Shown: positions 1-64,000 of the stretch, one piece after another | Layout of the letters: each line of letters starts with the position of its first letter | Position numbering within the stretch: position 1 is the first letter of the stretch | NCBI GenBank assembly: GCA_973895155.1 | Contig: OZ316892.1 | Location: 19,353,769-19,417,768 of the forward strand | DNA length: 64,000 nucleotides | Reading direction: 5' to 3' | Source: Marsupella aquatica | Lineage: Eukaryota; Plantae; Marchantiophyta | Notes under the pieces: model-generated | What the model was told of the DNA's origin: nothing | Databases searched by the model: none | Seen by the model: the letters and a program-made list of their open reading frames with translations, nothing else | Translations under genes and position numbers: made by a program

Positions 1-154
1 TCCGCGCCGCCACTATCAACATTAGGGTTATCTTATGCTAATTAATTAGAATACATTGACATGAGTGTATTCTATTTGTAAAACCAATTTCCGTGCTTTA
101 GGTTCAAGGTCAAGTGTCGTCTTTTGTGGGGGTTCTAGGTAGGATCGACGTTTT

Positions 155-540
155 GCGTGGTTTTACGGAGGTTTTGTGCAGAGGCTGGTTTACTCTTGAC
201 GACGAGCCATTTTGCTGATGATCGTGCTAGTTGACGATTGTGGTGGTTGATGATTGTGTTTCTTTCGTGGCTTTATGGAGGTTTTGGGCAGAGGTGTGGT
301 TGACTGTTGGCGGCGGGACATTTTGGAGACAATCGTGCTGGTTGATGTTTTTGTTGGGCGTCGTTTACTACTAGCGGCGGGCCATTTTGCTGTCGATCGT
401 GCTGGTTGACGATTGTGCTGGTTGATGATCGTGTTTCTTTTGTGGCATTACGGAGGATTTGGGCAGAGTTATCGTTGACTATTGGTGGCGGGCCATTTTG
501 GAGATGATCGTGCTGTTGACGATTCTGCTGGTCAACTTTG
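155..540. repeat. Degenerate minisatellite (~175-bp period with internal sub-repeats)
   Basis: The block GCCATTTTG...GATCGTGCTGGTTGACGATT...GGAGGTTTTGGGCAGAG recurs near 205, 320, 381 and 492. Confidence 0.7.
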
Positions 541-1484
541 CTCAATTATGGCAAGTTCCATTTCACTGCAGTGATCACTTTCGGTATTGATTTCCTGGCG
601 AACCTGTGGAAATCAATCACCTAGATTGAAGTTCTCTTTCTGTTTCAACCTTCTGTTTTCATTTTCCTGCATGATACGAGTGGATCAATGGGCAATCAAT
701 ATGCTTGCTCAGTAGGGAGGATTCTAGCCAGGAGTCCAGGTCTGGAGTACCATGAGGCACAATGCAAGGAACTGAACCATGTAGGGGATGGGAGGGGAAG
801 ATAATACGAGCTTAGTGGTATGATAATTTGCTTTCTTACATCTAAATTTTCTCAACTTCTCTTGTTGGTTTGGTCTAGCTATCATCTGAATCACCTCTTG
901 TTGTGCTCTTCTTCATAATAATGCAGATCATTTGCATAGTCTTCCCAGTTCTTATGCAATTTTTGATCACCATCACATCGATGTCTTCTGGTTCTGCTGC
1001 ATAGTTTCAATACTACATGGATAACAGTGTAGGGAAGTCCTGCTTTCATTTGGCAGTTGAATCCTGTCCTTGAATTTGTGAATGAAGTTTCCTCTCAGGA
1101 TTTTGTGGTTGCCTGCAAGCTCTAGGCAAAGTGGACTTCATGACAGGGATTGATCTGCGTCTGACTTGAAGGGGGAGATTCTCAGTCGAAGCACTAGGTA
1201 TGACTGATTGCATCCTAACTTTACAAACATTGTCTGCATGTCAACAAATGTTGTGCATGTTTTGAATACCATGACATGGATGTCTGCGAGTTCTTCTACT
1301 CTCTTTGAATACCATGACATTTGTGTCTTCTAAAGTTGCTTATCTATTGAAGTCGTCGGCATGAGTGTAGGGACCGCTCTGCTTCCATTAAGGAGTGGAA
1401 AGCAATACAGGCTGAAGGGCAAGGTCATAGGCTGGAGAGGTTGAGTTCAATTTTGAGCCCAACCAAGGTTCATGCTCAGTTTCC

Positions 1485-4400
1485 ATGGCACCACGAATGA
1501 GAAGAATTTGCGTAGCAGAGGAAGAGAATCACTTCCGACATCGTGTCGATGCTGAAGGCAAGCATGTGTTTGTCTGCATAGTTGGTGATCACAAGCCTCG
1601 ATCATTTTCTTCCTTTGCTGGTTTCCAGACCCACATGGACGTCACACACAAGTTGGAGTTGCCACCTGCATTACTGGAGGCAAGCAAACCTTGGTTGTTC
1701 TCAAAATCCAACTTCTCCACTCGGATTGCCAAGAAACATAAGGCCCCTGGGCCAAATGTGAGGAAGGACAACAATCAGGCCTCTTGGAACCGACTTCAAT
1801 CCACTGTGCAACTCGGTGGAGACAGACTAAGTTGCGGAAGAAGACAATGCTAAAGAAGAAGTATGGTGTTGCTGTAGATGAGCCGCTTGTTCCTGCAAAA
1901 TTGTTGCTTATTCGTGTCATCAAGGAAGTGCACATATGTGCAGGGCAGGCTAATGGTTGGTCATCCTTGTTGGATGACAGTGTGTACAAGATGTTGCAAG
2001 ACTCTGTGTCAGCTGCTGCAATTTCTCCTATTCTGTCTCACTGGGTTGCTTCAATCTGAGCTTTGCCGGTACTCCTACCTAGAGATCGTAAGTTGCAGGC
2101 ACTTCAATTAGATTGTAGTGTCCTGCCATGCATTTTCCCCCGGGCAGTGTGGAGGTGCAACCTCCCGAGCTGATGTAGTTTGATACAATTTGAGAGGCTC
2201 TCATTGCAGATGCCTTGAATTACTTGACTCAGAAAAGAGCGCTTCTGCAGTGGAAGCATGGCCCCAAAGAAGTGGACTTCGATGCTACATACCAAGATTA
2301 CAAGGAGTGGAAAGAAGAGCAAAAGCCTGTCAGCATAGCCACAACCACTAACAATTTGCTATAGGAATACAAAGGTCGGGGGCATGACCACTGAAGCTGC
2401 ACGAATAGAGGTATGACCTTTTTATTTTACTTCCTACAATCTTTGCTTGTTGTTTGTGCATTCCATTCTCATCTTGTCCCAACCATGTGCAGGCTGGACT
2501 AAATGAAGAGTGGGAGGACACTTCTGACGATAGTGACTGTGAGCCTGGGCTTGAGAAGTGGGGTTTGTTGCTAAATGATGCTGATAAACAGCTAGATGAG
2601 CCAGACGTTGTATCTAAACCTGTCCTCAATACTTCAGTTGAGGACCCGCCTCTTGTATAAGATCCTATTCAGGTTCCTTCTCATGTTCAGGACGATGAAG
2701 ACAATGATCATCAGAATCCTTCTCATGTTGAGGATGTTGACCATCTTATTGAGCATCCTGTTCATGATCCTATTTAGGATCCTATGACCATCCTGTTCAG
2801 GATGATGAAGACAATAATCATCAGAATCCTTCTCATGTTGAGGATTTAGACCATCTTATTGAGCATCCTGTTCATGATCCTATTCATGGTCCTATTGACC
2901 ATCCTGTTCAGGATCCCATTGACAATCCTATTCAGGATGTTTATGAACAAGGAATCAACTTTTCACAACAGTGTCACTTGGTTTCAAGCCTCCAAAATAC
3001 TCTTTACGCCTATGGAGAGGGAGAGGACGGCTACCCCCTCCAGGTCAATCTTTGTTTCTTTGCTTCAATTACTTTTGGAATTTCTTTGCAAATTGTGAAT
3101 ACATGAGCCTCATCGTATTCGGATGCTCCTTGTGTTCATTGCAGGAAGGAGGAGTATCGGAGACTATCTCAAAGTTTGTAGCACCACCAACCCCTACACT
3201 AGAGACTCTACTCCCAGACTTCATAGCGCCAGTCGCAGCAACAGCACCAGCCCCTGTACTGTGTATATTAGTCTCGGAGTCCTTACCACCACTTGCACCA
3301 ACACCACCATCCATTGCACCATAGATTGTACTATTAGAGTCGGTACCAGTAGCAGTAGCACGACCACCACCAGCAGCCCCTACACCAAAGATTGTAAGTC
3401 TCTAAAGTGCAAACTTGGAAGTCATTCAATTGCAATCTAGTCTGAATACTTAAACCCCAATGTCTTTTTGAACACTCCCCTAAGCATTCATTTCATATAT
3501 TATAGGGACAAAGACGAAGGGGAAGGGGTGTACCACTGGAGTCCCCATCCCCAGTACAGAAAGCAGCACCATCCCCTCCAATGTCAACAAACCCCTTCCA
3601 GGTTTGCCTTTGTGTTTTTTGTAAAAAAATATGTTTGCAATGCTTTGCAATGTCTGAATAGAGCTGCCACATTGTCTTTGCCGTGCACTGCAATTTCTTC
3701 ATTCTAGAGACGGAGCGGAAGGGCAAGTGGAGGCATTGTAGCAGTGGAATCACCAGCACCAGCCCTCGCACCACGGATTATAAGTCTCAAAAGTGCTTAC
3801 TTGGAAGTTGTGCAATTGCAATCTAGTCTAAATACTTCAACCCCAATGTCTTTTCACTCCCAGGTTTGCCTTTGTGTTTTTGGTAAAAACATTTGTTTGC
3901 AATGCTTTGCAATGACTGAATATATTTGCCTAATTGTCTTTGGTGTGCACTGCAATGTCTTCATTCTAGAGACAAAGCGGAAGGGCTCATGGAGGGGTTG
4001 TAGCAGTCAAATCACCAGCACCAGCCCTCGCACCACAGATTGTAAGTCTCAATTGCTTACTTGGAAGTTTGAATACATCACCCTAATTGTCTTCTACGTG
4101 CACTACAATTTCTTCATTCTAGCCCGTGCACGGGAAAGAAATTTGATATAGGTCAGCCTGGTTTGCCTTCCTGTACAAGGCCACATTCCTTTCTATTCAT
4201 ATTACTTTGTAGGGGTTAAATACACAACCCTTGGTGTATTCAAGTCACTTAATGATATTCTCCATTGTAGAGAGGAAGTAGAAGGGGAAGGGGTGTATCA
4301 GCGGTGCCCCCAAAACCAGCAGCAGCACCAACACCGACAAGCAACCCCTCCCAGGTATGTCTTTATGTACCAGGCTAATTTCCTTATCAAACTGCTTTGC

Positions 4401-5455
4401 AGGGAGTGAATACACAACCCTCACTGTCTTCTATGTCAATTAATAATTTTGTTCATTGTAGGGAGGAAGACAAAGGGGAAGGGATGTGTCAGCAATGTCC
4501 TCAGCACCAGTGGCACTAGCAATCCCAGTACCAGCAACCAACCCCTCCAAGGTACGCCTTTGTGTCTTAGGCCACATAATTGAATTCCTTCTCATCAGTG
4601 GCGTCCAATTGTTGAGTAATGTGAATACCTCTTTGTCAATGTCTTTTGATGTTGCTTTGGATTGTAGGAAGGGCAACAACGGGAAAAAGCAAGCAAAAGG
4701 CGAAAAGGAAAGGGAAATTTGGTGGAGCAATCCCTTGCACCTACCCCAACCCCTATCCCAACAAATGAACACTCAGCCCCTGCCCCTGTAACAACACCAA
4801 CACATGCACCTGCCGGTATCCCTGGACCACCACTAGCACATGCCCCTACACCAGGACCAGCACAAGCACCAGCCCCTATACCAGTGCCAACACCAGGCCC
4901 TGCACCGGCTACGAACTCCTCACAGGTATGCCTAAGGGTGCAGCAGCAAAATTCCTCTGCTTCATTGTGGAATGTGAATACCTCTTTGTCCATGTATTCT
5001 AATGTCTTTGTGGGTTGTAGGTACCACAAGGAGGAGTTGCTTTGTCCTTAGTACCTGTTCCTGTCTCAAGGAAGAGGAAGGAGGCCTCTAAATCAAGCAA
5101 GGGTATGAGCCAGGCATTACAGGTTGTTTCTCTATTGGCAGTCAACCCCAAAACAAAAGTTGTGTTTTTGCACCCCAAAGATGATGACTTAGCAACATCA
5201 GAAGTTGAAGACAGAGTGAGAGGCAAGCCAAAGCGAAGTAAAAGTGCGACAAGTAGAGGGGGGGGGGAAGGGAGAGGAAGAGGAGCACCTTCTACTCAAC
5301 CAACTCCCTTGCATGAAATCCCACTAGGTGATGGTGACAATGTAGACACATTTGGGCCATCACAACTTTTGCATGACTCCCAAATGACTGCTTCACAAGA
5401 TACATTCAGGGAGGTTATTGACCAACTCCCGCACCCTTCCAAGTATGTTAACTGA
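1485..5455 (+). pseudogene. Decayed multi-exon gene: C2H2-like N-terminus, acidic repeat, Pro/Ala/Thr-rich tandem exons; probably TE-borne
   Basis: ATG at 1485; FVCIVGDH...F..H....H resembles a zinc finger. A frameshift and several stops follow. Repeated GT..AG introns of ~100 bp lie between 3040 and 5020. Confidence 0.4.
2660..2940. repeat. Tandem repeat (~107-bp unit built from 12-bp GATCCTATTCAG/CATCCTGTTCAT subunits)
   Basis: GATGAAGACAAT..CATCAGAATCCTTCTCATGTTGAGGAT..GACCATCTTATTGAGCATCCTGTTCATGATCCTATT occurs twice, plus extra 12-mers. Confidence 0.85.
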
Positions 5456-5874
5456 GCATGGACACCCTTCCCGTTTGCTACTAAGCCATTTTTGTGGTAG
5501 CTTCAATGGTCTTTAGATGCAAGAAGCTTGAGGTAGCTTCAGATACAATGTAGCTTCATTGGAAGGCAAGGAGGCCCATGATACAGATCTACACTGCAAG
5601 GTCACAACTCGACTTGCAACTTGTACTGGAAACATTTATGAATAAAAAGCAAGTTGATTCACTATGTTCTGATGTATAAAAGTTATTCATTCTGCTGGAT
5701 ACTACCTTTAGTTTGTACCTTCAATTTTGGAAGACATTGTCCACATTGTCTTTGAACCACACTTAGCCATTTTTCCAATGATAGGATATTTTGCTTCAAG
5801 AAGCCATTTGAGCAGGGGTAAATGGTGGATGTTGTGGGTTTTGGAAGACATTGTCCATATTGTCTTCGCACCAC

Positions 5875-6035
5875 TGTGGTGCGTTTCCCAACCCTCTAAC
5901 CCCAAGAACAATCCACAACCGGCTATGAACCCCTACTTATGGTCGGCTTACATGATGGTTTGGCTGTCATTCGGCTTGGAAACGCGATCTACTCTCGATC
6001 CACACTATGTTGGACCAATTCTTTCACTGGGCTTG
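5875..6035 (-). mobile_element. Fragment of the 3' end of a family-B LTR
   Basis: Aligns with 20362-20520 (TGTGGTGC.TTTCCCAACCCTCTAACCCCAAGAAC...CTTTCACTGGGCTTG). Similarity stops abruptly at 6035. Confidence 0.85.
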
Positions 6036-9000
6036 ACTTAGTGAAATACCTAGTACAACCCATCGTTGGAATCGCAATGTGATCGGTGCACCGCTGTCAT
6101 GAGGTTTCCATCCTAAAGGAGGAATCCTCATGTTTTGTGAAGGAAGTTGAAACCAATTTTGCTTCTAACTTGGGCAAGTTGACTTGACTTGAGCTAACTT
6201 GACCAAGGTGAAGGAGGAAGTAGAGTTATGAGGGTCAAGGTAGGGATGAGGTCGAGCCTACCCACCCTTGTTACTATTGTGGGGTATGTTTTTCATTTGT
6301 GACCAGCGATTAAGTTATCATTTGGCGGATTGGCGGAATGGAGGTTGCTTGCTCAACAAGCAAGGTATTTAGGGTTTTGGCAACATGGTGACCAGGTTCA
6401 TTGAATACATGGAGGAGGTGACCAGGTTCAAGGCATGTAAGAGGGTTTGGTCCAAGTGCATCAGTTTTGTGAGATTTGGACCAGATTCAGATTTTTGTGT
6501 TAAATGGACCAGATTCAATGTATCTACTTCAACGGTGGATCTTGGTTTTGGTTAATGGATGGTTTGGATTGAAGGTGGAGATGTGAGTTAGGGCTTGGTG
6601 GAGGTCGTGGCTTTTTCAAAAAGGTCGAAGCTCTTTTGGTTTGCAAGTTACTAAGGAGGGGTTTTTTTGGCTCATTTTTGGCCGTTTGATCTAATTGGTG
6701 TGAGATCGAGGGCTGTGATTCAACGAGGATTAAAACCATAAGTGGAGGGGCTTGTGGGTGCCCTGGGCCTTCCCACGTGGGTACTAAAGGAGGAAGTTCG
6801 AGTGGCCAAGGGTTCGGAGGTTAGATGCTGCTGAAGTGCTGCCGTTTTGCCGTTTTGGAGTGTTAAGTCCCATTTTTTTGTTGTAGGAGCGAACCTCTTG
6901 AGGGGAGCTCGAGCATGAGGCATGAGTGAAGGGGGAGCCCTCCTCCTTGGCCATGGCCTTAGGATTTTGAGGGTAGGAGATGTAGAGGCAATTTTGTGAA
7001 GAGATAGATGGAGTAGAAGCTTTGAATGTGAAGAGATTGAGTTTTGTGACGGTTTTTCTAGGGATTTGGAGAGAGGTTTCGAATGTAGGAGAGGCTGACT
7101 CGAAGCCTTAGGAAGGAGGTAGGATGTGAGTAGGAAGTATAAGGAGCTTGCATGAGAGATTGCCCACAAGAAGGCATACTCGAATATAGGTTTGTTGCTT
7201 CAAGTTTTGAGGAGAATGGACTTGTAGGAGATTTTTGAAAGCTTAGAGGAGATGAGCCCTAATCTTGTTGAAGCTTGGGAGTCTTGCATTAGAGATGGCT
7301 CACTAAGAAGGCCTACTCTCTTGTAAACTCCTTGACTTGAAGCTTCGAAAGTAGATTTGGTTGATAGAAGGAAGTATGAGAGAAGGAGACTAGGGTTTTG
7401 AAGCTTGGATAGGCTATGGAGGGATTTTGAATGCTTGGTTGATGATTAGACTTGGTGATGATTCATTTTTGCTAGGAGGGTCTTGCTTGTGACCCATGTT
7501 TTTACTTGGAGGCCATGATGCTACATGTGCCTTCTTGCTATGCATTTAGAGGAGAGGTATCCTCATTTTTGAGATGTGTGTTGATGCCTTGCTTTGGCTA
7601 TGAGTGATGGAATGGTTAGAATGAATGTCTTCATGCCATTTTCGAATGTTGTTGTGAGCTTGAAGGTGTTTTTGAAAGTAGATGGGTTGGATGAAGGTAC
7701 TTTCAAAAGTAGTTATTATGCATGAGGGAAGTTGCAAGAGTAAAGAGTGAAGGCATTTTCGATTGATGGAATGGGTTGTTTGTGGATTGTACTTGGTGGT
7801 TCTACTAGAGGAAGGGACTAAGGTCAATTCCATGTTTGTTAAGGAGTTTGTTGACCAACCCTAGGTCACTTTTCAAAAGTAGTTTTCCATGTTTCAACAG
7901 TTGGATGTTTGAATGGTGCATAGAGATGCCTTGCATACCTTTGGATGTCCCACTTGTCTTAGCCACAACCAAGAGTGACCCTTAACTTGACCACATTGAT
8001 GTAAGCTTGAACTTGTGTACCTTAGAGGGTTGCAAGGGATTGTGTGCAATCAAGTGTTGGAAAAGGAATGGTGACCAATTGAATGTTGGGCTTAGACTTG
8101 TGAGGATTACATTGGGAAGCTTGAACTAGTTATTTTGATTGTGATTGGATATGAGTATGTAAATGGCTTGAGTTTCGAAAGCATGCTTGCTTGCTTATGA
8201 TGATGTGGATGAAAGGTTAGGGTAGATACTTTGTCTTGTTTGCAACCATTTCCTATCTCAAGCAGCCATACACCCTGCGTGTCCCTTGAGGCCCTTTCCC
8301 ACCTCTTTGCTTATCCTCAGGACACCGCGTTGCTAACTCCAGTGGCAATATCCTCGCCAAAAAAGAAACAAAAAAAGTGATCGTTCGGCGCACGAAATCT
8401 TTTCTGGATGGCCAAAAAACAACTCTCTATTTTTTGGGAATAATCCTGCATAGTCAAACAGGGCTCATAGGGGGCCGTTCCCCCTGTCCAAGCGGTTAAA
8501 GTGCCGGGTCACCGGGCCCGAGGAGAGCCAACCAAAAGAGCCGAGAGGAATTGAAAGTTTAAAAATTGGCCCTGAAAAGGGGGGTTTAAGCCCCTTTAAA
8601 CAAAAATATGCCCAAAACGCGCAGACAAGGTACAAGGTATTCGTGTGGGATATAGAAGGGCACGGGGGTGAGTTGGCGGCCGTCGGTGCAGGCGTAGGCG
8701 CGGCCGGCTGCAATTGCCAGTGGTGTGCGGGGTCGCGACCGGGGGCCACAGCCCGTGGCTTGCAGATTGCCGGTGGCAAGGAGCGCGCAGGCGGGGATGG
8801 GGCGGTGAGGCGCACAAAGCGTCGGCCGGAGCTGCGTAGCCCGCCACGGTTGCGGCATCGACCAGGTACACAGGAGGGGGGAGTGCGACAGTATGTAGGC
8901 CGGGACGGGTGTAAACGTGTGTATAAACACACAAAACGCCCTTAAACCCCTCTAAAAGCAAAAGATGACCCCAACCCCAAAAATTTGAGTTCTCACCTTA

Positions 9001-10262
9001 ATAGCCGCTATTTAAAATGAGAAAAGCAATGCCACCGACGGGAAAAGTTGCCGAATTGTACCGGCACAGTCTACAGCTCCAGCCCCTAGGCAGTGGTGGA
9101 CCTAGCCACCCAGCGCCCTCACCAATCCTAGCACTTGCGCATAAGTGCCCTTGGTGCCCGAACGCCTCCACGGAATACCTCAAGCAAGCATCCAAGTGCC
9201 TCTAGCACCACCTGCGGCCCCTCCCATACAAAGCCGCACTTGCTCACCTACACGACCGCTACTCAACGGTCCTCATTGTCTGCACAAGCAACCAAGCACC
9301 TCGGTAAGTAACCCCTCCGGATCTAGAACTTGCTAAGTCTAGCATCCTAACTCAAGCTCAACAGACGTTGGTAAATAGGTCAGCGATAGGTCCTCCCGAT
9401 GCCATAAGCCGGAACCAGAACCCACGCTCACTGTCTGTCTAGGACAACTCCGTCCTTGGGCGCGGCCCGGATTCCCCCTCGTACCTATCCATCACCAACT
9501 GACCGCCTTGACTTCAGGACATGCTCATGGCCCAAATAGCGTAGCTTGTCCTAAAGCTTGTCTCAACACGCCGGGACCAGAACGGCCCCGACTCTAACAC
9601 CCACTCTCGGTTCGCCCCACTGATGGTCTAGGGACCGAGCACCCGTGGGACTCAGCCTCCATACCTACTTCGCCTTGCCTCCCCAACTCAAGCTCCCTTG
9701 GGAGGCTGAACGCGGCTTGGCTGCTGTTCGGCAGGATTTGGCAAGCTCTAACACCCGCAAATCATGAGAACCCATGGCACCCCCAGACCTAGCTGAGCTC
9801 AAGAGGGCGTAGCCCTCTTCAAGAGCGCCCTAACGCACCTAAGAAGTCCCCCAACGGACTTTCCGTTGGGAAGATATGGTCATTTCCGTTTGGCAGTTTC
9901 CCTTAGTGTCGCGATCGCAGCGGTTCACGACTTCGGCTCGGCCATAGCCCCCAGGGAGACACCACTCCCCTCATATATACTTTTGGAGACCTGCCACCCC
10001 CGGACCAACTTTGGTCCCTAAACATTTGGCCCCCAACCCGGATCCCATCGCGCATAATGGGCGCGCCACCAACTGGCAACGCCCATAACTCTCTTGATAG
10101 GCATCCGCAAGCGGAGTGCCTTAGCCCGTTGTGACCGGGCCGACCCCATGCTCATGCCTAGGCCCTCAGGTCTGATTTCTGCTTGGGACCCCCAACCGGC
10201 CCATCCCGGATCGGGCCACAACTTGCGCCCCAAGCGTCCGTTGCCAATGGCGTCAACTCCAT

Positions 10263-13200
10263 TGTGGTGCGTCCCATGGCTCCCTAAACCCAAGAAACCC
10301 CCCAGCTCAAGCCGATTCCCGCAGGTTTCGTGCTTGGCGAGGCCGTTTCCGCGGCTTAGCGGCATGGGACGCTGCTAACCTTCTACTACTACTATTAACA
10401 TTTTACACACATATACTGGACAGATCCTTCATCGGGTCATGAGATACGTAGCCGGCCTAATATAGGCCTTCCCCTGTCTTCCCCTGTCTTCCCCTCCGTC
10501 TTGTTAGGTATGTTTGGATTCCGCCGCCGGAATGATCCCCAATAGGCTTGGTTAAGCCGCTAAGACCTCTCTCAGCTCGACACATCCAACTCTCACTCCC
10601 CTGCTTACTTTCCTTCCTTCTGTTGATGTGGGCACTCTTCACACAAGTTAATGCGACACACAAATAGCAAAATGACTCATTCTGACTGAGTCATACCATG
10701 CACTTGCCATACAAACAGTACATCTCATACACAAGTTCTGCGAACTAAGCCGTGAGGCCAACTCTATTCAGCTCTTAGGCATGAGGAAACATGAATATAC
10801 ACAAGGGTCACTGTATGACTAACCGAGAGCTTCTCGTACTACTTGATCCCAGCCCGGCTGGTGCAAACTAAAAACTTGCTAAAGAAGAGGCCCTGAGCTC
10901 CCCGCTGCCCAGGTACTTATCCTGGTAGTGGATCCGCCATTCTTTGCATCGTAAGCCTAATCTACTTAACAGTAATCTACTTGCCCGAATCTACCTATGT
11001 ACAGCAAGGCAGGAGCACAAGTGTTGCTCCTACCAGTGGGACCGCAATCCCACTAAGCTAAGTGTCAGGGCCACTCCTGGTTCTGATCCTAATCCTAAAC
11101 GTGGAGATCCGTGCCCGCCCTGCCCACTCACGCCTCCTCCCTCCACGTCCGCCCTCCCTAAAAGGAACGGCGCCCTTGCACCGTCACGACACCGGTGGTG
11201 GATCCTCAATGGACGCCCCCAATACTTCCTCCTCAGCCACTGCCGTTGGCCCGCCTACTGACAGATTACCTGCCCTTGACCGAGTCAACTCTCCATCGGC
11301 CTGACTGGGTCCACCTCCGGCTTCAGCCTCGACACCGGCCTCGGCAATACCCACGGCTTCGGCCTCAGCCACTCCCACGGCTTCGGCTTCAGCCAACCCC
11401 ACGGCTTCGGCTTCCCCTTCCCCTAGGGTAGTTGGATCCTTAGCCGTGACCCTGTCTGGGGTCGGTGCTGGGTCTACCTCCTTGATCACCACGGCCTGTG
11501 AAGTCGTATTACTCCTTGACCCTGAAGGTTTCCGCTTCTTCTTTGTTGGTGGCTCGGCAGCTGGTCCCTTCCCCTTCCCACTTACCTCCGGCACTGGTGC
11601 AGGTGGCGCGGCTTGTCCTTCGGCAATTACCACCCCTGGTAACTGGTTTGTCCCAACAGGAGATGGACCTGCTGCAGCTAAGCATTTAAATACTGTGGCT
11701 TGTTTCTTCAGCCGCTCTGTTTGGTTGTCGGCCCGCCGCTGTAGGTTCTCCATCTTCCTCGTGATTTCCTCCAACTCCTCTTGGGTTTCATCCAGGTCCT
11801 TACGTGCCCCCTCCAGCTCGTTTTTGGCCTCCTCCTGCTCCCTGTGGGCTTCCTCCAATTCCTTCTTCAAGGTAGCCCTCTCCTCCTGGGTTGCTCTTAG
11901 CTCCTTGTCGAGCTCTGCAATGATGACAGACTCCATCTGGTTCATCTTGGCGTAAGTCTGTTCGAGCATCTCGTCCTTCTCCCTTAGGTCGGCCTTGAAG
12001 CTGGCCGTCAGGGACGCAAGCTCCTGCTGCAGCGCCATAATCCCTTGATAGGATTTCCCTAACTCGACCTCCTTCTGCTCAAGGGCTCCGCGGATTTTCT
12101 CGAGCTCCCCTTTCAACGCCCATTCCTTTCTTTGGGTCTCCGCCATGGCCCGGCTGTTGGCTGTTATGTGGGCCTCCTCTGTATTCTTCAGCTCTTGCTT
12201 CCACTTTTCCCTTTCCTTGATCGTGTCGGCCAACTCTTCCTGCGTCTGAGTCAGTTTATCCTTGATATTCTGATTATCAGCCTGCGCGGCGTCCAACTGC
12301 CCCTGCATGATGTTCAGCTCATGTCGTTTAATCCGCAGTTCATCTTGGGCTTTCTTGGCCGCCCTTAGATCTTCAATCTCGGCTTCCATCCTCCTAAGCC
12401 GCCGAATGACCTCGTCCTTCTTGCTTCTCTCTAAAGCCACCGCTTCTTCTAATTGGTGCTTCTCCAACTGCTCCCTATGGAAAAAGGGTCCTACCTCCAA
12501 CTCCTCTCCAAAGATGCCGAGCGCAAGTTCCCCACACATCTCACCATACTCCATGGCTCTATTCTTAGCGTAGGTGGAGTAAGTAGAAGTGATCGGCATC
12601 GCCCATCGTGGCCTCTGCTCCCAAGCCGTCCTGCGGATCTCTTCAATCGTGGCTAGAGGTTTGCTTCCTTTTTCGGCTAGCCGCCTGATGTCCTCCGGCC
12701 AATCTCCTCCTGGTAAATCCTTTTCCTTAGCCAGGGCGGCCTCTTCCTCCTGCTTGATTCGCTCCTGAAATTCCTGCACCGTCTGTTTTATGCCGTCGAA
12801 GCTCGGGGGAGCAACATCTGGTGGGGGAGACTCAGGGCTACTCTGCTGGTTGGGGTCCCCTCGCACTACCCTTGGAAGTGTGGGGACAAACCGGCCACAG
12901 GTCCTTACTCCTGGAACGTGATGGTCCGACCCATAGCCGGAATTATCATGGCTGCAGTCCTCCACTGCCTCCTCTACCTCTTGGACGTCCGGCTTCTCCC
13001 TCTCCTCTTCGTTGGTAGGAGCTTCAGGCAATTCTGCCTCAAATTCGGAGCTTGAGGTTCCCACGTACATTCGAACACCTGGCTTGGATTCCGGCCTGAT
13101 TCTCTCCTTGTCTCCAGCAAAGGGGTTTTCTTTTGTGAGCCGGTGTAGGCCTACCTCTGTAGTAGTGTCCTGCATTGTTGCCGTTGCCGTTGTTGTTGCC

Positions 13201-14922
13201 GATGCCGATTTCTTTTCTTTCTCCAGTAGTTTCAGCAGACTCTGCATGCCTGGTTGCTGCATCGGCAAGTCTTCCTTCCTGGGCCTAAACACCTGCTCGA
13301 TCGTAGGACTAACAGGTGGTTGAGGCTTCTCAGCCAACGGCCTCGGCGTTGGAGCTTCCTCGGGTGCCCTTACCTGCAGGGGAAGTACCGGGGCAAAAGT
13401 CTGACCTCTGGCATACCGGCACAACAGCGGCATGTGATAGCCAAGCCGCGACACGCTCCCCATGCCGATTACCTGCTGCTCCTCCTTTAAGATCTTCTTC
13501 AATTGGTTGAGGAGGTACCCGTTGTAGTCCCGGCTTGGGTCTGGCCTTTCTGCCAGATAGACCTGTGCCTTGCCGATCTCTGCCCTCGGCAAGTTACAAT
13601 GCATGGTCACCCGCAAGAAGTCGATCATCTCTCCTATGTGCGGGTTGGTGCAGGTGTTCCGGAAGAAGCCATTCTTCGTTGATGGCCCGGGGAACGACCG
13701 GAACTCCTTGTCAGGCAAGGTCTTCCTGGTATCAACTTTGGTCTTATTGCCCATCGGCAAGCCAAACACTTCGGCAATCACCTTGGGAGTAAGATAGAAA
13801 TCCTTCCCATATATCCTCGTGCAATTGGTCTCGGGTTCCCATGACCCCACGAATTCTAATAGGTCTGACTCCGGTACCTCCGGCTTCAGCCATGGTAATC
13901 TTACAAAGGCCTCCAAGCCGGATCCGGCCATGAAGCCTTGGTACTTCTTGGTCTGCATGGCCGTAAAGCATGCATCCTCCTCCCGTGCAAAATGTAGTTG
14001 CACCTCCACCGGTAGGGTTGCCGCCCAGCCCTTCCAGGTGTCATCCCTGGTTGGAATGGCCTTGATGGGATTGACCTCCTCCTCTTCGGCTTCTCCCTGC
14101 CTCCTGCTCTGCTGCTCGGCTGGCTTCTTTGGTGCCGCCGACCTCGTTCTTTTTGCCGGGGTGGCTTCATCGTTGACGGCTCCCTTCCTCTTCATCTCTG
14201 CTGCCGTGGAGGTTTCTCCTAGCACCGTTGCCCGGGTCCACCTTTCCGTGCTACCCTTTAATTCCCAGTGTATGTCATTGCAGTTCTTGATGGCCTCTCG
14301 GATGCCGACGACGCTGTCTTTGCAAAACAGAAGATCGTCGAGTTGATTGGAAGTAGGCGTCCACAGGAACTCGTCCTTGATGAGTTCGCCTCCTAAGAAA
14401 GCCGTCTTCTGTAGCTCCCACAATCGAGCGAGCTCCTGCCGTTCTCGAGCTGCCCTTTCTGACTCCTCGTCCTCGTAAGTCTTGATGTACTCAGTTGCCC
14501 GTTCGAACAGGCATCCCCAGAAATGTGCCGCTTGATTGACGTTGCTCATACCCTCCTTAGGTTGATCGTCGGTATCTACTCTCTCCCCGAGTGCTTGCCT
14601 AAGCAGCTGACAGTAGTTGGCCTCCCGTAGTCGTCTGCCTAGTTCGTGCTCGCAAATGAGCCACCATCTCCTGCAAGCGCTCCTTACCCCTCTCCTCTGC
14701 CGGTCCTTCTTCCCGTTGATCCTTCCTAGCCGCCGACGCTTAACGCGCCCTAACCCTAATCGGGTTTTCACCCTCAGCCTTACCTCCGGCCTCTGCCCGG
14801 GTTCCATGGTTGCCCCTAATTGTTTATATTTTCCTTGTTTTGTCACTATACTAAGGTGTTCCTAGGGTGCCTTCCTGCTTTACCCACTTAACCGGCCAAG
14901 TGATTCCTGTCTAGGCATCACA
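10263..14922 (-). mobile_element. Solo LTR, family A copy 1 (4660 bp), containing an intact long ORF
   Basis: Minus-strand termini TGTGATGCC...GCACCACA; perfect 5-bp TSD TCCAT (10258-10262 and 14923-14927). Near-identical to 21736-26400 and 59324-63992. Confidence 0.95.
11184..14807 (-). CDS. LTR-encoded ~1207-aa protein: basic N-terminus, conserved globular domain (LPW..EF...G....LT...I..VFGLP.G..KNGF), long coiled coil, low-complexity tail
   Basis: Uninterrupted ORF; first ATG at 14807, 116 bp from the LTR 5' end. Homologous ORFs occur in LTR families B and C. No gag, protease, RT or integrase motifs. Confidence 0.85.
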   Translation of the reverse strand: MEPGQRPEVRLRVKTRLGLGRVKRRRLGRINGKKDRQRRGVRSACRRWWLICEHELGRRLREANYCQLLRQALGERVDTDDQPKEGMSNVNQAAHFWGCLFERATEYIKTYEDEESERAARERQELARLWELQKTAFLGGELIKDEFLWTPTSNQLDDLLFCKDSVVGIREAIKNCNDIHWELKGSTERWTRATVLGETSTAAEMKRKGAVNDEATPAKRTRSAAPKKPAEQQSRRQGEAEEEEVNPIKAIPTRDDTWKGWAATLPVEVQLHFAREEDACFTAMQTKKYQGFMAGSGLEAFVRLPWLKPEVPESDLLEFVGSWEPETNCTRIYGKDFYLTPKVIAEVFGLPMGNKTKVDTRKTLPDKEFRSFPGPSTKNGFFRNTCTNPHIGEMIDFLRVTMHCNLPRAEIGKAQVYLAERPDPSRDYNGYLLNQLKKILKEEQQVIGMGSVSRLGYHMPLLCRYARGQTFAPVLPLQVRAPEEAPTPRPLAEKPQPPVSPTIEQVFRPRKEDLPMQQPGMQSLLKLLEKEKKSASATTTATATMQDTTTEVGLHRLTKENPFAGDKERIRPESKPGVRMYVGTSSSEFEAELPEAPTNEEEREKPDVQEVEEAVEDCSHDNSGYGSDHHVPGVRTCGRFVPTLPRVVRGDPNQQSSPESPPPDVAPPSFDGIKQTVQEFQERIKQEEEAALAKEKDLPGGDWPEDIRRLAEKGSKPLATIEEIRRTAWEQRPRWAMPITSTYSTYAKNRAMEYGEMCGELALGIFGEELEVGPFFHREQLEKHQLEEAVALERSKKDEVIRRLRRMEAEIEDLRAAKKAQDELRIKRHELNIMQGQLDAAQADNQNIKDKLTQTQEELADTIKEREKWKQELKNTEEAHITANSRAMAETQRKEWALKGELEKIRGALEQKEVELGKSYQGIMALQQELASLTASFKADLREKDEMLEQTYAKMNQMESVIIAELDKELRATQEERATLKKELEEAHREQEEAKNELEGARKDLDETQEELEEITRKMENLQRRADNQTERLKKQATVFKCLAAAGPSPVGTNQLPGVVIAEGQAAPPAPVPEVSGKGKGPAAEPPTKKKRKPSGSRSNTTSQAVVIKEVDPAPTPDRVTAKDPTTLGEGEAEAVGLAEAEAVGVAEAEAVGIAEAGVEAEAGGGPSQADGELTRSRAGNLSVGGPTAVAEEEVLGASIEDPPPVS

Positions 14923-16015
14923 TCCATTGGCCTTGGGCCCAAGAGGAGCTCACTCCCAAGCCCTCAGAACTCAAAGCCCCTCCGACGGTCCGGACGGCCA
15001 TCCTTGAGCCCGGCCCATTTCTCCTTGACCCTACCAGCCATAGGCTAGTCCAAGTCCTTAGTGTGTGTCCCCAGCTTGGCCCCTTGCCTCGCTAGTGCCA
15101 CGTCTCATTGCCCACAACTCTCCCCATGCTAAGTCCTCCCCGGATGGCCTATCCGGGCCTGGACCATAAGGGAGCTCGGCGTCGGAGTTAGCGACGCGCG
15201 GAGCTAAGTGTTAAGGTAGTCGAGTTCCGTGACTTGGGCCCTCACTCCGTGTAAAAGAAGTGGACCCCCCTGCCATCGGGCCCTTTTCCTGTTTACCCCT
15301 TGTTATTTCCATTTTACTATTAAAAGTTCCCTTATTACCGGTAATAATTATAATTATTAGTTCAAAATGAATAAAAATTACCCTTTGAGCATTTGCACGT
15401 CCTCCATGTATTAGTTAAGACTGAGGGCCAAGGGGCTCCAGCAAAGTAAAAAAAATCCGCCGCGTCGCCTTCACTTCGCGTCAAGTGCCAATCCCGGGCT
15501 CAAAATGACCGCCTCGCCGTGATCAAACCGTTGAGCCGTAGCACTTCGCGTTTCTTCCACCAAGTTGGACGTCACGAAGAGAAACCCGGTTCAGATGTGA
15601 ACAAGCTCCATAGCTTGTGAAAAAACCTGAACGCCTCCGTCACTTGTCATGTCTCACTCGGTAACAACTCGACAGCAACTCAGTTACCAAAACAACCAGC
15701 TCGCTTCAACCTTCAACTTGAGCTATAATGTGCGATCCCTCCCGCACCGCACAGCTCACACCGTTGAAAAATGCAAACTCAGGTCTCTCCCCCAAATACC
15801 GTCGAATATGAATAAACCCTGAACGATGCAAACTTCAATTCCTCTGCACCACGGATACCGATCAACAAGTTCTAACCACCGTTAGAAAGCCCTCTTACTA
15901 ACCTATCCGCTCAGCCACACATATTCGAGTTTCATGCGACTAAACTCCGAATGTACCATCGAAAATGAACGTTGGAAAAACCTATCACAAAAAAACCTTG
16001 TCACCTCCCAGGCAT

Positions 16016-16027
16016 GCTCTGATACCA
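16016..16027 (-). promoter_or_regulatory. Primer binding site, tRNA-iMet type
   Basis: TGGTATCAGAGC on the minus strand, separated by 2 nt from the CA end of the LTR at 16030. Confidence 0.9.
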
Positions 16028-16029
16028 CT

Positions 16030-16847
16030 TGTTGAGCATAGACAACATTCGTAAAGGCAAGCCCATGAACCATCCAACGCACAAGAGTCGACACAGAGAG
16101 ATACGTGGTTCACCTCCACATGAGGCTACATCCACGGGAACACACAAGAGCTTTACTGCACTCTAGGCCGACCGGCCATACCAAGCATCCACAGCGCAAG
16201 CTCTTCCTATCTCTCAACTAGCTCCATAACAATGAGCCTAAGTTCCACCAGGGTCTGGCATCAGCCCTGGCTATATGCGCAACAGCACTAGCGCTAACAT
16301 TAGCTAAGTCCTAACCCGAGTTAGACTAACTATGGTTAGCTCATGAGTCACAAGAGTAGAGCAATATGTAACAATACAGAGGCTAGGAGGAACTCCTCTT
16401 GGAGACTCATGCTCATTCTTATGGAGCAACTTGGAGAGAGAGGAAAGCTTGAATGTGCTATGGAAACTTGGTGTGGCCGAAGTGCCTAAGTAGAGCTATA
16501 ATAAAGTCTCTTGTATTCTTGTGTATGTAGCTTCAAGGAGGTGAATCACATATCTATTGTGTTGGTGCATTGCTTGCTGGTTGCTTGAGTTCTCATGTGT
16601 ATGTTGCCAGCACTTTTCCTTACATATCTCGTTTGCTGGCCAAATCCTACCAAGACAAACAACCAAACCACATTCAGTTGGGGGAAAGGTTTCCCCATTT
16701 CGCACAAATTAACAGATCCAACTCTCACAAATCTCACTAGGGAGTGGGACAAATTAATTTGCCTTGTCAAGCTCAGTGCCCGGCTCAGTGCTTGCTGACC
16801 CTATATCCTTGGAGAAACCTACCATTTTATGATCAAATGTGTTAACA
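16030..16847 (-). mobile_element. 5' LTR (~818 bp) of a tRNA-iMet-primed LTR retrotransposon
   Basis: Minus-strand termini TGTTAACAC...GCTCAACA adjoin the Met PBS. The 16847 boundary is inferred from the terminal motif only. Confidence 0.7.
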
Positions 16848-16963
16848 AGAAAGAGCATACCATAATTTTGGTGGAAAGCATGATTGAGGGGTACATAAAA
16901 AGGATCTCCGAAGTCTCCACCAAAAGGAGTGAGTCCTCATGAATTTTGCAATAAATTGGGGGG

Positions 16964-17819
16964 TGTTACACTCAAGGGCCAAGATGTAGAAGGACCAAAT
17001 CAAAGGCTGGATTTGAATATCAATAAAAAATGCATTAAGTATTCATTTGGACCGGTTGAAGTACAGTCTAGATGCATAATTCCTATCTTGGACTTTAGCA
17101 AGGACGATGTATAAATGTTCTCCTTGGATCCCGTGACATTGAATAGAGCAAGTTGCGGCTCGCAGTGTGTTTGAATATAAGGACTCATAGTCGATGCTTT
17201 TGAAAACAAGGACTAAAGTGGGCAAGGACTCATAGTCGATGTTTGAAATTGATCGCGGATTTTGTTCTAAGCACAAGTTAGGCTTGAATTGTCTTGGGAC
17301 GGGCAGGCACCAACAACGAAGGGCTTAGGGGTTAGGGATGGCTATGGTGGTCGATTACTCATTGAAGGAGCTTGCGCCATACACACGCAATGTGAGAGTT
17401 GAGTTGTTGGGGATGGGGCATAGTTGGATAGTTGAAGCTTTGGATCGCGAGTTGATGATTCATCGTGGAAGTTTGATTTACAGCAATGCATCTTGGAGAT
17501 TGCCCATAGGAGGAGCACTGTGATTGAAGCGTTGGTGGACCTTAGGCGATTGTTGAGCTTTGCCATGGTGCTCGCAGGATCAAATGAGTAGGCAAGTTTA
17601 GAAGTATTGGCCTAGTATCAGGTAGAATCTGAATGCTCAGATGCTCCGCATCCCGCTCAATACCTCCCAAGTTCTGTCTAGTACTTGATGCGGTGCCTGA
17701 TATCGGACGGCCAGTCTTGCTGAAGTCCACGATGCCCTAGCAAGAGAGAGATCAGAAAGGCGAAACCTTAGCAGACGCAAGTCCTATTGTAATAGGCAGC
17801 AACGGATCACCCATGGACA
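16964..17819 (+). mobile_element. Probable 3' LTR (~856 bp) of another LTR element inserted into the family-B gag
   Basis: TGTTACA follows a G-run (AATTGGGGGG, PPT-like). It ends ...TGGACA at about the point where gag-like sequence of family B stops. No partner LTR in the window. Confidence 0.55.
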
Positions 17820-20298
17820 ATTGATTGCACATGGTGGTTTGTTTGGTTCTAGAGGTGTGCTTGGTGAAGTCAGTGGTGACACACTTTTGTCCTCCACTGT
17901 TTCCTTTGAAGCGGAAACAATTTCTTCTTTCATTCGCTTGACAGCTCTCTTGATATCCTTCTGGAGTGCAACCTCATTCTCGACCTTTTCCAGCTCTACC
18001 AACTGCTCCTTCACACTAGCTGTGACTGCCAGAAAAAATAAACTGGGATGCGTTCGATCAAAATCACTATCCTGGGAAGGACTGGGATCACCAAGTATGA
18101 CTTGCGGGTCCTCAGTGACAGGGGCTTTGTCGCTAGAACCCGAAGACGTGGAATCAGACGCATCTTCCTTCCATGGCTTCTTTTTCTTGGTAATCCCCTC
18201 CCACCTTTGCTTCCTTCTGGTGGATCTAGTGGACACACGGTAACAATCGGCATCAACCTCTTCTTCAGAATAAGTGGACAGGGCGTCTGCTTCATTGTCA
18301 GAAGGTGCAAATTCCCCTCGTGCTTCTTCACGCCATCCTAAGTCAATATGATTTACCTGGGCTCCTCCTGGCATAGTTCCTTCTAGCAGTACCTTTGGTG
18401 CGGGTTTGACAGGTACAGCAGCCATCCCGGCTAACCAAATAGGGCATTGGGTAAGTATATGCCCTTCTCCTTTGCAACCCATACAAAGCTTGACTGGCTG
18501 ACCATCCGCCTGCTTCCTTGCATTGGTGCACTCCCAGGAGAAGTGACCTGGTTGACCACAGTTGTAGCATGCTGCAAATCTCTGAACATTTGGTTGTGGA
18601 GGTGTAGTTGGATTTTGAATGATGCGTGGATACATCTCCCTTGCATTGGTTCTCAATGCTCCCCACAAAGAGGTGGGTCGGTTAGCCAAATCTCGGGCTC
18701 CGACCTCACTAATGCCGAACACACTATCCGCGGCATCTCCAAGTATGTACTCCACCTCCAACTCTCCTATTGTTCCCTCGGTTATCAATCAAACATGCTT
18801 TGTACCACGCTTTGGACAGACATCCTTGTGATGTCCGGTGGTATAACAATGAGCGCACCATACTGAGGTGTCATCGGCTGCCTCCCTCGTCTTTGGCTGG
18901 GAGTTGGCTAATAACATCTTTAACTGCTCTGTGATCGCTGTCAATTGATCTGGAGATGCTTTCTTAGGATCAACCTTGGTTCTCACCTTCTCCACAATGT
19001 TATCCTTCTTTTTGAATTTCTTTTTTTACTCTTTTCATCATCCTCTGAACTGGAAGATGTTTCACCCTTACCGGTAGCATCCTCAGAGCTGCTACTCCCC
19101 TCCCTGGCTTTCTTGGATTGCTTTTTCTTTTCTTTTTTCTTGCCTGATCCCTCTTCAGAAGATGAGTCCTTGCATTTTTAGTGTTTTTTCCTGCTCATGA
19201 TATCTGCATTGATGTAGAGCTGAATATCATGGATTACTTCGGCTAGAGATTCCGGATTCCCCTTCCGAATCGCAAAACTCATCTTCTGTGGTAAAGCATT
19301 AACCAACTATTGCAACTGCATTTCATTTGATGCATTGGTCTTGGTTTGCCGTACCAATTTGTGGAATCGTTGCAAAAACTTTCAGAAAGACTTGTTCTCC
19401 TTGAATTGAAGCCGTCCTAGCTTCAACATTGCCAATTCGGATGTCCCAATGGGACGGAATTCTTTGACAAATAGTTGCTTAAAGGTGATCCACTCATTCT
19501 GCTCTCCGGGTTCCAAATTATAGTACCACGGTCGAGCCTCACCTTTAAACAACCCAGGTAAGATTTGCATCTTGATAGCAGACTCTCCATTAGCCGTTGC
19601 GGTCAATTGCAAGATTGAGGGGGGCAAAAGGACGCAAAAAGGATTAGCTCAAAAAGGAGAGAAAAAGGACTCAAAGATCATAAGATTTAGTTGAACACCA
19701 CTTCCATACAGGTTTGACACACTTCCAAAATTATTGTGCACACTTCCAAGAAGATTGGGACTTCCTAAAAGCCTGGACACACTTCCAAAGACTTGGCATG
19801 CAAGATCTCACCATCCAATCTCAACAAACTAATCCTAGCCATTTGGTGTAACACCTTGTCCACCCCTTGTAAATTGGAAAGGACTAGAATCCTTTTGGTG
19901 GAGAAATTGGATATCCTTTTTGCCCCCCTCAAGCTTGCAATTGACCTTGCCGTACCATCAAACTCCTCAAGCCAGTCATCCGGATCCTCCTCATGCTTTC
20001 CATGAAATGCCTTATAATGGATTTGTGATCTTTGGCTGAGCCATGGTGTTGCTCGACCACCAAATTGTGGGTCTGGCTCACCCATTCCGAGTACTGGTGA
20101 ACTGGGTTGGGTACTGGGCACTTTGCTACTTGACAGATCCCCTTCTTCACTCACCAGTTCCTCTTCAAAAGCACTTTGCGACCCGCCGTTGCGGGTTACA
20201 ACCTTCACTTTCCGTGACTCCTTCCACTTTTGAATTTGCTGCACCCGTGATTCTTCCCTTTGTGCTGCTTGACCTTCCCTTGGTGTGAATTCGTTCAT
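17820..20298 (-). pseudogene. gag: Ty3/gypsy gag of the family-B element, disrupted
   Basis: Capsid motifs FHGKHEEDPDDWLEEF and LFKGEARPWY...W..FKQLFVKEF. Three CCHC knuckles (CAHCYTTGHHKDVC, CYNCGQPGHFSWEC, CMGCKGEGHILTQC). In-frame stops, a MITE insertion and truncation at 17819. Confidence 0.9.
19601..19946. mobile_element. MITE (346 bp), ~30-bp TIRs, 4-bp TSD TTGC
   Basis: GGTCAATTGCAAGATTGAGGGGGGCAAAAGGA ... TTTTGCCCCCCTCAAGCTTGCAATTGACC. Removing it with one TSD restores the gag frame (DGTATANGE). Confidence 0.92.
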
Positions 20299-20339
20299 CA
20301 CCTATCCCTACGCAGCACACAACTCACAAGTAAGAATGC

Positions 20340-20361
20340 CCCCTCCATCTAGCGCCAAAAA
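20340..20361 (-). promoter_or_regulatory. PBS of the family-B element (Tat-like TGGCGCTAGA.GGAGGG)
   Basis: TTTTTGGCGCTAGATGGAGGGG directly after the LTR end CACCACA and shortly upstream of the gag ATG at 20298. Confidence 0.8.
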
Positions 20362-21735
20362 TGTGGTGCATTTCCCAACCCTCTAACCCCAAGAACTATC
20401 TACAACCGGCCATGAACCCCTACTTATGGTCGGCTTATGGTGGTTTGGCTGTCATTTGGCTTGGATACGCGGTCTACTCTCGATCCACACAATGCTGGAC
20501 CAATTCTTTCACTGGGCTTGCAAATTGTGTATTGCTGAGACGCCTAATTCTCAATTGACTTCATCGGGTATGTTTGTATTCCGCCCCCGGAATGTACCTC
20601 TACGGCTTAATCTCTTAAGTCGGCTGAAGGTTTTTCTTAGACCGGCTCAACCCACACTTTAACCAACAAAACACTCTCAATCCTCACTTTTCTCTCAGAG
20701 TTTGGTTTGGCAGTCTCCAATCAAGACAATGCGATCGTATAGCTTCGCAGTCGCTCTATCTGACTGAAATTGATCAAGCGACAAGTATCACAACACACAA
20801 TGCCATGACTGTAAGCATCTGCAAACTAGGCATCAAGGCCAACTCAATTCAAACAATTGCACAGAAATGGAAATTGTGGTTTACTGATAATCCGCGATCT
20901 AGATCTAGCCGAGAGGTTATGCTAGTAATACTGACTTTACACTAGAGTCTTGACTAAGAAAAAGCCTCCCGAGCCACGCTGCACAGGTTTTTATCCTTGC
21001 AGCGCGTCCAGGGGAATCGGCGGAAATCCAAACCACAAATCATGGCCTTCCACCGTGAAATCTAGCTAATTAACTAACACCTAACATATTTTGACTTAAC
21101 CTGGAACCTTGCGGGAACCAAGCATCTAATACAACGTAAGCCGACAGGGCGCTACTTGCCCTGTCCCATCCTACAACGGCCGCGCCCTTCTGGCCCAAAC
21201 CCTTCTCCTACCGCCACGTCCTCCTTCCAACTGATGATTGGCCCTCCTTAATTGTCAGATGACTGGCGATAGGCCCGAATCTTCCGACTCTGCACCTTCT
21301 CCTGCCATCAGCTCCGGCTTGATCCCTTTGGCTTCCTCGACCTCGGGTTCTGATTTATTGGCCCTGGCATTGGCAGTGGCATCTTCCTAGGAAACGGCTT
21401 GGATAGCGTTGGCCTTTACTTCCTCAATCAAAGCTTGCTCTCCAATCCGTTCGGTATCGATCTTCCATGGCTTTACATTTTGGTAGTCCATGGTGGCTGT
21501 ACCGGTGTCTGAACCTGTTACCGCAGCTCCAAGTTCATTGGCATTACTTATCTCTACATACCATGGCTGCCTTCATAGCAACAGTCCCACAAATGTGAGC
21601 AGCCATACTCTCAACCTCCTCTAGAGTGGCCTTGAGAGGTATCCCAGTAGTACTTGCTGGCCCCATGAATGTTTTGGCCACATCTGCTACCAACTGCATT
21701 GCCTTACCCCCAGTTACTCTTGACAATATAGATGT

Positions 21736-24700
21736 TGTGATGCCTAGACAGGAATCACTCGGCCAGTTAAGTGGGTAAAGCAGGAAGGCACCCTAGAAAC
21801 ACCTTAGTATAGGGACAAAACAAGGAAAATATAAACAATTAGGGGCGACCATGGAACCCGGGCCGAGGCCGGAGGTAAGGACGCTGGGGGTGAAAACTCG
21901 ATTAGGGTTAGGGCGCGTTAAGCGTCGGCGGCTAGGAAGGATCAACGGGAGGAAGGACCTGAAGAGGAGAGGGGTAAGGAGCGCTTGCAGGAGATGGTGG
22001 CTCATGCGAGCACGAACTAGGCAGACGACTATGGGAGGCCAACTACTGTCAGCTGCTTAGGCAAGCACTCGGGGAGAGAGTAGATACCGACGATCGACCT
22101 AAGGAGGGTATGAGCAACGTCAATCAAGCGGCACATTTCTGGGGATGCCTGTTCGAACGGGCAACTGAGTACATCAAGACTTACGAGGACGAGGAATCAG
22201 AAAGGGCAGCTCGAGAACGGCAGGAGCTCGCTTGATTGTGGGAGCTGCAGAAGATGGCTTTCTTAGGAGGCGAACTCATCAAGGACGAGTTCTTGTGGAC
22301 TCCTACTTCCAATCAACTCGACGATCTTCTGTTTTGCAAAGACAACGTCGTCGGCATCCGAGAGGCCATCAAGAACTGCAACGACATACACTGGGAATTA
22401 AAGGGTAGCACGGAAAGGTGGACCCAAGCAACGGTGCTAGGAGAAACCTCCACGGCAACAGAGATGAAGAGGAAGGGAGCCGTCAACGATGAAGCCACCC
22501 CGGCAAAAAGAACGAGGTCGGCGGCACCAAAGAAGCCAGCCGAGCAGTAGAGCAAGAGGCAGGGAGAAGCCGAAGAGGAGGAGGTCGATCCCATCAAGGC
22601 CATTCCAACCAGGGATGACACCTGGAAGGGCTGGGCGGCAACCCTACCGGTGGAGGTGCAACTACATTTTGCACGGGAGGAGGATGCATGCTTTACGGCC
22701 ATGCAGACCAAGAAGTACCAAGGCTTCATGGCCGGATCCGGCTTAGAGGCCTTTGTAAGATTACCATGGCTGAAGCCAGAGGTACCGGAGTCAGACCTAT
22801 TAGAATTCGTGGGGTCATGGGAACCCGAGACCAATTGCACGAGGACATATGGGAAGGATTTCTATCTTACTCCCAAAGTGATTGCCGAAGTGTTTGGCTT
22901 GCCGATAGGCAATAAGACCAAAGTTGATACCAGGAAGACCTTGCCTGACAAGGAGTTCTGGTCGTTCCCCGGGCCATCAACGAAGAATGGCTTCTTCCGG
23001 AACACCTACACCAACCCGCACATAGGAGAGATGATCGACTTCTTGCGGGTGACCATGCATTGTAACTTGCCGAGGGCAGAGATCGGCAAAGCACAGGTCT
23101 ATCTGGCAGAGAGGCCAGACCCAAGCCGGGACTACAACGGGTACCTCCTCAACCAATTGAAGAAGATCTTAAAGGAGGAGCAACAGGTAATCGGCATGGG
23201 GAGCGTGTCGCGGCTTGGCTATCACATGCCGCTGTTGTGCCGGTATGCCAGAGGTCAGACTTTTGCCCTAGTACTTCCCCTACAGGTAAGGGCACCCGAG
23301 GAAGCTCCAACGCCGAGGCCGTTAGCAGAGAAGCCTCAACCACTTGTTAGCCCTACGATCGAGCAGGTGTTTAGGCCAAGGACGGAGGACTTGCCGATGC
23401 AGCAACCAGGCATGCAGAGTCTGCTGAAACTACTGGAGAAAGAAAAGAGATCGGCATCGACAACGACAACGGCAACGGCAACAATGCAGGACACTACTCC
23501 AGAGGTAGGCCTACACCGGCTCACAAGAGAAAACCCCTTTGCTGGAGACAAGGAGAGAATCAGGCCGGAATCCAAGCCAGGTGTTCGAATGTATGTGGGA
23601 GTCTCAAGCTCTGAATCTGAGGCAGAATTGCCTGAAGCTCCTACCGACGAAGAGGAGAGGGAGAAGCCGGATGTCCAAGAAGTAGAGGAGGCAGTGGAGG
23701 ACTACAGCCATGATAATTCTGGCTATGGGTCGGACCATCACGTTCCAGGAGTAAGGACCTGTGGCCGGTTTGTCCCCACGCTTCCAAGGGTAGTACGAGG
23801 GGACCCCAACCAGCAGAGTAGCCCTGAGTCTCCCCCACCAGATGTTGCTCCCCCGAGCTTTGACGGCATAAAACAGACGGCGCAGGAATTTCAGGAGCGA
23901 ATCAGGCAGGAAGAGGAGGCAGCCCTGGCTAGGGAAAAGGATTTACCAGGAGGAGATTGGCCGGAGGACATCAGGCGGCTAGCCGAAAAAGGAAGCAAAC
24001 CTCTAGCCACGATTGAAGAGATCCGCAAGACGGCTTGGGAGCAGAGGCCGCGATGGGCGATGCCGATCACTCCTACTTACTCCACCTACGCTAAAAATAG
24101 AGCCATGGAGTATGGTGAGATGTGTGGGGAACTTGCGCTCGGCATCTTTGGAGAGGAGTTGGAGGTAGGGCCCTTTTTCCATAAGGAGCAGTTGGAGAAG
24201 CACCAATTAGAAGAAGCGGTGGCTTTAGAGAGAAGCAAGAAGGACGAGGTCATTCGGCGGCTTAGGAGGATGGAAGCCGAGATTGAAGACCTAAGGGCGG
24301 CCAAGAAAGCCCAAGATGAACTGCGGATTAAACGGCATGAGCTGAACATCATGCAGGGGCAGTTGGACACCGCGCAGGCTGATAATCGGAATATCAAGGA
24401 TAAACTGACTCAGACGCAGGGAGAGTTGGCCGATACGATCAAAGAGAGGGAGAAGTGGAAGCGAGAGCTGAAGAATACAGAGGAGGCCCACATAACAACC
24501 AACAGCCGGGCCATGGCGGAGACCCAAAGAAAGGAATGGGCGTTGAAGGGGGAGCTCGAGAAAATCCGCGGAGCCCTTGAGCAGAAGGAGGCCGAGTTAG
24601 GGAAATCCTATCAAGGGATTATGGCGCTGCAGCAGGAGCTTGCGTCCCTGACGGCCAGCTTCAAGGCCGACCTAAGGGAGAAGGACGAGATGCTCGATCA

Positions 24701-26400
24701 GACTTACGCCAAGATGAACCAGATGGAGTCTGTCATCATTGCAGAGCTCGACAAGGAGCTAAGAGCAACCCGGGAGGAGAGGACTACCTTGAAAAAAGAA
24801 CAGGAGGAAGCCCAGAAGGAACTAGAGGAGGCGCGCAAGGACCTGGATGAGACCCAGGAGGAGTTGGAGGAAATCACGAGGAAGATGGAGAACCTCCAGC
24901 GGCGGGCCGACAACCAAACAGAGCGGCTGAAGAAACAAGCCGCAGTATTTAAGTGCTTGTCTTCATCAGGCCCAACTCCAATTGGGGCAACCAAGTTACC
25001 AGGAGTGGTACTGGCCGAAGAAAAAGCCGCGCCACCTGCACCAGTGCCGGAAGTAAGTGGGAAGGGGAAGGGACCAGCTGCCGAACCAGAAAAGAAGAAG
25101 AAGCGGAAACCTTCAGGGTCAAAGAGTAATCCGACTCCACAGGCCGTGGTGACCAAGGAGGTAGACCCAGCACCAACCTCCGGCATGAATACGGCAATAG
25201 ATTCCGATATCATCAAGGGTGGGGGTGGTGCGGCCCAAGCCGAACTACTCGGTAATGAGGCCGGTATCCCAGATCCGCCTCTTGAGCAGGCCGGGGAGAC
25301 CGTAGCCGAGGCTGAGGCCGTAACCGATTCCCGAGCCGGTGCCGACGCCGATGGTGGACCCAGTCAGGCCGATGGAGAGTTGACTCAGTCAAGGGCAGGT
25401 AATCTGTCAGAGAACGAACCTACGGCAGTGGCTGAGGAGGAAGCGTTGGGGGCGTCCATTAAGGATCCACCACCGGTGTCGTGACGGTGCAAGGGCGCCG
25501 TTCCTTTTAGGAAGGGCGGACGTGGAGGGAGGAGGCGTGAGTGGGCAGGGCGGGCGCTGATCTCCAAGTTTAGGATTAGGATCAGGACCAGGAGCGGCCC
25601 TGACACTTAGCTTAGTGGGATTACGGTTCCACTGGTAGGAGCAACACTTGTGCTCCTGCCTTGCTGTACATAGGTAGATCCGGGCAAGTAGATTACTGTT
25701 AGGTAGATTAGGCTTACGCTGCAAAGAATTAGGCGGATCCACTACCAGGATAAGTACCTGGGCAGCGGGGAGCTCAGGGCCTCTTCTTTAGCAAGTTTTT
25801 AGTTTGCACCAGCCGGGCTGGGATCAAGTAGTAAGGGAAGCTCTCGGTTAGTCATACAGTGACCCTTGTGTATATTCATGTTTCCTCATGCCTAAGAACT
25901 GAATAGAGTTGGCCTCACGGCTTAGTTCGCAGAGCTTGTGTATGAGATGTACTGTTTGTATGGCAAGTGCATGGTATGACTCAGTCAGAAGGAGTCATTT
26001 TGCTATTTGTGTGTCGCATTAACTTGTGTGAAGAGTGCCCACATCAACTAACAGAAGGAAGGAAAGTAAGCAGGGGAGTGAGAGTTGGATGTGTCGAGCT
26101 GAGAGAGGTCTTAGCGGCTTAACCAAGCCTATTGGGGATCATTCCGGCGGCGGAATCCAAACATACCTAACAAGACGGAGGGGAAGACGAGGGAAGGCCT
26201 AGATTAGGCCGGCTACGTATCTCATGACCCGATGAAGGATCTGTCCAGTATATGTGTGTAAATGTTAATAGTAGTAGTAGAAGGTTAGCAGCGTCCCATG
26301 CCGCTAAGCCGCGGAAACGGCCTCGCCAAGCGCGAAACCTGCGGGAATCGGCTTGAGCTGGGGGGTTTCTTGGGTTTAGGGAGCCATGGGACGCACCACA
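21736..26400 (+). mobile_element. Solo LTR, family A copy 2 (4665 bp), nested in the family-B LTR
   Basis: TGTGATGCC...GCACCACA; flanks GATGT/AATGT (5-bp TSD with one mismatch). Confidence 0.93.
21851..25484 (+). pseudogene. LTR ORF of family A copy 2 (frameshift near 22005, stops near 22233 and 22548)
   Basis: Fragments 21851-22060, 22236-22550 and 22650-25484 are colinear with the intact ORF at 11184-14807. Confidence 0.9.
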
Positions 26401-26536
26401 AATGTCGGCTTTGGCACTTCAGTATTTCCGGCTACCACGCCACTAGTGGGAGACCGTCCAATTGGTGATCCGTGCCCGGCTTCGGCATACTTTCACAACT
26501 TCTCTATTTGATTATCTGCACGCCTCTACAAGCCGA

Positions 26537-29500
26537 TCATCTTCTCTTTGGCCTCCTCCAGCTCTTGGGATAAAAATCCTCAACTTCCTCATTAAGCCAA
26601 TGCGCTTCATCCTTGGCCGCCTTGAGCTCCTTGTTTAAGATCTGCACGATCTCAAACTCCTTTTCATCCCAAGCGACTCTCTGGGAATCGTTGATGATTT
26701 CCAACTTTGTGACCTCATCCATCCATGCCTGCTTTGTCCGAGTTATCTCCTCCTACAGCTCCTTGCATATCTGTTGAACTCGACTCAGGTGATCATTGGC
26801 CGCAGTGCACGTGGCGTCCTCATGCTTCTCTCGCATGGCCTCCAACCGGTCGAATAACTTGTCATACTTCCTTTGGGCTTCTGCCAAGGCTTTCTCGCTC
26901 TGGGTGGCTTGGTCCTTTGCCGTCTTTCTGAGCCTCTAGACTTGCCGATTTAGACCCTGTACCTCCGCTTTTGAATTGGCTAACTCCAGCTCTACTTTCA
27001 TCAATTTTTCTTTGATCTGTTGGTTATCCAATTGGTAGTTTTCCAATTGGTTGTTTGCCACCTCCAATTCCTGCTGCTTAGCCAAGAGATCCTGTTGAGC
27101 TTGTTGATCAAACTTTGTCTTAGCAACTTTGGCTTCCATGGAGCAAAGCCGAGCGATTACCTCCTCCTTCTTTAATTGCTCCAACATCATTGCCTCCTCC
27201 AGCCTTGTCTGGTCAGCCATTTCCTTTCTAAGAAATGGTCCGGATTCTAACTCATTGCCAAAGATTTCTAAGGCTAGCAGTCCACACATGTCTCCATACT
27301 CCCTAGCCCAATCCGTCGCATATTTTGACCTGCCAGGTGATACTGGCATTTGCCAACGAGGCCATTTCTCCCAAGCTTCTGCCCGTAACTGATTGAAGTC
27401 AATGAGAGGCGCGACCTGCTTCTCACTAAGCCATTTTATTTCCTCCGGCCAATCACCGCCTGGTAGCTGCCGTTCTTGTATGATCAATCTATTCATTAAA
27501 AGTGAATTATTATTCAATTTATGAACATTTGGGTAACAGAAAGTGTACATTTGGCCTTCAAAAAGTGTACAATTAGGCAAGAAACAAAGTTGATTACCAT
27601 CAGATGTACCACCATGTTCATCATTTGTAAATAAATTAGGATGAGACTGCTTCTAGTCAAGATCATTTTTGTTATCTCAAGTTTACAATTGATCATTTAG
27701 GTGTAGAGTATTATACCATAGTGTACCTTTTGGGTTTCAAAAGTGTATATTTAGAGACCAAAAAGTGAACATTTAGAGGCCCAAAAGTGAACAAAATACA
27801 ATACACTTTTAATGAATAGGGTGATTATGTCATTTCGGGCCCTCCACTCATCGAGTTTCTCCTTGAAACCTGCCTTGCCTTCCTTCATTCGGTCAAATTC
27901 CAATGGTGTCACGTCCGGTGGCAGAGACTCCAGGGTTTTTTGATCCTCCAGCTTGCCATAAAAGACTGAGGGAAGTCTTCTACAAAACCTTCCCAACGTT
28001 CTCACTCCTGGCACCGGTCTCTCCCCATGATTGACATAATCATTGTCGTAGTCATCCACATTAACCTGACTACCGAGCATGCTAGCCTCTTCTGCAAAGC
28101 CCCCAATCTCCTCCACTGAGTATTGTTGGGCTGCCACTGGTTGATTTACCTCCACCAGTTCCTCCACTCGGGCCCGGCTAGAAGCTCTAAGGACTGGCCT
28201 CTCTTTACTACGGCCTCGGCTTCCGTCTTTTGACTCTGAATCCACTTGCTCATCTCATTTCTTTCTTTTTTTGGCAGTCATTTTCCTCTCTACTAGTTGA
28301 ATACCTGCATATGGGTTATTACGAGTAGGCCGTCGCAACGGATTTCTCACCACATCATATGTTACCACCTCTGGTTCCTTGAGAGGGGAATTCTCCCATC
28401 CCTGGACTGCCTATATTGCCGGCCTCTTCTCTTGTCGTCGCTTGTTCAAGGGCAGCTCGTCCTCCTCCTCCACTCGTGCTGTAATCGGCATCCTCTCCTG
28501 TAGTGGTAACACTGGTGCAAAAGACTGGTTTCTTGCATATCGGCAAAGTAATTGCAGATGGTACCCTAGTTTGGATACCGCTCCTTCCCCAATACTCTAC
28601 TTCTCTTCATTCAATGCCTTCTTTAACTACATTAAAAGATAGCCAATGTAGTCTCGGCTTGAATCGATATTCTCCACCAAAAATACCTGGGCCTTGCCGA
28701 TCTCTGCTCTCGGCAATGTATAGTGTAGCGTGACTTGTAAGAAATCAATCAACTGCCCCACATGTGGATTAGTGCATTGATTTCTAAAGAACCCATTCTT
28801 AGTAGAGGGCCTTGGAAATGATCGGAATTGATTATCTGGCAATGTCTTTCATTGCTCCACCTTAGTTTTATTCCCCTATGGAAGAGCAAAGACGGCTTCA
28901 ATTAGTGTTGGCGTTAATTCCACCACCTTTCCATACATCAGTGTTGTGTTAGAAGAAGCCTCCCAGCATCCTATGAAGTCTAACAAATCTTTGTCTGGTA
29001 TGTCAATTAATCACCATGGTAACCGAATGAATCCCTCTAAGCCGGTGTCGTTCATGTATCCAAAATACTTGTTATCCTGGATAGCACAGAAGGCCTCATC
29101 TTCTTCTCATGCAAACTGTAGTTGTAAGTCGGCAGGTAGCTTATCCACCCAACCCGTCATAAACTTATCCTCCACTGCCCTATCATGAACTGGCACGGCT
29201 TCAGCCTTGGCCTGCCTCTCCGATCGATTCCGCTTAGCTAGTGTTGCAGACGCCGAACTACCTTTACGCTTCATCTCTTCAGTTCCTGAGAACTCTCCAA
29301 GAATGGCTTCCTTGGACCAAGCCAAAGTGTGATCCTTCAACTCCCACACCGGCTGCCCAGCGTTCTTAATTGCCTCCCAAATTCCAACGACTCGATTCTC
29401 TCTGATCAGCAACTCATCAAGCTCGGCACTGGTGGGAATCCATACGAATTTCTCAAGTACCTCCTCCGTTCCCACAAACGCCATCTTATGAATTCCCCAT

Positions 29501-29860
29501 AACCGAGCGAGCTCCGCCCGTTCCCTTGCTGCTCATTCTGGCTTGACGTCTTCGTAAGTTGGTATGAGCTACCGTGCTTCTTCAAGCAAACAGCCCCATA
29601 ACTTGGCCGCCTGATTCACCGTGGTCATTCCACCAAAAGAAAAAGGAGCTTGAACAATTCCCTAACCACCTCCCTTGATCAATCGGCAGCTGCTTCCGCG
29701 GTCCTAGGTTGATCGAATAAGCAAATGAGCAAGTGTATAGAATGTCGGTCCCCTCCCTGCGAAGCCGCTTCCCTATGGCTTGCCTGATTAAGTCTGGATT
29801 AGGTCATAACCCTAATCCTACTCAATTGTGACCGTTGGATCTTACCTGATCGCAATCCTC
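26537..29860 (-). pseudogene. Decayed LTR ORF of family B
   Basis: Fragments such as FVWIPTSAELDELL, FRSFPRPSTKNGFFRNQCTNPH, PVPGVRTLGRF and LPGGDWPEEI...EYGDMCGLLALEIFG align in order with the family-A ORF. The C-terminus likely continues at 21200-21735. Confidence 0.88.
27483..27825. mobile_element. MITE (343 bp), ~26-bp imperfect TIRs, 4-bp TSD TATG
   Basis: ATCAATCTATTCATTAAAAGTG ... CACTTTTAATGAATAGGGTGAT. Removal restores ARNDIQERQLPGGDW. Confidence 0.9.
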
Positions 29861-32317
29861 CTCATAACACATTGCAATCGGCTTTGGTCTTTATTCCTAC
29901 CTTATACGATTTAGCCATTATTTTTATTTAGCCATTATTTTAGGCTTTTACCTAAGTACTTTGTGATCCTGGCAAGGCATCACAAGAATTCGTGCGGAGG
30001 CTTCCCAAGAGGCTGCCAACATCATAGTGAATGCAAGTACACAAGCTACTAGCATCCTATAGTCTACACAATTACAATGTGACAAATTGACACAAAGAAG
30101 ACAAACTCTCCGCAATCGCATAGGGCGTCAAGAAGCACGTCTTCGGTCCTTAGATGGGCAACTTCTTGGTGAGAGCATGCATGGCCAAACTTCAGAGCTG
30201 CAGCAAGAGAGTTCAGCTTCGAGGCAAGCAAACTGTCAATCCTCTGCTTAATTTAGAGCACGAGATGCTCAAAGAAAGTGAGCAGCATACTGGAAGAAAA
30301 AGGGTAATACACGCACAGAGGCTTGGTAATGTGGGTCTGCTGGTGATTTAGAAGACGAATTGAATTCCAATAGGAGAACACAAAGTGTTCAGTCTCAGGT
30401 GTCTGTGGCGGTGATATCCATCCTGAGTAGATTGGACAAATTTAATTTGTCTACAAGGAAGCTATTTTTCACTAAGTTTATGCTCCATCCTTCCTTGAAG
30501 AAGTACCTCCCTGTAGTTTTTGGGACTCGTCGGAGAGATGTAGCGATACTTGCTGCAGTTGCTGACCTAAAGAATTGCTTGCAAAAAGTGAAGACTGCAA
30601 AGCGGAAAGACCATCTAGGTGCAAAGCAGTCTATCTTGATAGTTGCATTGGCAGGCCAGGCCACAGTAGTGAATAGGTATCAGACTTCAGTGGCTGGGGC
30701 TTTGGGTATCAAACGACAAATCATATATAAAGCTTCAAGAAGGAGGAAGTCCATAGATTCCGATTGTTTGATAAGGTTTCCAATGGGGGAAAGGAAAGTG
30801 AGAAGCGACAAAATTTCAGCTGAAGTCCGAAGAATTGTGGAAAAGTTTTGGGAATCAAATACTCGAATCTCTCCTTGTGCCAAGGACAAGGCTAGACTAA
30901 GATTGAGTATAAATGTGTACGAGGAGCATCGGGTGCATTGGCTGGAGGATACCCAGGTTAGATTTTGTTAATTTGTCATTATCAATGACATTCAAATAGG
31001 GCTTACAATAGGGTACAGGAGCTTTCATGTTCATCAGTAAGTGATTTGAACTCTACTGCATCTTTGTTTACAATGATTGAATATGTTTTGAAGCAAGGCT
31101 TGCATCTTTTTCAGGTGGAGTTTTTTCTAAAAGTCCAGGAGTTTTGTAGCAGAGACGATAATGGAGTTAATATAGGCTTCAGGTCTTTTAAGTATATGAA
31201 GCCTTACTACATTCGTCCTATAAAAGACATAAACATTTGTTGTTGTAAGCAACATGTGAAATGGACCTCTTGAAGGAGGCAATCAACAAATTCAGGAAGC
31301 ATGAACACAGTAAGCATTGCTCTTGTGATTGCCCCATTTGCACATCAGTTGATGCTCCTTTGCAAAGTTATGTAGCTTCTAGAACAACAATAACATCTGT
31401 ACGGGGCTGGATAGAGGGAGTGTCACGTCATCGGCTGCGGCCTTAACTCAGACTTCAGCTTAGACGGGCACATCCCTCGTAAATCTAAGGGTTCGGGCAG
31501 GAAAGGAAGCACGTAATGCACCTTATTCTCGTAAACTAGCGCTAAGTGCGCATACTGCTAAATACGGACACCTCCTAGGTATGGTTTGTGTTCCGCTGCC
31601 GGAACGTACCTTAGTCGATAGCAGGATCGACCCCGGCTTAAGGGCTTCTAAGCCTTCGTGCTGTCCGCCTTCGATCCGGATTCGATGATACAGGTCCTCA
31701 ACCCGTGCTCACAACCACTTACCCGTAGGCTGCACCCTGTGCACGTCTTGGGTAGTGCGTTCGGCTTGGCGCTGCCACCCATATACGAGAAACCCACACA
31801 CATACACGCGCACATGCATACAATCTCGATTTACACGAAGGAAAATGATGGGAAAGGATTTTACTACAAAGGGAACATATGCGTACACTTAGTTGACCCG
31901 ACAGCCCTAGAATGAACAGGTTCAAGGCCGAGGGTGCACACTACAACGGAGCCCGGCTCCGCACTCGCCCGGCGAGCTTAGTCCTACCCCCTCCCCTTGG
32001 TACTCTTTCATTCCCAGAGGTCAGGACTCCCCGCACATACTGCGGACGCCCAACTTTGCAACTAAACCCCCCCCCCCGTCTCTACCGAGGGGTGCACGAA
32101 ATACTAAGGGCCGAGGGACGGGGTGTCCTCTCGCCGAAGATTCACTGACTACGGTCCTAACTAAGCTGACAGTCAGGCCGGAAACGGCTGTGTCTTATTA
32201 GAAGATCCTAATCTATGCAAGCTGGACAGCACTGCAGCGATGCTGTACCTAAGGCAGGTGCCTGTCCCAAGAGCCTGACTAAGCTAGTCCTAATCCTACT
32301 CTATTCCTACTCCGCCG

Positions 32318-34954
32318 CTAATGCCTGGCACGCTTGCCAGAGCCACCTGAATTGGAGCGGCCATCCCGCTGCCTTCGAAGCCTATCATTGTCCGCCTTGA
32401 GGAGCTGGACCTCGTCCAGCAGAGATTCGTTCTCTCGCCTCGCCGCGTCCGTCTCCTCTGCTGCCTCCTGACAAGCCTCCTCCAACTGCTGGGCGTCACT
32501 TGTCAGTTTACCCGCTAGTTGGTCCTGTTTCTCGGCCTCGGTTTGGAGCTGCGCCACCTCGGCCTGTAGCGTGGCTATCTCCGTCGTGTCCCGCTGGGCC
32601 CGTTCCTCGGCCTCCTCCAGGTCTTTCTGCCAGGTGACAGTTTGATTCTTCAAACTGTCAATCTGGTTCCGGAGTCGTGTAATCTCGGCTTCATTCCCAG
32701 CTTTGGCCTGTTCGGCTAGGGCGGTAAGAGCGTGCGCCTTTGCTAACAACTCATCGGCGGCTGCAACCTTGGGTCGTAGTTGCCAAAGCTCAGCCTCTTG
32801 AGCTGCAACTTTGTTCTTTAGGTACACGGACTCCACCTGGTACCGCTCTATCCTCTGAAGGGCCTCTGACTGGGCCCGACCTGCCTTTACTACGACAACC
32901 AACTCCTGATTGAAGAAACAGGCTACCTTCCGGGCCATGAACTCCTCGGTATCCCGGGAAATTTGATGAGAGAAATCTCCCAGAAGCCCGTTCAGAAATA
33001 TACCCGGTACGAAGAATTCCGGGTGGTCCAGGTTGTGCCTGTCCGGAGTTGGGCACGGGCAGACGTCCACACGCGCGGGGGCCGGGGCAGTGACGTCCAG
33101 CCCTGGGGACGTAACGTTGGAAGGGGCTGGAGCGTCCTCCTGTAGCAATGTCTGGTTCTCCAGAATAGCCACCGGTGGGTCTTTGGGAGAACCGGGCTCG
33201 GGTAAGACCTCCGCCGTACCGACTTCTGTACTTAGCCCGGCCTGTTGGGTCGCATCAACGGTTGCGACACCCGACCCATCTGGTACCTCCTCGGTTACGA
33301 CTACAGCTACTTGTGGAGGTGGGGTGGGTGAAGCTGGCGTGTCCGCTGGACTTCGGGCCTCGGGCTGGGGCCGTCTCTCCAAGGCCGGGAAAACCCACCT
33401 AGCTGGGACCAGCTTTGTAACATTGACACGGGGAAGGGTTTGTCGATCAAACCGGGCGTACCACTCAAGAATGATCTCGATGTGGCTAGCGAAATACGCC
33501 TTCCCGCCAATGTACAGCGTCTTCCTTCGCCGCTCCATCTCTTCATGGAATTTCTTAGCGAAGTACGACGCCCACCTCCTAGGTCGATAGTTCTCGACTT
33601 GGATAACCTGGGCGGCGGAGATCTCCCCCTGGGGTTCCATCATGTGGAGGGCGTACCTCTGGAACTCCAGTCGCTCAGCTATCTCGGGGATGAGGCAGGT
33701 TTTCATCACAAACCCGTTGTCCACTGCTCCCTCTGAGGGAAAACTTGAAGATTGGTACTTGGCTCCCTTGCCCCCGGGAGCCCGTGATTCGACTCGATGG
33801 TCACCTTCGGGTAACCCGAAGATCATCCTGAGCCGTTCTTCCGTGAGGGACATACTCCTTCCCCGTAGCCGAGTATGTTGACGCGCGTTGTCATAATTCC
33901 TGACGAACTCCGTCATGTCCTCCCCATAGTGCCTGCAAGTGTTCCAGGGGAGGGAGGCGAGGTGCTCGAATCCCTGAGTCTTCAGGTACACCGCATGCTT
34001 GGGATGGAGGATGTTTTTGTGAACATTTTCCCCCATGCGGTGCATCGTCATCTTGGCCACGGCTACCGTGGCCAATGGTAACCCGGATGCAGTGGCGGAT
34101 TCCTTCCTCTTCTTCCCCCGTGACTGGCTTGGGGAAGGTGACACCTCCCCATCCTCCCGATCGGGCCTGGGTAGTGCTACTGCCGTTAGTAACGGGCCCG
34201 GGTCGGCCACGGTCACCAAGTTGTCTGCCGGGGCCGCTCCTGGGGTCAGAGCAGGGGGTGGGGACGATATAGTATCGGCCCCCTGAGCGCTTGTTCCTCT
34301 GGGCCGCCTGGTCAAGGGTAGGGTAGCCTCGTCGTCATCGCTAAGATCCACAGCGTTGATGACGGAGCGTACTTGTGCTGGCTGGGCGATCGGTGGTGGG
34401 GTTTGGCTAGGCTGCGGCTGAGGCTGAAGCTGAAGCTGAGCCTGAGGTTGTACGGGTATGGGTACGGGTACAACTGAGTTGGTCATGTTGGTTGTTGGCC
34501 GAGTTCCTATGAAGCTCTGTAGGTGCTGGTAGAAGTTCTCTGAAGCGAGTGCAGACGACCTTGTCGAACGGGTAGTGCTGGACTCGCTGTTGATGATAGC
34601 CCGAACCTGAGCAGGGATGTGGTCAAAGTGATGTCGCTGCAAGTCGATCGTACCCGGGATATTGAAGACCTCGTCCGGAAGCCGAAGCAATGCTTCCCAG
34701 AACCCGATATATTTGTCTCCATTGAAGAAGTACCCGGATACCTCTGCTGGTCGGTAAAGCTCGCTCTGAGACGGGTAGTCAAAGTTAAGGATGTAGTGGT
34801 GTCGTCCTGCTAGGCGGATGGCTCGCTCGTACTCGCGTTCGATTTCATATCGGCGCGGGTTAGCGTGTTTCAATGAGTCGGCCAAGTGCCTTCCGGTAGA
34901 TAGGAACTGCGTCTAGAATCGAATGGCCGAGCTGGAGAGGATCGTGTGCGACAT
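32318..34954 (-). CDS. LTR-encoded ~880-aa protein of family C, distant homolog of the family-A ORF
   Basis: 855 open codons from 34885, with an in-frame ATG at 34954 separated by one TAG (34913-34915). Shared block GFEHLASLPW...EFVRNYD...RLRG....LT...IFGLPEG...NGF...C. C-terminal coiled coil. Confidence 0.75.
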
Positions 34955-35053
34955 TCAGAGGAGATAGTAGTGGCGACTTAGAGCGAACGAGAGAGCTGGG
35001 GTCGAAGCTGGTGCGTGGACTGATGGACTGGTGCACTACAAAGGGTTGGCTCC

Positions 35054-35062
35054 CCTTTTATA
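35054..35062 (-). promoter_or_regulatory. TATA box upstream of the LTR-C ORF
   Basis: TATAAAAGG about 100 bp 5' of the ATG at 34954. Confidence 0.55.
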
Positions 35063-36694
35063 CCTTGAGGGCTTGTCGATCCCCCGACGTCTCCTTGACG
35101 CCCATAGGCTGAACCGCTCACGCTTGTGGTGTGCCGGCCACTCCGCCGGTCTGAGTCAGCGCGTGTCAGTGGCCGCTTCCTTAAGTTCGTTATATGGACC
35201 CGAGGGAGGGGCCCCTCCACGCTCGTAACCCGGGTGTGCAAATAGCGACCAGCTGCCAGTCCGAACCTGAATTCCCCCTTATTGCCTAATGATATCCTAC
35301 CCATAATGATTACCTAAATACTGTCGTTATGCTAATAATAGCGGTCTAAGACACTCCTAACGCACGTGCCGAGCGCAGTTAGACCAAATCACTCATTAAC
35401 CGCCGTACCGGCAGCGTCACAGGGAGCTCTTTGTCCAAGAGCTGAGGGGAAGCAGTGGCATGGAAAGAGATATATCATGGGTTCCTGTAAGAATTGTGGA
35501 GTCAACAAGTTGCATTGGTGTACATCTGAGTTAGATCCAGTTGACAAGCAAATTTATTGAGTGGGAGACATTTCAGTATTTGGAGTTAGATGAGAAAGCC
35601 CAGCAAAAGAGAGAGAAGAAAAAAGGAACAGACGAGAGTGCTACAAAAAAGTCAAATGGTTGAGAATGGTGTTTAAGAGAACTTCAATGGGTGAATTCAA
35701 GAGTCAAGTTTTGAATACAATGAAGACAAACATAGTGACGGACCAAACGAGAAGTATGACCACCAAACGAGAAGTGTGTTTACGATTTCGCCAAAAATGG
35801 CAAAAAATCACTAAAATTAAGATCAAAAATGCTAATTTGAGGATGAATCCAAAATCGCATCCAACATCGGATTTCAAATCGAGATACTATCGATGCAAAA
35901 ACACAGAATTGTCACAATCTTGAATTCCGATACACTTCATCTAAAAAAAGTGCAAATTCCAAAACCTGGAAAAACAATGCTTTTCACGTGATCCTTCTAA
36001 AAGCTAAATCCGAGCGTCAAACAAAATGAGTAAAATACAAGATTTCATTTTCGCCATCAAAATGGCAAACTGAAAATGGGATACGGCGTATCCCATTTTG
36101 GATTCAACTATTGAACATGGATGAAAACCACACCAAATCATTCTCTTGACGCTTCCATTTAACCTCGGGTTAAAAATGTTTGAATTTTTAACTGTGGTAA
36201 AATTGAAAACTGCGAAAAACTGACCACGGACTATAGTCAAACCACACAGTTAGTTAAGTTAACCCGACGACATGTCCAGAATTTTTTTAGCCCATAACGC
36301 ATGATGAATACGAGATGGGATCCAAGTATCCACTATCGTATTCAACCTCAATGTTTTCCACTTGCAACTTTGCTTCAGGAGATCTTTTGACATGAATACC
36401 AACTGAGATCCATGGATCCCATTTTTTTCGCAAGTCCAAAAACTGATCGGGAAAATAGGAGGATGAATACCAGATGGGATCCATGGATCCCATCTAGTAT
36501 TCAACCTCTACATTTTGAAGTTTTTGCATCGCATACCTTGATATTCCAGTTTGAAGACCAACTGGGATCCACGGCGACTTCCTCAAAAATCTACAATTTA
36601 AATTTCAACATTCTTTGAAAAGACAGACTCTCACGTGAAAAAACCCTCGTACGGACCAATCAGGGAATGCCACATGTCCAATGCCCCCAAAAAC

Positions 36695-36703
36695 TATAAA
36701 AGG
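36695..36703 (+). promoter_or_regulatory. TATA box of Sola1-like transposase 1
   Basis: TATAAAAGG with an upstream CCAAT (36656), a downstream CATTTC and the ATG at 36854. Same layout as at 45252. Confidence 0.6.
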
Positions 36704-36853
36704 AAGAGCTCGCATCTGTTTTTCATCTTCATTTCTCGTGATTACTTTGAGGTTTGTTCAGTATTGAGTAGTTGTTTTCATAGAATACTGTAATCTGAAT
36801 TTTCTCTGTTGGATACGAATACGTACTCCTATACAACCCTTGTTTGATTCTCT

Positions 36854-39800
36854 ATGGCGTCTTCAAGTGATGAGTCAATTTATAGTTTAGATGCATCTTC
36901 GCCAGATGTTGTTCAAAAATTTATTCCATCTCGTTTGATGAATGAATTACCAGCCTCACAGAGAGTAGTGCCAGAGATTTCATTTTCCTTAGAATCTGAG
37001 AAATCAGAGTCTGATTCAGAGTCTTGTAGGAGTGTTGTGGGTGCTCCAATTTCATACTATGTCTCTCCAAGTAAACCTCTTAAACAATGTCTACTTGTAA
37101 AGAAGCCTAATGTAGTTCCTACGATAGAGACACTTGGTTCACCGCAAACCCCGACAGATCTTCAAAGGCGAAGGCCCCGGTTTTTAATGCCAAGAACAAC
37201 GTTACCATGTAGGCCCACCCAAAGATCTCCGTTGGTTTTTCCAATGTCTCGTTCTCCGGGAGTGAAGATAGCTGTGTCCAGTGTTCAATCACAGTTTGAG
37301 CGAATGAGGAGTCCAAATGTGCCAAAATTGTAGGGAGGGGCAGCCTCGGAGCCCAATTTGGTGGGTTGAATACCAAGTGGGATCCATGGATCCCACTTGG
37401 TATTCCCTACTCAAATGTTGAGAAACGGTGAACGCGAATTGCCTATTTCGTCTCCTTCAATACCAAATTCCTTGGGTCAAATACGAAGTGGGATCCATGG
37501 ATCCCACTTAGTATTCCCTCGTGGTATTTTGCAGAATCCTGTGCCCGAGTCACCGGTCTTGCGGACTTCCAACCCGAGTTCCGATGGTGGAATGCGAAAT
37601 GGGATACGCGGATCCCAGTTCGTATTGCGCAACGGAAAATTACCAAGTCATGACGCAGAACAGCAAGTGGGAAAGTTTTCACTTCAAAGTCCCAAAGGAC
37701 GAATACGAGTTGGGATCCATGGATCCCAATCGGTATTCCCATCAGTTATTTCACCGAGTGGTAAAACTAACAACATGGGACTTCAAAGCCCTTTGGCGAG
37801 GATGCAGTGTGAGGTTTTTGGATCTTCCATTGGACGGCAAGTGCAAAACAAAAGAGGAAAGAGATCTAGTGTCCAAAAAATTCCTCGGAGATTATTGCAA
37901 AGTGAGCTGCCGGAGAGAGGGCCCAAAAATTCAAGGGTACATGCTAAATTGAAACTTGTCCAAAGATTATTCAATGGTCAAGATGAGCCCTCAAGTCGAG
38001 AAGAATCACCTAGGCTGGGATTACAGTCTCAGAGATAAGTGGGCGGTACTCCGACTGAAGATGTGAATATCATTAGAAGATTTCAAACTAGAAATCTCCG
38101 AACACCTATTACATTTTCAGAAGACTCTGAAGAGAGATCAGAGGAGGCTGCAAATGACAGAGAGACTGCTGTAATCTCAAATGTTGTTGAAGAGATCCTG
38201 TGATGTGAGATTGTTCATGAAACAGTTACAGAAAATATGGAGAGTGGAAACAACTCTACATAAGATCTTTTTGTTTTAAATTCTAATTCACTAGAAAATA
38301 GTGGGGGGGGGGTAAAGTTCTCCCGACACTATTCAGGATAGAGTAGAGGTGACAAGACCCAGCAAGAAAATCAGAGATCAGATGATTAGAAAAGATAGAC
38401 TTACCATTGCAAATCTAAAAAAATGCAAAATTAAAGATATTTTTAAGTATCCGTGTTGTGACAAGTTTTGCTTGAGGTCTCTGGGTCTAGAGGAATGCTC
38501 AAAACAACGCAAGTATTATTTTGGTCTTAAACACTTGCAAAAAAATATTTTGCTACGAGGTTGTATCATGAACAACTGTAGTACTTCTCGTGGATATAGT
38601 GTAAATGGACAACCTATATGTAGAGGAGGATTCAAGAAACTATATTCTTTAGGTAATAATAGATTGGCAACAATCCATGCAAACATGTTTACAAGGATTG
38701 AACGGGATACCTTTTGTAAGGAAGACTCACCTTCATTTCTAAACTTGGTGGAATGGTTGAAAGATTTTTTCCAAAAAAATATGGATAGTCTTCCCCATAA
38801 AGAGATTCATCACTTGCCAAACAATTGGACAAAGCAAGAGATACATGGAATCTTTGAAGCTGAAACAATGTTGCGAGAAGAACAACAAGTTACATATTCT
38901 TATTTTTTGCGTGTTTCGAAAAAAGTTTCCAAATGTACGAATTCCTAAAAGGAGTCGATTTTCTACTTGTGGTCCTTGTACTGAATTCAAGGCTCTTCGG
39001 GACAAAGCAACAACTGAATAGGATAAAAGTAAGTTCCACTAACTATAACCTTCAACTTTAATTTGATGACATGTAATTCAATATTTGTCAAAGTTTATCC
39101 TTAGTTACTGATTTTTAATTCATTGCTATTGTATCATTTCAGGAAAGTATATCAATGCCCTTATGGAGCATCGAAAAGTACAATCATTGGAAAGGATGAA
39201 GTTAGCCAAGCATCGTAAAAAATGCTATGATGAGCCCAACAAGTATTTGGGTATTTGTATAGATGGTATGGATCAAAAGAAAACAGAGCTACCACATTTT
39301 CTTCGTTGTCCAAAGAACATGGATGAAAAGTATTTCATTCCAATACATGTTGTAGGTTGTCTCATCTTCAACAGGAACCTTGTAGCAAAAGTATTTTTGA
39401 CATATCCCAATATCCATAATGATGCAAACTTGACCATACATGTTATTCAAAATGTATTGAATACATGGGATGGGACATTACCAAGAGTGTTATATCTTCA
39501 ATTAGATAATACCACTCGGGAAAACAAGAATAAATTCTTGATGGCTTATCTTCACATGTTAGTAGATTTGAAGATTTTTGACAAGATTAAAGTGGGTTTC
39601 TTGTTGGTCGGTCATACACATGACCAGATAGATCAGATGTTTAGTAAAGTTTTGTCTAGGTTAAACAAGCACAAAGCATTTCGCTTGGAGACTCTTGAGG
39701 ATATTATTTGACGAGCATATTCACCTGAAGCTTTGATCATATTTGTGGATGAAGTAGCCGATTTTTGAAAATTTGTCAATGAAAACGACCAGCCAAATGA

Positions 39801-40160
39801 GAAGGGAGTCTCAGGTAGAGTCTTGAGAGATCTCAATCTCATAACTTTTCAAAGGCAATTCAAATTCAACGAGTCATGGAGGATGAAAACGAAGAGACAA
39901 CATTTCACGGGAAACATCTTTCCACGACCCAGGATTGGGAAGATGCAGTGACGTTCGTCAATTACATTCCAACTTCAAGAATGTGGGTTGCTGCACAAAT
40001 GTCACTGAAGTCAGCAAAAGGTGTTGAGAGGGATGATGTCCATGATTCTTCCAATACAGATGGTGCATTAACTACTCTGGTGAAATATGAAAAAGCTATC
40101 CAACAAGAAGCCTTAAAGGATGGGTCTAAGGCCTTAATTCCTTTTTCCAAAAAATTATGA
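36854..40160 (+). pseudogene. Sola1-like DDD transposase 1, disrupted and 3'-truncated
   Basis: CC.K.C, ICR..FK.LY, HLP, F..C..C, an intron at ~39029-39142, then IDGMDQKKT, LQLDNTTRENKN and LLVGHTHDQIDQMFS. Several stops and frameshifts. Confidence 0.85.
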
Positions 40161-40422
40161 TTTTTAGAAATGTAGTCCTAAAACAAGCAATAAAATCAGC
40201 ATATTTGTTTGACATTCACCCTTTGCATTTTAAACTAGACTTTACATCAATGTTTGAGACAATACATATTCAAAACTTGATTTTCATAGAATTGACCTGT
40301 CAAAAACAATCATTTATATCATAGTCTAGGCTCCAAGGCCATTGACATCTCAAAACTTGCAAGTAAAGTCTACTTCTATGCAACTAAAACAACCCTAAAA
40401 AGTCTTACAGAAATATCCTCAG

Positions 40423-43400
40423 CTAATCATCTCTTGTTTCCTCAACACTTCCAACAACTCCCGAAGAGTCAAGTCCTATGATTTCCTCCTCTCCAACTCC
40501 TATCTCTAGTATTGGTAGAATGGTCTCTTGAACATCAACATCTAAATCCACCATGCCTTTGCCATCATCTTCCTCAATGTTGTCCACCAGGTTTAGAATT
40601 CTCCCTTTCAAGACACTACTCTAGCGCTCATCAATTTCTATAGCAACACAATGTCTTCCTTGTGCCAAAGAGGAAGACAATCCTGTGCCTGACCCTGAAC
40701 AAATATCTAGCACCCAGTCTCCAACCTGGCTAAAGTGGGTAACTTCCCAATCCAATAACACTCTTGGCTTTTGGTAAAAGTTCACCATCTTATTGTCCCT
40801 ATTGTGTTTCAACTTATTGGTCACAGCTGGACACACAACCACATTATTTCGAGACTCATTAGTCTCAAAATTGAAATGCTCCAAAGACCGTTTCCCATCC
40901 TGACTATGAAAGCCAATGGTGAAACACTCAAAATTGCTGTTAAGCCTTGCACCTCCTGCATTCTTAACATTGTCTTTCACCCTGCAAAAACCAAAACTTG
41001 CATTATGGATTTGTTTCAAAATCAAACATCATGAAATCATGAACACCAAAAAAACATATTCACCTTTTGAAATGTTTCTTACCAAATACAATTCTGGAAA
41101 CCACCATTACACTCAGCTTTCAAGACAGTCTTGACAACATCATACTGGTCAATACTATGATGAATGATAATTCGCCAAAGATTTGCCTTGGTGACAACCT
41201 TGAAGGACTGAACCATCTTGGTCACCACTTCCACACCCCATCCAACATTGTCTTCGTGAAGACAAGCAGTCATTCCAAACCCATAAGGAATATCTGCCAA
41301 AGCCAATGTGTAAGCTCGTGATGGGATTACCTCGTGCAACCTCTGAGCATCGGGTGTAAAGATATCATAGTACACATCCCCAAACTGTGGATGCTCAAAA
41401 GCATTAGGATGAAGTTCACTTCCCTGGGTCTCTTGGCAAGATTTCTTCATTACCAACCAGTTCTGTGCTTGTGCAATATGTGCATTGAACTTATTTGGGA
41501 AGGACTTCAACTCTTTGCTTTCTTCATTCTCTCCCTTCTTTTTCCGGGAGCTGCTGTCTTTCTGAGAAAACAAAATTGGGTACATGAGATTCCTACATAC
41601 TTAAGAATAAAACTGTAAAACAAATGCTCAGTCAATCTCAAATAAACTTACCCAAGTCTGGAAGATAGGAACAAAATTCTTCAGCACATTATCAGTGCAG
41701 TGTTCTGGGTACTTGGTTTTGCAATTCTTGCAACTCTCTTCGTGAAGACAGGTAAGAAATGCTTTTTGAACTTGCATTTGGAATTTGTGTCGTTGAAATT
41801 CCTGTCCCATCTCTTGAAGAGATAATTCCTTTGCCAAAACCCTTTGTAGCACTGGACAGATCATGTCCGGATCTTTCAATGCCTGCATGTGTCTCCACTC
41901 AGTCAACTTCATATCCTCACATAGCATTTTAGCATCTCCAGACTTGGACATCTTTTTCTTGGTCTTATCTCCTTTCTGTCCTTTTATCTCACAATTCTCC
42001 CATCTGTCAAAGATCTGCCGTATGAAAGACCAAACAAGATCCTTACGAAATGCCAACTGAAATAAATTATCATTGGCATTCAGAACCTCAGAATCTTTAC
42101 GTACACCCCAGTCCTTTAGATTGATTTCAGTGGCACACTCCTTCTTGAAATCAACATTTGATGATGATCCATTCTCTACAAATCGCATGTGAATGTAATT
42201 CACTCTTTGGATGGTGCTCATTTGTTGATGAAATTCAGAGTCTATATTATGACTCCAAGCTAAGTTCCTTGCTTCCTGGATAGACAGACCTGCAAAGATC
42301 CAAGATTGCACTCTCCTGTACGACTTGTTGTTGGGAAATTGTAATGCTAGGTCTACCTTTGCACAAGCAGAATGATTTCCCCCAATCACGTAATAGTGGT
42401 AATCATTCTTTTTTGAGAAATCAAAATCAGCTCGAGTTGGGCACTCCTTGGGATCAACCACGAGAACAAAAGGTGATGCCAATGGACTAGCTCCAGCTGC
42501 TTTCATCCTTGTTGTCAACTGTGTAAGAAAGTAGGGCTGGATATGCCTTACTTGGTACACTGGCAACTCCAAAGATTTCTCCCGAACAGGTGGGTGAAGT
42601 TGTGCAATGTCAATTGTGATTGTCTCCTCTTGAACTCCACACCTCATCAAAATCCCTTCCTGGTACACCACCCGAGCATCCATAGACATAGATTGAGCCT
42701 TCTGCTCCAGATGAGTGGGGACTTTTTCTAACGTCTGCTTCTTGGATTTTGGTGGACTTGGTCTTGCACCTTGAGAACCCTCTGGTCCACGTTTCTTTGA
42801 TGAAGTCCGAGTACCGGCAGTGCCCTGTGCTGATCCTCCTGTCACAGTTGTCCCCTCTTGTGATCTTGCAATTTGTGAACCAGCACCAGATATTGGAGAT
42901 GTAACAACCATCTTTCTTGCTGGGACAGAACTCGGACGAGATCCGGAAGGAGCAGAAGAAGGACCAGACTTTGGTGGACGGGCACTGGCACTCTTCTCTG
43001 CTGCTTTTCGAAGAATCTCCCTAGACTTTCGAATTGCACTCTTCAATGTGCTGGCATGATGTTCAAACACAAAACCAGCAATGAGCTCTGCAATCTCATT
43101 GTAGCTTTCTTTTGCAGACAGATTCTTCACCTTCTCAATAATCATCTCAATGTCATCAGGCAAGTAACAATGCGCAGCTCTTCCAGAAAATCTCTCACTG
43201 TCAACTGCAATCAGTGTAGATGTCTCCTTTGTTGTGATAAGCATATTGAGGACATCAGCCCCTCGTCGAAAGACATCAATCCGGCCATAATTCACCCAAC
43301 CAAGACCTCCAGAAGGCAAGGTCTCGTAGATGCACAACATCAAAAAAGGCTTCTTCCACGATTCTGTACCCAATGATATTGTCCAGGAAGAGTTTCCAAA

Positions 43401-43466
43401 ATCTGTCAATGGATGCTCAACGAAAATAGCGTCTAACACCTTCTCCTGTGATTTTGGTTCAACCAT
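40423..43466 (-). CDS. ParB/Srx-like domain fused to a beta-class amino (N6-adenine/N4-cytosine) DNA methyltransferase; three coding exons, one late in-frame stop
   Basis: Exons 43466-41652, 41561-41083 and 40981-40621 (to 40423 if TAG was CAG) join in frame through GT-AG introns of 90 and 101 bp. Motifs: YYVIGGNHS (ParB/Srx-like), LALADIPYG (motif IV), YQKP, VLDICSGSGT (motif I), CVAIEID (motif II). Confidence 0.85.
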
Positions 43467-43789
43467 TCTGACTTCCTGAAATCAAGTCCAACAATGCAAA
43501 GTCAGCTCTATTTGTTTTTCAAGTTCAGTTGCAGAATTCAGGTTCATGATTTCATGAAGCAAGGTTCTTACCTTGACAGTGTGAGTCGGAAGTTGAATTT
43601 GCAGCGCCTGAGCCTAGACGGTTGTTCCCGCTTAGAAGAGTGTCACTGGTATTTTTCTCCCTGATTTTGGCTTAGCTTATGTCCTTCACCTCCCTGGCAG
43701 ATGCTCGAGCTGATCGACCCCTCCCCACTTACTGTCGTTTGCAATGTACTACTCGATTTGGACCTCGTCTCTTCGTCAATGGACCTCCC

Positions 43790-44300
43790 CTGGCCCTTCG
43801 ACAGTTTCTCCTCCCCCGGCCTTCGCCAATTTCTTCCTCCCCTGGCGCTTCGACTATTTCCCCTCCCCCAACCTTTGACGCTCGCGCCCATTGCCTCGAC
43901 AATTTTTCTTCCCCCCGCGCCTCGACAATTTTTCTTCCCCCCTCGCTCGCGCCTCGACACTTTTTCTTCCCCCCGGCCTCGACACTTTTTCCTCCCCCCG
44001 CGCCTCGACACTATTTCCTCTCCCAGGCCTTTGCCAATTTTCCCTCCCCGAGGCCGGCGCTTCTTCCCCGCACCCCTGGCTGCACCTCGACAATTTTCCC
44101 CTCCCCGAGGCCGGCGCTTCTTCCTCGCGCCCCCGGCTGCGCCTTGACAATTTTTCCCCTCCCCTCGGCCGGCGCTTCTTCCTCGCGCCCCCGGCTGCGC
44201 CTCGACAATTTTTCCTCCCCCCGGCCTTTGCCAATTTTGCCTCCCTCCCCTGGCCTTCAAGAATTTCTCCCCCGTCCCCCGAATTTTTCCAATTTCCCCC
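43790..44300. repeat. C-rich/G-rich degenerate tandem array upstream of the methyltransferase gene
   Basis: Repeated CCTCGACA(A/C)TTTT(T/C)C.TCCCCC units and ~60-bp CCGGCGCTTCTTCC..GC.CCCC.GGCTGC.CCT.GACAATTTT units. The ORFs here are low-complexity by-products. Confidence 0.85.
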
Positions 44301-45251
44301 CAGGCCTGAGACAATCCCCTTCCCGAGCGCAAACTTGCACGACAGCTTTTGATCTTGCTGCCTCCTAACCAAATTTCCTCCACTCCCTTCCACGATTAAT
44401 CCTCTGTTCCACGACCGATCTGCGCCTCAACAGTCAGGAAATTACAGAGCTGCACCAGATGTTGGTCCGCCCCCGATTTTCGTTCCAGTTTAGGGATTCA
44501 ACCCAACTCCTATTCAGACCACACCAATCACTGAGGGAAGAGCTTTCCACAGCACCAAGCATCAGCCCACCATAGCTCTTCGCCAAGCTTCCTTTCCGTT
44601 CGCCCTTTGCAGATGCACGCCCACACTCCAAGCACCTGACAATCCAATTTGTCTCAAACTTAGCATTTTCTAATTTTTGGGTTCATGAATTCATGAAGCT
44701 TTCGCCACCTCCACTTCAGGATCCAGGAAGGTCGTAACCCTTCATGAATTCATGAAAGGGAATCTAGTATCATTTTGAAAGAATCTAGTAAAAAGTCAAA
44801 ATTTGGGCCCAAAATAACAAATACCATGGGTAAAAGAAATACAAGAAAAACCAAAAAAACCTCTAAAAATAGAGGTCATCAAAGACATTTTTTGTTGCAA
44901 TTGAGTAGTCTCCAAAAACATCAAAGAAAACATGGGGTAAAAATGACCAATGCATTACTGATACACTATCTTAAGAGTTTGGCATGAAAACATATGCTTT
45001 AAGTAAAAAATAAAATTATGAGAAGACTCACAATATTCAAGGAGAAGACTTCACAGGAATGAATTAACCAAGTCTCCAAGAACTCTAATGAGTATTAGAA
45101 ACTGAAAACATAAGTAAACCTGTGAGATTTGGATAAATAATAAACTATTTTCTCATGAAAGATTTCTTTCCTTGTCACTAATTACTAATGAAGGGCGTGG
45201 CCCTTTTTCTTATTTTATTGCTAATTAAGTTTTTGAGTTATTTCCAAAATC

Positions 45252-45260
45252 TATAAAAGG
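45252..45260 (+). promoter_or_regulatory. TATA box of Sola1-like transposase 2
   Basis: TATAAAAGG...CATTTC...ATGGC (ATG at 45357). Confidence 0.6.
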
Positions 45261-46802
45261 GGCTTCGTATTCATGACTATATCTCATTTCGATTTTTCAG
45301 TTTGAGTTCATTTGGTGTTCTAGGTGTTCCCTTGTGAGTTTTGTGCAATTTTTGAAATGGCAGCCTGTTATGAGTCAGACGATTATTCTGATGGTATTTC
45401 GGATGATGTTTCCTTCCCGGATTGTCCTTGTCCTGTTACTTCTCCAGATGCTCCTAGTAAAACCACTATTTTGGAGATGCTTCCCCCAACTCCAATGAGT
45501 AAGTTGAAAGGAAAGGCTCTAAGTGTACCAAATATTCAGCAAAAAGTATTTGGTCCTTGTCTGAGTGAGCACTCTGAGTCTTCGGACTCATCTGAGAGTA
45601 CAAGTCCCCCTGGCCGTCAAGTATTATCGAATCCTTCTCAAAGGGGGGCTAAATTGGGTGTGCGTTCTGTAGGCCCTCAACATAGTGGAGATGTGAAAAA
45701 GAGGACTCATGAATTCATGAAGGCCAGATCTGGAGATGTGTCAAAAATGCCTTGTGAAAGCCCAAATGTGGATTTTTGTGCACTCCGGGAAAGTCGTGGT
45801 GTGCAACATGCACCAATGAAAGAGAGTGAGTATTCTCGTCCTACATCTTTCAGATTTCAAGAAGGAGTGAGAGCGGAAACAAGGAGGCTGCTTGGAACTG
45901 AGACTAATTCGAACAAGGAGAGGATCAATTTGAGAAGATCTCCAGGGAACTTCGATCGTTTGGCTGAGGTTGGAAGCGGATCTAAGTTGGCATACAACAA
46001 GGGCAAGAAGAAGGTCTTTGAGGAGATTCCAAACAAGAGGCCAAGAGAGTCAACCGAAGGTGGTTTCTTTGGGGATTCAGATGGAAATTGATCAAACTCA
46101 CTCATTTTGAGAGTGAAGGAGGAGCCATTGAGTCCTCGAGGGCCCGCTTGAGGCCGGGTGAGGAGGGGTTTGTCTGCATACCACACAACTACATTATCAG
46201 GACTTTTTACGTGTTACATGAAGACGTTAAGCCCGACGTCTCCTTGCTGCTAAAGAAAGGCGACATACTCGACGTGAATGACGGCACGTTTTGTACGAAG
46301 TAACAAAGGTTACAGTTTACATCGTCCAAAACTACGTTACATACGTCAGTCCATACTACGTTACATATTAACGTCGTAAATAAAGACGTTATTATGGACG
46401 CAGATTGAACAGGGAAATCAGCTGATAACATCGTTTAAAACGACGTTAATTTCAGATTACGTAGTTTGTGACTTTGTTAATGATGAGTCTGTCCAGGACG
46501 TATGAGTAGTTAGTCGTGTGAGGCTTGGTAAAAATGGTGTTAACGAGAACGTTTGAAAATAGTATCAAGAATGGAGAGACGTGAATGGAGTGCCGTTTGT
46601 GGTAAACATTAATCTTGTATGGAACATCCTTCCAGGCTACCTTAGTTGGGTGGGCTTTAGGTTTAGGTTCATATACACACGGAATACACATAAAATAGAC
46701 ATATGAAGTCCGGAATGCCACTATAAATGGGTGGCGTCAAAAGTTTGTGCCAAAAATGTACAAAATGTAGGTGGACGTCCACCTAGTCATGGATGGTATA
46801 CC

Positions 46803-47063
46803 CTAATGCCGTTGAGAGCGGCTCCTATCACGTCCAGACCTACGAACAGAAATACGTGGCGGTGCCTCCGACTGTTTGCCTCGGGGCCGCAACTCGTACC
46901 GAAGTGGATCCTCGTCTGAACTACTGCTACCAGACACCAACTCCACAGCTCCCTTGCCTCTACTCCTAGGGACTACATCTCTAGTGCCACTGTGTCCCCT
47001 AGTGGTATCCCTCTCGACACGGCTCCTCTTCCTCTCTCTATGTCTCTCCCTCCCCCCCTCTCT

Positions 47064-47095
<32 letters not shown>

Positions 47096-49006
47096 CGTCG
47101 TCTATGGCTGGTATGACCCCTATTAGTCTCCACTGGAGGGAGAGGTTAGAAGATGACCGGCCCTGTGTACCTAAACTGCCCTCCTGCCCACAGTCTACTA
47201 AGGCCTCCTCCTGCGTATCAGGCTCCTCCCCTCCATGATCTGCCTCCTCATCTTCCGCAATGGGTCGTGCCACTAACCCCTCTGGAGGACTCCAATCCTC
47301 CTGGATATGACATAAGGGATCAGTTTACCTCCTGCAAATAGTGGATGCAAAACCTAGTATAGAAGGAACCTAACCTGACTATGTAACTTACCATTGGGTG
47401 GTCCTCCGGGACTGAGTCCAGCTTAGCCCATAGGGCCGCCGGGCCATAGCGTTTTGAATAGAGCCGCTTCTGCTCACTTGGCTCGGCGTTAGCTCCAAAC
47501 TTGCGTTTCTGTAGGAAATTGGAGAACGTCGTCACCATCGTCGTTAACTACAATGTACCTAACGACGTTTTATAATTAACGTCGTCCAAGACAAGGTATA
47601 TAGTGAAACTTCAATATTAACGATGTAGAAAAGACGTTAATTAAATGTAACGTCGCGAGAGACGACGTTAGGTAGGATGAACGTAGGGGGTCTAGACGTT
47701 AAATTTAGAACTTGCGACGTTAGAGGAGAAAAACGATGTTAATTCAATGTTCTCACCGCAGCGGCCGAAGCATGAACAAGTTGTGCTTTGAAGAGGGTGG
47801 GGGACTTACATAGGTTGCAAGGAAGCCTCGCCATCCTCCCTGGCCCCAGAAATTGGTCACACGCAGGCGGCCATTTGATTTGCGGGCTGCAGCAGCTTTG
47901 TCCCCCATGTGCACTCGCTTGCCTACTGGGGTGTCAGGTGCTGCTTCCAACTCAGCCACGATCAACTTGAAGTCGGCGTCGCTCATTCCTTCTGGTTTCA
48001 GGTATTGCTCTGTCCTTGGGCATCTCATTTTTCGAACCTTGTTTCTCCATCTAAACCTCCGATCTGCAAGGTAGCCTACGATCTTTTGTCTGATGTGCCT
48101 ATAGTCTATTTCACGGTCGTTCCTAAACCCAACTTGCACATCGTTCAGGAGGAGCTGAAACTTCTTTGGGTTCTGCACGAGATCCTTCCAAGTTGTCCAA
48201 CCAGGACAGTGCTTGGCACAACACGTCTGCACTCGATTTGTGAGGGCCTTCTCATCCAGAACATCCGGCCTAGCATCAAACGCATCCAAGGTGATGGTTG
48301 GGAGTTTGTCTCGACTCACAGCAGTAGTTACCGGTCGCGCAGGAGAAGGTTGTCGCTTCTTGTGGGAGTGACGTTCACGCTGAGGTGAGTACCTCTCTCT
48401 TCTGTCTGCCCTTGCATCTCCCTTTGTTCTTCTTCTTTTGTATGTACCTCTATTGTGTGGATCTGCATCTCTATACTCCTTCCCTTTCCCCTTCCGTCTT
48501 CTCTCATCAAGGCTGCTATTGCTGTTGTGTGTTCTATCACGATGCCTCCTCCGCCTGCGAGAGTCCCGATCCTGATCAGGCTGGAATCTGTCATGTGCTA
48601 CCCGGACCACACTCTTGATTGGGGTCCCACTAGGTGCCTGAGAATCAAGCTGCATTCCATTGAAGGCAGGATCGTCCCACCCATCATCTAGTAGGGACGG
48701 GAAGGAGTTCAGAGCATCGATCGAAGGCCCCCCATCCTCCCCCAAGAGCGTTGCATTCTCAGTTTCCACATAATCATCGAGGGTAGGAGCATTGGCCTCT
48801 ATATTTTCCAGGTACTCCAGAAACTGAGACTCCTTGCTTCCTTTTCCTCCCAAGAACTTCCAACTCTGGTTGAAAGCATGGATCAGCGAATGTGTCGATT
48901 GCATAGCTTTACGCACCTTTTCTAACTCCCCTGGATCATCCATAGCCACCAAGTCTGCATCAAAATCTCCACTGGAAGGGAGATAGCCTGGATGAGCCAT
49001 AGTCAT
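46803..49006 (-). CDS. TnpA/Ptta-EnSpm-like accessory protein (spliced)
   Basis: Exon 49006-47810 contains YLADRRFRWRNKV..KPEGMSDADFKLIV..AARKSN..NFWGQGGW. The next exon is 47508-47392. The 3' exons are uncertain. Confidence 0.6.
47025..47095. repeat. (CT)n-rich microsatellite
   Basis: Imperfect CTCTCT run. Confidence 0.8.
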
Positions 49007-49421
49007 TCACTGTTAAGATAGGAGGTCGAGAGGGGGAGAGGGGAAGTGTTGAATGTTGAATGTGAGTCACATTCAAGTCACTTCCTGATGTTTTGTTAAA
49101 GGAAAACAGCCGTAGCCCACGAACCTTGGAGACCCGCCGTTACCCTAATTTAACGTCATTAATCACAACGTTAACCAGGAGTGTAGGGTTTAGCGGCGAC
49201 GTTACATATAATTACGTCATACCTAACAACGTTAACTTATTAAGTACGTCGTACATTATTACGTAAACTAAATTCGGCAACCTCCCCACAACCTAAAAAA
49301 CGATGTTAATTTTAGGGGAACGTCGTGTGGATGGACGTTAGTTTGGTTAACGTAGCGGGATATGTTTATGCTTGGGGTTTAATATGTTGTGGGGGCCTTT
49401 GTAAATTTGATCACAGGGGAC

Positions 49422-50956
49422 ATGGCAACCTATGCATCGGACCATGATGGGGGCAGGCATCATCGGCACAGATACCATCATCATCATAGGGGGACGTATG
49501 ATGAGTCGGATAGGCGAAGGGATGACTCGTGTGACGATGACGATGAGCATGGCGGTAGTTCTCACCGACATAGACACCATCATCGGCATAGGAGGAGTTC
49601 AGCTTCATCGGGCTATAGGAGCAATGACGAGCGGCAGAGGAGGAGGGATGACGAGGGAGGGAGGAGGAGGGATGACTCATCCTATGAGGACCATGGTGGG
49701 GGTACTTACACCCGACGCAGAGATGACCATCATCATAGGGGGAGGGATGACTTGTCGGACCGGGAGAGAGATTACTCACCAGACATGTATGATCGATCTA
49801 GGCGTCACCGATCCAGGCGTCGTCGACGCAGACATGGTTCCGACGGTAGGAGAGGCCGGAGCCCCCATCATGCTGATGGATTTGGAGAGGCCATGGCTGC
49901 TCTTCAGGGGATTGGGCCAATTCGCAAGATGCCTTGCCCTTGCAGACGATGCAAGGGTGTTGTCTTACACGAGAGGACCACTGTCCTTAGCCATTTAGGG
50001 ATCCATGGTCGTTACACCCCCCCGACCCAAGAGGTAATACAATTTTGTTGGGTATTGCAATTATGATAACATCTCCTTCCTTGAATTGTTTTTTGATTGT
50101 CATATTCTGAACTTGTTTTGGTGAACATGTGGAACAGATTCCTGTTGTAGTGCGATCTTCGCCTGTGGACCGCTTGAGAGACATTGCATATCGTGCACTC
50201 GCACCACTCGTCCATCCATCCGATTTGCCAGCCACATTGAGGGAGATAGACCGTGTATTTCGGAGGAGGAGGAGAGTGTTTAGGATGCACCCTATTGAGA
50301 GGGGAGTAGTGGTGACCACTAGACCCCGATCGATTGAGTCCCGTCCACCTAGGATTGTTCCGCCCCGATGCCCTTTTCTTGATGCATCGGTGTCCCGGGC
50401 ACCGAGACAGTTGCGAGGGAGAGCCTTGGACATCTTAAAGGACTCCTTCCCAGCCCAGTTTGGACTCCCTATGGACCTCCCGCTTCGGGAGCCTATTATA
50501 GTTTGGGACCGCCCATGGGTCATCCTCCCCTCCACATTGGGGACTCATGTAGGACTTGGAGTATTTGCTCTTGTGGATATCGTGGTCCCTACCGGTTGTG
50601 CACCCGATGATTTGCCTCAGTTGTTTCCATTCTATGGGCCCAAGTATTTGGCGGCAAGATGGCGCATCTTGTCCCGACAGTGCCCAACCTTTAGTCGATA
50701 TGGCATGTCACTAAAGTTGGACCCTAGGTATGCTCAGATTGATGGTTACCCACCTCGCACGGGGAACTTGGCGGGTTACATCAATAGCACTATTGGTTCT
50801 CGGCGTTCAGGGTTTAGGCCAAATGCTGAGTGGCACGAGTTCCATGACCAGAGTCACCCTCGTTTGCCTGTAGCATGCACGCATTACATCTTGACACATG
50901 CTACCCGCACCATTAGAGCAGGGGAAGAGATTCTCGTAGATTATGATTGGCATTGA
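49422..50956 (+). CDS. Putative spliced protein: His/Arg/Asp-rich region, CPCxxC..HL..HG zinc finger, SET domain
   Basis: Exon 49422-50033 joins exon 50138-50956 in phase 0. SET motifs VGLGVFA, NLAGYINS and ATRTIRAGEEILVDY; no internal stops. Confidence 0.72.
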
Positions 50957-51089
50957 TGTTTACATGTGTACATGACATATTCATTATGGGGTGACCCTTG
51001 AATTTTTCATTATTGATGTTTCACTGTAAGCTTTATCACGGAAACCCTTTCTCTAATTGTTATTTGTCATTGCATATTGAAAACTCTAG

Positions 51090-54000
51090 GATGGTGTACA
51101 TATTACTCCCACACCTCACCCATCAATGATGACTACATCAGCCCGTGCCTTTCACGTACGTGCCACCTTACATTTCTCAGACGAGGAGGATGCTGAGGGT
51201 CAGCCCCTTGACCATGATGAGATGGACGATGAGGATGAGGAGTACCATGATGCATATGATGGAGAGTTGGATGATGATGGAGAGTTGGATGATGATGTTG
51301 ACGATGAGGGAGATGAGGGAGATGAGGGAGATGACCCTATCCTTGAAGAAGATGCCTTTGCCCACCTTGTTGACGTTCACTTTGGACCTCATGCACCTGA
51401 CGCCGAGCACCCTATCATGGAAGTGGATCAAGAAGATTGGGATCACTTGGAGACTGAAGCCAGAACACCACTATTTGAGGGATCTCCATCCTCATGGTAA
51501 GGTTGTCCTAAAATTATCACAACTCCGGAATTTCATCCAGTGAATATTGGGCAGTCTAAATTGTAGTGCCAGGCATGCCATCTAGCTACTTGGACTAACT
51601 GCAAAAAGTCTGGTGTTTGTGGTTTTGCAAATCCAGGTTGGGTGCAACTTTGTTGATGTTGAATTTGCAAGGAGTTTTCAATGGTTCGGATGTCCATACA
51701 GATGCACTCTTCCAATTGTTCCACGACAAACTCTTGCCCCAACCAAACACTCTCCTTGGATGTGTGAGGGAGGCTAAGAAGTTGTTAGCCTCAATTGGAT
51801 TGGCTTTAGAGACTATCCACATGTGCCCAGGTGGGTGCATCTTGTATAGAGGGGTGTACAAGGATCACACTCACTGCCCAGAGGAGCACTATAGGCTTCC
51901 ACGGTATCGACCAGACACCATTGGAGACAAGATTGTAGAAAAGGTAATGTTTTCCTCAACGCAATGTGAGAACAAGAAAGTCCAACTTTTAACGTTGCAT
52001 TCTTTCAAACAACGTCGTACATGACTATGTAATTGATTACTTTACGTCGTCCATCTCACTTTATGTCTTTCCACCTGACGTTTTTTTGTTTTTACGTCGT
52101 ATGGGATGCAGTAACTAACGTCGCATGGTACATTAGGGTATGAAACATCGTCCTTTACGATGTTAGTTTTAATAATACGTAGTGTGGAAGGACGTTTATT
52201 GTGATTGTCGTCAAATTGACGACGTTACATTGGATCTGGCAGGTTTTTCGTTATTTCCCAATCACTCCCCGACTTCAGCATCTCTACCGACGAAAGCACT
52301 TATCCACACTACAGACTTGGCATGTGGAGAACAAATCCCCACCAGGGATAATGCAATACCACCAAGATAGTCCAGCGTGGAAGCACATTGATGCCACTTG
52401 GCCAAATTTTGCCCAGGAGCCAAGAAATGTTCGTTTGGGGTTGGCAATCGATGGAGTGAACCCATATAAACAACGACGGAAGCCAAGTCCATCTGGCCTG
52501 TTCTTTTGATAAATCAAAACATCCCTCCATGGTTGGCAATGAAGAAGGGTCATGTGCTTCTATTAGCTATAATTCCTTGACCCAAGGCCTGTAAGAATCC
52601 TGATATCTGTTTGGCTCCAGCTTATGAAGAGCTACATAATCTATGGGAGGTTGGAGTAGTGACAACAGATGTCACTCGTGAAGCAGGCAATGGTAGGACC
52701 TTCAATATGAGGGTGATGATCACTCATTGCACCACAGATGGTCCAGGTAATTCATTGGGCAACCCAATGACTATTGTTTGCACAATGTCATGTACAATGC
52801 AAGTGTTGGGGTTATTTGTGGTCTGAACATGGTTCAATGAAATGGCAGGTATGGGGACAATATCTGGCCTGAAGGTGGCAGGTTTTTCAGCTTGCCCTTC
52901 ATGTGGCCCAGAGTTGCGTGGGAGGTACTCAAGACTATTGCACAAAACCACATATGAGGGCAGTAGGGTCCGGTTGGCAATGGATGACCACTTGCGACAA
53001 AACACAACACATTGGGCAGAGACTGAAGTGCGGCCATGTCCTAATGGCCCTTCAGCTGAAGGACAAATTCAAATGGCAGAGAAGGTGGAAGCAAAGTTAC
53101 TAAAACCCAAGGATTGTGGAGTAAACCGACGCTCAGCTATGTGGGACTTGCCTTATTGGAGGGTAAGTGATAGAAGTGCATGGTTCCTTTACAGCAAATT
53201 AGACCAATAAAATTCTTAATTTAGAGATTGCAACTGATTCAATATGTTATTTCAATTTCCAGAGACTCCAGGTTCGATGGTTGTTGGACCCCATGCACAT
53301 TGAAGTGAATGTTGCTAAGAACTTGGTGAAGCACATTTATGGGACGAATGACACTCGTGGAGTCCGAGAGGATGCTGAGAGGGTTGGAGTAGTGAAGAGT
53401 TGTTGGATAACACGTACTGGGGAGAAACCTCCTGGTCCTTGGATTTTTCCAAGAGAGGTTTTGAAGGACATGAATGGGATGATAAGCGAGATGAAGTTCC
53501 CTAGCCATTACGGAGCTGGTTTTCGTGGGTGCACTACAAGGAATGATCACATACCCCCAATAGGGTTGAAGTCTCATGATTATCACAAGTTGATACAGCA
53601 TGTGCTACCAGCAGTCTTGCGTTGTTGTGATGATTCCCGGGAGCGTCGTTTACTCCGTCTGACTATATATGAGATGTGCTCCATTTTTAGGTATGATAAC
53701 GTACCCTCTCTTCCATTGCTCTCTTGCAAGTTCTTGTTACCGCTGAAGGAGCCATGTAATTCAACAAGTATTTCAAACTCATTTTTCTATGGCCCTATGT
53801 GGATCTGATATACAAAATCTTTGATGGTTTTGAGGAGGAACATAGGTGGGTATGCGCTAAGGAGATAAAGGAGTCTGAGATTCCTTTGATGAGAGAGAGG
53901 TCAGCTCGCGTGATGTGCAATATGGAGAAGGTGTTTCCCCCATGCATATTTGACATGCAATTGCATTTACTATGTCACTTGGTGGATGAGGTCGCGATTG

Positions 54001-55075
54001 CTGGTCCTGTCCATGCACGTTGGATGTATTGGGTAGAGCGCTTCATGAAAGTGCTCAAGTCCATGGTGCGTCAACCAGCTCGACCAGAGGGAAGTATGGC
54101 AACGGGGTATATCATGTCGGAGTGCCTCTTTTATTCCGGAGGGATGATAGGGAGTTTGGACACAGAAGCTCCCACAGCTTGGGAAGAGGCACAAGATGAT
54201 GACAATGGTGGGTTGCGTTTGATGGGTGCATCAAAAAAGCGTTCACTACATGACAACATACTTCGCCTACAGATCCACAATTATGTGTTGGGAAATCGCC
54301 CAGAGATGTCTCAGTGGAGGGAGTTGCATAGGTACATATATGCAACTCTATATAATTGTTAATCTAACAGTAGACGTTGTTCTACATTCTATGTGTGTAG
54401 AAGTTAGAGTGGGTTCAAGGAGCACTTCTTTGGATTGTGCAATATTCTCATGGATTCATACATTTTTTGCAGTGCATTCTTGGAGCAGCAACCGATAGTT
54501 GCACAACGGTATGCATTATTTCGCGTATGGGCATTGGAGCGCATGGATAGGCTCCTTGCAGAGCATGAACCCTTATCCATTCCCATTGATGTACAGAACA
54601 TCATTAGGGGACCAGGGTTGTGGGCAATGACCCATACACACATGTATGAGTCAGGGCACCACTTTCGCACTTGGAGGACAGATCACATGAAGAAGAGTAC
54701 ATGTAACTCAGGAGTGTTCATGTTGACAGACCCAGGTGATGTTGAGATTCCCTATTGTGGCACTATATTGGATATTTTAGATGTTCACTTTGGGTCATTT
54801 ACTACTATTGTGTTAGAGGTGCGGTGGCACAAATCCATCATGTCACCTCCACATAGAGCCACCATGGTGAAAGATGAGTGTGGGTTCTATCGGGTAGACA
54901 CGACTCGTGTAGCACCATCCGGGACTGAGGTTAGTGACACTATAGTAATACACTGATCCTAGCCAGGTGGATCAGTGTATTATGGTTCCGATGCACACTA
55001 TGAGAGGATGGTCCATCGTCATTCCCATCTTCCCACGACGGAGGAAGGGTTTGATGGCATCAGTAATTGTAGATG
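51090..55075 (+). pseudogene. CACTA TnpD-type transposase, exons 2 onward (exon 1 at 49422-50033)
   Basis: IHMCPGGCILY, FRYFPITPRLQHLY, DSPAWKHID..EPRNVRLGLAIDGVNP, LDPMHIEVNV, GLKSHDYH, GPVHARWMYWVERFMKVLK..PEGS, YCG.I.DI and DECGF. GT-AG introns; a frameshift near 52475 and stops near 52578 and 54954. Confidence 0.92.
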
Positions 55076-55604
55076 ATATGGATCCATGACCATAAATGTA
55101 TTCGGTGCATGTATATATTCGTTATGGCCACCTTCATGTGGGTTTGTAGCATCTGTGGGTAACGTCGTTGTATGACTATTACGTCCGGTAGACCAATGTA
55201 TCTTCAAACTACGTCGTATCAGGCAGACGTTAATTCCAATTAACGTCGTTTTATTGAGCCTTCAACGATGTTAATTTAGCCACAACCCCATTTACGTTAC
55301 TCCACACGACGTTGATTCTCCACTTAAAATGATGTTAAACTAACTTACGTCATTTTAGGGTACGTATTAAACCAAAGACGTCGTGTATTGCAACGTTACT
55401 ATATCCGCGCGACGTTAATGACAGTGGTGACATTAATTGGCACATGCATTCAAAATGAAAAACATGAGGGAGTCTTTATTCAGTTTCAGTATGATATAGA
55501 GATACAAAGGTCCTACAAAGCACATTGCATGTCCACCACAAAGCGACTATAACCTAGCCAAATCACTAAATTGCCTCATCCATTGACATCCAGATTGTTG
55601 CTAC

Positions 55605-56165
55605 TTAAGGAGTTCCTTCACCAGACCAGTAGTACTCCTCATCTGCCTTCCTTCTTTTGTAAGAATCACGCCTCTGCCTCTGGTTCCATTTCTTGCGGAT
55701 GACCTCTTCCCCAGCCTTTAGCCTTTCAGCCTCAACCTCAGCTGCACAACTTTCCTTGTAATCATACAAGACAATGTGAAGCTCAGTCGGAGACAGCTCA
55801 CATTTGGGCAATGTAGGTAGATATGCTTCCCCATCATCTGGGTTGGGCGCCTCATCCAACATCTGATCATCACCTGGATGCAGCAGGAAGTCTCCTGGAT
55901 CCAACTGTTTGTTGGCCAGAATTGAGCACTCTACCCAACGGATAGAAATGAAATGAACTGTCTCTGCAAAGTGCTCGATCAATCCATGGTAGTCACTGAA
56001 GTGCTCAACAACTTCTTTCCACGTATAGGCCAGCAAGTAGTCTGTTTCCGAGGTACACAACTTCTCAATAACACCTCCCCGACAAAAGAACCCACGTATA
56101 GTCTTGTCCTCTTCACCAAGTGGAAGGAAGCAACAATGCACATCTTTGAAGAACTTGCGCACCAT
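55605..56165 (-). CDS. Hypothetical 186-aa protein inside the CACTA element
   Basis: Stop-free ATG ORF with protein-like composition, bounded on both sides by the element's repeat blocks. No recognised domain. Confidence 0.5.
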   Translation of the reverse strand: MVRKFFKDVHCCFLPLGEEDKTIRGFFCRGGVIEKLCTSETDYLLAYTWKEVVEHFSDYHGLIEHFAETVHFISIRWVECSILANKQLDPGDFLLHPGDDQMLDEAPNPDDGEAYLPTLPKCELSPTELHIVLYDYKESCAAEVEAERLKAGEEVIRKKWNQRQRRDSYKRRKADEEYYWSGEGTP

Positions 56166-59100
56166 GACTGAACATTGAGTCTAGATCCCACGCTGCAATT
56201 TCTCTGTACTCAGGAAGAGTGCATTCTCCAAAAATCACAAATGCAAGCCTACTTTGGTCTCAGCACTCTTAAACCAAAATCCTCCCGTAGAAAACCCAAG
56301 CTATACTCGAGTCAGCATGGACTACTCCTCATTCAAGTCGTCCACACCGATGTACTCAACGTCTAACATGGCTTGATTCAATTGGAACGTCCTACAGAGC
56401 AACGTTACCACTTTTACGTCTCCCTCCACGACGTAAACATTGACGTCGTTATACCCTAAACACATTACGTCCTCTAATACGTCGTTAATATTGAACGATG
56501 ACCAAAACGACGTTTAGGACAGCTCATCCAGAGACGTTAATTTTAAACGTGTTTCCAGCGACGTTAAAATGGGGGCAATCAGCGCTTAGATTTCTCCGAC
56601 GTCGCCGTTATGTCGGACGTAGTTATAAATGTAGTCATGGAAGTCGTTAATTATATTAACGACGATTATGAGGAGGTATTGTTTGCATCCGACGCAACAA
56701 AATCTAGTTGTGCCAACTCGATAAACTTGTGGAGATATCTTCTTCAATCAAAGAATCTCCTTCTGAGAGTGATGGAGAGCCTGCAGAGAGAGTTATGATG
56801 GCTAATAAACGACCGTCAAATCTCAGCTTGTGTGAAACAAAGATGACAGACGAGGATATCAAGAAGACAAATCGTAAGTACTGCTGTCAACGTCATTGTC
56901 TCTTGAGTCTTTCACCAAAACAAATTCGTGAAGCACGCTCAAAGTTTTTGAGGCAAAAATCTCAGGATCAATCTTTATCTTTGCAGTGGCTCGTCAAGCA
57001 AGACGGAAATGAAGAGGGGAGGTCCAATGTCACATACATGATTGGACAAAGAGATGTGTGTCGGAAAGCTTTCAAGATGGTCTTTTGTGTAGGAAATGAG
57101 AGATTGAATAGGATCAAGAAGCTAGGCAATCAAGATCTTGCTTATCCTAGACCGGCTGGTCGACCTCCATCTGTGAGAACATTGGTATTGAGCTCTTGGT
57201 TGAAGTCTTTTTTTGAGACGCGTGTGGAGACTCTACCAAATAAAGATGTTTCACATTTGCCTGATAATTATTCCAAACTAGAAGTTTGGAAAATATATGA
57301 TTCAAGCTATGTGATCACTGATGAGTCATCCAAAATATCATATCGGCAATTTTTGAAAGTATGGTCACAAGACTTTGGGCATGTGAAGATTCCTCCTGTG
57401 AATCGTTTTAGTGCTTGTGCGGACTGTGAGGAATTCAAAACGATTCGAGACAAAGGAGTCTCTGAAACTGAAAAACGTAAGTCATTTTCATTTTTGTTGT
57501 TTTGAACATGTCTTTGTATTAGATTCGTCAGGAAATCAATTGAGTAATGGCTAAACATTAGGAATGAATTTCAAGTTAACAACTTTGCTCTACCATTTTT
57601 TGATTCATTGCAGGGAGAGGAGAAATAATGTTACAAAAACATCGAGAACAACAATCGAAAGAGCGGGAAAAACTAGCAAAGCATCGAAAGAAATGTTTCA
57701 CAAACCCAGAAAAATATTTGGGAGTTGTGATTGATGGAATGGATCAAAAAAAGACTAGATTACCCCATTGGCCACGTCCTCCAAAATCCGTTGATGAGGC
57801 CTGTTTAATCCAAATGCATGTGGTTGGTTGTCTTCTTTTCCATGGAGCACTATTTTCTAGGGTGTTCCTTAATTATCCAGTTCTCCATAATGATGGAAAT
57901 CTTACCATTACTATTTTACAAAGAGTATTCCTAGAATACCAAGAGAAGTATGGGGGCCTTCCACCAGTTTTTTACCTTCAGCTTGACAATACAAGTAGGG
58001 AAAACAAAAACAATTTACTTTTCACATATCTTCACATGCTGGTACAAAAAAAGGTATTTCGAAAAATCAAACTTGGATTCCTCTTAGTTGGACACACCCA
58101 TGATCAAATAGATTAGATGTTTAGTAGGTTCTCAAAAAGGCTTGGAAGATTTAAGGCCTTTACCTATGATAGTTTATGTAAGATTATTCAAGAATCTTAC
58201 CAACCCCAACCTGAAATTACCCTTTTAAATGAGACATATGATTTTCGAAAATTTGCTTTCTCAGAGCCTGCTTTGATCAGAGAAAGGATACGAAATGTTA
58301 CTTTTCATCACCAATATAAAATTTCTTTTGCTTGTGAAGATGATCAAGTTCCAACACAATGGGGGAAGAAATTTTCCACCGACACGGTTTGGAAACCAGA
58401 AGGAGGTGTTAAATTGTTGAAAGAAGACATGCCACCAAAGGTGATTGGGTGCTCTGATGGGATGCCACTTATCAAGAAAGGAGACAAGAAACGAGATGAC
58501 GGAAGGGCGGGAAATCAAGCTCATGTATCATCTTCAGGAAAAATGACCTTGTCCGAAATGGATGATTGTTTGAATGAAATTCAAAAAGGTATATTTGCAG
58601 CTCAGATATTATTCTCGGAAGAAGAAGTTGTTTGGTGGACTTCTTTTTTTGAGGAACAAAGAGAATTCAATCGATCTCTCTTGCTTGAAGAAAGACCTTT
58701 GATCTCTCCATTTGAATGGCCCAAGGCACAAGGGGATACAAATGTTGAAGCTGATCTCGGAGCTGAACCTCTTACAACAATATTGAATGAGGAAGAAATT
58801 GAAGAGAGAGTGTACGGTCCAACTAGAGAAATTTATGTTGGTCCATATCGAAATCAAGAAAAGATAGATGCAGAGAAGGAGAATATGGAAGGTGATTTTT
58901 CTGATTTGGAAATCAACACATTTATTTCTGTGGCCGGAGAGAAGTCTGAATCATTTTGGGTGGCTAAAGTAGAAAAAAATGTTCTTCGCGATGAGGCTCA
59001 CATCCCAAAGATTATCTCAGTTCTGTGGCATGCAGCAAAGAAAGGATCCGACCCTTGGAAAGGAAAATATCTGCCAGAAGTGTTGAGTTACGAGAAGAAG

Positions 59101-59323
59101 AAAAGTGGACGAGGCAAGGGAACCTTGAAACCAGTTTGGTTTCGTCAAGACCTTGATCTGTCTTCAACTACGGTCTTTGCATATAATTTTATGCTAACAA
59201 GGTCTGATACTCTTTACAAGAAAACAATAGATCGTATTAAAATACGACTCTCAGAATTTCTCAAGGAGGAGAAAGACCAAGAAGGTGAAGGTAGCATAGT
59301 TAGAAATTATCAACAAGAAACTT

Positions 59324-62300
59324 TGTGATGCCTAGACAGGAATCACTCGGCCGGTTAAGTGGGTAAAGCAGGAAGGCACCCTAGGAACACCTTAGTATAG
59401 GGACAAAACAAGGAAAATATAAACAATTAGGGGCAACCATGGAACCCGGGCCGAGGCCAGAGGTAAGGCTGAGGGTGAAAACCCGATTAGGGTTAGGGCG
59501 CGTTAAGCGTCGGCGGCTAGGAAGGATCAACGGGAAGAAGGACCGGCGGAGGAGAGGGGTAAGGAGCGCTTGCAGGAGATGGTGGCTCATTTGCGAGCAC
59601 GAACTAGGCAGACGACTACGAGAGGCCAACTACTGTCAGCTGCTTAGGCAAGCACTCGGGGAGAGAGTAGATACCGACGATCGACCTAAGGAGGGTATGA
59701 GCAACGTCAATCAAGCGGCACATTTCTGGGGATGCCTGTTCGAACGGGCAACTGAGTACATCAAGACTTACGAGGACGAGGAATCAGAAAGGGCAGCTCG
59801 AGAACGGCAGGAGCTCGCTCGATTGTGGGAGCTGCAGAAGACGGCTTTCTTAGGAGGCGAACTCATCAAGGACGAGTTCCTGTGGACGCCTACTTCCAAT
59901 CAACTCGACGATCTTCTGTTTTGCAAAGACAGCGTCGTCGGCATCCGAGAGGCCATCAAGAACTGCAACGACATACACTGGGAATTAAAGGGTAGCACGG
60001 AAAGGTGGACCCAGGCAACGGTGCTAGGAGAAACCTCCACGGCAGCAGAGATGAAGAGGAAGGGAGCCGTCAACGATGAAGCCACCCCGGCAAAAAGAAC
60101 GAGGTCGGCGGCACCAAAGAAGCCAGTCGAGCAGTAGAGCAGGAGGCAGGGAGAAGCCGAAGAGGAGGAGGTCGATCCCATCAAGGCCATTCCAACCAGG
60201 GATGACACCTGGAAGGGCTGGGCGGCAACCCTACCGGTGGAGGTGCAACTACATTTTGCATGGGAGGAGGATGCATGCTTTACGGCCATGCAGACCAAGA
60301 AGTACCAAGGCTTCATGGCCGGATCCGGCTTGGAGGCCTTTGTAAGATTACCATGGCTGAAGCCGGAGGTACCGGAGTCAGACCTATTAGAATTCGTGGG
60401 GTCATGGGAACCCGAGACCAATTGCACGAGGATATATGGGAAGGATTTCTATCTTACTCCCAAGGTAATTGCCGAAGTGTTTGGCCTGCCGATAGGCAAT
60501 AAGACCAAAGTTGATACCAGGAAGACCTTGCCTGACAAGGAGTTCCGGTCGTTCCCCGGGCCATCAACGAAGAATGGCTTCTTCCGGAACACCTGCACCA
60601 ACCCGCACATAGGAGAGATGATCGACTTCTTGCGGGTGACCATGCATTGTAACTTGCCGAGGGCAGAGATCGGCAAGGCACAGGTCTATCTGGCAGAAAG
60701 GCCAGACCCAAGCCGGGACTACAACGGGTACCTCCTCAACCAATTGAAGAAGATCTTAAAGGAGGATCAGCAGGTAATCGGCATGGGGAGCGTGTCGCGG
60801 CTGGGCTATCACATGCCGCTGTTGTGCAGGTATGCCAGAGGTCAGACTTTTGCCCCGGTACTTCCCCTGCAGGTAAGGGCACCCGAGGAAGCTCCAACGC
60901 CGAGGCCGTTGGCTGAGAAGCCTCAACCACCTGTTAGTCCTACTATCGAGCAGGTGTTTAGGCCCAGGAAGGAGGACTTGCCGATGCAGCAACCAGGCAT
61001 GTAGAGTCTGCTGAAACTACTGGAGAAAGAAAAGAAATCGGCATCGGCAACAACAACGGCAACGGCAACAATGCAGGACACTACTACAGAGGTAGGCCTA
61101 CACCGGCTCACAAGAGAAAACCCCTTTGCTGGAGACAAGGAGAGAATCAGGCCGGAATCCAAGCCTGGTGTTCGAATGTACGTGGGAACCTCAAGCTCCG
61201 AATCTGAGGCAGAATTGCCTAAAGCTCCTACCGACGAAGAGGAGAGGGAGAAGCCGGACGTCCAAGAGGTAGAGGAGGCAGTGAAGGACTGCAGCCATGA
61301 GAATACCGGCTATGGGTCGGACCATCACGTTCCAGGAGTAAGGACTTGTGGCCGGTTTGTCCCCACACTTCCAAGGGTAGTGCGAGGGGACCCCAACCAA
61401 CAGAGTAGCCCTAAGTCTCCCCCACCAGATGTTGCTCCCCCGAGCTTCGACGGCATAAAACAGACGGTGCAGGAATTTCAGGAGCGAATCAAGCAAGAGG
61501 AGGAGGCCGCCCTGGCTAAGGAAAAGGATTTACCAGGAGGAGATTGGCCGGAGGACATCAGGCGGCTAGCCAAAAAAGGAAGCAAACCTCTAGCCACGAT
61601 TGAAGAGATCCGCAGGACGGCTTGGGAGCAGAGGCCGCGATGGGCGATGCCGATCACTTCTACTTACTCCACCTATGCTAAGAATAGAGCCATGGAGTAT
61701 GGTGAGATGTGTGGGGAACTTGCGCTCGGCATCTTTGGAGAGGAGTTGGAGGTAGGACCCTTTTTCCATAGGGAGCAGTTGGAGAAGCACCAATTAGAAG
61801 AAGCGGTGGCTTTAGAGAGAAGCAAGAAGGACGAGGTCATTCGACGGCTTAGGAGGATGGAAGCCGAGATTGAAGATCTAGGGGCGGCCAAGAAAGCCCA
61901 AGATGAACTGCGGATTAAACGACATGAGCTGAACATCATGCAGGGGTAGTTGGACACCGCGCAGGCTGATAATCAGAATATCAAGGATAAACTGACTCAG
62001 ACGCAGGAAGAGTTGGCCGACACGATCAAAGAGAGGGAGAAGTGGAAGCAAGAGCTGAAGAATACAGAGGAGGCCCACATAACAGCCAACAGCCGGGCCA
62101 TGGCGGAGACCCAAAGAAAGGAATGGGCGTTGAAAGGGGAGCTCGAGAAAATCCGCGGAGCCCTTGAGCAGAAGGAGGCCGAGTTAGGGAAATCCTATCA
62201 AGGGATTATGGCGCTGCAGCAGGAGCTTGCGTCCCTGACGGCCAGCTTCAAGGCCGACCTAAGGGAGAAGGACGAGATGCTCGAACAGACTTACGCCAAG

Positions 62301-63992
62301 ATGAACCAGATGGAGTCTGTCATCATTGCAGAGCTCGACAAGGAGCTAAAAGCAACCCAGGAGGAGAGGACTACCTTGAAACAAGAACGGGAGGAAGCCC
62401 AGAAGGAACTAGAGGAGGCACGCAAGGACCTGGATGAGACCCAGGAGGAGTTGGAGGAAATCACGAGGAAGATGGAGAACCTCCAGCGGCGGGCCGACAA
62501 CCAAACGGAGCGGCTGAAGAAACAAGCCGCAGTATTTAGGTGCTTGTCTTCATCAGGCCCAACTCCAATTGGGGCAACCAAGTTACCAGGAGTGGTACTG
62601 GCCGAAGAAAAAGCCGCACCAACTGCACCAGTGCCAGAGATAAGTGGGAAGGGGAAGGGACCAGCTGCCGAACCAGAAAAGAAGAAAAAGCGGAAACCTT
62701 CAGGGTCAAGGAGTAATCCGACTCCACAAGCCGTGGTGACCAAAGAGGTAGAACCAGCACCATCCTCCGACATGAATACGGCAATAGATCCCGCTATGAT
62801 CACAGGTAGGGATGGTGCGGCCCAAGCCGAACTACTCAGTAAGGAGGCCAGTATTCCAGATCCGCCTCTTGAGCAGGCCGGGGAGACCGTAGCCGAGGCT
62901 GAGGCCGTAACCGATTCTCAAGCCGATGCCGACGCCGATGGTGGACCCAGTCAGGCCGATGGAGAGTTGACTCAGTCAAGGGCAGGTAATCTGTCAGGGA
63001 ATGAGCCTACGGCAGTGGCTGAGGAGGAAGCGTTGGGGGCGTCCATTAAGGATCCACCACCGGTGTCGTGACGGTGCAAGGGCGCCGTTCCTTTTAGGGA
63101 GGGCGGACGTGGAGGGAGGAGGCGTGAGTGGGCAGGGCGGGCATGGATCTCCACGTTTAGGATTAGGATCAGAACCAGGAGCGGCCCTGACACTTAGCTT
63201 AGTGGGATTGCGGTCCCACTGGTAGGAGCAACACTTGTGCTCCTGCCTTGCTGTACATAGGTAGATTCGGGCAAGTAGATTACTGTTAAGTAGATTAGGC
63301 TTACGATGCAAAGAATGGCGGATCCACTACCAGGATAAGTACCTGGGCAGCGGGGAGCTCAGGGCCTCTTCTTTAGCAAGTTTTTAGTTTGCACCAGCCG
63401 GGCTGGGATCAAGTAGTACGAGAAGCTCTCGGTTAGTCATACAGTGACCCTTGTGTATATTCATGTTTCCTCATGCCTAAGAGCTGAATAGAGTTGGCCT
63501 CACGGCTTAGTTCGCAGAACTTGTGTATGAGATGTACTGTTTGTATGGCAAGTGCATGGTATGACTCAGTCAGAATGAGTCATTTTGCTATTTGTGTGTC
63601 GCATTAACTTGTGTGAAGAGTGCCCACATCAACAGAAGGAAGGAAAGTAAGCAGGGGAGTGAGAGTTGGATGTGTCGAGCTAAGAGAGGTCTTAGCGGCT
63701 TAACCAAGCCTATTGGGGATCATTCCGGCGGCGGAATCCAAACATACCTAACAAGACGGAGGGGAAGACAGGGGAAGACAGGGGAAGGCCTATATTAGGC
63801 CGGCTACGTATCTCATGACCCGATGAAGGATCTGTCCAGTATATGTGTGTAAAATGTTAATAGTAGTAGTAGAAGGTTAGCAGCGTCCCATGCCACTAAG
63901 CCACGGAAACGGCCTCGCCAAGCATGAAACCTGCGGGAATCGGCTTGAGCTGGGGGGTTTCTTGGGTGTAGGGAGCCATGGGACGCACCACA
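59324..63992 (+). mobile_element. Family A copy 3 (4669 bp): probable 5' LTR of an element continuing beyond the window
   Basis: TGTGATGCC...GCACCACA followed by TTTTTGGC, the same start as the family-B PBS, and not by a copy of the left flank AACTT. Confidence 0.92.
59439..63071 (+). pseudogene. LTR ORF of family A copy 3 (three TAG stops at 60135, 61002, 61947)
   Basis: Single frame colinear with 11184-14807. Each stop replaces a Gln codon of copy 1. Confidence 0.92.
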
Positions 63993-64000
63993 TTTTTGGC
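63993..64000 (+). promoter_or_regulatory. Start of a PBS (cut by the window edge)
   Basis: TTTTTGGC matches the first 8 nt after the family-B LTR. Confidence 0.7.

Follow-up and report, generated by a model that had tools for sequence, protein, structure and literature searches.

The 64,000-nt stretch of Marsupella aquatica DNA analyzed here (contig OZ316892.1, hereafter the window) contains the decayed copy of a multi-copy plant element, likely of the Sola1 type, in which the gene for a DUF7869 transposase lies head-to-head with a spliced gene for a ParB-fold/beta-class amino-methyltransferase; the enzyme is predicted to bind palindromes of its own element and to methylate the element's DNA. 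We assign this reading a probability of roughly 0.6. The name Sola1 rests on the DUF7869 match and on Sola1-like motifs, DUF7869 being presumably equivalent to Sola1; no literature was found under the name DUF7869. The features of the locus are as follows (window coordinates, strand where assigned).

36854..40116, plus strand: transposase 1 (DUF7869, decayed), of a clade other than that of transposase 2 and 57% identical to it in the core
40117..40149: candidate left end of the methyltransferase element, following TTAA at 40113-40116; joint at 40149 with a 32-nt side
40423..40981, minus strand: methyltransferase exon 3, with QKP, SAM-binding motif I (LDICSGSGT) and AIEID
41029..41042: TCATG-N4-CATGA copy lying in intron 2 of the methyltransferase gene and conserved in that intron in contigs L001, L002 and L003
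41083..41561, minus strand: methyltransferase exon 2, holding catalytic motif IV (DIPY)
41652..43466, minus strand: methyltransferase exon 1, encoding an N-terminal domain of unknown type, a low-complexity linker and the ParB/Srx-fold domain with a helical region
43544..43557: TCATG-N4-CATGA copy upstream of the methyltransferase ATG, inside a predicted 5' UTR intron
43784..44285: GC-rich minisatellite with a unit of about 26 nt, between the two divergent genes
44683..44755: two TCATG-N4-CATGA copies (at 44683 and 44742) in the divergent-promoter region
45357..46183, plus strand: start of transposase 2 exon 1 (MAACYE...), head-to-head with the methyltransferase gene; two TGA stops
45707..45720: TCATG-N4-CATGA copy within the sequence coding for the transposase 2 N-terminus; the corresponding ORF of L001 also contains one
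46184..56712: nested CACTA/EnSpm-type element with ends CACAACTA, a 3-bp target site duplication (TSD) CCA, and DUF4218 and SET matches
56716..59328, plus strand: remainder of transposase 2 exon 1 and DUF7869 core (DGMDQ, QLDN, GHTHD); intron at about 57478-57613, one TAG at 58114
59324..63992, plus strand: LTR of 4.67 kb (TG..CA, then PBS-like TGGC), inserted at the transposase 2 stop codon

The preliminary description of this DNA, made from its letters alone, had joined three minus-strand ORF fragments through canonical introns into one protein of about 884 amino acids, or about 950 if the TAG at 40621-40623 were CAG, and both proposals proved sound. The frame is kept across intron 1 (90 nt, GTAAGT..CAG) and intron 2 (101 nt, GTAAGA..CAG), giving 884 aa up to the TAG and 950 aa when it is read through. 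Position 40623 is changed from A to G (TAG to CAG) in all covering contigs of all four runs (7, 4, 17 and 3 contigs), and the Calypogeia fissa protein P0014, whose three exons are joined at identical points, has Q where the window copy has the stop; the premature TAG is found only in the window's copy, which is a pseudogene. Contigs L001-L003 have both introns at identical positions and are stop-free when spliced; the predicted introns rest on conservation and on the Calypogeia annotation. As judged from substitution rates in comparisons with L001-L003 (dN about 0.3, dS 2.25 or saturated), the methyltransferase is under purifying selection.

The likeness of the exon 1 product to ParB/Srx proteins, proposed earlier from its motifs (IDIAQL at residue 285, YQVR at 304, PFVLVV at 332 and GGNHS at 362), was borne out by structural comparison. 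The best seven rows of a Foldseek search of this region against pdb were all ParB/Srx-type entries, the best E against BFVD was 4e-6, and VIA gave a Z of 9.2 both for Caulobacter ParB 7bm8 (rmsd 2.7 Å, 99 residues aligned) and for KorB 8qa9 (rmsd 4.4 Å, 199 aligned), the alignments extending at higher rmsd into the helical region of KorB, Noc and ParB. By sequence no Pfam ParB match was obtained for the window proteins or P0014. The arginine of the ParB GxxR motif, a register which we take from the Srx GCHR and which had already been noticed as missing (GNHS), does not follow GGxH in any of the 27 motif hits, and CTP-driven clamping therefore cannot be assumed; in seven distant hits an arginine stands one position later.

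The methyltransferase domain is identified by PF01555 matches of exon 3 (33.2 bits, E 6.7e-8) and of spliced P0014 (32.7 bits), both above the curated cut-off of 26.7. The fold was taken from the Atlas model of P0014, which reached TM 0.77-0.84 to N6_N4_Mtase clusters in 10 of 10 rows, the first being a phage ParB_N plus methylase cluster; an AlphaFold model was left out (pLDDT 47.5, patchy alignment). The catalytic and SAM-binding motifs are intact, and motif IV (DIPY, residue 695) lies N-terminal to QKP (835), motif I (LDICSGSGT, 856) and AIEID (878), an order kept in the relatives and, as had been claimed, that of beta-class N6A/N4C enzymes. In relatives P0047, P0052 and P0073, from metagenome contigs, ParB and methylase motifs likewise occur within single proteins.

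Both genes flanking the methyltransferase match DUF7869, and all three carry premature stops. Transposase 2 lies on the opposite strand and head-to-head with the methyltransferase, in agreement with the preliminary description, its Sola1-like character depending on the presumed link above. It is split by the nested CACTA element of 10.5 kb, whose removal restores its frame, and compared with P0187, a member of its clade (support 0.99), its C-terminus is essentially complete. Transposase 1 is truncated, as had been suspected: homology to intact relatives stops near 40103, which leaves it some 200 aa shorter than they are.

The linkage of the two genes recurs. In Riccia the methylase R1sor_010796 and the DUF7869 gene R1sor_010795 have consecutive locus tags, and in L001 the methylase is head-to-head with an ORF matching only the N-terminus of transposase 2 (58% over 24 aa, E 7e-4; at the nucleotide level 77% over 47 nt, E 0.001). 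P0001 and P0187 (both on contigs of size 8,829) and P0047 and P0251 (both 8,915) are probably paired, judging from equal contig size. Methylase and transposase diverge concordantly across lineages, which could merely follow host descent. Methyltransferase paralogues are present in Chara, liverworts, a fern and Ginkgo; tblastn of P0014 against phage and plasmid collections gave no match at E 0.1, and pattern-limited scans found no relatives in viral contigs (A1, P0187 and P0047) or in genome contigs (A1). Bacterial contamination was ruled out by the spliceosomal introns, the plant retroelement context and the plant relatives.

The methyltransferase gene is not single-copy: within single runs a high-depth family occurs together with several divergent paralogues, the main contigs having depths of 163-298 against 13-26 for the paralogue contigs in run X1, and 570-760 against 30-39 in run X3. 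These ratios suggest 10-20 copies, with contig depth not being equal to copy number. Of the earlier proposal that a cut-and-paste transposon carries the methylase, the recurring DUF7869 linkage (Riccia, L001) and the multi-copy state stood; the terminal inverted repeats (TIR) and TSD did not appear in the window.

Sola1 transposons make a 4-bp TSD (PMC10741241). The candidate left end at 40117 is preceded by TTAA, of which no second copy is visible in the window, and no inverted partner of this end was found within it; with the right end hidden by the LTR and falling beyond the window, TIR and TSD could not be fixed. For a possible alternative left end, upstream of transposase 1 and near 35730, an inverted partner was likewise looked for and not found. 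As to whether transposase 1 is part of the same mobile unit, the transposase 1 and methyltransferase sides have similar depths and unitigs start at 40108, but none of the contigs listed extends 31 nt to either side of 40117. Position 1783 of L003 (AGGATG..AGGCC) was discarded as the counterpart of the 40117 terminus (ungapped, 533 of 2000 simulations, not significant). The best gapped match of L003 to the 40117 end lies instead at about 1843-1867. Simulations equalled it in 0 of 1000 cases with the 33-mer, in 43 of 1000 with the 20-mer and in 28 of 200 with the entire tail, and the L003 sequence may be what remains of a different gene. A convergent ORF in L003 matched 0 of 292 compared proteins.

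What is new in the present analysis is the palindrome TCATG-N4-CATGA, a candidate parS-like binding or methylation site. Five exact copies lie in 40117-46183 and none in the remaining 58 kb of the window; L001, L002 and L003 have 4, 3 and 1 copies, with a simulated mean of at most 0.017. The intron copy is kept in all three, their synonymous sites being saturated or nearly so. An intact ParB-methylase would likely bind these palindromes of its own element, and we predict that it methylates the DNA of that element, with adenine the more likely target; the benefit would be that the element stays active against host 5mC silencing, or that self is marked for the transposase. More tentatively, land-plant Sola-type transposons may run a parS/ParB-like self-recognition system, in which the ParB-methylase loads on TCATG-N4-CATGA and writes 6mA on its own element; multicellular plants would thereby have an adenine mark specific to the transposon, which counters 5mC silencing, and the system would have travelled with the transposase since before the Chara/land-plant split; we regard this wider proposal as possible, with the odds against it.

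The same transposon cargo might work otherwise, the palindrome being read by the transposase (for end-pairing or transcriptional activation) and the ParB-methylase acting at other places or serving as an accessory protein that binds DNA without methylating it. A different palindrome, GGATCCATGGATCC, accompanies transposase 1 (36318-37713, 6 copies when up to 2 mismatches are allowed); like the TCATG motif at transposase 2, it occurs upstream of the gene and in its N-terminal coding region, and transposase 1 has no methylase upstream. Sequence-specific activation by transposases is reported as possible (bioRxiv 10.64898/2026.08.24.746577), and the methylase domains of DIRS elements have been judged likely inactive (PMC4738411). 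Against this, motifs IV and I are under strong purifying selection, and the best-conserved palindrome is in the methylase's own intron, at least about 600 nt from any candidate end. ParB-family proteins, moreover, bind palindromes as dimers. We consider reading by the transposase unlikely, though it is the strongest of the competing explanations. It is less probable still that the enzyme writes 4mC instead of 6mA, on the element or more widely, as do Marchantia DN4MT1 and rotifer N4CMT, the two characterised eukaryotic members of its Pfam family; N6_N4 domains have switched repeatedly between the two marks (PMC8885841). Both 4mC enzymes have SPPY, whereas among 44 motif hits (one of them a chance match in a transposase) the first residue of motif IV is D in 40, N in 4 and S in none, and the best PDB matches of P0047 are adenine enzymes, a DpnA-type methylase (E 5e-5) and CcrM (E 1.4e-3). 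Adenine is, from these comparisons, more likely the modified base than cytosine, which is where the D of DIPY had been said to lean.

Lastly, the methylases could form a domesticated host gene family sitting in a segmental duplication or tandem array, and the transposases close by would be accidental neighbours or relics. Purifying selection, introns and presence across streptophytes would fit such a family, as would the facts that no TIR or TSD could be fixed and that most annotated paralogues were not seen beside a DUF7869 gene (adjoining for one of five Riccia paralogues and for none of the five from Adiantum or the five from Chara, on an incomplete transposase list of 23, 2 and 2 tags). 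We nevertheless find it improbable, since head-to-head DUF7869 linkage recurs in lineages just 24-65% identical, paralogues are many, scattered and often fragmentary (410 representatives, E at most 0.001), in the window copy the stop is of the C-to-T type and CpG is depleted (observed/expected 0.31), and an Ectocarpus element is described with the same layout inside TIRs (PMC12477816).

Both this architecture and the idea of self-marking have been published before for that brown-algal element, Sola1-1_Ec32. It is a giant Sola-1 DNA transposon of 21.5 kb with a 4-bp TSD and a 282-bp TIR, and its opposite-strand gene encodes a ParB-like plus N4C/N6A methyltransferase of 1104 aa, which was proposed to attach to the element it comes from and modify it; proteins of this kind are also cited there for green and red algal transposons (PMC12477816). 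Compared by published description, both systems have the ParB plus N4/N6 methylase gene opposite in strand to the transposase. The present protein differs in having 950 aa, its family reaches from Chara through liverworts to a fern and Ginkgo, and it comes with a candidate cis-site, whereas the main text of PMC12477816 mentions no palindrome. Land-plant members were not found in the part of the literature covered, and the supplements of that paper could mention some. With phage ParB_N plus N6_N4_Mtase fusions (PF02195 and PF01555) the protein shares domain order and beta-class motif order; unlike them, it has introns in its gene and an extra N-terminal domain, and has lost the GxxR arginine.

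Marchantia DN4MT1a/b and bdelloid N4CMT are likewise bacterial-type beta-class amino-methyltransferases in eukaryote genomes; they are described as host genes making 4mC, with SPPY and without ParB, DN4MT1 lacking extra domains and N4CMT having a chromodomain (bioRxiv 10.1101/2021.02.12.428880; PMC8885841). The present family differs by DxPY (SPPY in 0 of 44) and transposase linkage, and DN4MT1 orthology was ruled out on motif and domains. Another transposon-borne, prokaryote-like methylase with proposed self-marking is the adenine methylase of DAM-carrying DIRS/LTR retrotransposons, the LTR elements showing raised 6mA and transcription; these are retroelements with another methylase family, and ParB, Sola and bryophytes are unmentioned in the available text of that preprint, which also reports 6mA as lost from multicellular lineages (bioRxiv 10.64898/2026.05.21.726589).

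The locus extends the family behind the published self-modification proposal to streptophyte plants, and the conserved palindrome together with natural intact copies makes that idea directly testable. VANDAL transposons, of the MULE superfamily, offer a functional analogy only: their accessory protein VANC is not known to be a methylase. In Arabidopsis VANC works via short motifs repeated in the non-coding DNA of the element and causes 5mC loss (PMC5735166). If the enzyme makes 6mA, it would provide a defined source of that mark in land-plant DNA, backed by an enzyme, as well as an anti-silencing route other than VANC and possibly a sequence-targeted methylation tool.

The three minus-strand reading frames of the preliminary description are present and are joined in frame by GT..AG introns into a ParB-methylase product of 884 aa up to a TAG, or 950 aa past it, in which every motif that it had listed was found.

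Features of the window
43466-41652, 41561-41083 and 40981-40423, minus strand: methylase exons, with two introns (GT..AG; 90 nt and 101 nt) between them
46184-56712: CACTA/EnSpm-type element of 10.5 kb with CACAA ends (CACAACTA), TSD CCA, inside transposase 2 exon 1
TCATG-N4-CATGA sites: methylase intron 2; upstream of the methylase ATG; divergent promoter (two); transposase 2 N-terminal coding region
10263-14922 (minus), 21736-26400 (plus) and 59324-63992 (plus): three LTRs of about 4.67 kb, TG..CA, 96-97% identical

At the sequence level, the exon joins are supported from outside the window: the annotated Calypogeia fissa relative P0014 has the identical two joins and a Q at the stop position, 11 of the 12 relatives covering exon 1 extend to the donor-site W as well, and three metagenome contigs (L001-L003) carry introns at the same positions and splice without stops. 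The preliminary description had given the longer product on condition that the TAG was CAG, and all contigs covering 40623 read CAG in four of four sequencing runs, so the TAG is private to the window copy. The dN of the gene is about 0.3, with dS at 2.25 or saturated. The N-terminal 150 aa (WTISLG..GRID; 43000-43466, minus strand) are conserved in bryophyte-type relatives and matched no Pfam family; in L001 and L002 this region is interrupted by an additional intron.

The proposed ParB/Srx-like fold was borne out by a model of residues 255-605 (pLDDT 76.5), whose seven best PDB matches are all of ParB/Srx type (best E 0.003); phage partitioning proteins match it at E 4e-6, and ParB, PadC, KorB and Noc align to it at Z 8-9.6. 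Both parts occur together in single proteins of three relatives (P0047, P0052 and P0073), which makes the fusion independent of the window gene model. No arginine follows GGxH in any of 27 hits, as had been noted for the window, and a CTP clamp is therefore not assumed. In Atlas feature space the ParB region (41652-42704, minus strand) lies nearest to clusters of unnamed proteins from sponges and molluscs and of fungal DUF3723, which suggests that DUF3723, a Starship accessory gene, is ParB-like; a literature search found no publication naming DUF3723 together with ParB.

Exon 3 and the spliced relatives score above the PF01555 cut-off, and for the P0014 model in the Atlas all ten of ten rows are N6_N4 methylases (TM 0.77-0.84), the first being a phage ParB_N plus methylase cluster. 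The first residue of motif IV is D in 40, N in 4 and S in 0 of 44 regex hits, a pattern that misses some rows and has one hit in a transposase. Among enzymes of solved structure, a DpnA-type adenine methylase and CcrM come closest, and the earlier lean to adenine is upheld. 6mA is thus the favoured product, a preference that stays short of proof; PMC8885841 describes repeated switches of base specificity. Membership of DN4MT1/N4CMT is ruled out by the lack of SPPY, and the methylase is not a member of the retrotransposon DAM family.

The genes on either side both encode DUF7869 proteins bearing DGMDQ, QLDN and GHTHD, which fall in different clades. Transposase 2 begins at 45357, in the head-to-head arrangement already described; its frame is continuous once the CACTA-type element is removed, with two TGA stops remaining, and its C-terminus aligns with the DUF7869 relative P0187 to its end, beyond which the LTR from 59324 masks the sequence. 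The CACTA-type element carries DUF4218 and a SET-domain ORF (50111-50953, PF00856, E 3e-5) and is a second transposon, possibly with chromatin-modifying cargo. Transposase 1 is truncated, its homology to intact relatives stopping at about 40103, and decayed, several of its stops and frameshifts being undone by reads. TTAA stands just before 40117 and the 32 nt ending at 40149 are common to the window and a divergent copy, making 40117 a plausible left end of the methylase element; read depth over transposase 1 is similar, so a larger composite unit is possible. L003 has a convergent ORF end downstream of its methylase (1780-1986, minus strand), in which 26 nt resemble window 40121-40146; it matched none of the 292 proteins compared and is perhaps a third element gene lost in the window copy.

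The main contigs are about 10-20 times deeper than divergent paralogue contigs of the same run (163-298 vs 13-26 in X1, 570-760 vs 30-39 in X3), from which we infer multiple copies, depth being no copy number. Among 1.84 billion representatives, 410 relatives were found at E 0.001 or better; the 30 looked up include Chara braunii (5), Riccia sorocarpa (5), Adiantum nelumboides (4, plus 1 cluster member) and Ginkgo (2), and Calypogeia has three. This distribution makes a bryophyte the probable host. Linkage with DUF7869 recurs outside the window. Riccia R1sor_010796 (methylase) and R1sor_010795 (DUF7869) are consecutive tags (chance about 0.01, a rough hand estimate), and in L001 the methylase lies head-to-head with an ORF matching the first 24 residues of transposase 2, the core lying beyond the contig. 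Two of three methylase contigs above 8 kb (8,829 and 8,915 nt) equal a same-source DUF7869 contig in size and so probably carry the pair. The tag survey counts against the linkage, an adjacent DUF7869 being seen for one of five Riccia, none of five Adiantum and none of five Chara methylase tags (from an incomplete DUF7869 list). Across these pairs divergence of the two genes keeps pace (65/34/25% vs 74/52/38% from the window), a pattern that shared host descent might equally produce.

TCATG-N4-CATGA occurs exactly five times in 40117-46183 and nowhere in the other 58 kb, and four, three and one times in L001, L002 and L003, against a simulated mean of at most 0.017 per locus; the palindrome was first spotted in these same sequences, so the simulations somewhat overstate significance. 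Positional conservation is a separate check: one copy lies 45-60 nt before the intron 2 acceptor in all four sequences, and its retention despite (near-)saturated synonymous sites points to selection on this site.

The analysis demonstrates the anatomy, the folds, the selection, the linkage and the motif; for binding, activity, modified base and benefit it offers inferences. In intact elements the divergent promoter would most likely drive both methylase and transposase; dimers of the ParB-fold region, formed on the palindromes, would recruit the methylase to the element, and the 6mA deposited there would keep the element transcribed or let it be recognised as self. As reader of the palindrome the transposase is a serious rival, because a different palindrome occupies the corresponding places of transposase 1. 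That palindrome, TGGGATCCATGGATCCCA (arms GAATAC..GTATTC), recurs in up to eight copies with 111-nt spacing at 36305-37731, upstream of and within the N-terminal coding region, parallel to the TCATG palindrome.

On this reading the window element would work like Sola1-1_Ec32 of Ectocarpus, and it is a candidate member of Sola1 proper; the ParB-methylase transposon design is already published there, in PMC12477816. Among the papers covered by a literature search, none reported a land-plant case or a target motif. The feature is real and was correctly described. The locus itself is a dead copy and a new streptophyte representative of a known kind of design whose activity is only proposed; what it adds is a plant distribution and a testable palindrome.

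Within each of the LTRs lies a coiled-coil ORF that reaches up to 1225 aa, and an ORF so long is unusual inside an LTR. The copy at 10263-14922 is a solo LTR (TSD TCCAT), that at 21736-26400 is flanked by GATGT/AATGT, and that at 59324-63992 is followed by a PBS-like sequence. Long coiled-coil ORFs at 32318-34912 (minus strand, 864 aa, no Pfam family above cut-off) and 26936-29532 (minus strand, decayed fragments) resemble the LTR-borne family, and at 17784-20395 (minus strand), downstream of a relative of these LTRs' end/PBS-like sequence, lies a gag-like remnant whose zinc knuckle is of the CCHC type (PF00098).

Follow-up and report, generated by a model that had tools for sequence, protein, structure and literature searches.

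A DNA transposon of the EnSpm/CACTA superfamily lies at positions 46184–56712 (10.5 kb) of the window, by which we mean the whole 64-kb stretch of DNA analysed. Its left terminal inverted repeat (CACAACTACATT, 46184–46195, forward strand) directly follows a CCA target duplication at 46181–46183, and its right one (CACAACTAGATT, 56701–56712, reverse strand) is directly followed by CCA at 56713–56715. The two repeats are identical at 11 of 12 positions, and the element ends read CACAACTA(C/G)ATT with the 3-bp duplication on each side. CACTA elements are recognised by short terminal repeats starting with CAC, a 3-bp target duplication and the catalytic motifs C(2)C and H(3-4)H (PMC12730594), which are present here as CPSC and HKLIQH, both picked out on visual inspection of the TnpD translation. 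Domains of a TnpD-type transposase scored above their Pfam cut-offs (Transposase_21, 49.7 bits; DUF4218, 105.3 bits). Pairs of terminal repeat and target duplication occur in the window nine times at ≤2 mismatches and three times at ≤1, which alone is the chance level, and the boundary call also uses the limits of the motif arrays and the in-frame flanks; once joined, the two flanking sequences give a single reading frame holding two stops. Subterminal repeats were found at both ends of the element and also in its interior. There was no second copy of the element within the 64-kb window, no TnpA family in a Pfam search of the element, and no Rfam match over 46000–57000.

The transposase gene is encoded on the forward strand. 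Its predicted shared first exon (exon 1, 49422–50033; 612 nt, 204 aa) ends in phase 0 at GAG|GTAATA and encodes a low-complexity region rich in Arg, His, Asp and Ser, together with a C-x-C-x2-C..H finger. The last 35 residues contain CPCRRC..HLGIHG and weakly match Transpos_assoc (PF13963), the E value of 5e-5 falling short of the curated cut-off. Seven TnpD exons are predicted on the same strand at 51090–51496, 51637–51943, 52243–52746, 52849–53162, 53263–53690, 53846–54331 and 54473–55089, and these carry two frameshifts and one stop (n = 3 lesions: a frameshift near 52468–52476, a stop at 52578, and another frameshift immediately ahead of the stop at 54954). Between exon 1 and the other transposase exons is a further frame (50138–50956, forward strand), hereafter the SET exon, of 819 nt (272 codons plus stop) which is stop-free until the TGA at 50954–50956. 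The initial annotation had set this intact exon against the lesioned TnpD, but at the TnpD lesion rate a stretch of 819 nt should carry 0.67 lesions on average and would show none about half the time (P(0) = 0.51). The contrast is not significant, and we dropped it as evidence.

The additional exon encodes a predicted SET fold

The SET-like character first proposed for this stop-free exon was confirmed by Pfam (score 24.8 bits, cut-off 22.4; E 3e-5) and by the predicted fold. The structure model (mean pLDDT 71) consists, in order, of two N-terminal helices, a low-confidence linker and a SET domain (about residues 105–272). Foldseek with this predicted model returned 323 PDB matches at E ≤ 0.001, those listed all being SET proteins or SET-containing complexes, and the best VIA-align match was SET8 (Z 12.9, rmsd 2.4, 121 aligned), with the top Z scores for SET8, Set1, SET7/9 and EZH2 within <1 of each other. 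Fold matches to SET enzymes share at most about 24% identity, and a PDB sequence search with the single SET protein gave no match at E ≤ 10, the PDB being reached by profiles and fold search alone. The exon product is predicted to have a SET fold, and by sequence it falls outside the named subfamilies SET8, Set1/MLL, SET7/9, EZH2 and LegAS4.

Whether sibling elements also carry the exon had been posed as a check, and they do. A profile search recovered 129 related clusters, for which Riccia and Calypogeia supply named members, and the position of the SET sequence next to the finger is common to the Riccia gene models and two metagenome loci. Pfam SET was matched at E ≤ 0.01 in 41 of 47 aligned homologs, among which the core residues are strongly retained (G139 in 45, G141 in 46, N216 in 41, N229 in 46, E264 in 47 and Y269 in 44). 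In a midpoint-rooted tree of these 47 rows the window groups with P0001 and P0002, the nearest named row being Calypogeia P0008. No relatives were found among 18 pattern matches in viral contigs or 13 in prokaryote genomes, and the SET proteins matched in a viral fold library were all distant, their identity reaching 22% at most. Between the window and the two relatives with DNA, pN is 0.37–0.40 and pS 0.73–0.84; synonymous sites are saturated yet the protein is conserved, hence the SET exon is under purifying selection. CACTA elements do take up host sequence (PMC13317346), and the SET copy of one relative (L002) carries an in-frame stop, as might be seen if a piece of a host gene had been captured recently and evolved neutrally (Pack-CACTA cargo). 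This origin is largely refuted, however, by purifying selection at saturated synonymous distance, by the recurrence of SET sequence next to the finger, both in Riccia models and at the two metagenome loci, and by the absence of a close host SET gene from the 129 profile matches and the PDB.

Two phase-0 acceptors follow exon 1

The initial annotation described two phase-0 acceptors that exon 1 could join, and both sites were verified in the window. Acceptor A (AACAG|ATT at 50138) is the earliest AG past the donor, closes a predicted short intron of 104 nt with no internal AG (50034–50137, forward strand) and starts the 272-codon frame. Acceptor B (TCTAG|GAT at 51090), also in phase 0, ends a 133-nt AT-rich stretch on the same strand (50957–51089) with a branch-like CTAAT 37 nt upstream of the acceptor. 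Both stretches flanking the SET exon are intron-like, being 68% AT against 47% in the SET exon; for comparison, the six downstream TnpD introns are 100–299 nt long and 59–70% AT. No AATAAA-like signal was detected after the SET stop.

DNA was available for two related loci, L001 and L002, both from metagenomes, and acceptor B was reached only in L002. At 50% identity, L002 repeats the layout of finger exon, phase-0 donor, phase-0 SET acceptor, stop and second phase-0 acceptor, and the exon past that second acceptor matches the 51090 exon of the window with a score of 82, reached in 0 of 1000 shuffles. The first Met of this L002 exon is codon 60, beyond the start of the conserved EEDAF block, hence the exon requires an upstream exon. 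Of 25 retrieved finger-bearing proteins, 17 also contain SET sequence. We consider it probable that exon 1 is spliced to both predicted acceptors.

It is unlikely that the locus instead comprises two tandem genes, with exon 1 joined to the SET exon only and the transposase starting at its own Met in the 51090 exon. In-frame Met codons are present in the window as codons 13 and 14 of that exon, and some Arabidopsis EnSpm families have split tandem genes rather than alternative splicing (PMC13547354). Furthermore, a finger-transposase protein free of SET sequence was found neither among the 25 finger-bearing proteins, all four with transposase sequence also having SET in a set biased by its SET and finger queries, nor among 131 candidates from a TnpD-exon query for full-length transposases. 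Against separate genes, the finger weakly matches a transposase-associated Pfam family (PF13963, below the curated cut-off), the gap between the SET stop and the 51090 exon is only 133 nt, and the phase-0 acceptor is retained in L002, whose first Met comes after the conserved block begins. Most of the finger-SET fusions are known as Riccia gene models, built by a pipeline mixing ab initio and cDNA evidence (PMC11735767), and are not proven transcripts.

Some of these models (P0088, P0110 and presumably P0124) and the protein P0132 contain both SET and transposase sequence, as would a single long fusion made through a donor within the SET exon. SETMAR/Metnase is reportedly such a SET-transposase fusion protein. 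The join points differ between the gene models, however, in most homologs a stop comes soon after the retained terminal Tyr, and there is no strong phase-0 donor within the SET exon, the best scoring 2.3 in each of the window, L001 and L002 against 3.5–8.9 for the predicted donors of the window. A fusion protein is therefore very improbable, and splicing to either acceptor is the reading carried forward below.

Active-site residues and catalytic potential

The SET cofactor motif GxG is present in the window, and the C-terminal motif EILVDY is of the ELxFDY type with its terminal Tyr. In place of the SET motif RFINHxCxPN (PMC3980110) the window reads YINS...PN, with both Asn retained and the His replaced. 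This replacement alongside a kept terminal Tyr had been noticed at the outset, and it extends across the family: the His is replaced in 77 of 77 homologs where the motif was located (Ser in 75 of 77), and Y269 is kept in 44 of 47. The post-SET region is missing, only three residues following Y269 (across the 64 homologs that have the motif the median is nine). Phe stands at the first active-site aromatic position in the window, as it does in 19 of 47 homologs; F165 may occupy the position of EZH2 Y641, which is a lead only, drawn from an alignment and the EZH2 motif.

These features could mean that the spliced and selected exon encodes a catalytically dead SET fold, which would attach to histone tails or to a silencing complex of the host in the role of reader or decoy. 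Post-SET regions contribute to cofactor and substrate sites (PMC3868588; PMC3980110), hence the missing tail favours a dead fold, as do the family-wide loss of the His and the Phe at the first aromatic position. On the other hand, the GxG glycines, the motif II Asn and the terminal Tyr are retained, and LegAS4, which the family profile matches best among PDB sequences, is an active SET enzyme that also lacks the His, having Phe at this position (YINF) and being reported to methylate H3K14 (10.64898/2026.05.29.728679). EZH2, moreover, is inactive alone and activated by partners (PMC3868588), so a partner could provide the missing wall. The change from His to Ser across the family thus appears compatible with activity, and the absent post-SET tail, the likelier defect, raises the larger doubt. 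On the predicted structure we consider the odds of catalytic activity about even and a dead fold possible but distinctly less probable. Because methyl transfer would need an assay, the product is filed as a SET-domain protein and not as a proven methyltransferase.

ACGT-core arrays and further reading frames

Six non-coding blocks of the element, picked by eye and filled with arrays of the ACGT-core motif GACGTTA/ACGACGT, contain 70 copies of ACGT in 2,611 nt, against a mean of 9.5 and a maximum of 22 in 2,000 shuffles; the density is 26.8 per kb in these blocks, 1.6 in coding parts, 2.3 in other introns and 1.2 outside the element. Two arrays are subterminal (left, 46184–46800, 16 ACGT; right, 56200–56712, 14 ACGT) and another occupies a TnpD intron (51944–52242, 9 ACGT). 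The array at 47340–47750 (9 ACGT) is just downstream of a leftward ORF and may be an intron or 3′ region of that gene, whereas the array at 49010–49421 (10 ACGT), between two divergent start codons, is likely a bidirectional promoter region. The last (55091–55450, 12 ACGT) lies between convergent stop codons.

Two more ORFs were found on the reverse strand. The divergent one (47753–49006, 417 aa) has no Pfam family and atlas matches below 0.9; by its position it is a candidate for a motif-binding protein in the role of TnpA. The convergent one (55605–56180, 191 aa) has a BRCT-like lead and a C-terminal helix, with BRCT-like atlas scores of 0.81–0.88 (below 0.9), a model pLDDT of 45 and no Pfam or PDB match, hence its BRCT identity is not confirmed. 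These ORFs, the arrays and the absent post-SET region had been overlooked in the initial annotation.

Proposed mechanism

We propose that the conserved SET block between predicted exons 1 and 2 makes this a two-acceptor CACTA gene, in which the choice of phase-0 acceptor would yield either a zinc-finger-SET protein or a zinc-finger transposase. The SET protein would likely act as a lysine methyltransferase on the chromatin of the element's own copies, recruited by the basic N-terminus and finger common to both isoforms or through another element protein bound at the ACGT motif arrays, and its activity would keep the element expressible despite host silencing. To this explanation as a whole we assign a probability of roughly 0.5. 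That histones are the substrate and anti-silencing the outcome is a more tentative component, at clearly less than even odds. An active enzyme could also modify a non-histone substrate, be it the transposase, a further protein of the element or some factor of the host, and so tune transposition. The fold search favours no histone-site class, since the top Z scores of the four SET families are so close, and the common N-terminus could place both isoforms in one complex; however, the CpG-rich motif arrays suggest epigenetic conflict, and we regard such a substrate as unlikely. The fullest version of the self-targeting model, a self-contained system in which one pre-mRNA gives a transposase and a tail-less SET methyltransferase, sharing the finger, aimed at the ACGT arrays and writing an activating or Polycomb-opposing mark on the element's own copies, is possible but doubtful. 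The small protein, its candidate target arrays and its occurrence in relatives of the model liverwort Marchantia make transposon self-marking of chromatin directly testable.

Comparison with known systems

In maize En/Spm and Arabidopsis SPM3/SPM7, alternative splicing yields TnpA and TnpD (PMC13547354). The Marsupella element belongs to the same superfamily and is likewise predicted to give a transposase and an accessory protein from one transcription unit, but its second product is a SET-fold protein encoded within the first intron, and it differs from En/Spm in having CACAA termini and no TnpA Pfam family. ULP1, cited in the initial annotation as the usual plant CACTA cargo, is supported as common cargo by PMC2528002.

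SET cargo has been noted from sequence in other transposons, and the descriptions consulted mention no assay of it. The accessory gene PAG2 of red-algal Plavaka elements carries a SET domain (10.1101/2025.02.11.637652), and Plavaka is related to EnSpm (PMC12730594). By description only, the two cases are alike in having SET in an EnSpm-related transposon near other accessory genes and repeat arrays; PAG2, however, is a gene of its own and is joined to a putative adenine DNA methylase, whereas here a predicted exon is common to the SET sequence and the transposase, and Pfam shows no DNA methylase domain. SET genes are also mentioned in Phytophthora HarbingerS and MuDR families and in Helitrons (cited in PMC12730594 and 10.1101/2025.02.11.637652). 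These DNA transposons similarly retain SET cargo, but they belong to other superfamilies and hosts, and SET is described there as an accessory gene and not as an exon of the transposase gene. Our literature searches found no report of a SET exon inside the first intron of a CACTA transposase.

The arrays resemble those of plant anti-silencing systems in placing dense short motifs in non-coding parts of the element, the motifs of VANDAL/VANC lying at termini, in intergenic gaps and in introns (PMC5735166) and those of Arabidopsis TnpA-Spm1 at termini (10.64898/2026.08.24.746577). Both array-binding factors are reported to cause DNA hypomethylation, with TnpA requiring host demethylases and H3K9me remaining (PMC5735166; 10.64898/2026.08.24.746577), and neither is described there as a histone-modifying enzyme. 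The Marsupella element, in contrast, itself encodes a candidate writer, its array binding being putative.

Compared with SET lysine methyltransferases, the protein shares the predicted fold, GxG, the motif II Asn and the E-x4-Y end, but differs from SET8, Set1/MLL, SET7/9, EZH2 and LegAS4 in its low identity (at most about 24% in fold matches) and missing post-SET region, and from the canonical motif in having Ser for His, where LegAS4 has Phe. It marks out an unclassified SET subfamily that lacks both the His and the post-SET tail; some of the members, annotated in liverworts as 'SET domain-containing protein', could be counted in error among the chromatin genes of the host. SET cargo itself being known in other transposons, what sets this case apart in our literature searches is the SET layout within the transposase gene; if the proposed mechanism is correct, a plant transposon would write histone marks itself, through a SET subfamily that is undescribed and has been retained in widely separated lineages of liverworts.

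A SET exon within the transposase gene of a CACTA element

The 10,529-nt EnSpm/CACTA element at 46184–56712 has ends CACAACTA(C/G)ATT with CCA on both sides, a signature that is weak alone as three pairs in the window share it, and ACGT density rises between these ends, reaching 18 per kb vs 0–4 elsewhere. Its two flanks join into a single reading frame containing two stops, and the element is inserted in another broken gene (45324–46183 and 56716–59328), itself likely another transposon. The right flank leads into DUF7869 ORFs. The transposase (TnpD) has eight predicted exons with Pfam matches above cut-off to Transposase_21 and DUF4218, and two frameshifts plus one stop in it mean that this copy is probably unable to transpose autonomously. 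The initial annotation set an intact SET exon against this damaged transposase; both states were seen, but the contrast is uninformative, as at the transposase lesion rate the SET exon would hold only 0.67 lesions (P = 0.51 for none). The element also carries a divergent 417-aa ORF (47753–49006, minus) for which no family was found, and a convergent 191-aa ORF (55605–56180, minus) with a BRCT-like lead only. A 173-codon open frame at 46803–47324 (minus), downstream of the 417-aa ORF past an ACGT array, could belong to the same gene as an additional exon.

Exon 1 of the transposase gene (49422–50033, 204 codons) encodes a CPCRRC..HLGIHG finger and ends in a phase-0 donor, GAG|GTAATA. The earliest AG downstream, AACAG|ATT at 50138, opens a SET frame of 272 codons (50138–50956, TGA at 50954–50956), while TCTAG|GAT at 51090, with CTAAT 37 nt upstream, leads in phase 0 into the TnpD exons; the donor and both acceptors are as initially annotated. 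The SET frame is 47% AT vs 59–70% in six downstream introns, and the stretches flanking it (104 and 133 nt) are each 68% AT, as in those introns. The first Met of the SET frame is codon 50, beyond two predicted helices in a region that aligns with most close homologs, hence it looks like an exon with an internal start rather than a free gene. The simplest reading is a predicted alternative 3′ splice site, which would yield either finger–SET (476 aa) or finger–TnpD, and from the arrangement of sites we consider such a choice of isoforms probable. A SET–transposase fusion protein as the alternative product is argued against by the SET exon, where no strong phase-0 donor was found (best score 2.3 vs 3.5–8.9 for the element's seven predicted donors, scored from a small training set). 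Alternative splicing in CACTA elements, invoked in the initial annotation, is indeed reported for maize En/Spm and Arabidopsis SPM3 and SPM7, with tandem genes instead in SPM2, 5, 6 and 9 (PMC13547354).

Relatives and selection

The SET exon is a conserved exon of the element. A single-sequence search recovered 17 relatives at 45–63% identity among 1,804 candidates, and a profile search found 129 related clusters. Ten clusters were looked up by organism, giving five from Riccia sorocarpa, two from Calypogeia fissa, two without a name and one, distant (E 3e-7), from Ginkgo. The closest named homolog, from Calypogeia fissa (46% identity), was also the nearest named row in the tree, which makes a liverwort or moss the likely host. 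Pairwise pN of 0.37–0.40 vs pS of 0.73–0.84 (dN 0.5–0.6, dS at least 2.7) against the two metagenome relatives described below indicates that the SET protein is under purifying selection.

Two of 58 metagenome pattern matches encode relatives, and both place SET beside the finger; the exon is present in sibling elements. One of them (L002, 50% identity) carries the whole layout. Its upstream region is ACG-rich, and a low-complexity exon with the finger at its end closes on a phase-0 donor, GAG|GTATGA. After a gap of 144 nt, CAG| opens the SET exon, which runs to its stop and is interrupted by one in-frame stop. A second phase-0 acceptor, TTCAG|, leads into an exon matching that at 51090, with a score reached by none of 1,000 shuffles. 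In the other (L001) the finger is followed by SET, and the sequence stops short of a recognisable second exon. A single donor with two in-phase acceptors was present in the window and in L002, the two sequences long enough to judge. The exon after the second acceptor has Met at codons 13–14 in the window; in L002 Met is absent before codon 60, past the start of the conserved block, which implies that an upstream exon is needed.

Among 209 proteins retrieved the finger occurred in 25, of which 17 also had SET sequence, and all four with transposase sequence had SET sequence; finger and transposase without SET occurred in none, in a set biased by its queries, which were made with SET and with fingers taken in part from SET fusions. 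Most finger–SET fusions are Riccia gene models, which come from a pipeline combining cDNA and ab initio prediction (PMC11735767). A 423-aa protein has finger and SET in a single frame on a 2,141-nt contig that may be RNA or DNA. A more distant group of the same His-less SET family (P0129, P0080, P0086, P0087, P0105, P0111, P0136 and P0152), including a Ginkgo gene model, was placed by the tree outside the 36-row clade with finger-linked members, and could represent the family of origin or further carriers.

Fold and active site

The first description as a SET-like protein is supported by a Pfam SET match (24.8 bits vs a cut-off of 22.4) and by a predicted SET fold, modelled from 18 sequences (pLDDT 71), with 323 PDB matches at E ≤ 0.001. 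The top match of the model, SET8 (Z 12.9, rmsd 2.4, 121 aligned), was tied with Set1, SET7/9 and EZH2. In an alignment of the window with 46 homologs selected to cover SET almost completely, the GxG glycines, N216, N229, E264 and the terminal Y269 were retained in 41–47 of 47 rows. The RFINH His, already noted as replaced, was Ser in 75 and His in none of the 77 representatives, out of 129, in which the motif could be located.

The main rival to a working enzyme is a dead SET fold serving as reader or decoy. By sequence, the family profile matched LegAS4 best in the PDB (E 6.5e-6), and the RKGNLTRYINFS of LegAS4 aligned to the family's RTGNIAGYINSS; since LegAS4 is reported to methylate H3K14 (10.64898/2026.05.29.728679), the replaced His does not exclude activity. 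A stronger doubt comes from the short C-terminus, which ends three residues past the Tyr (median of nine in 64 representatives), as post-SET regions contribute to cofactor and substrate sites (PMC3868588; PMC3980110). The chances of catalytic activity are roughly even. Position 165, with Tyr in 28 of the 47 rows and Phe in 19, aligned to a Tyr of LegAS4 and may correspond to Y641 of EZH2. If so, Phe would favour trimethylation (PMC3868588), which is a lead only.

Motif arrays and a possible role

Six non-coding blocks of the element, selected by eye, contained 70 ACGT in 2,611 nt, vs a mean of 9.5 and a maximum of 22 in 2,000 shuffles. These are both element ends, the divergent-start gap, the convergent-stop gap, the stretch past the left ORF and a single TnpD intron. 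No arrays stood in the other introns (2 ACGT in 871 nt). ACGACGT occurred 21 times in the blocks, whereas the coding sequence (6,330 nt) had none and the 53,471 nt outside the element had one. CpG observed/expected was 1.5–2.3 in several blocks vs 0.1–0.7 in most TnpD windows.

We propose that the finger–SET isoform would act as a lysine methyltransferase on the chromatin of cognate copies, helping to keep them expressible, a statement to which, hedged in this way, we give a probability of about 0.5. A histone substrate with an anti-silencing effect is a tentative and somewhat doubtful part of it. The rival explanations address different steps and are not all mutually exclusive.

Other repeats and ORFs in the window

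A long coiled-coil-rich ORF (up to about 1,200 aa) is present in three near-identical copies (11184–14861, minus; 22551–25484, plus; 59385–63071, plus), likely a repeated mobile element, with a related fragment at 26936–27652; no Pfam family was found in the two pieces scanned. Nor was one found for a 617-aa ORF (41628–43481, minus) or a 173-aa ORF (41079–41600, minus), the former with a 'YYVIGGNHS' stretch reminiscent of ParB-like domains. A GC-rich tandem array (43784–44285, 14 copies of about 26-nt units) adjoins an inverted repeat pair (43536–43559 and 44740–44763). By eye, a 210-aa ORF (38316–38948, minus) resembles the ORF at 56708–57505 in its CC..C start and LP..H.LP.N motif; the two were not linked by tblastn at E 0.01.

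Comparison with known transposons

In VANDAL elements, VANC binds motif arrays that lie in introns, between genes and at the termini (PMC5735166). In Arabidopsis Spm1, TnpA binds motifs packed densely at the termini, lowering DNA methylation and leaving H3K9me in place (10.64898/2026.08.24.746577). The likeness to the ACGT arrays is limited to layout. ULP1 is reported as a common CACTA cargo (PMC2528002), in line with the initial annotation. The whole word 'SET' is absent from the main text of a 2026 review of plant gene capture (PMC13317346), and a search of the literature outside Repbase and most subscription journals turned up no SET exon within the transposase gene of a land-plant CACTA element. 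The layout is readily open to testing, with splicing, activity and target as its predictions. The SET exon is genuine and under selection in a CACTA lineage of bryophytes, and adds to the transposons already known to have SET cargo, namely HarbingerS and MuDR of Phytophthora (PMC12730594, citing Repbase reports), Helitrons and the red-algal Plavaka gene PAG2 (10.1101/2025.02.11.637652).
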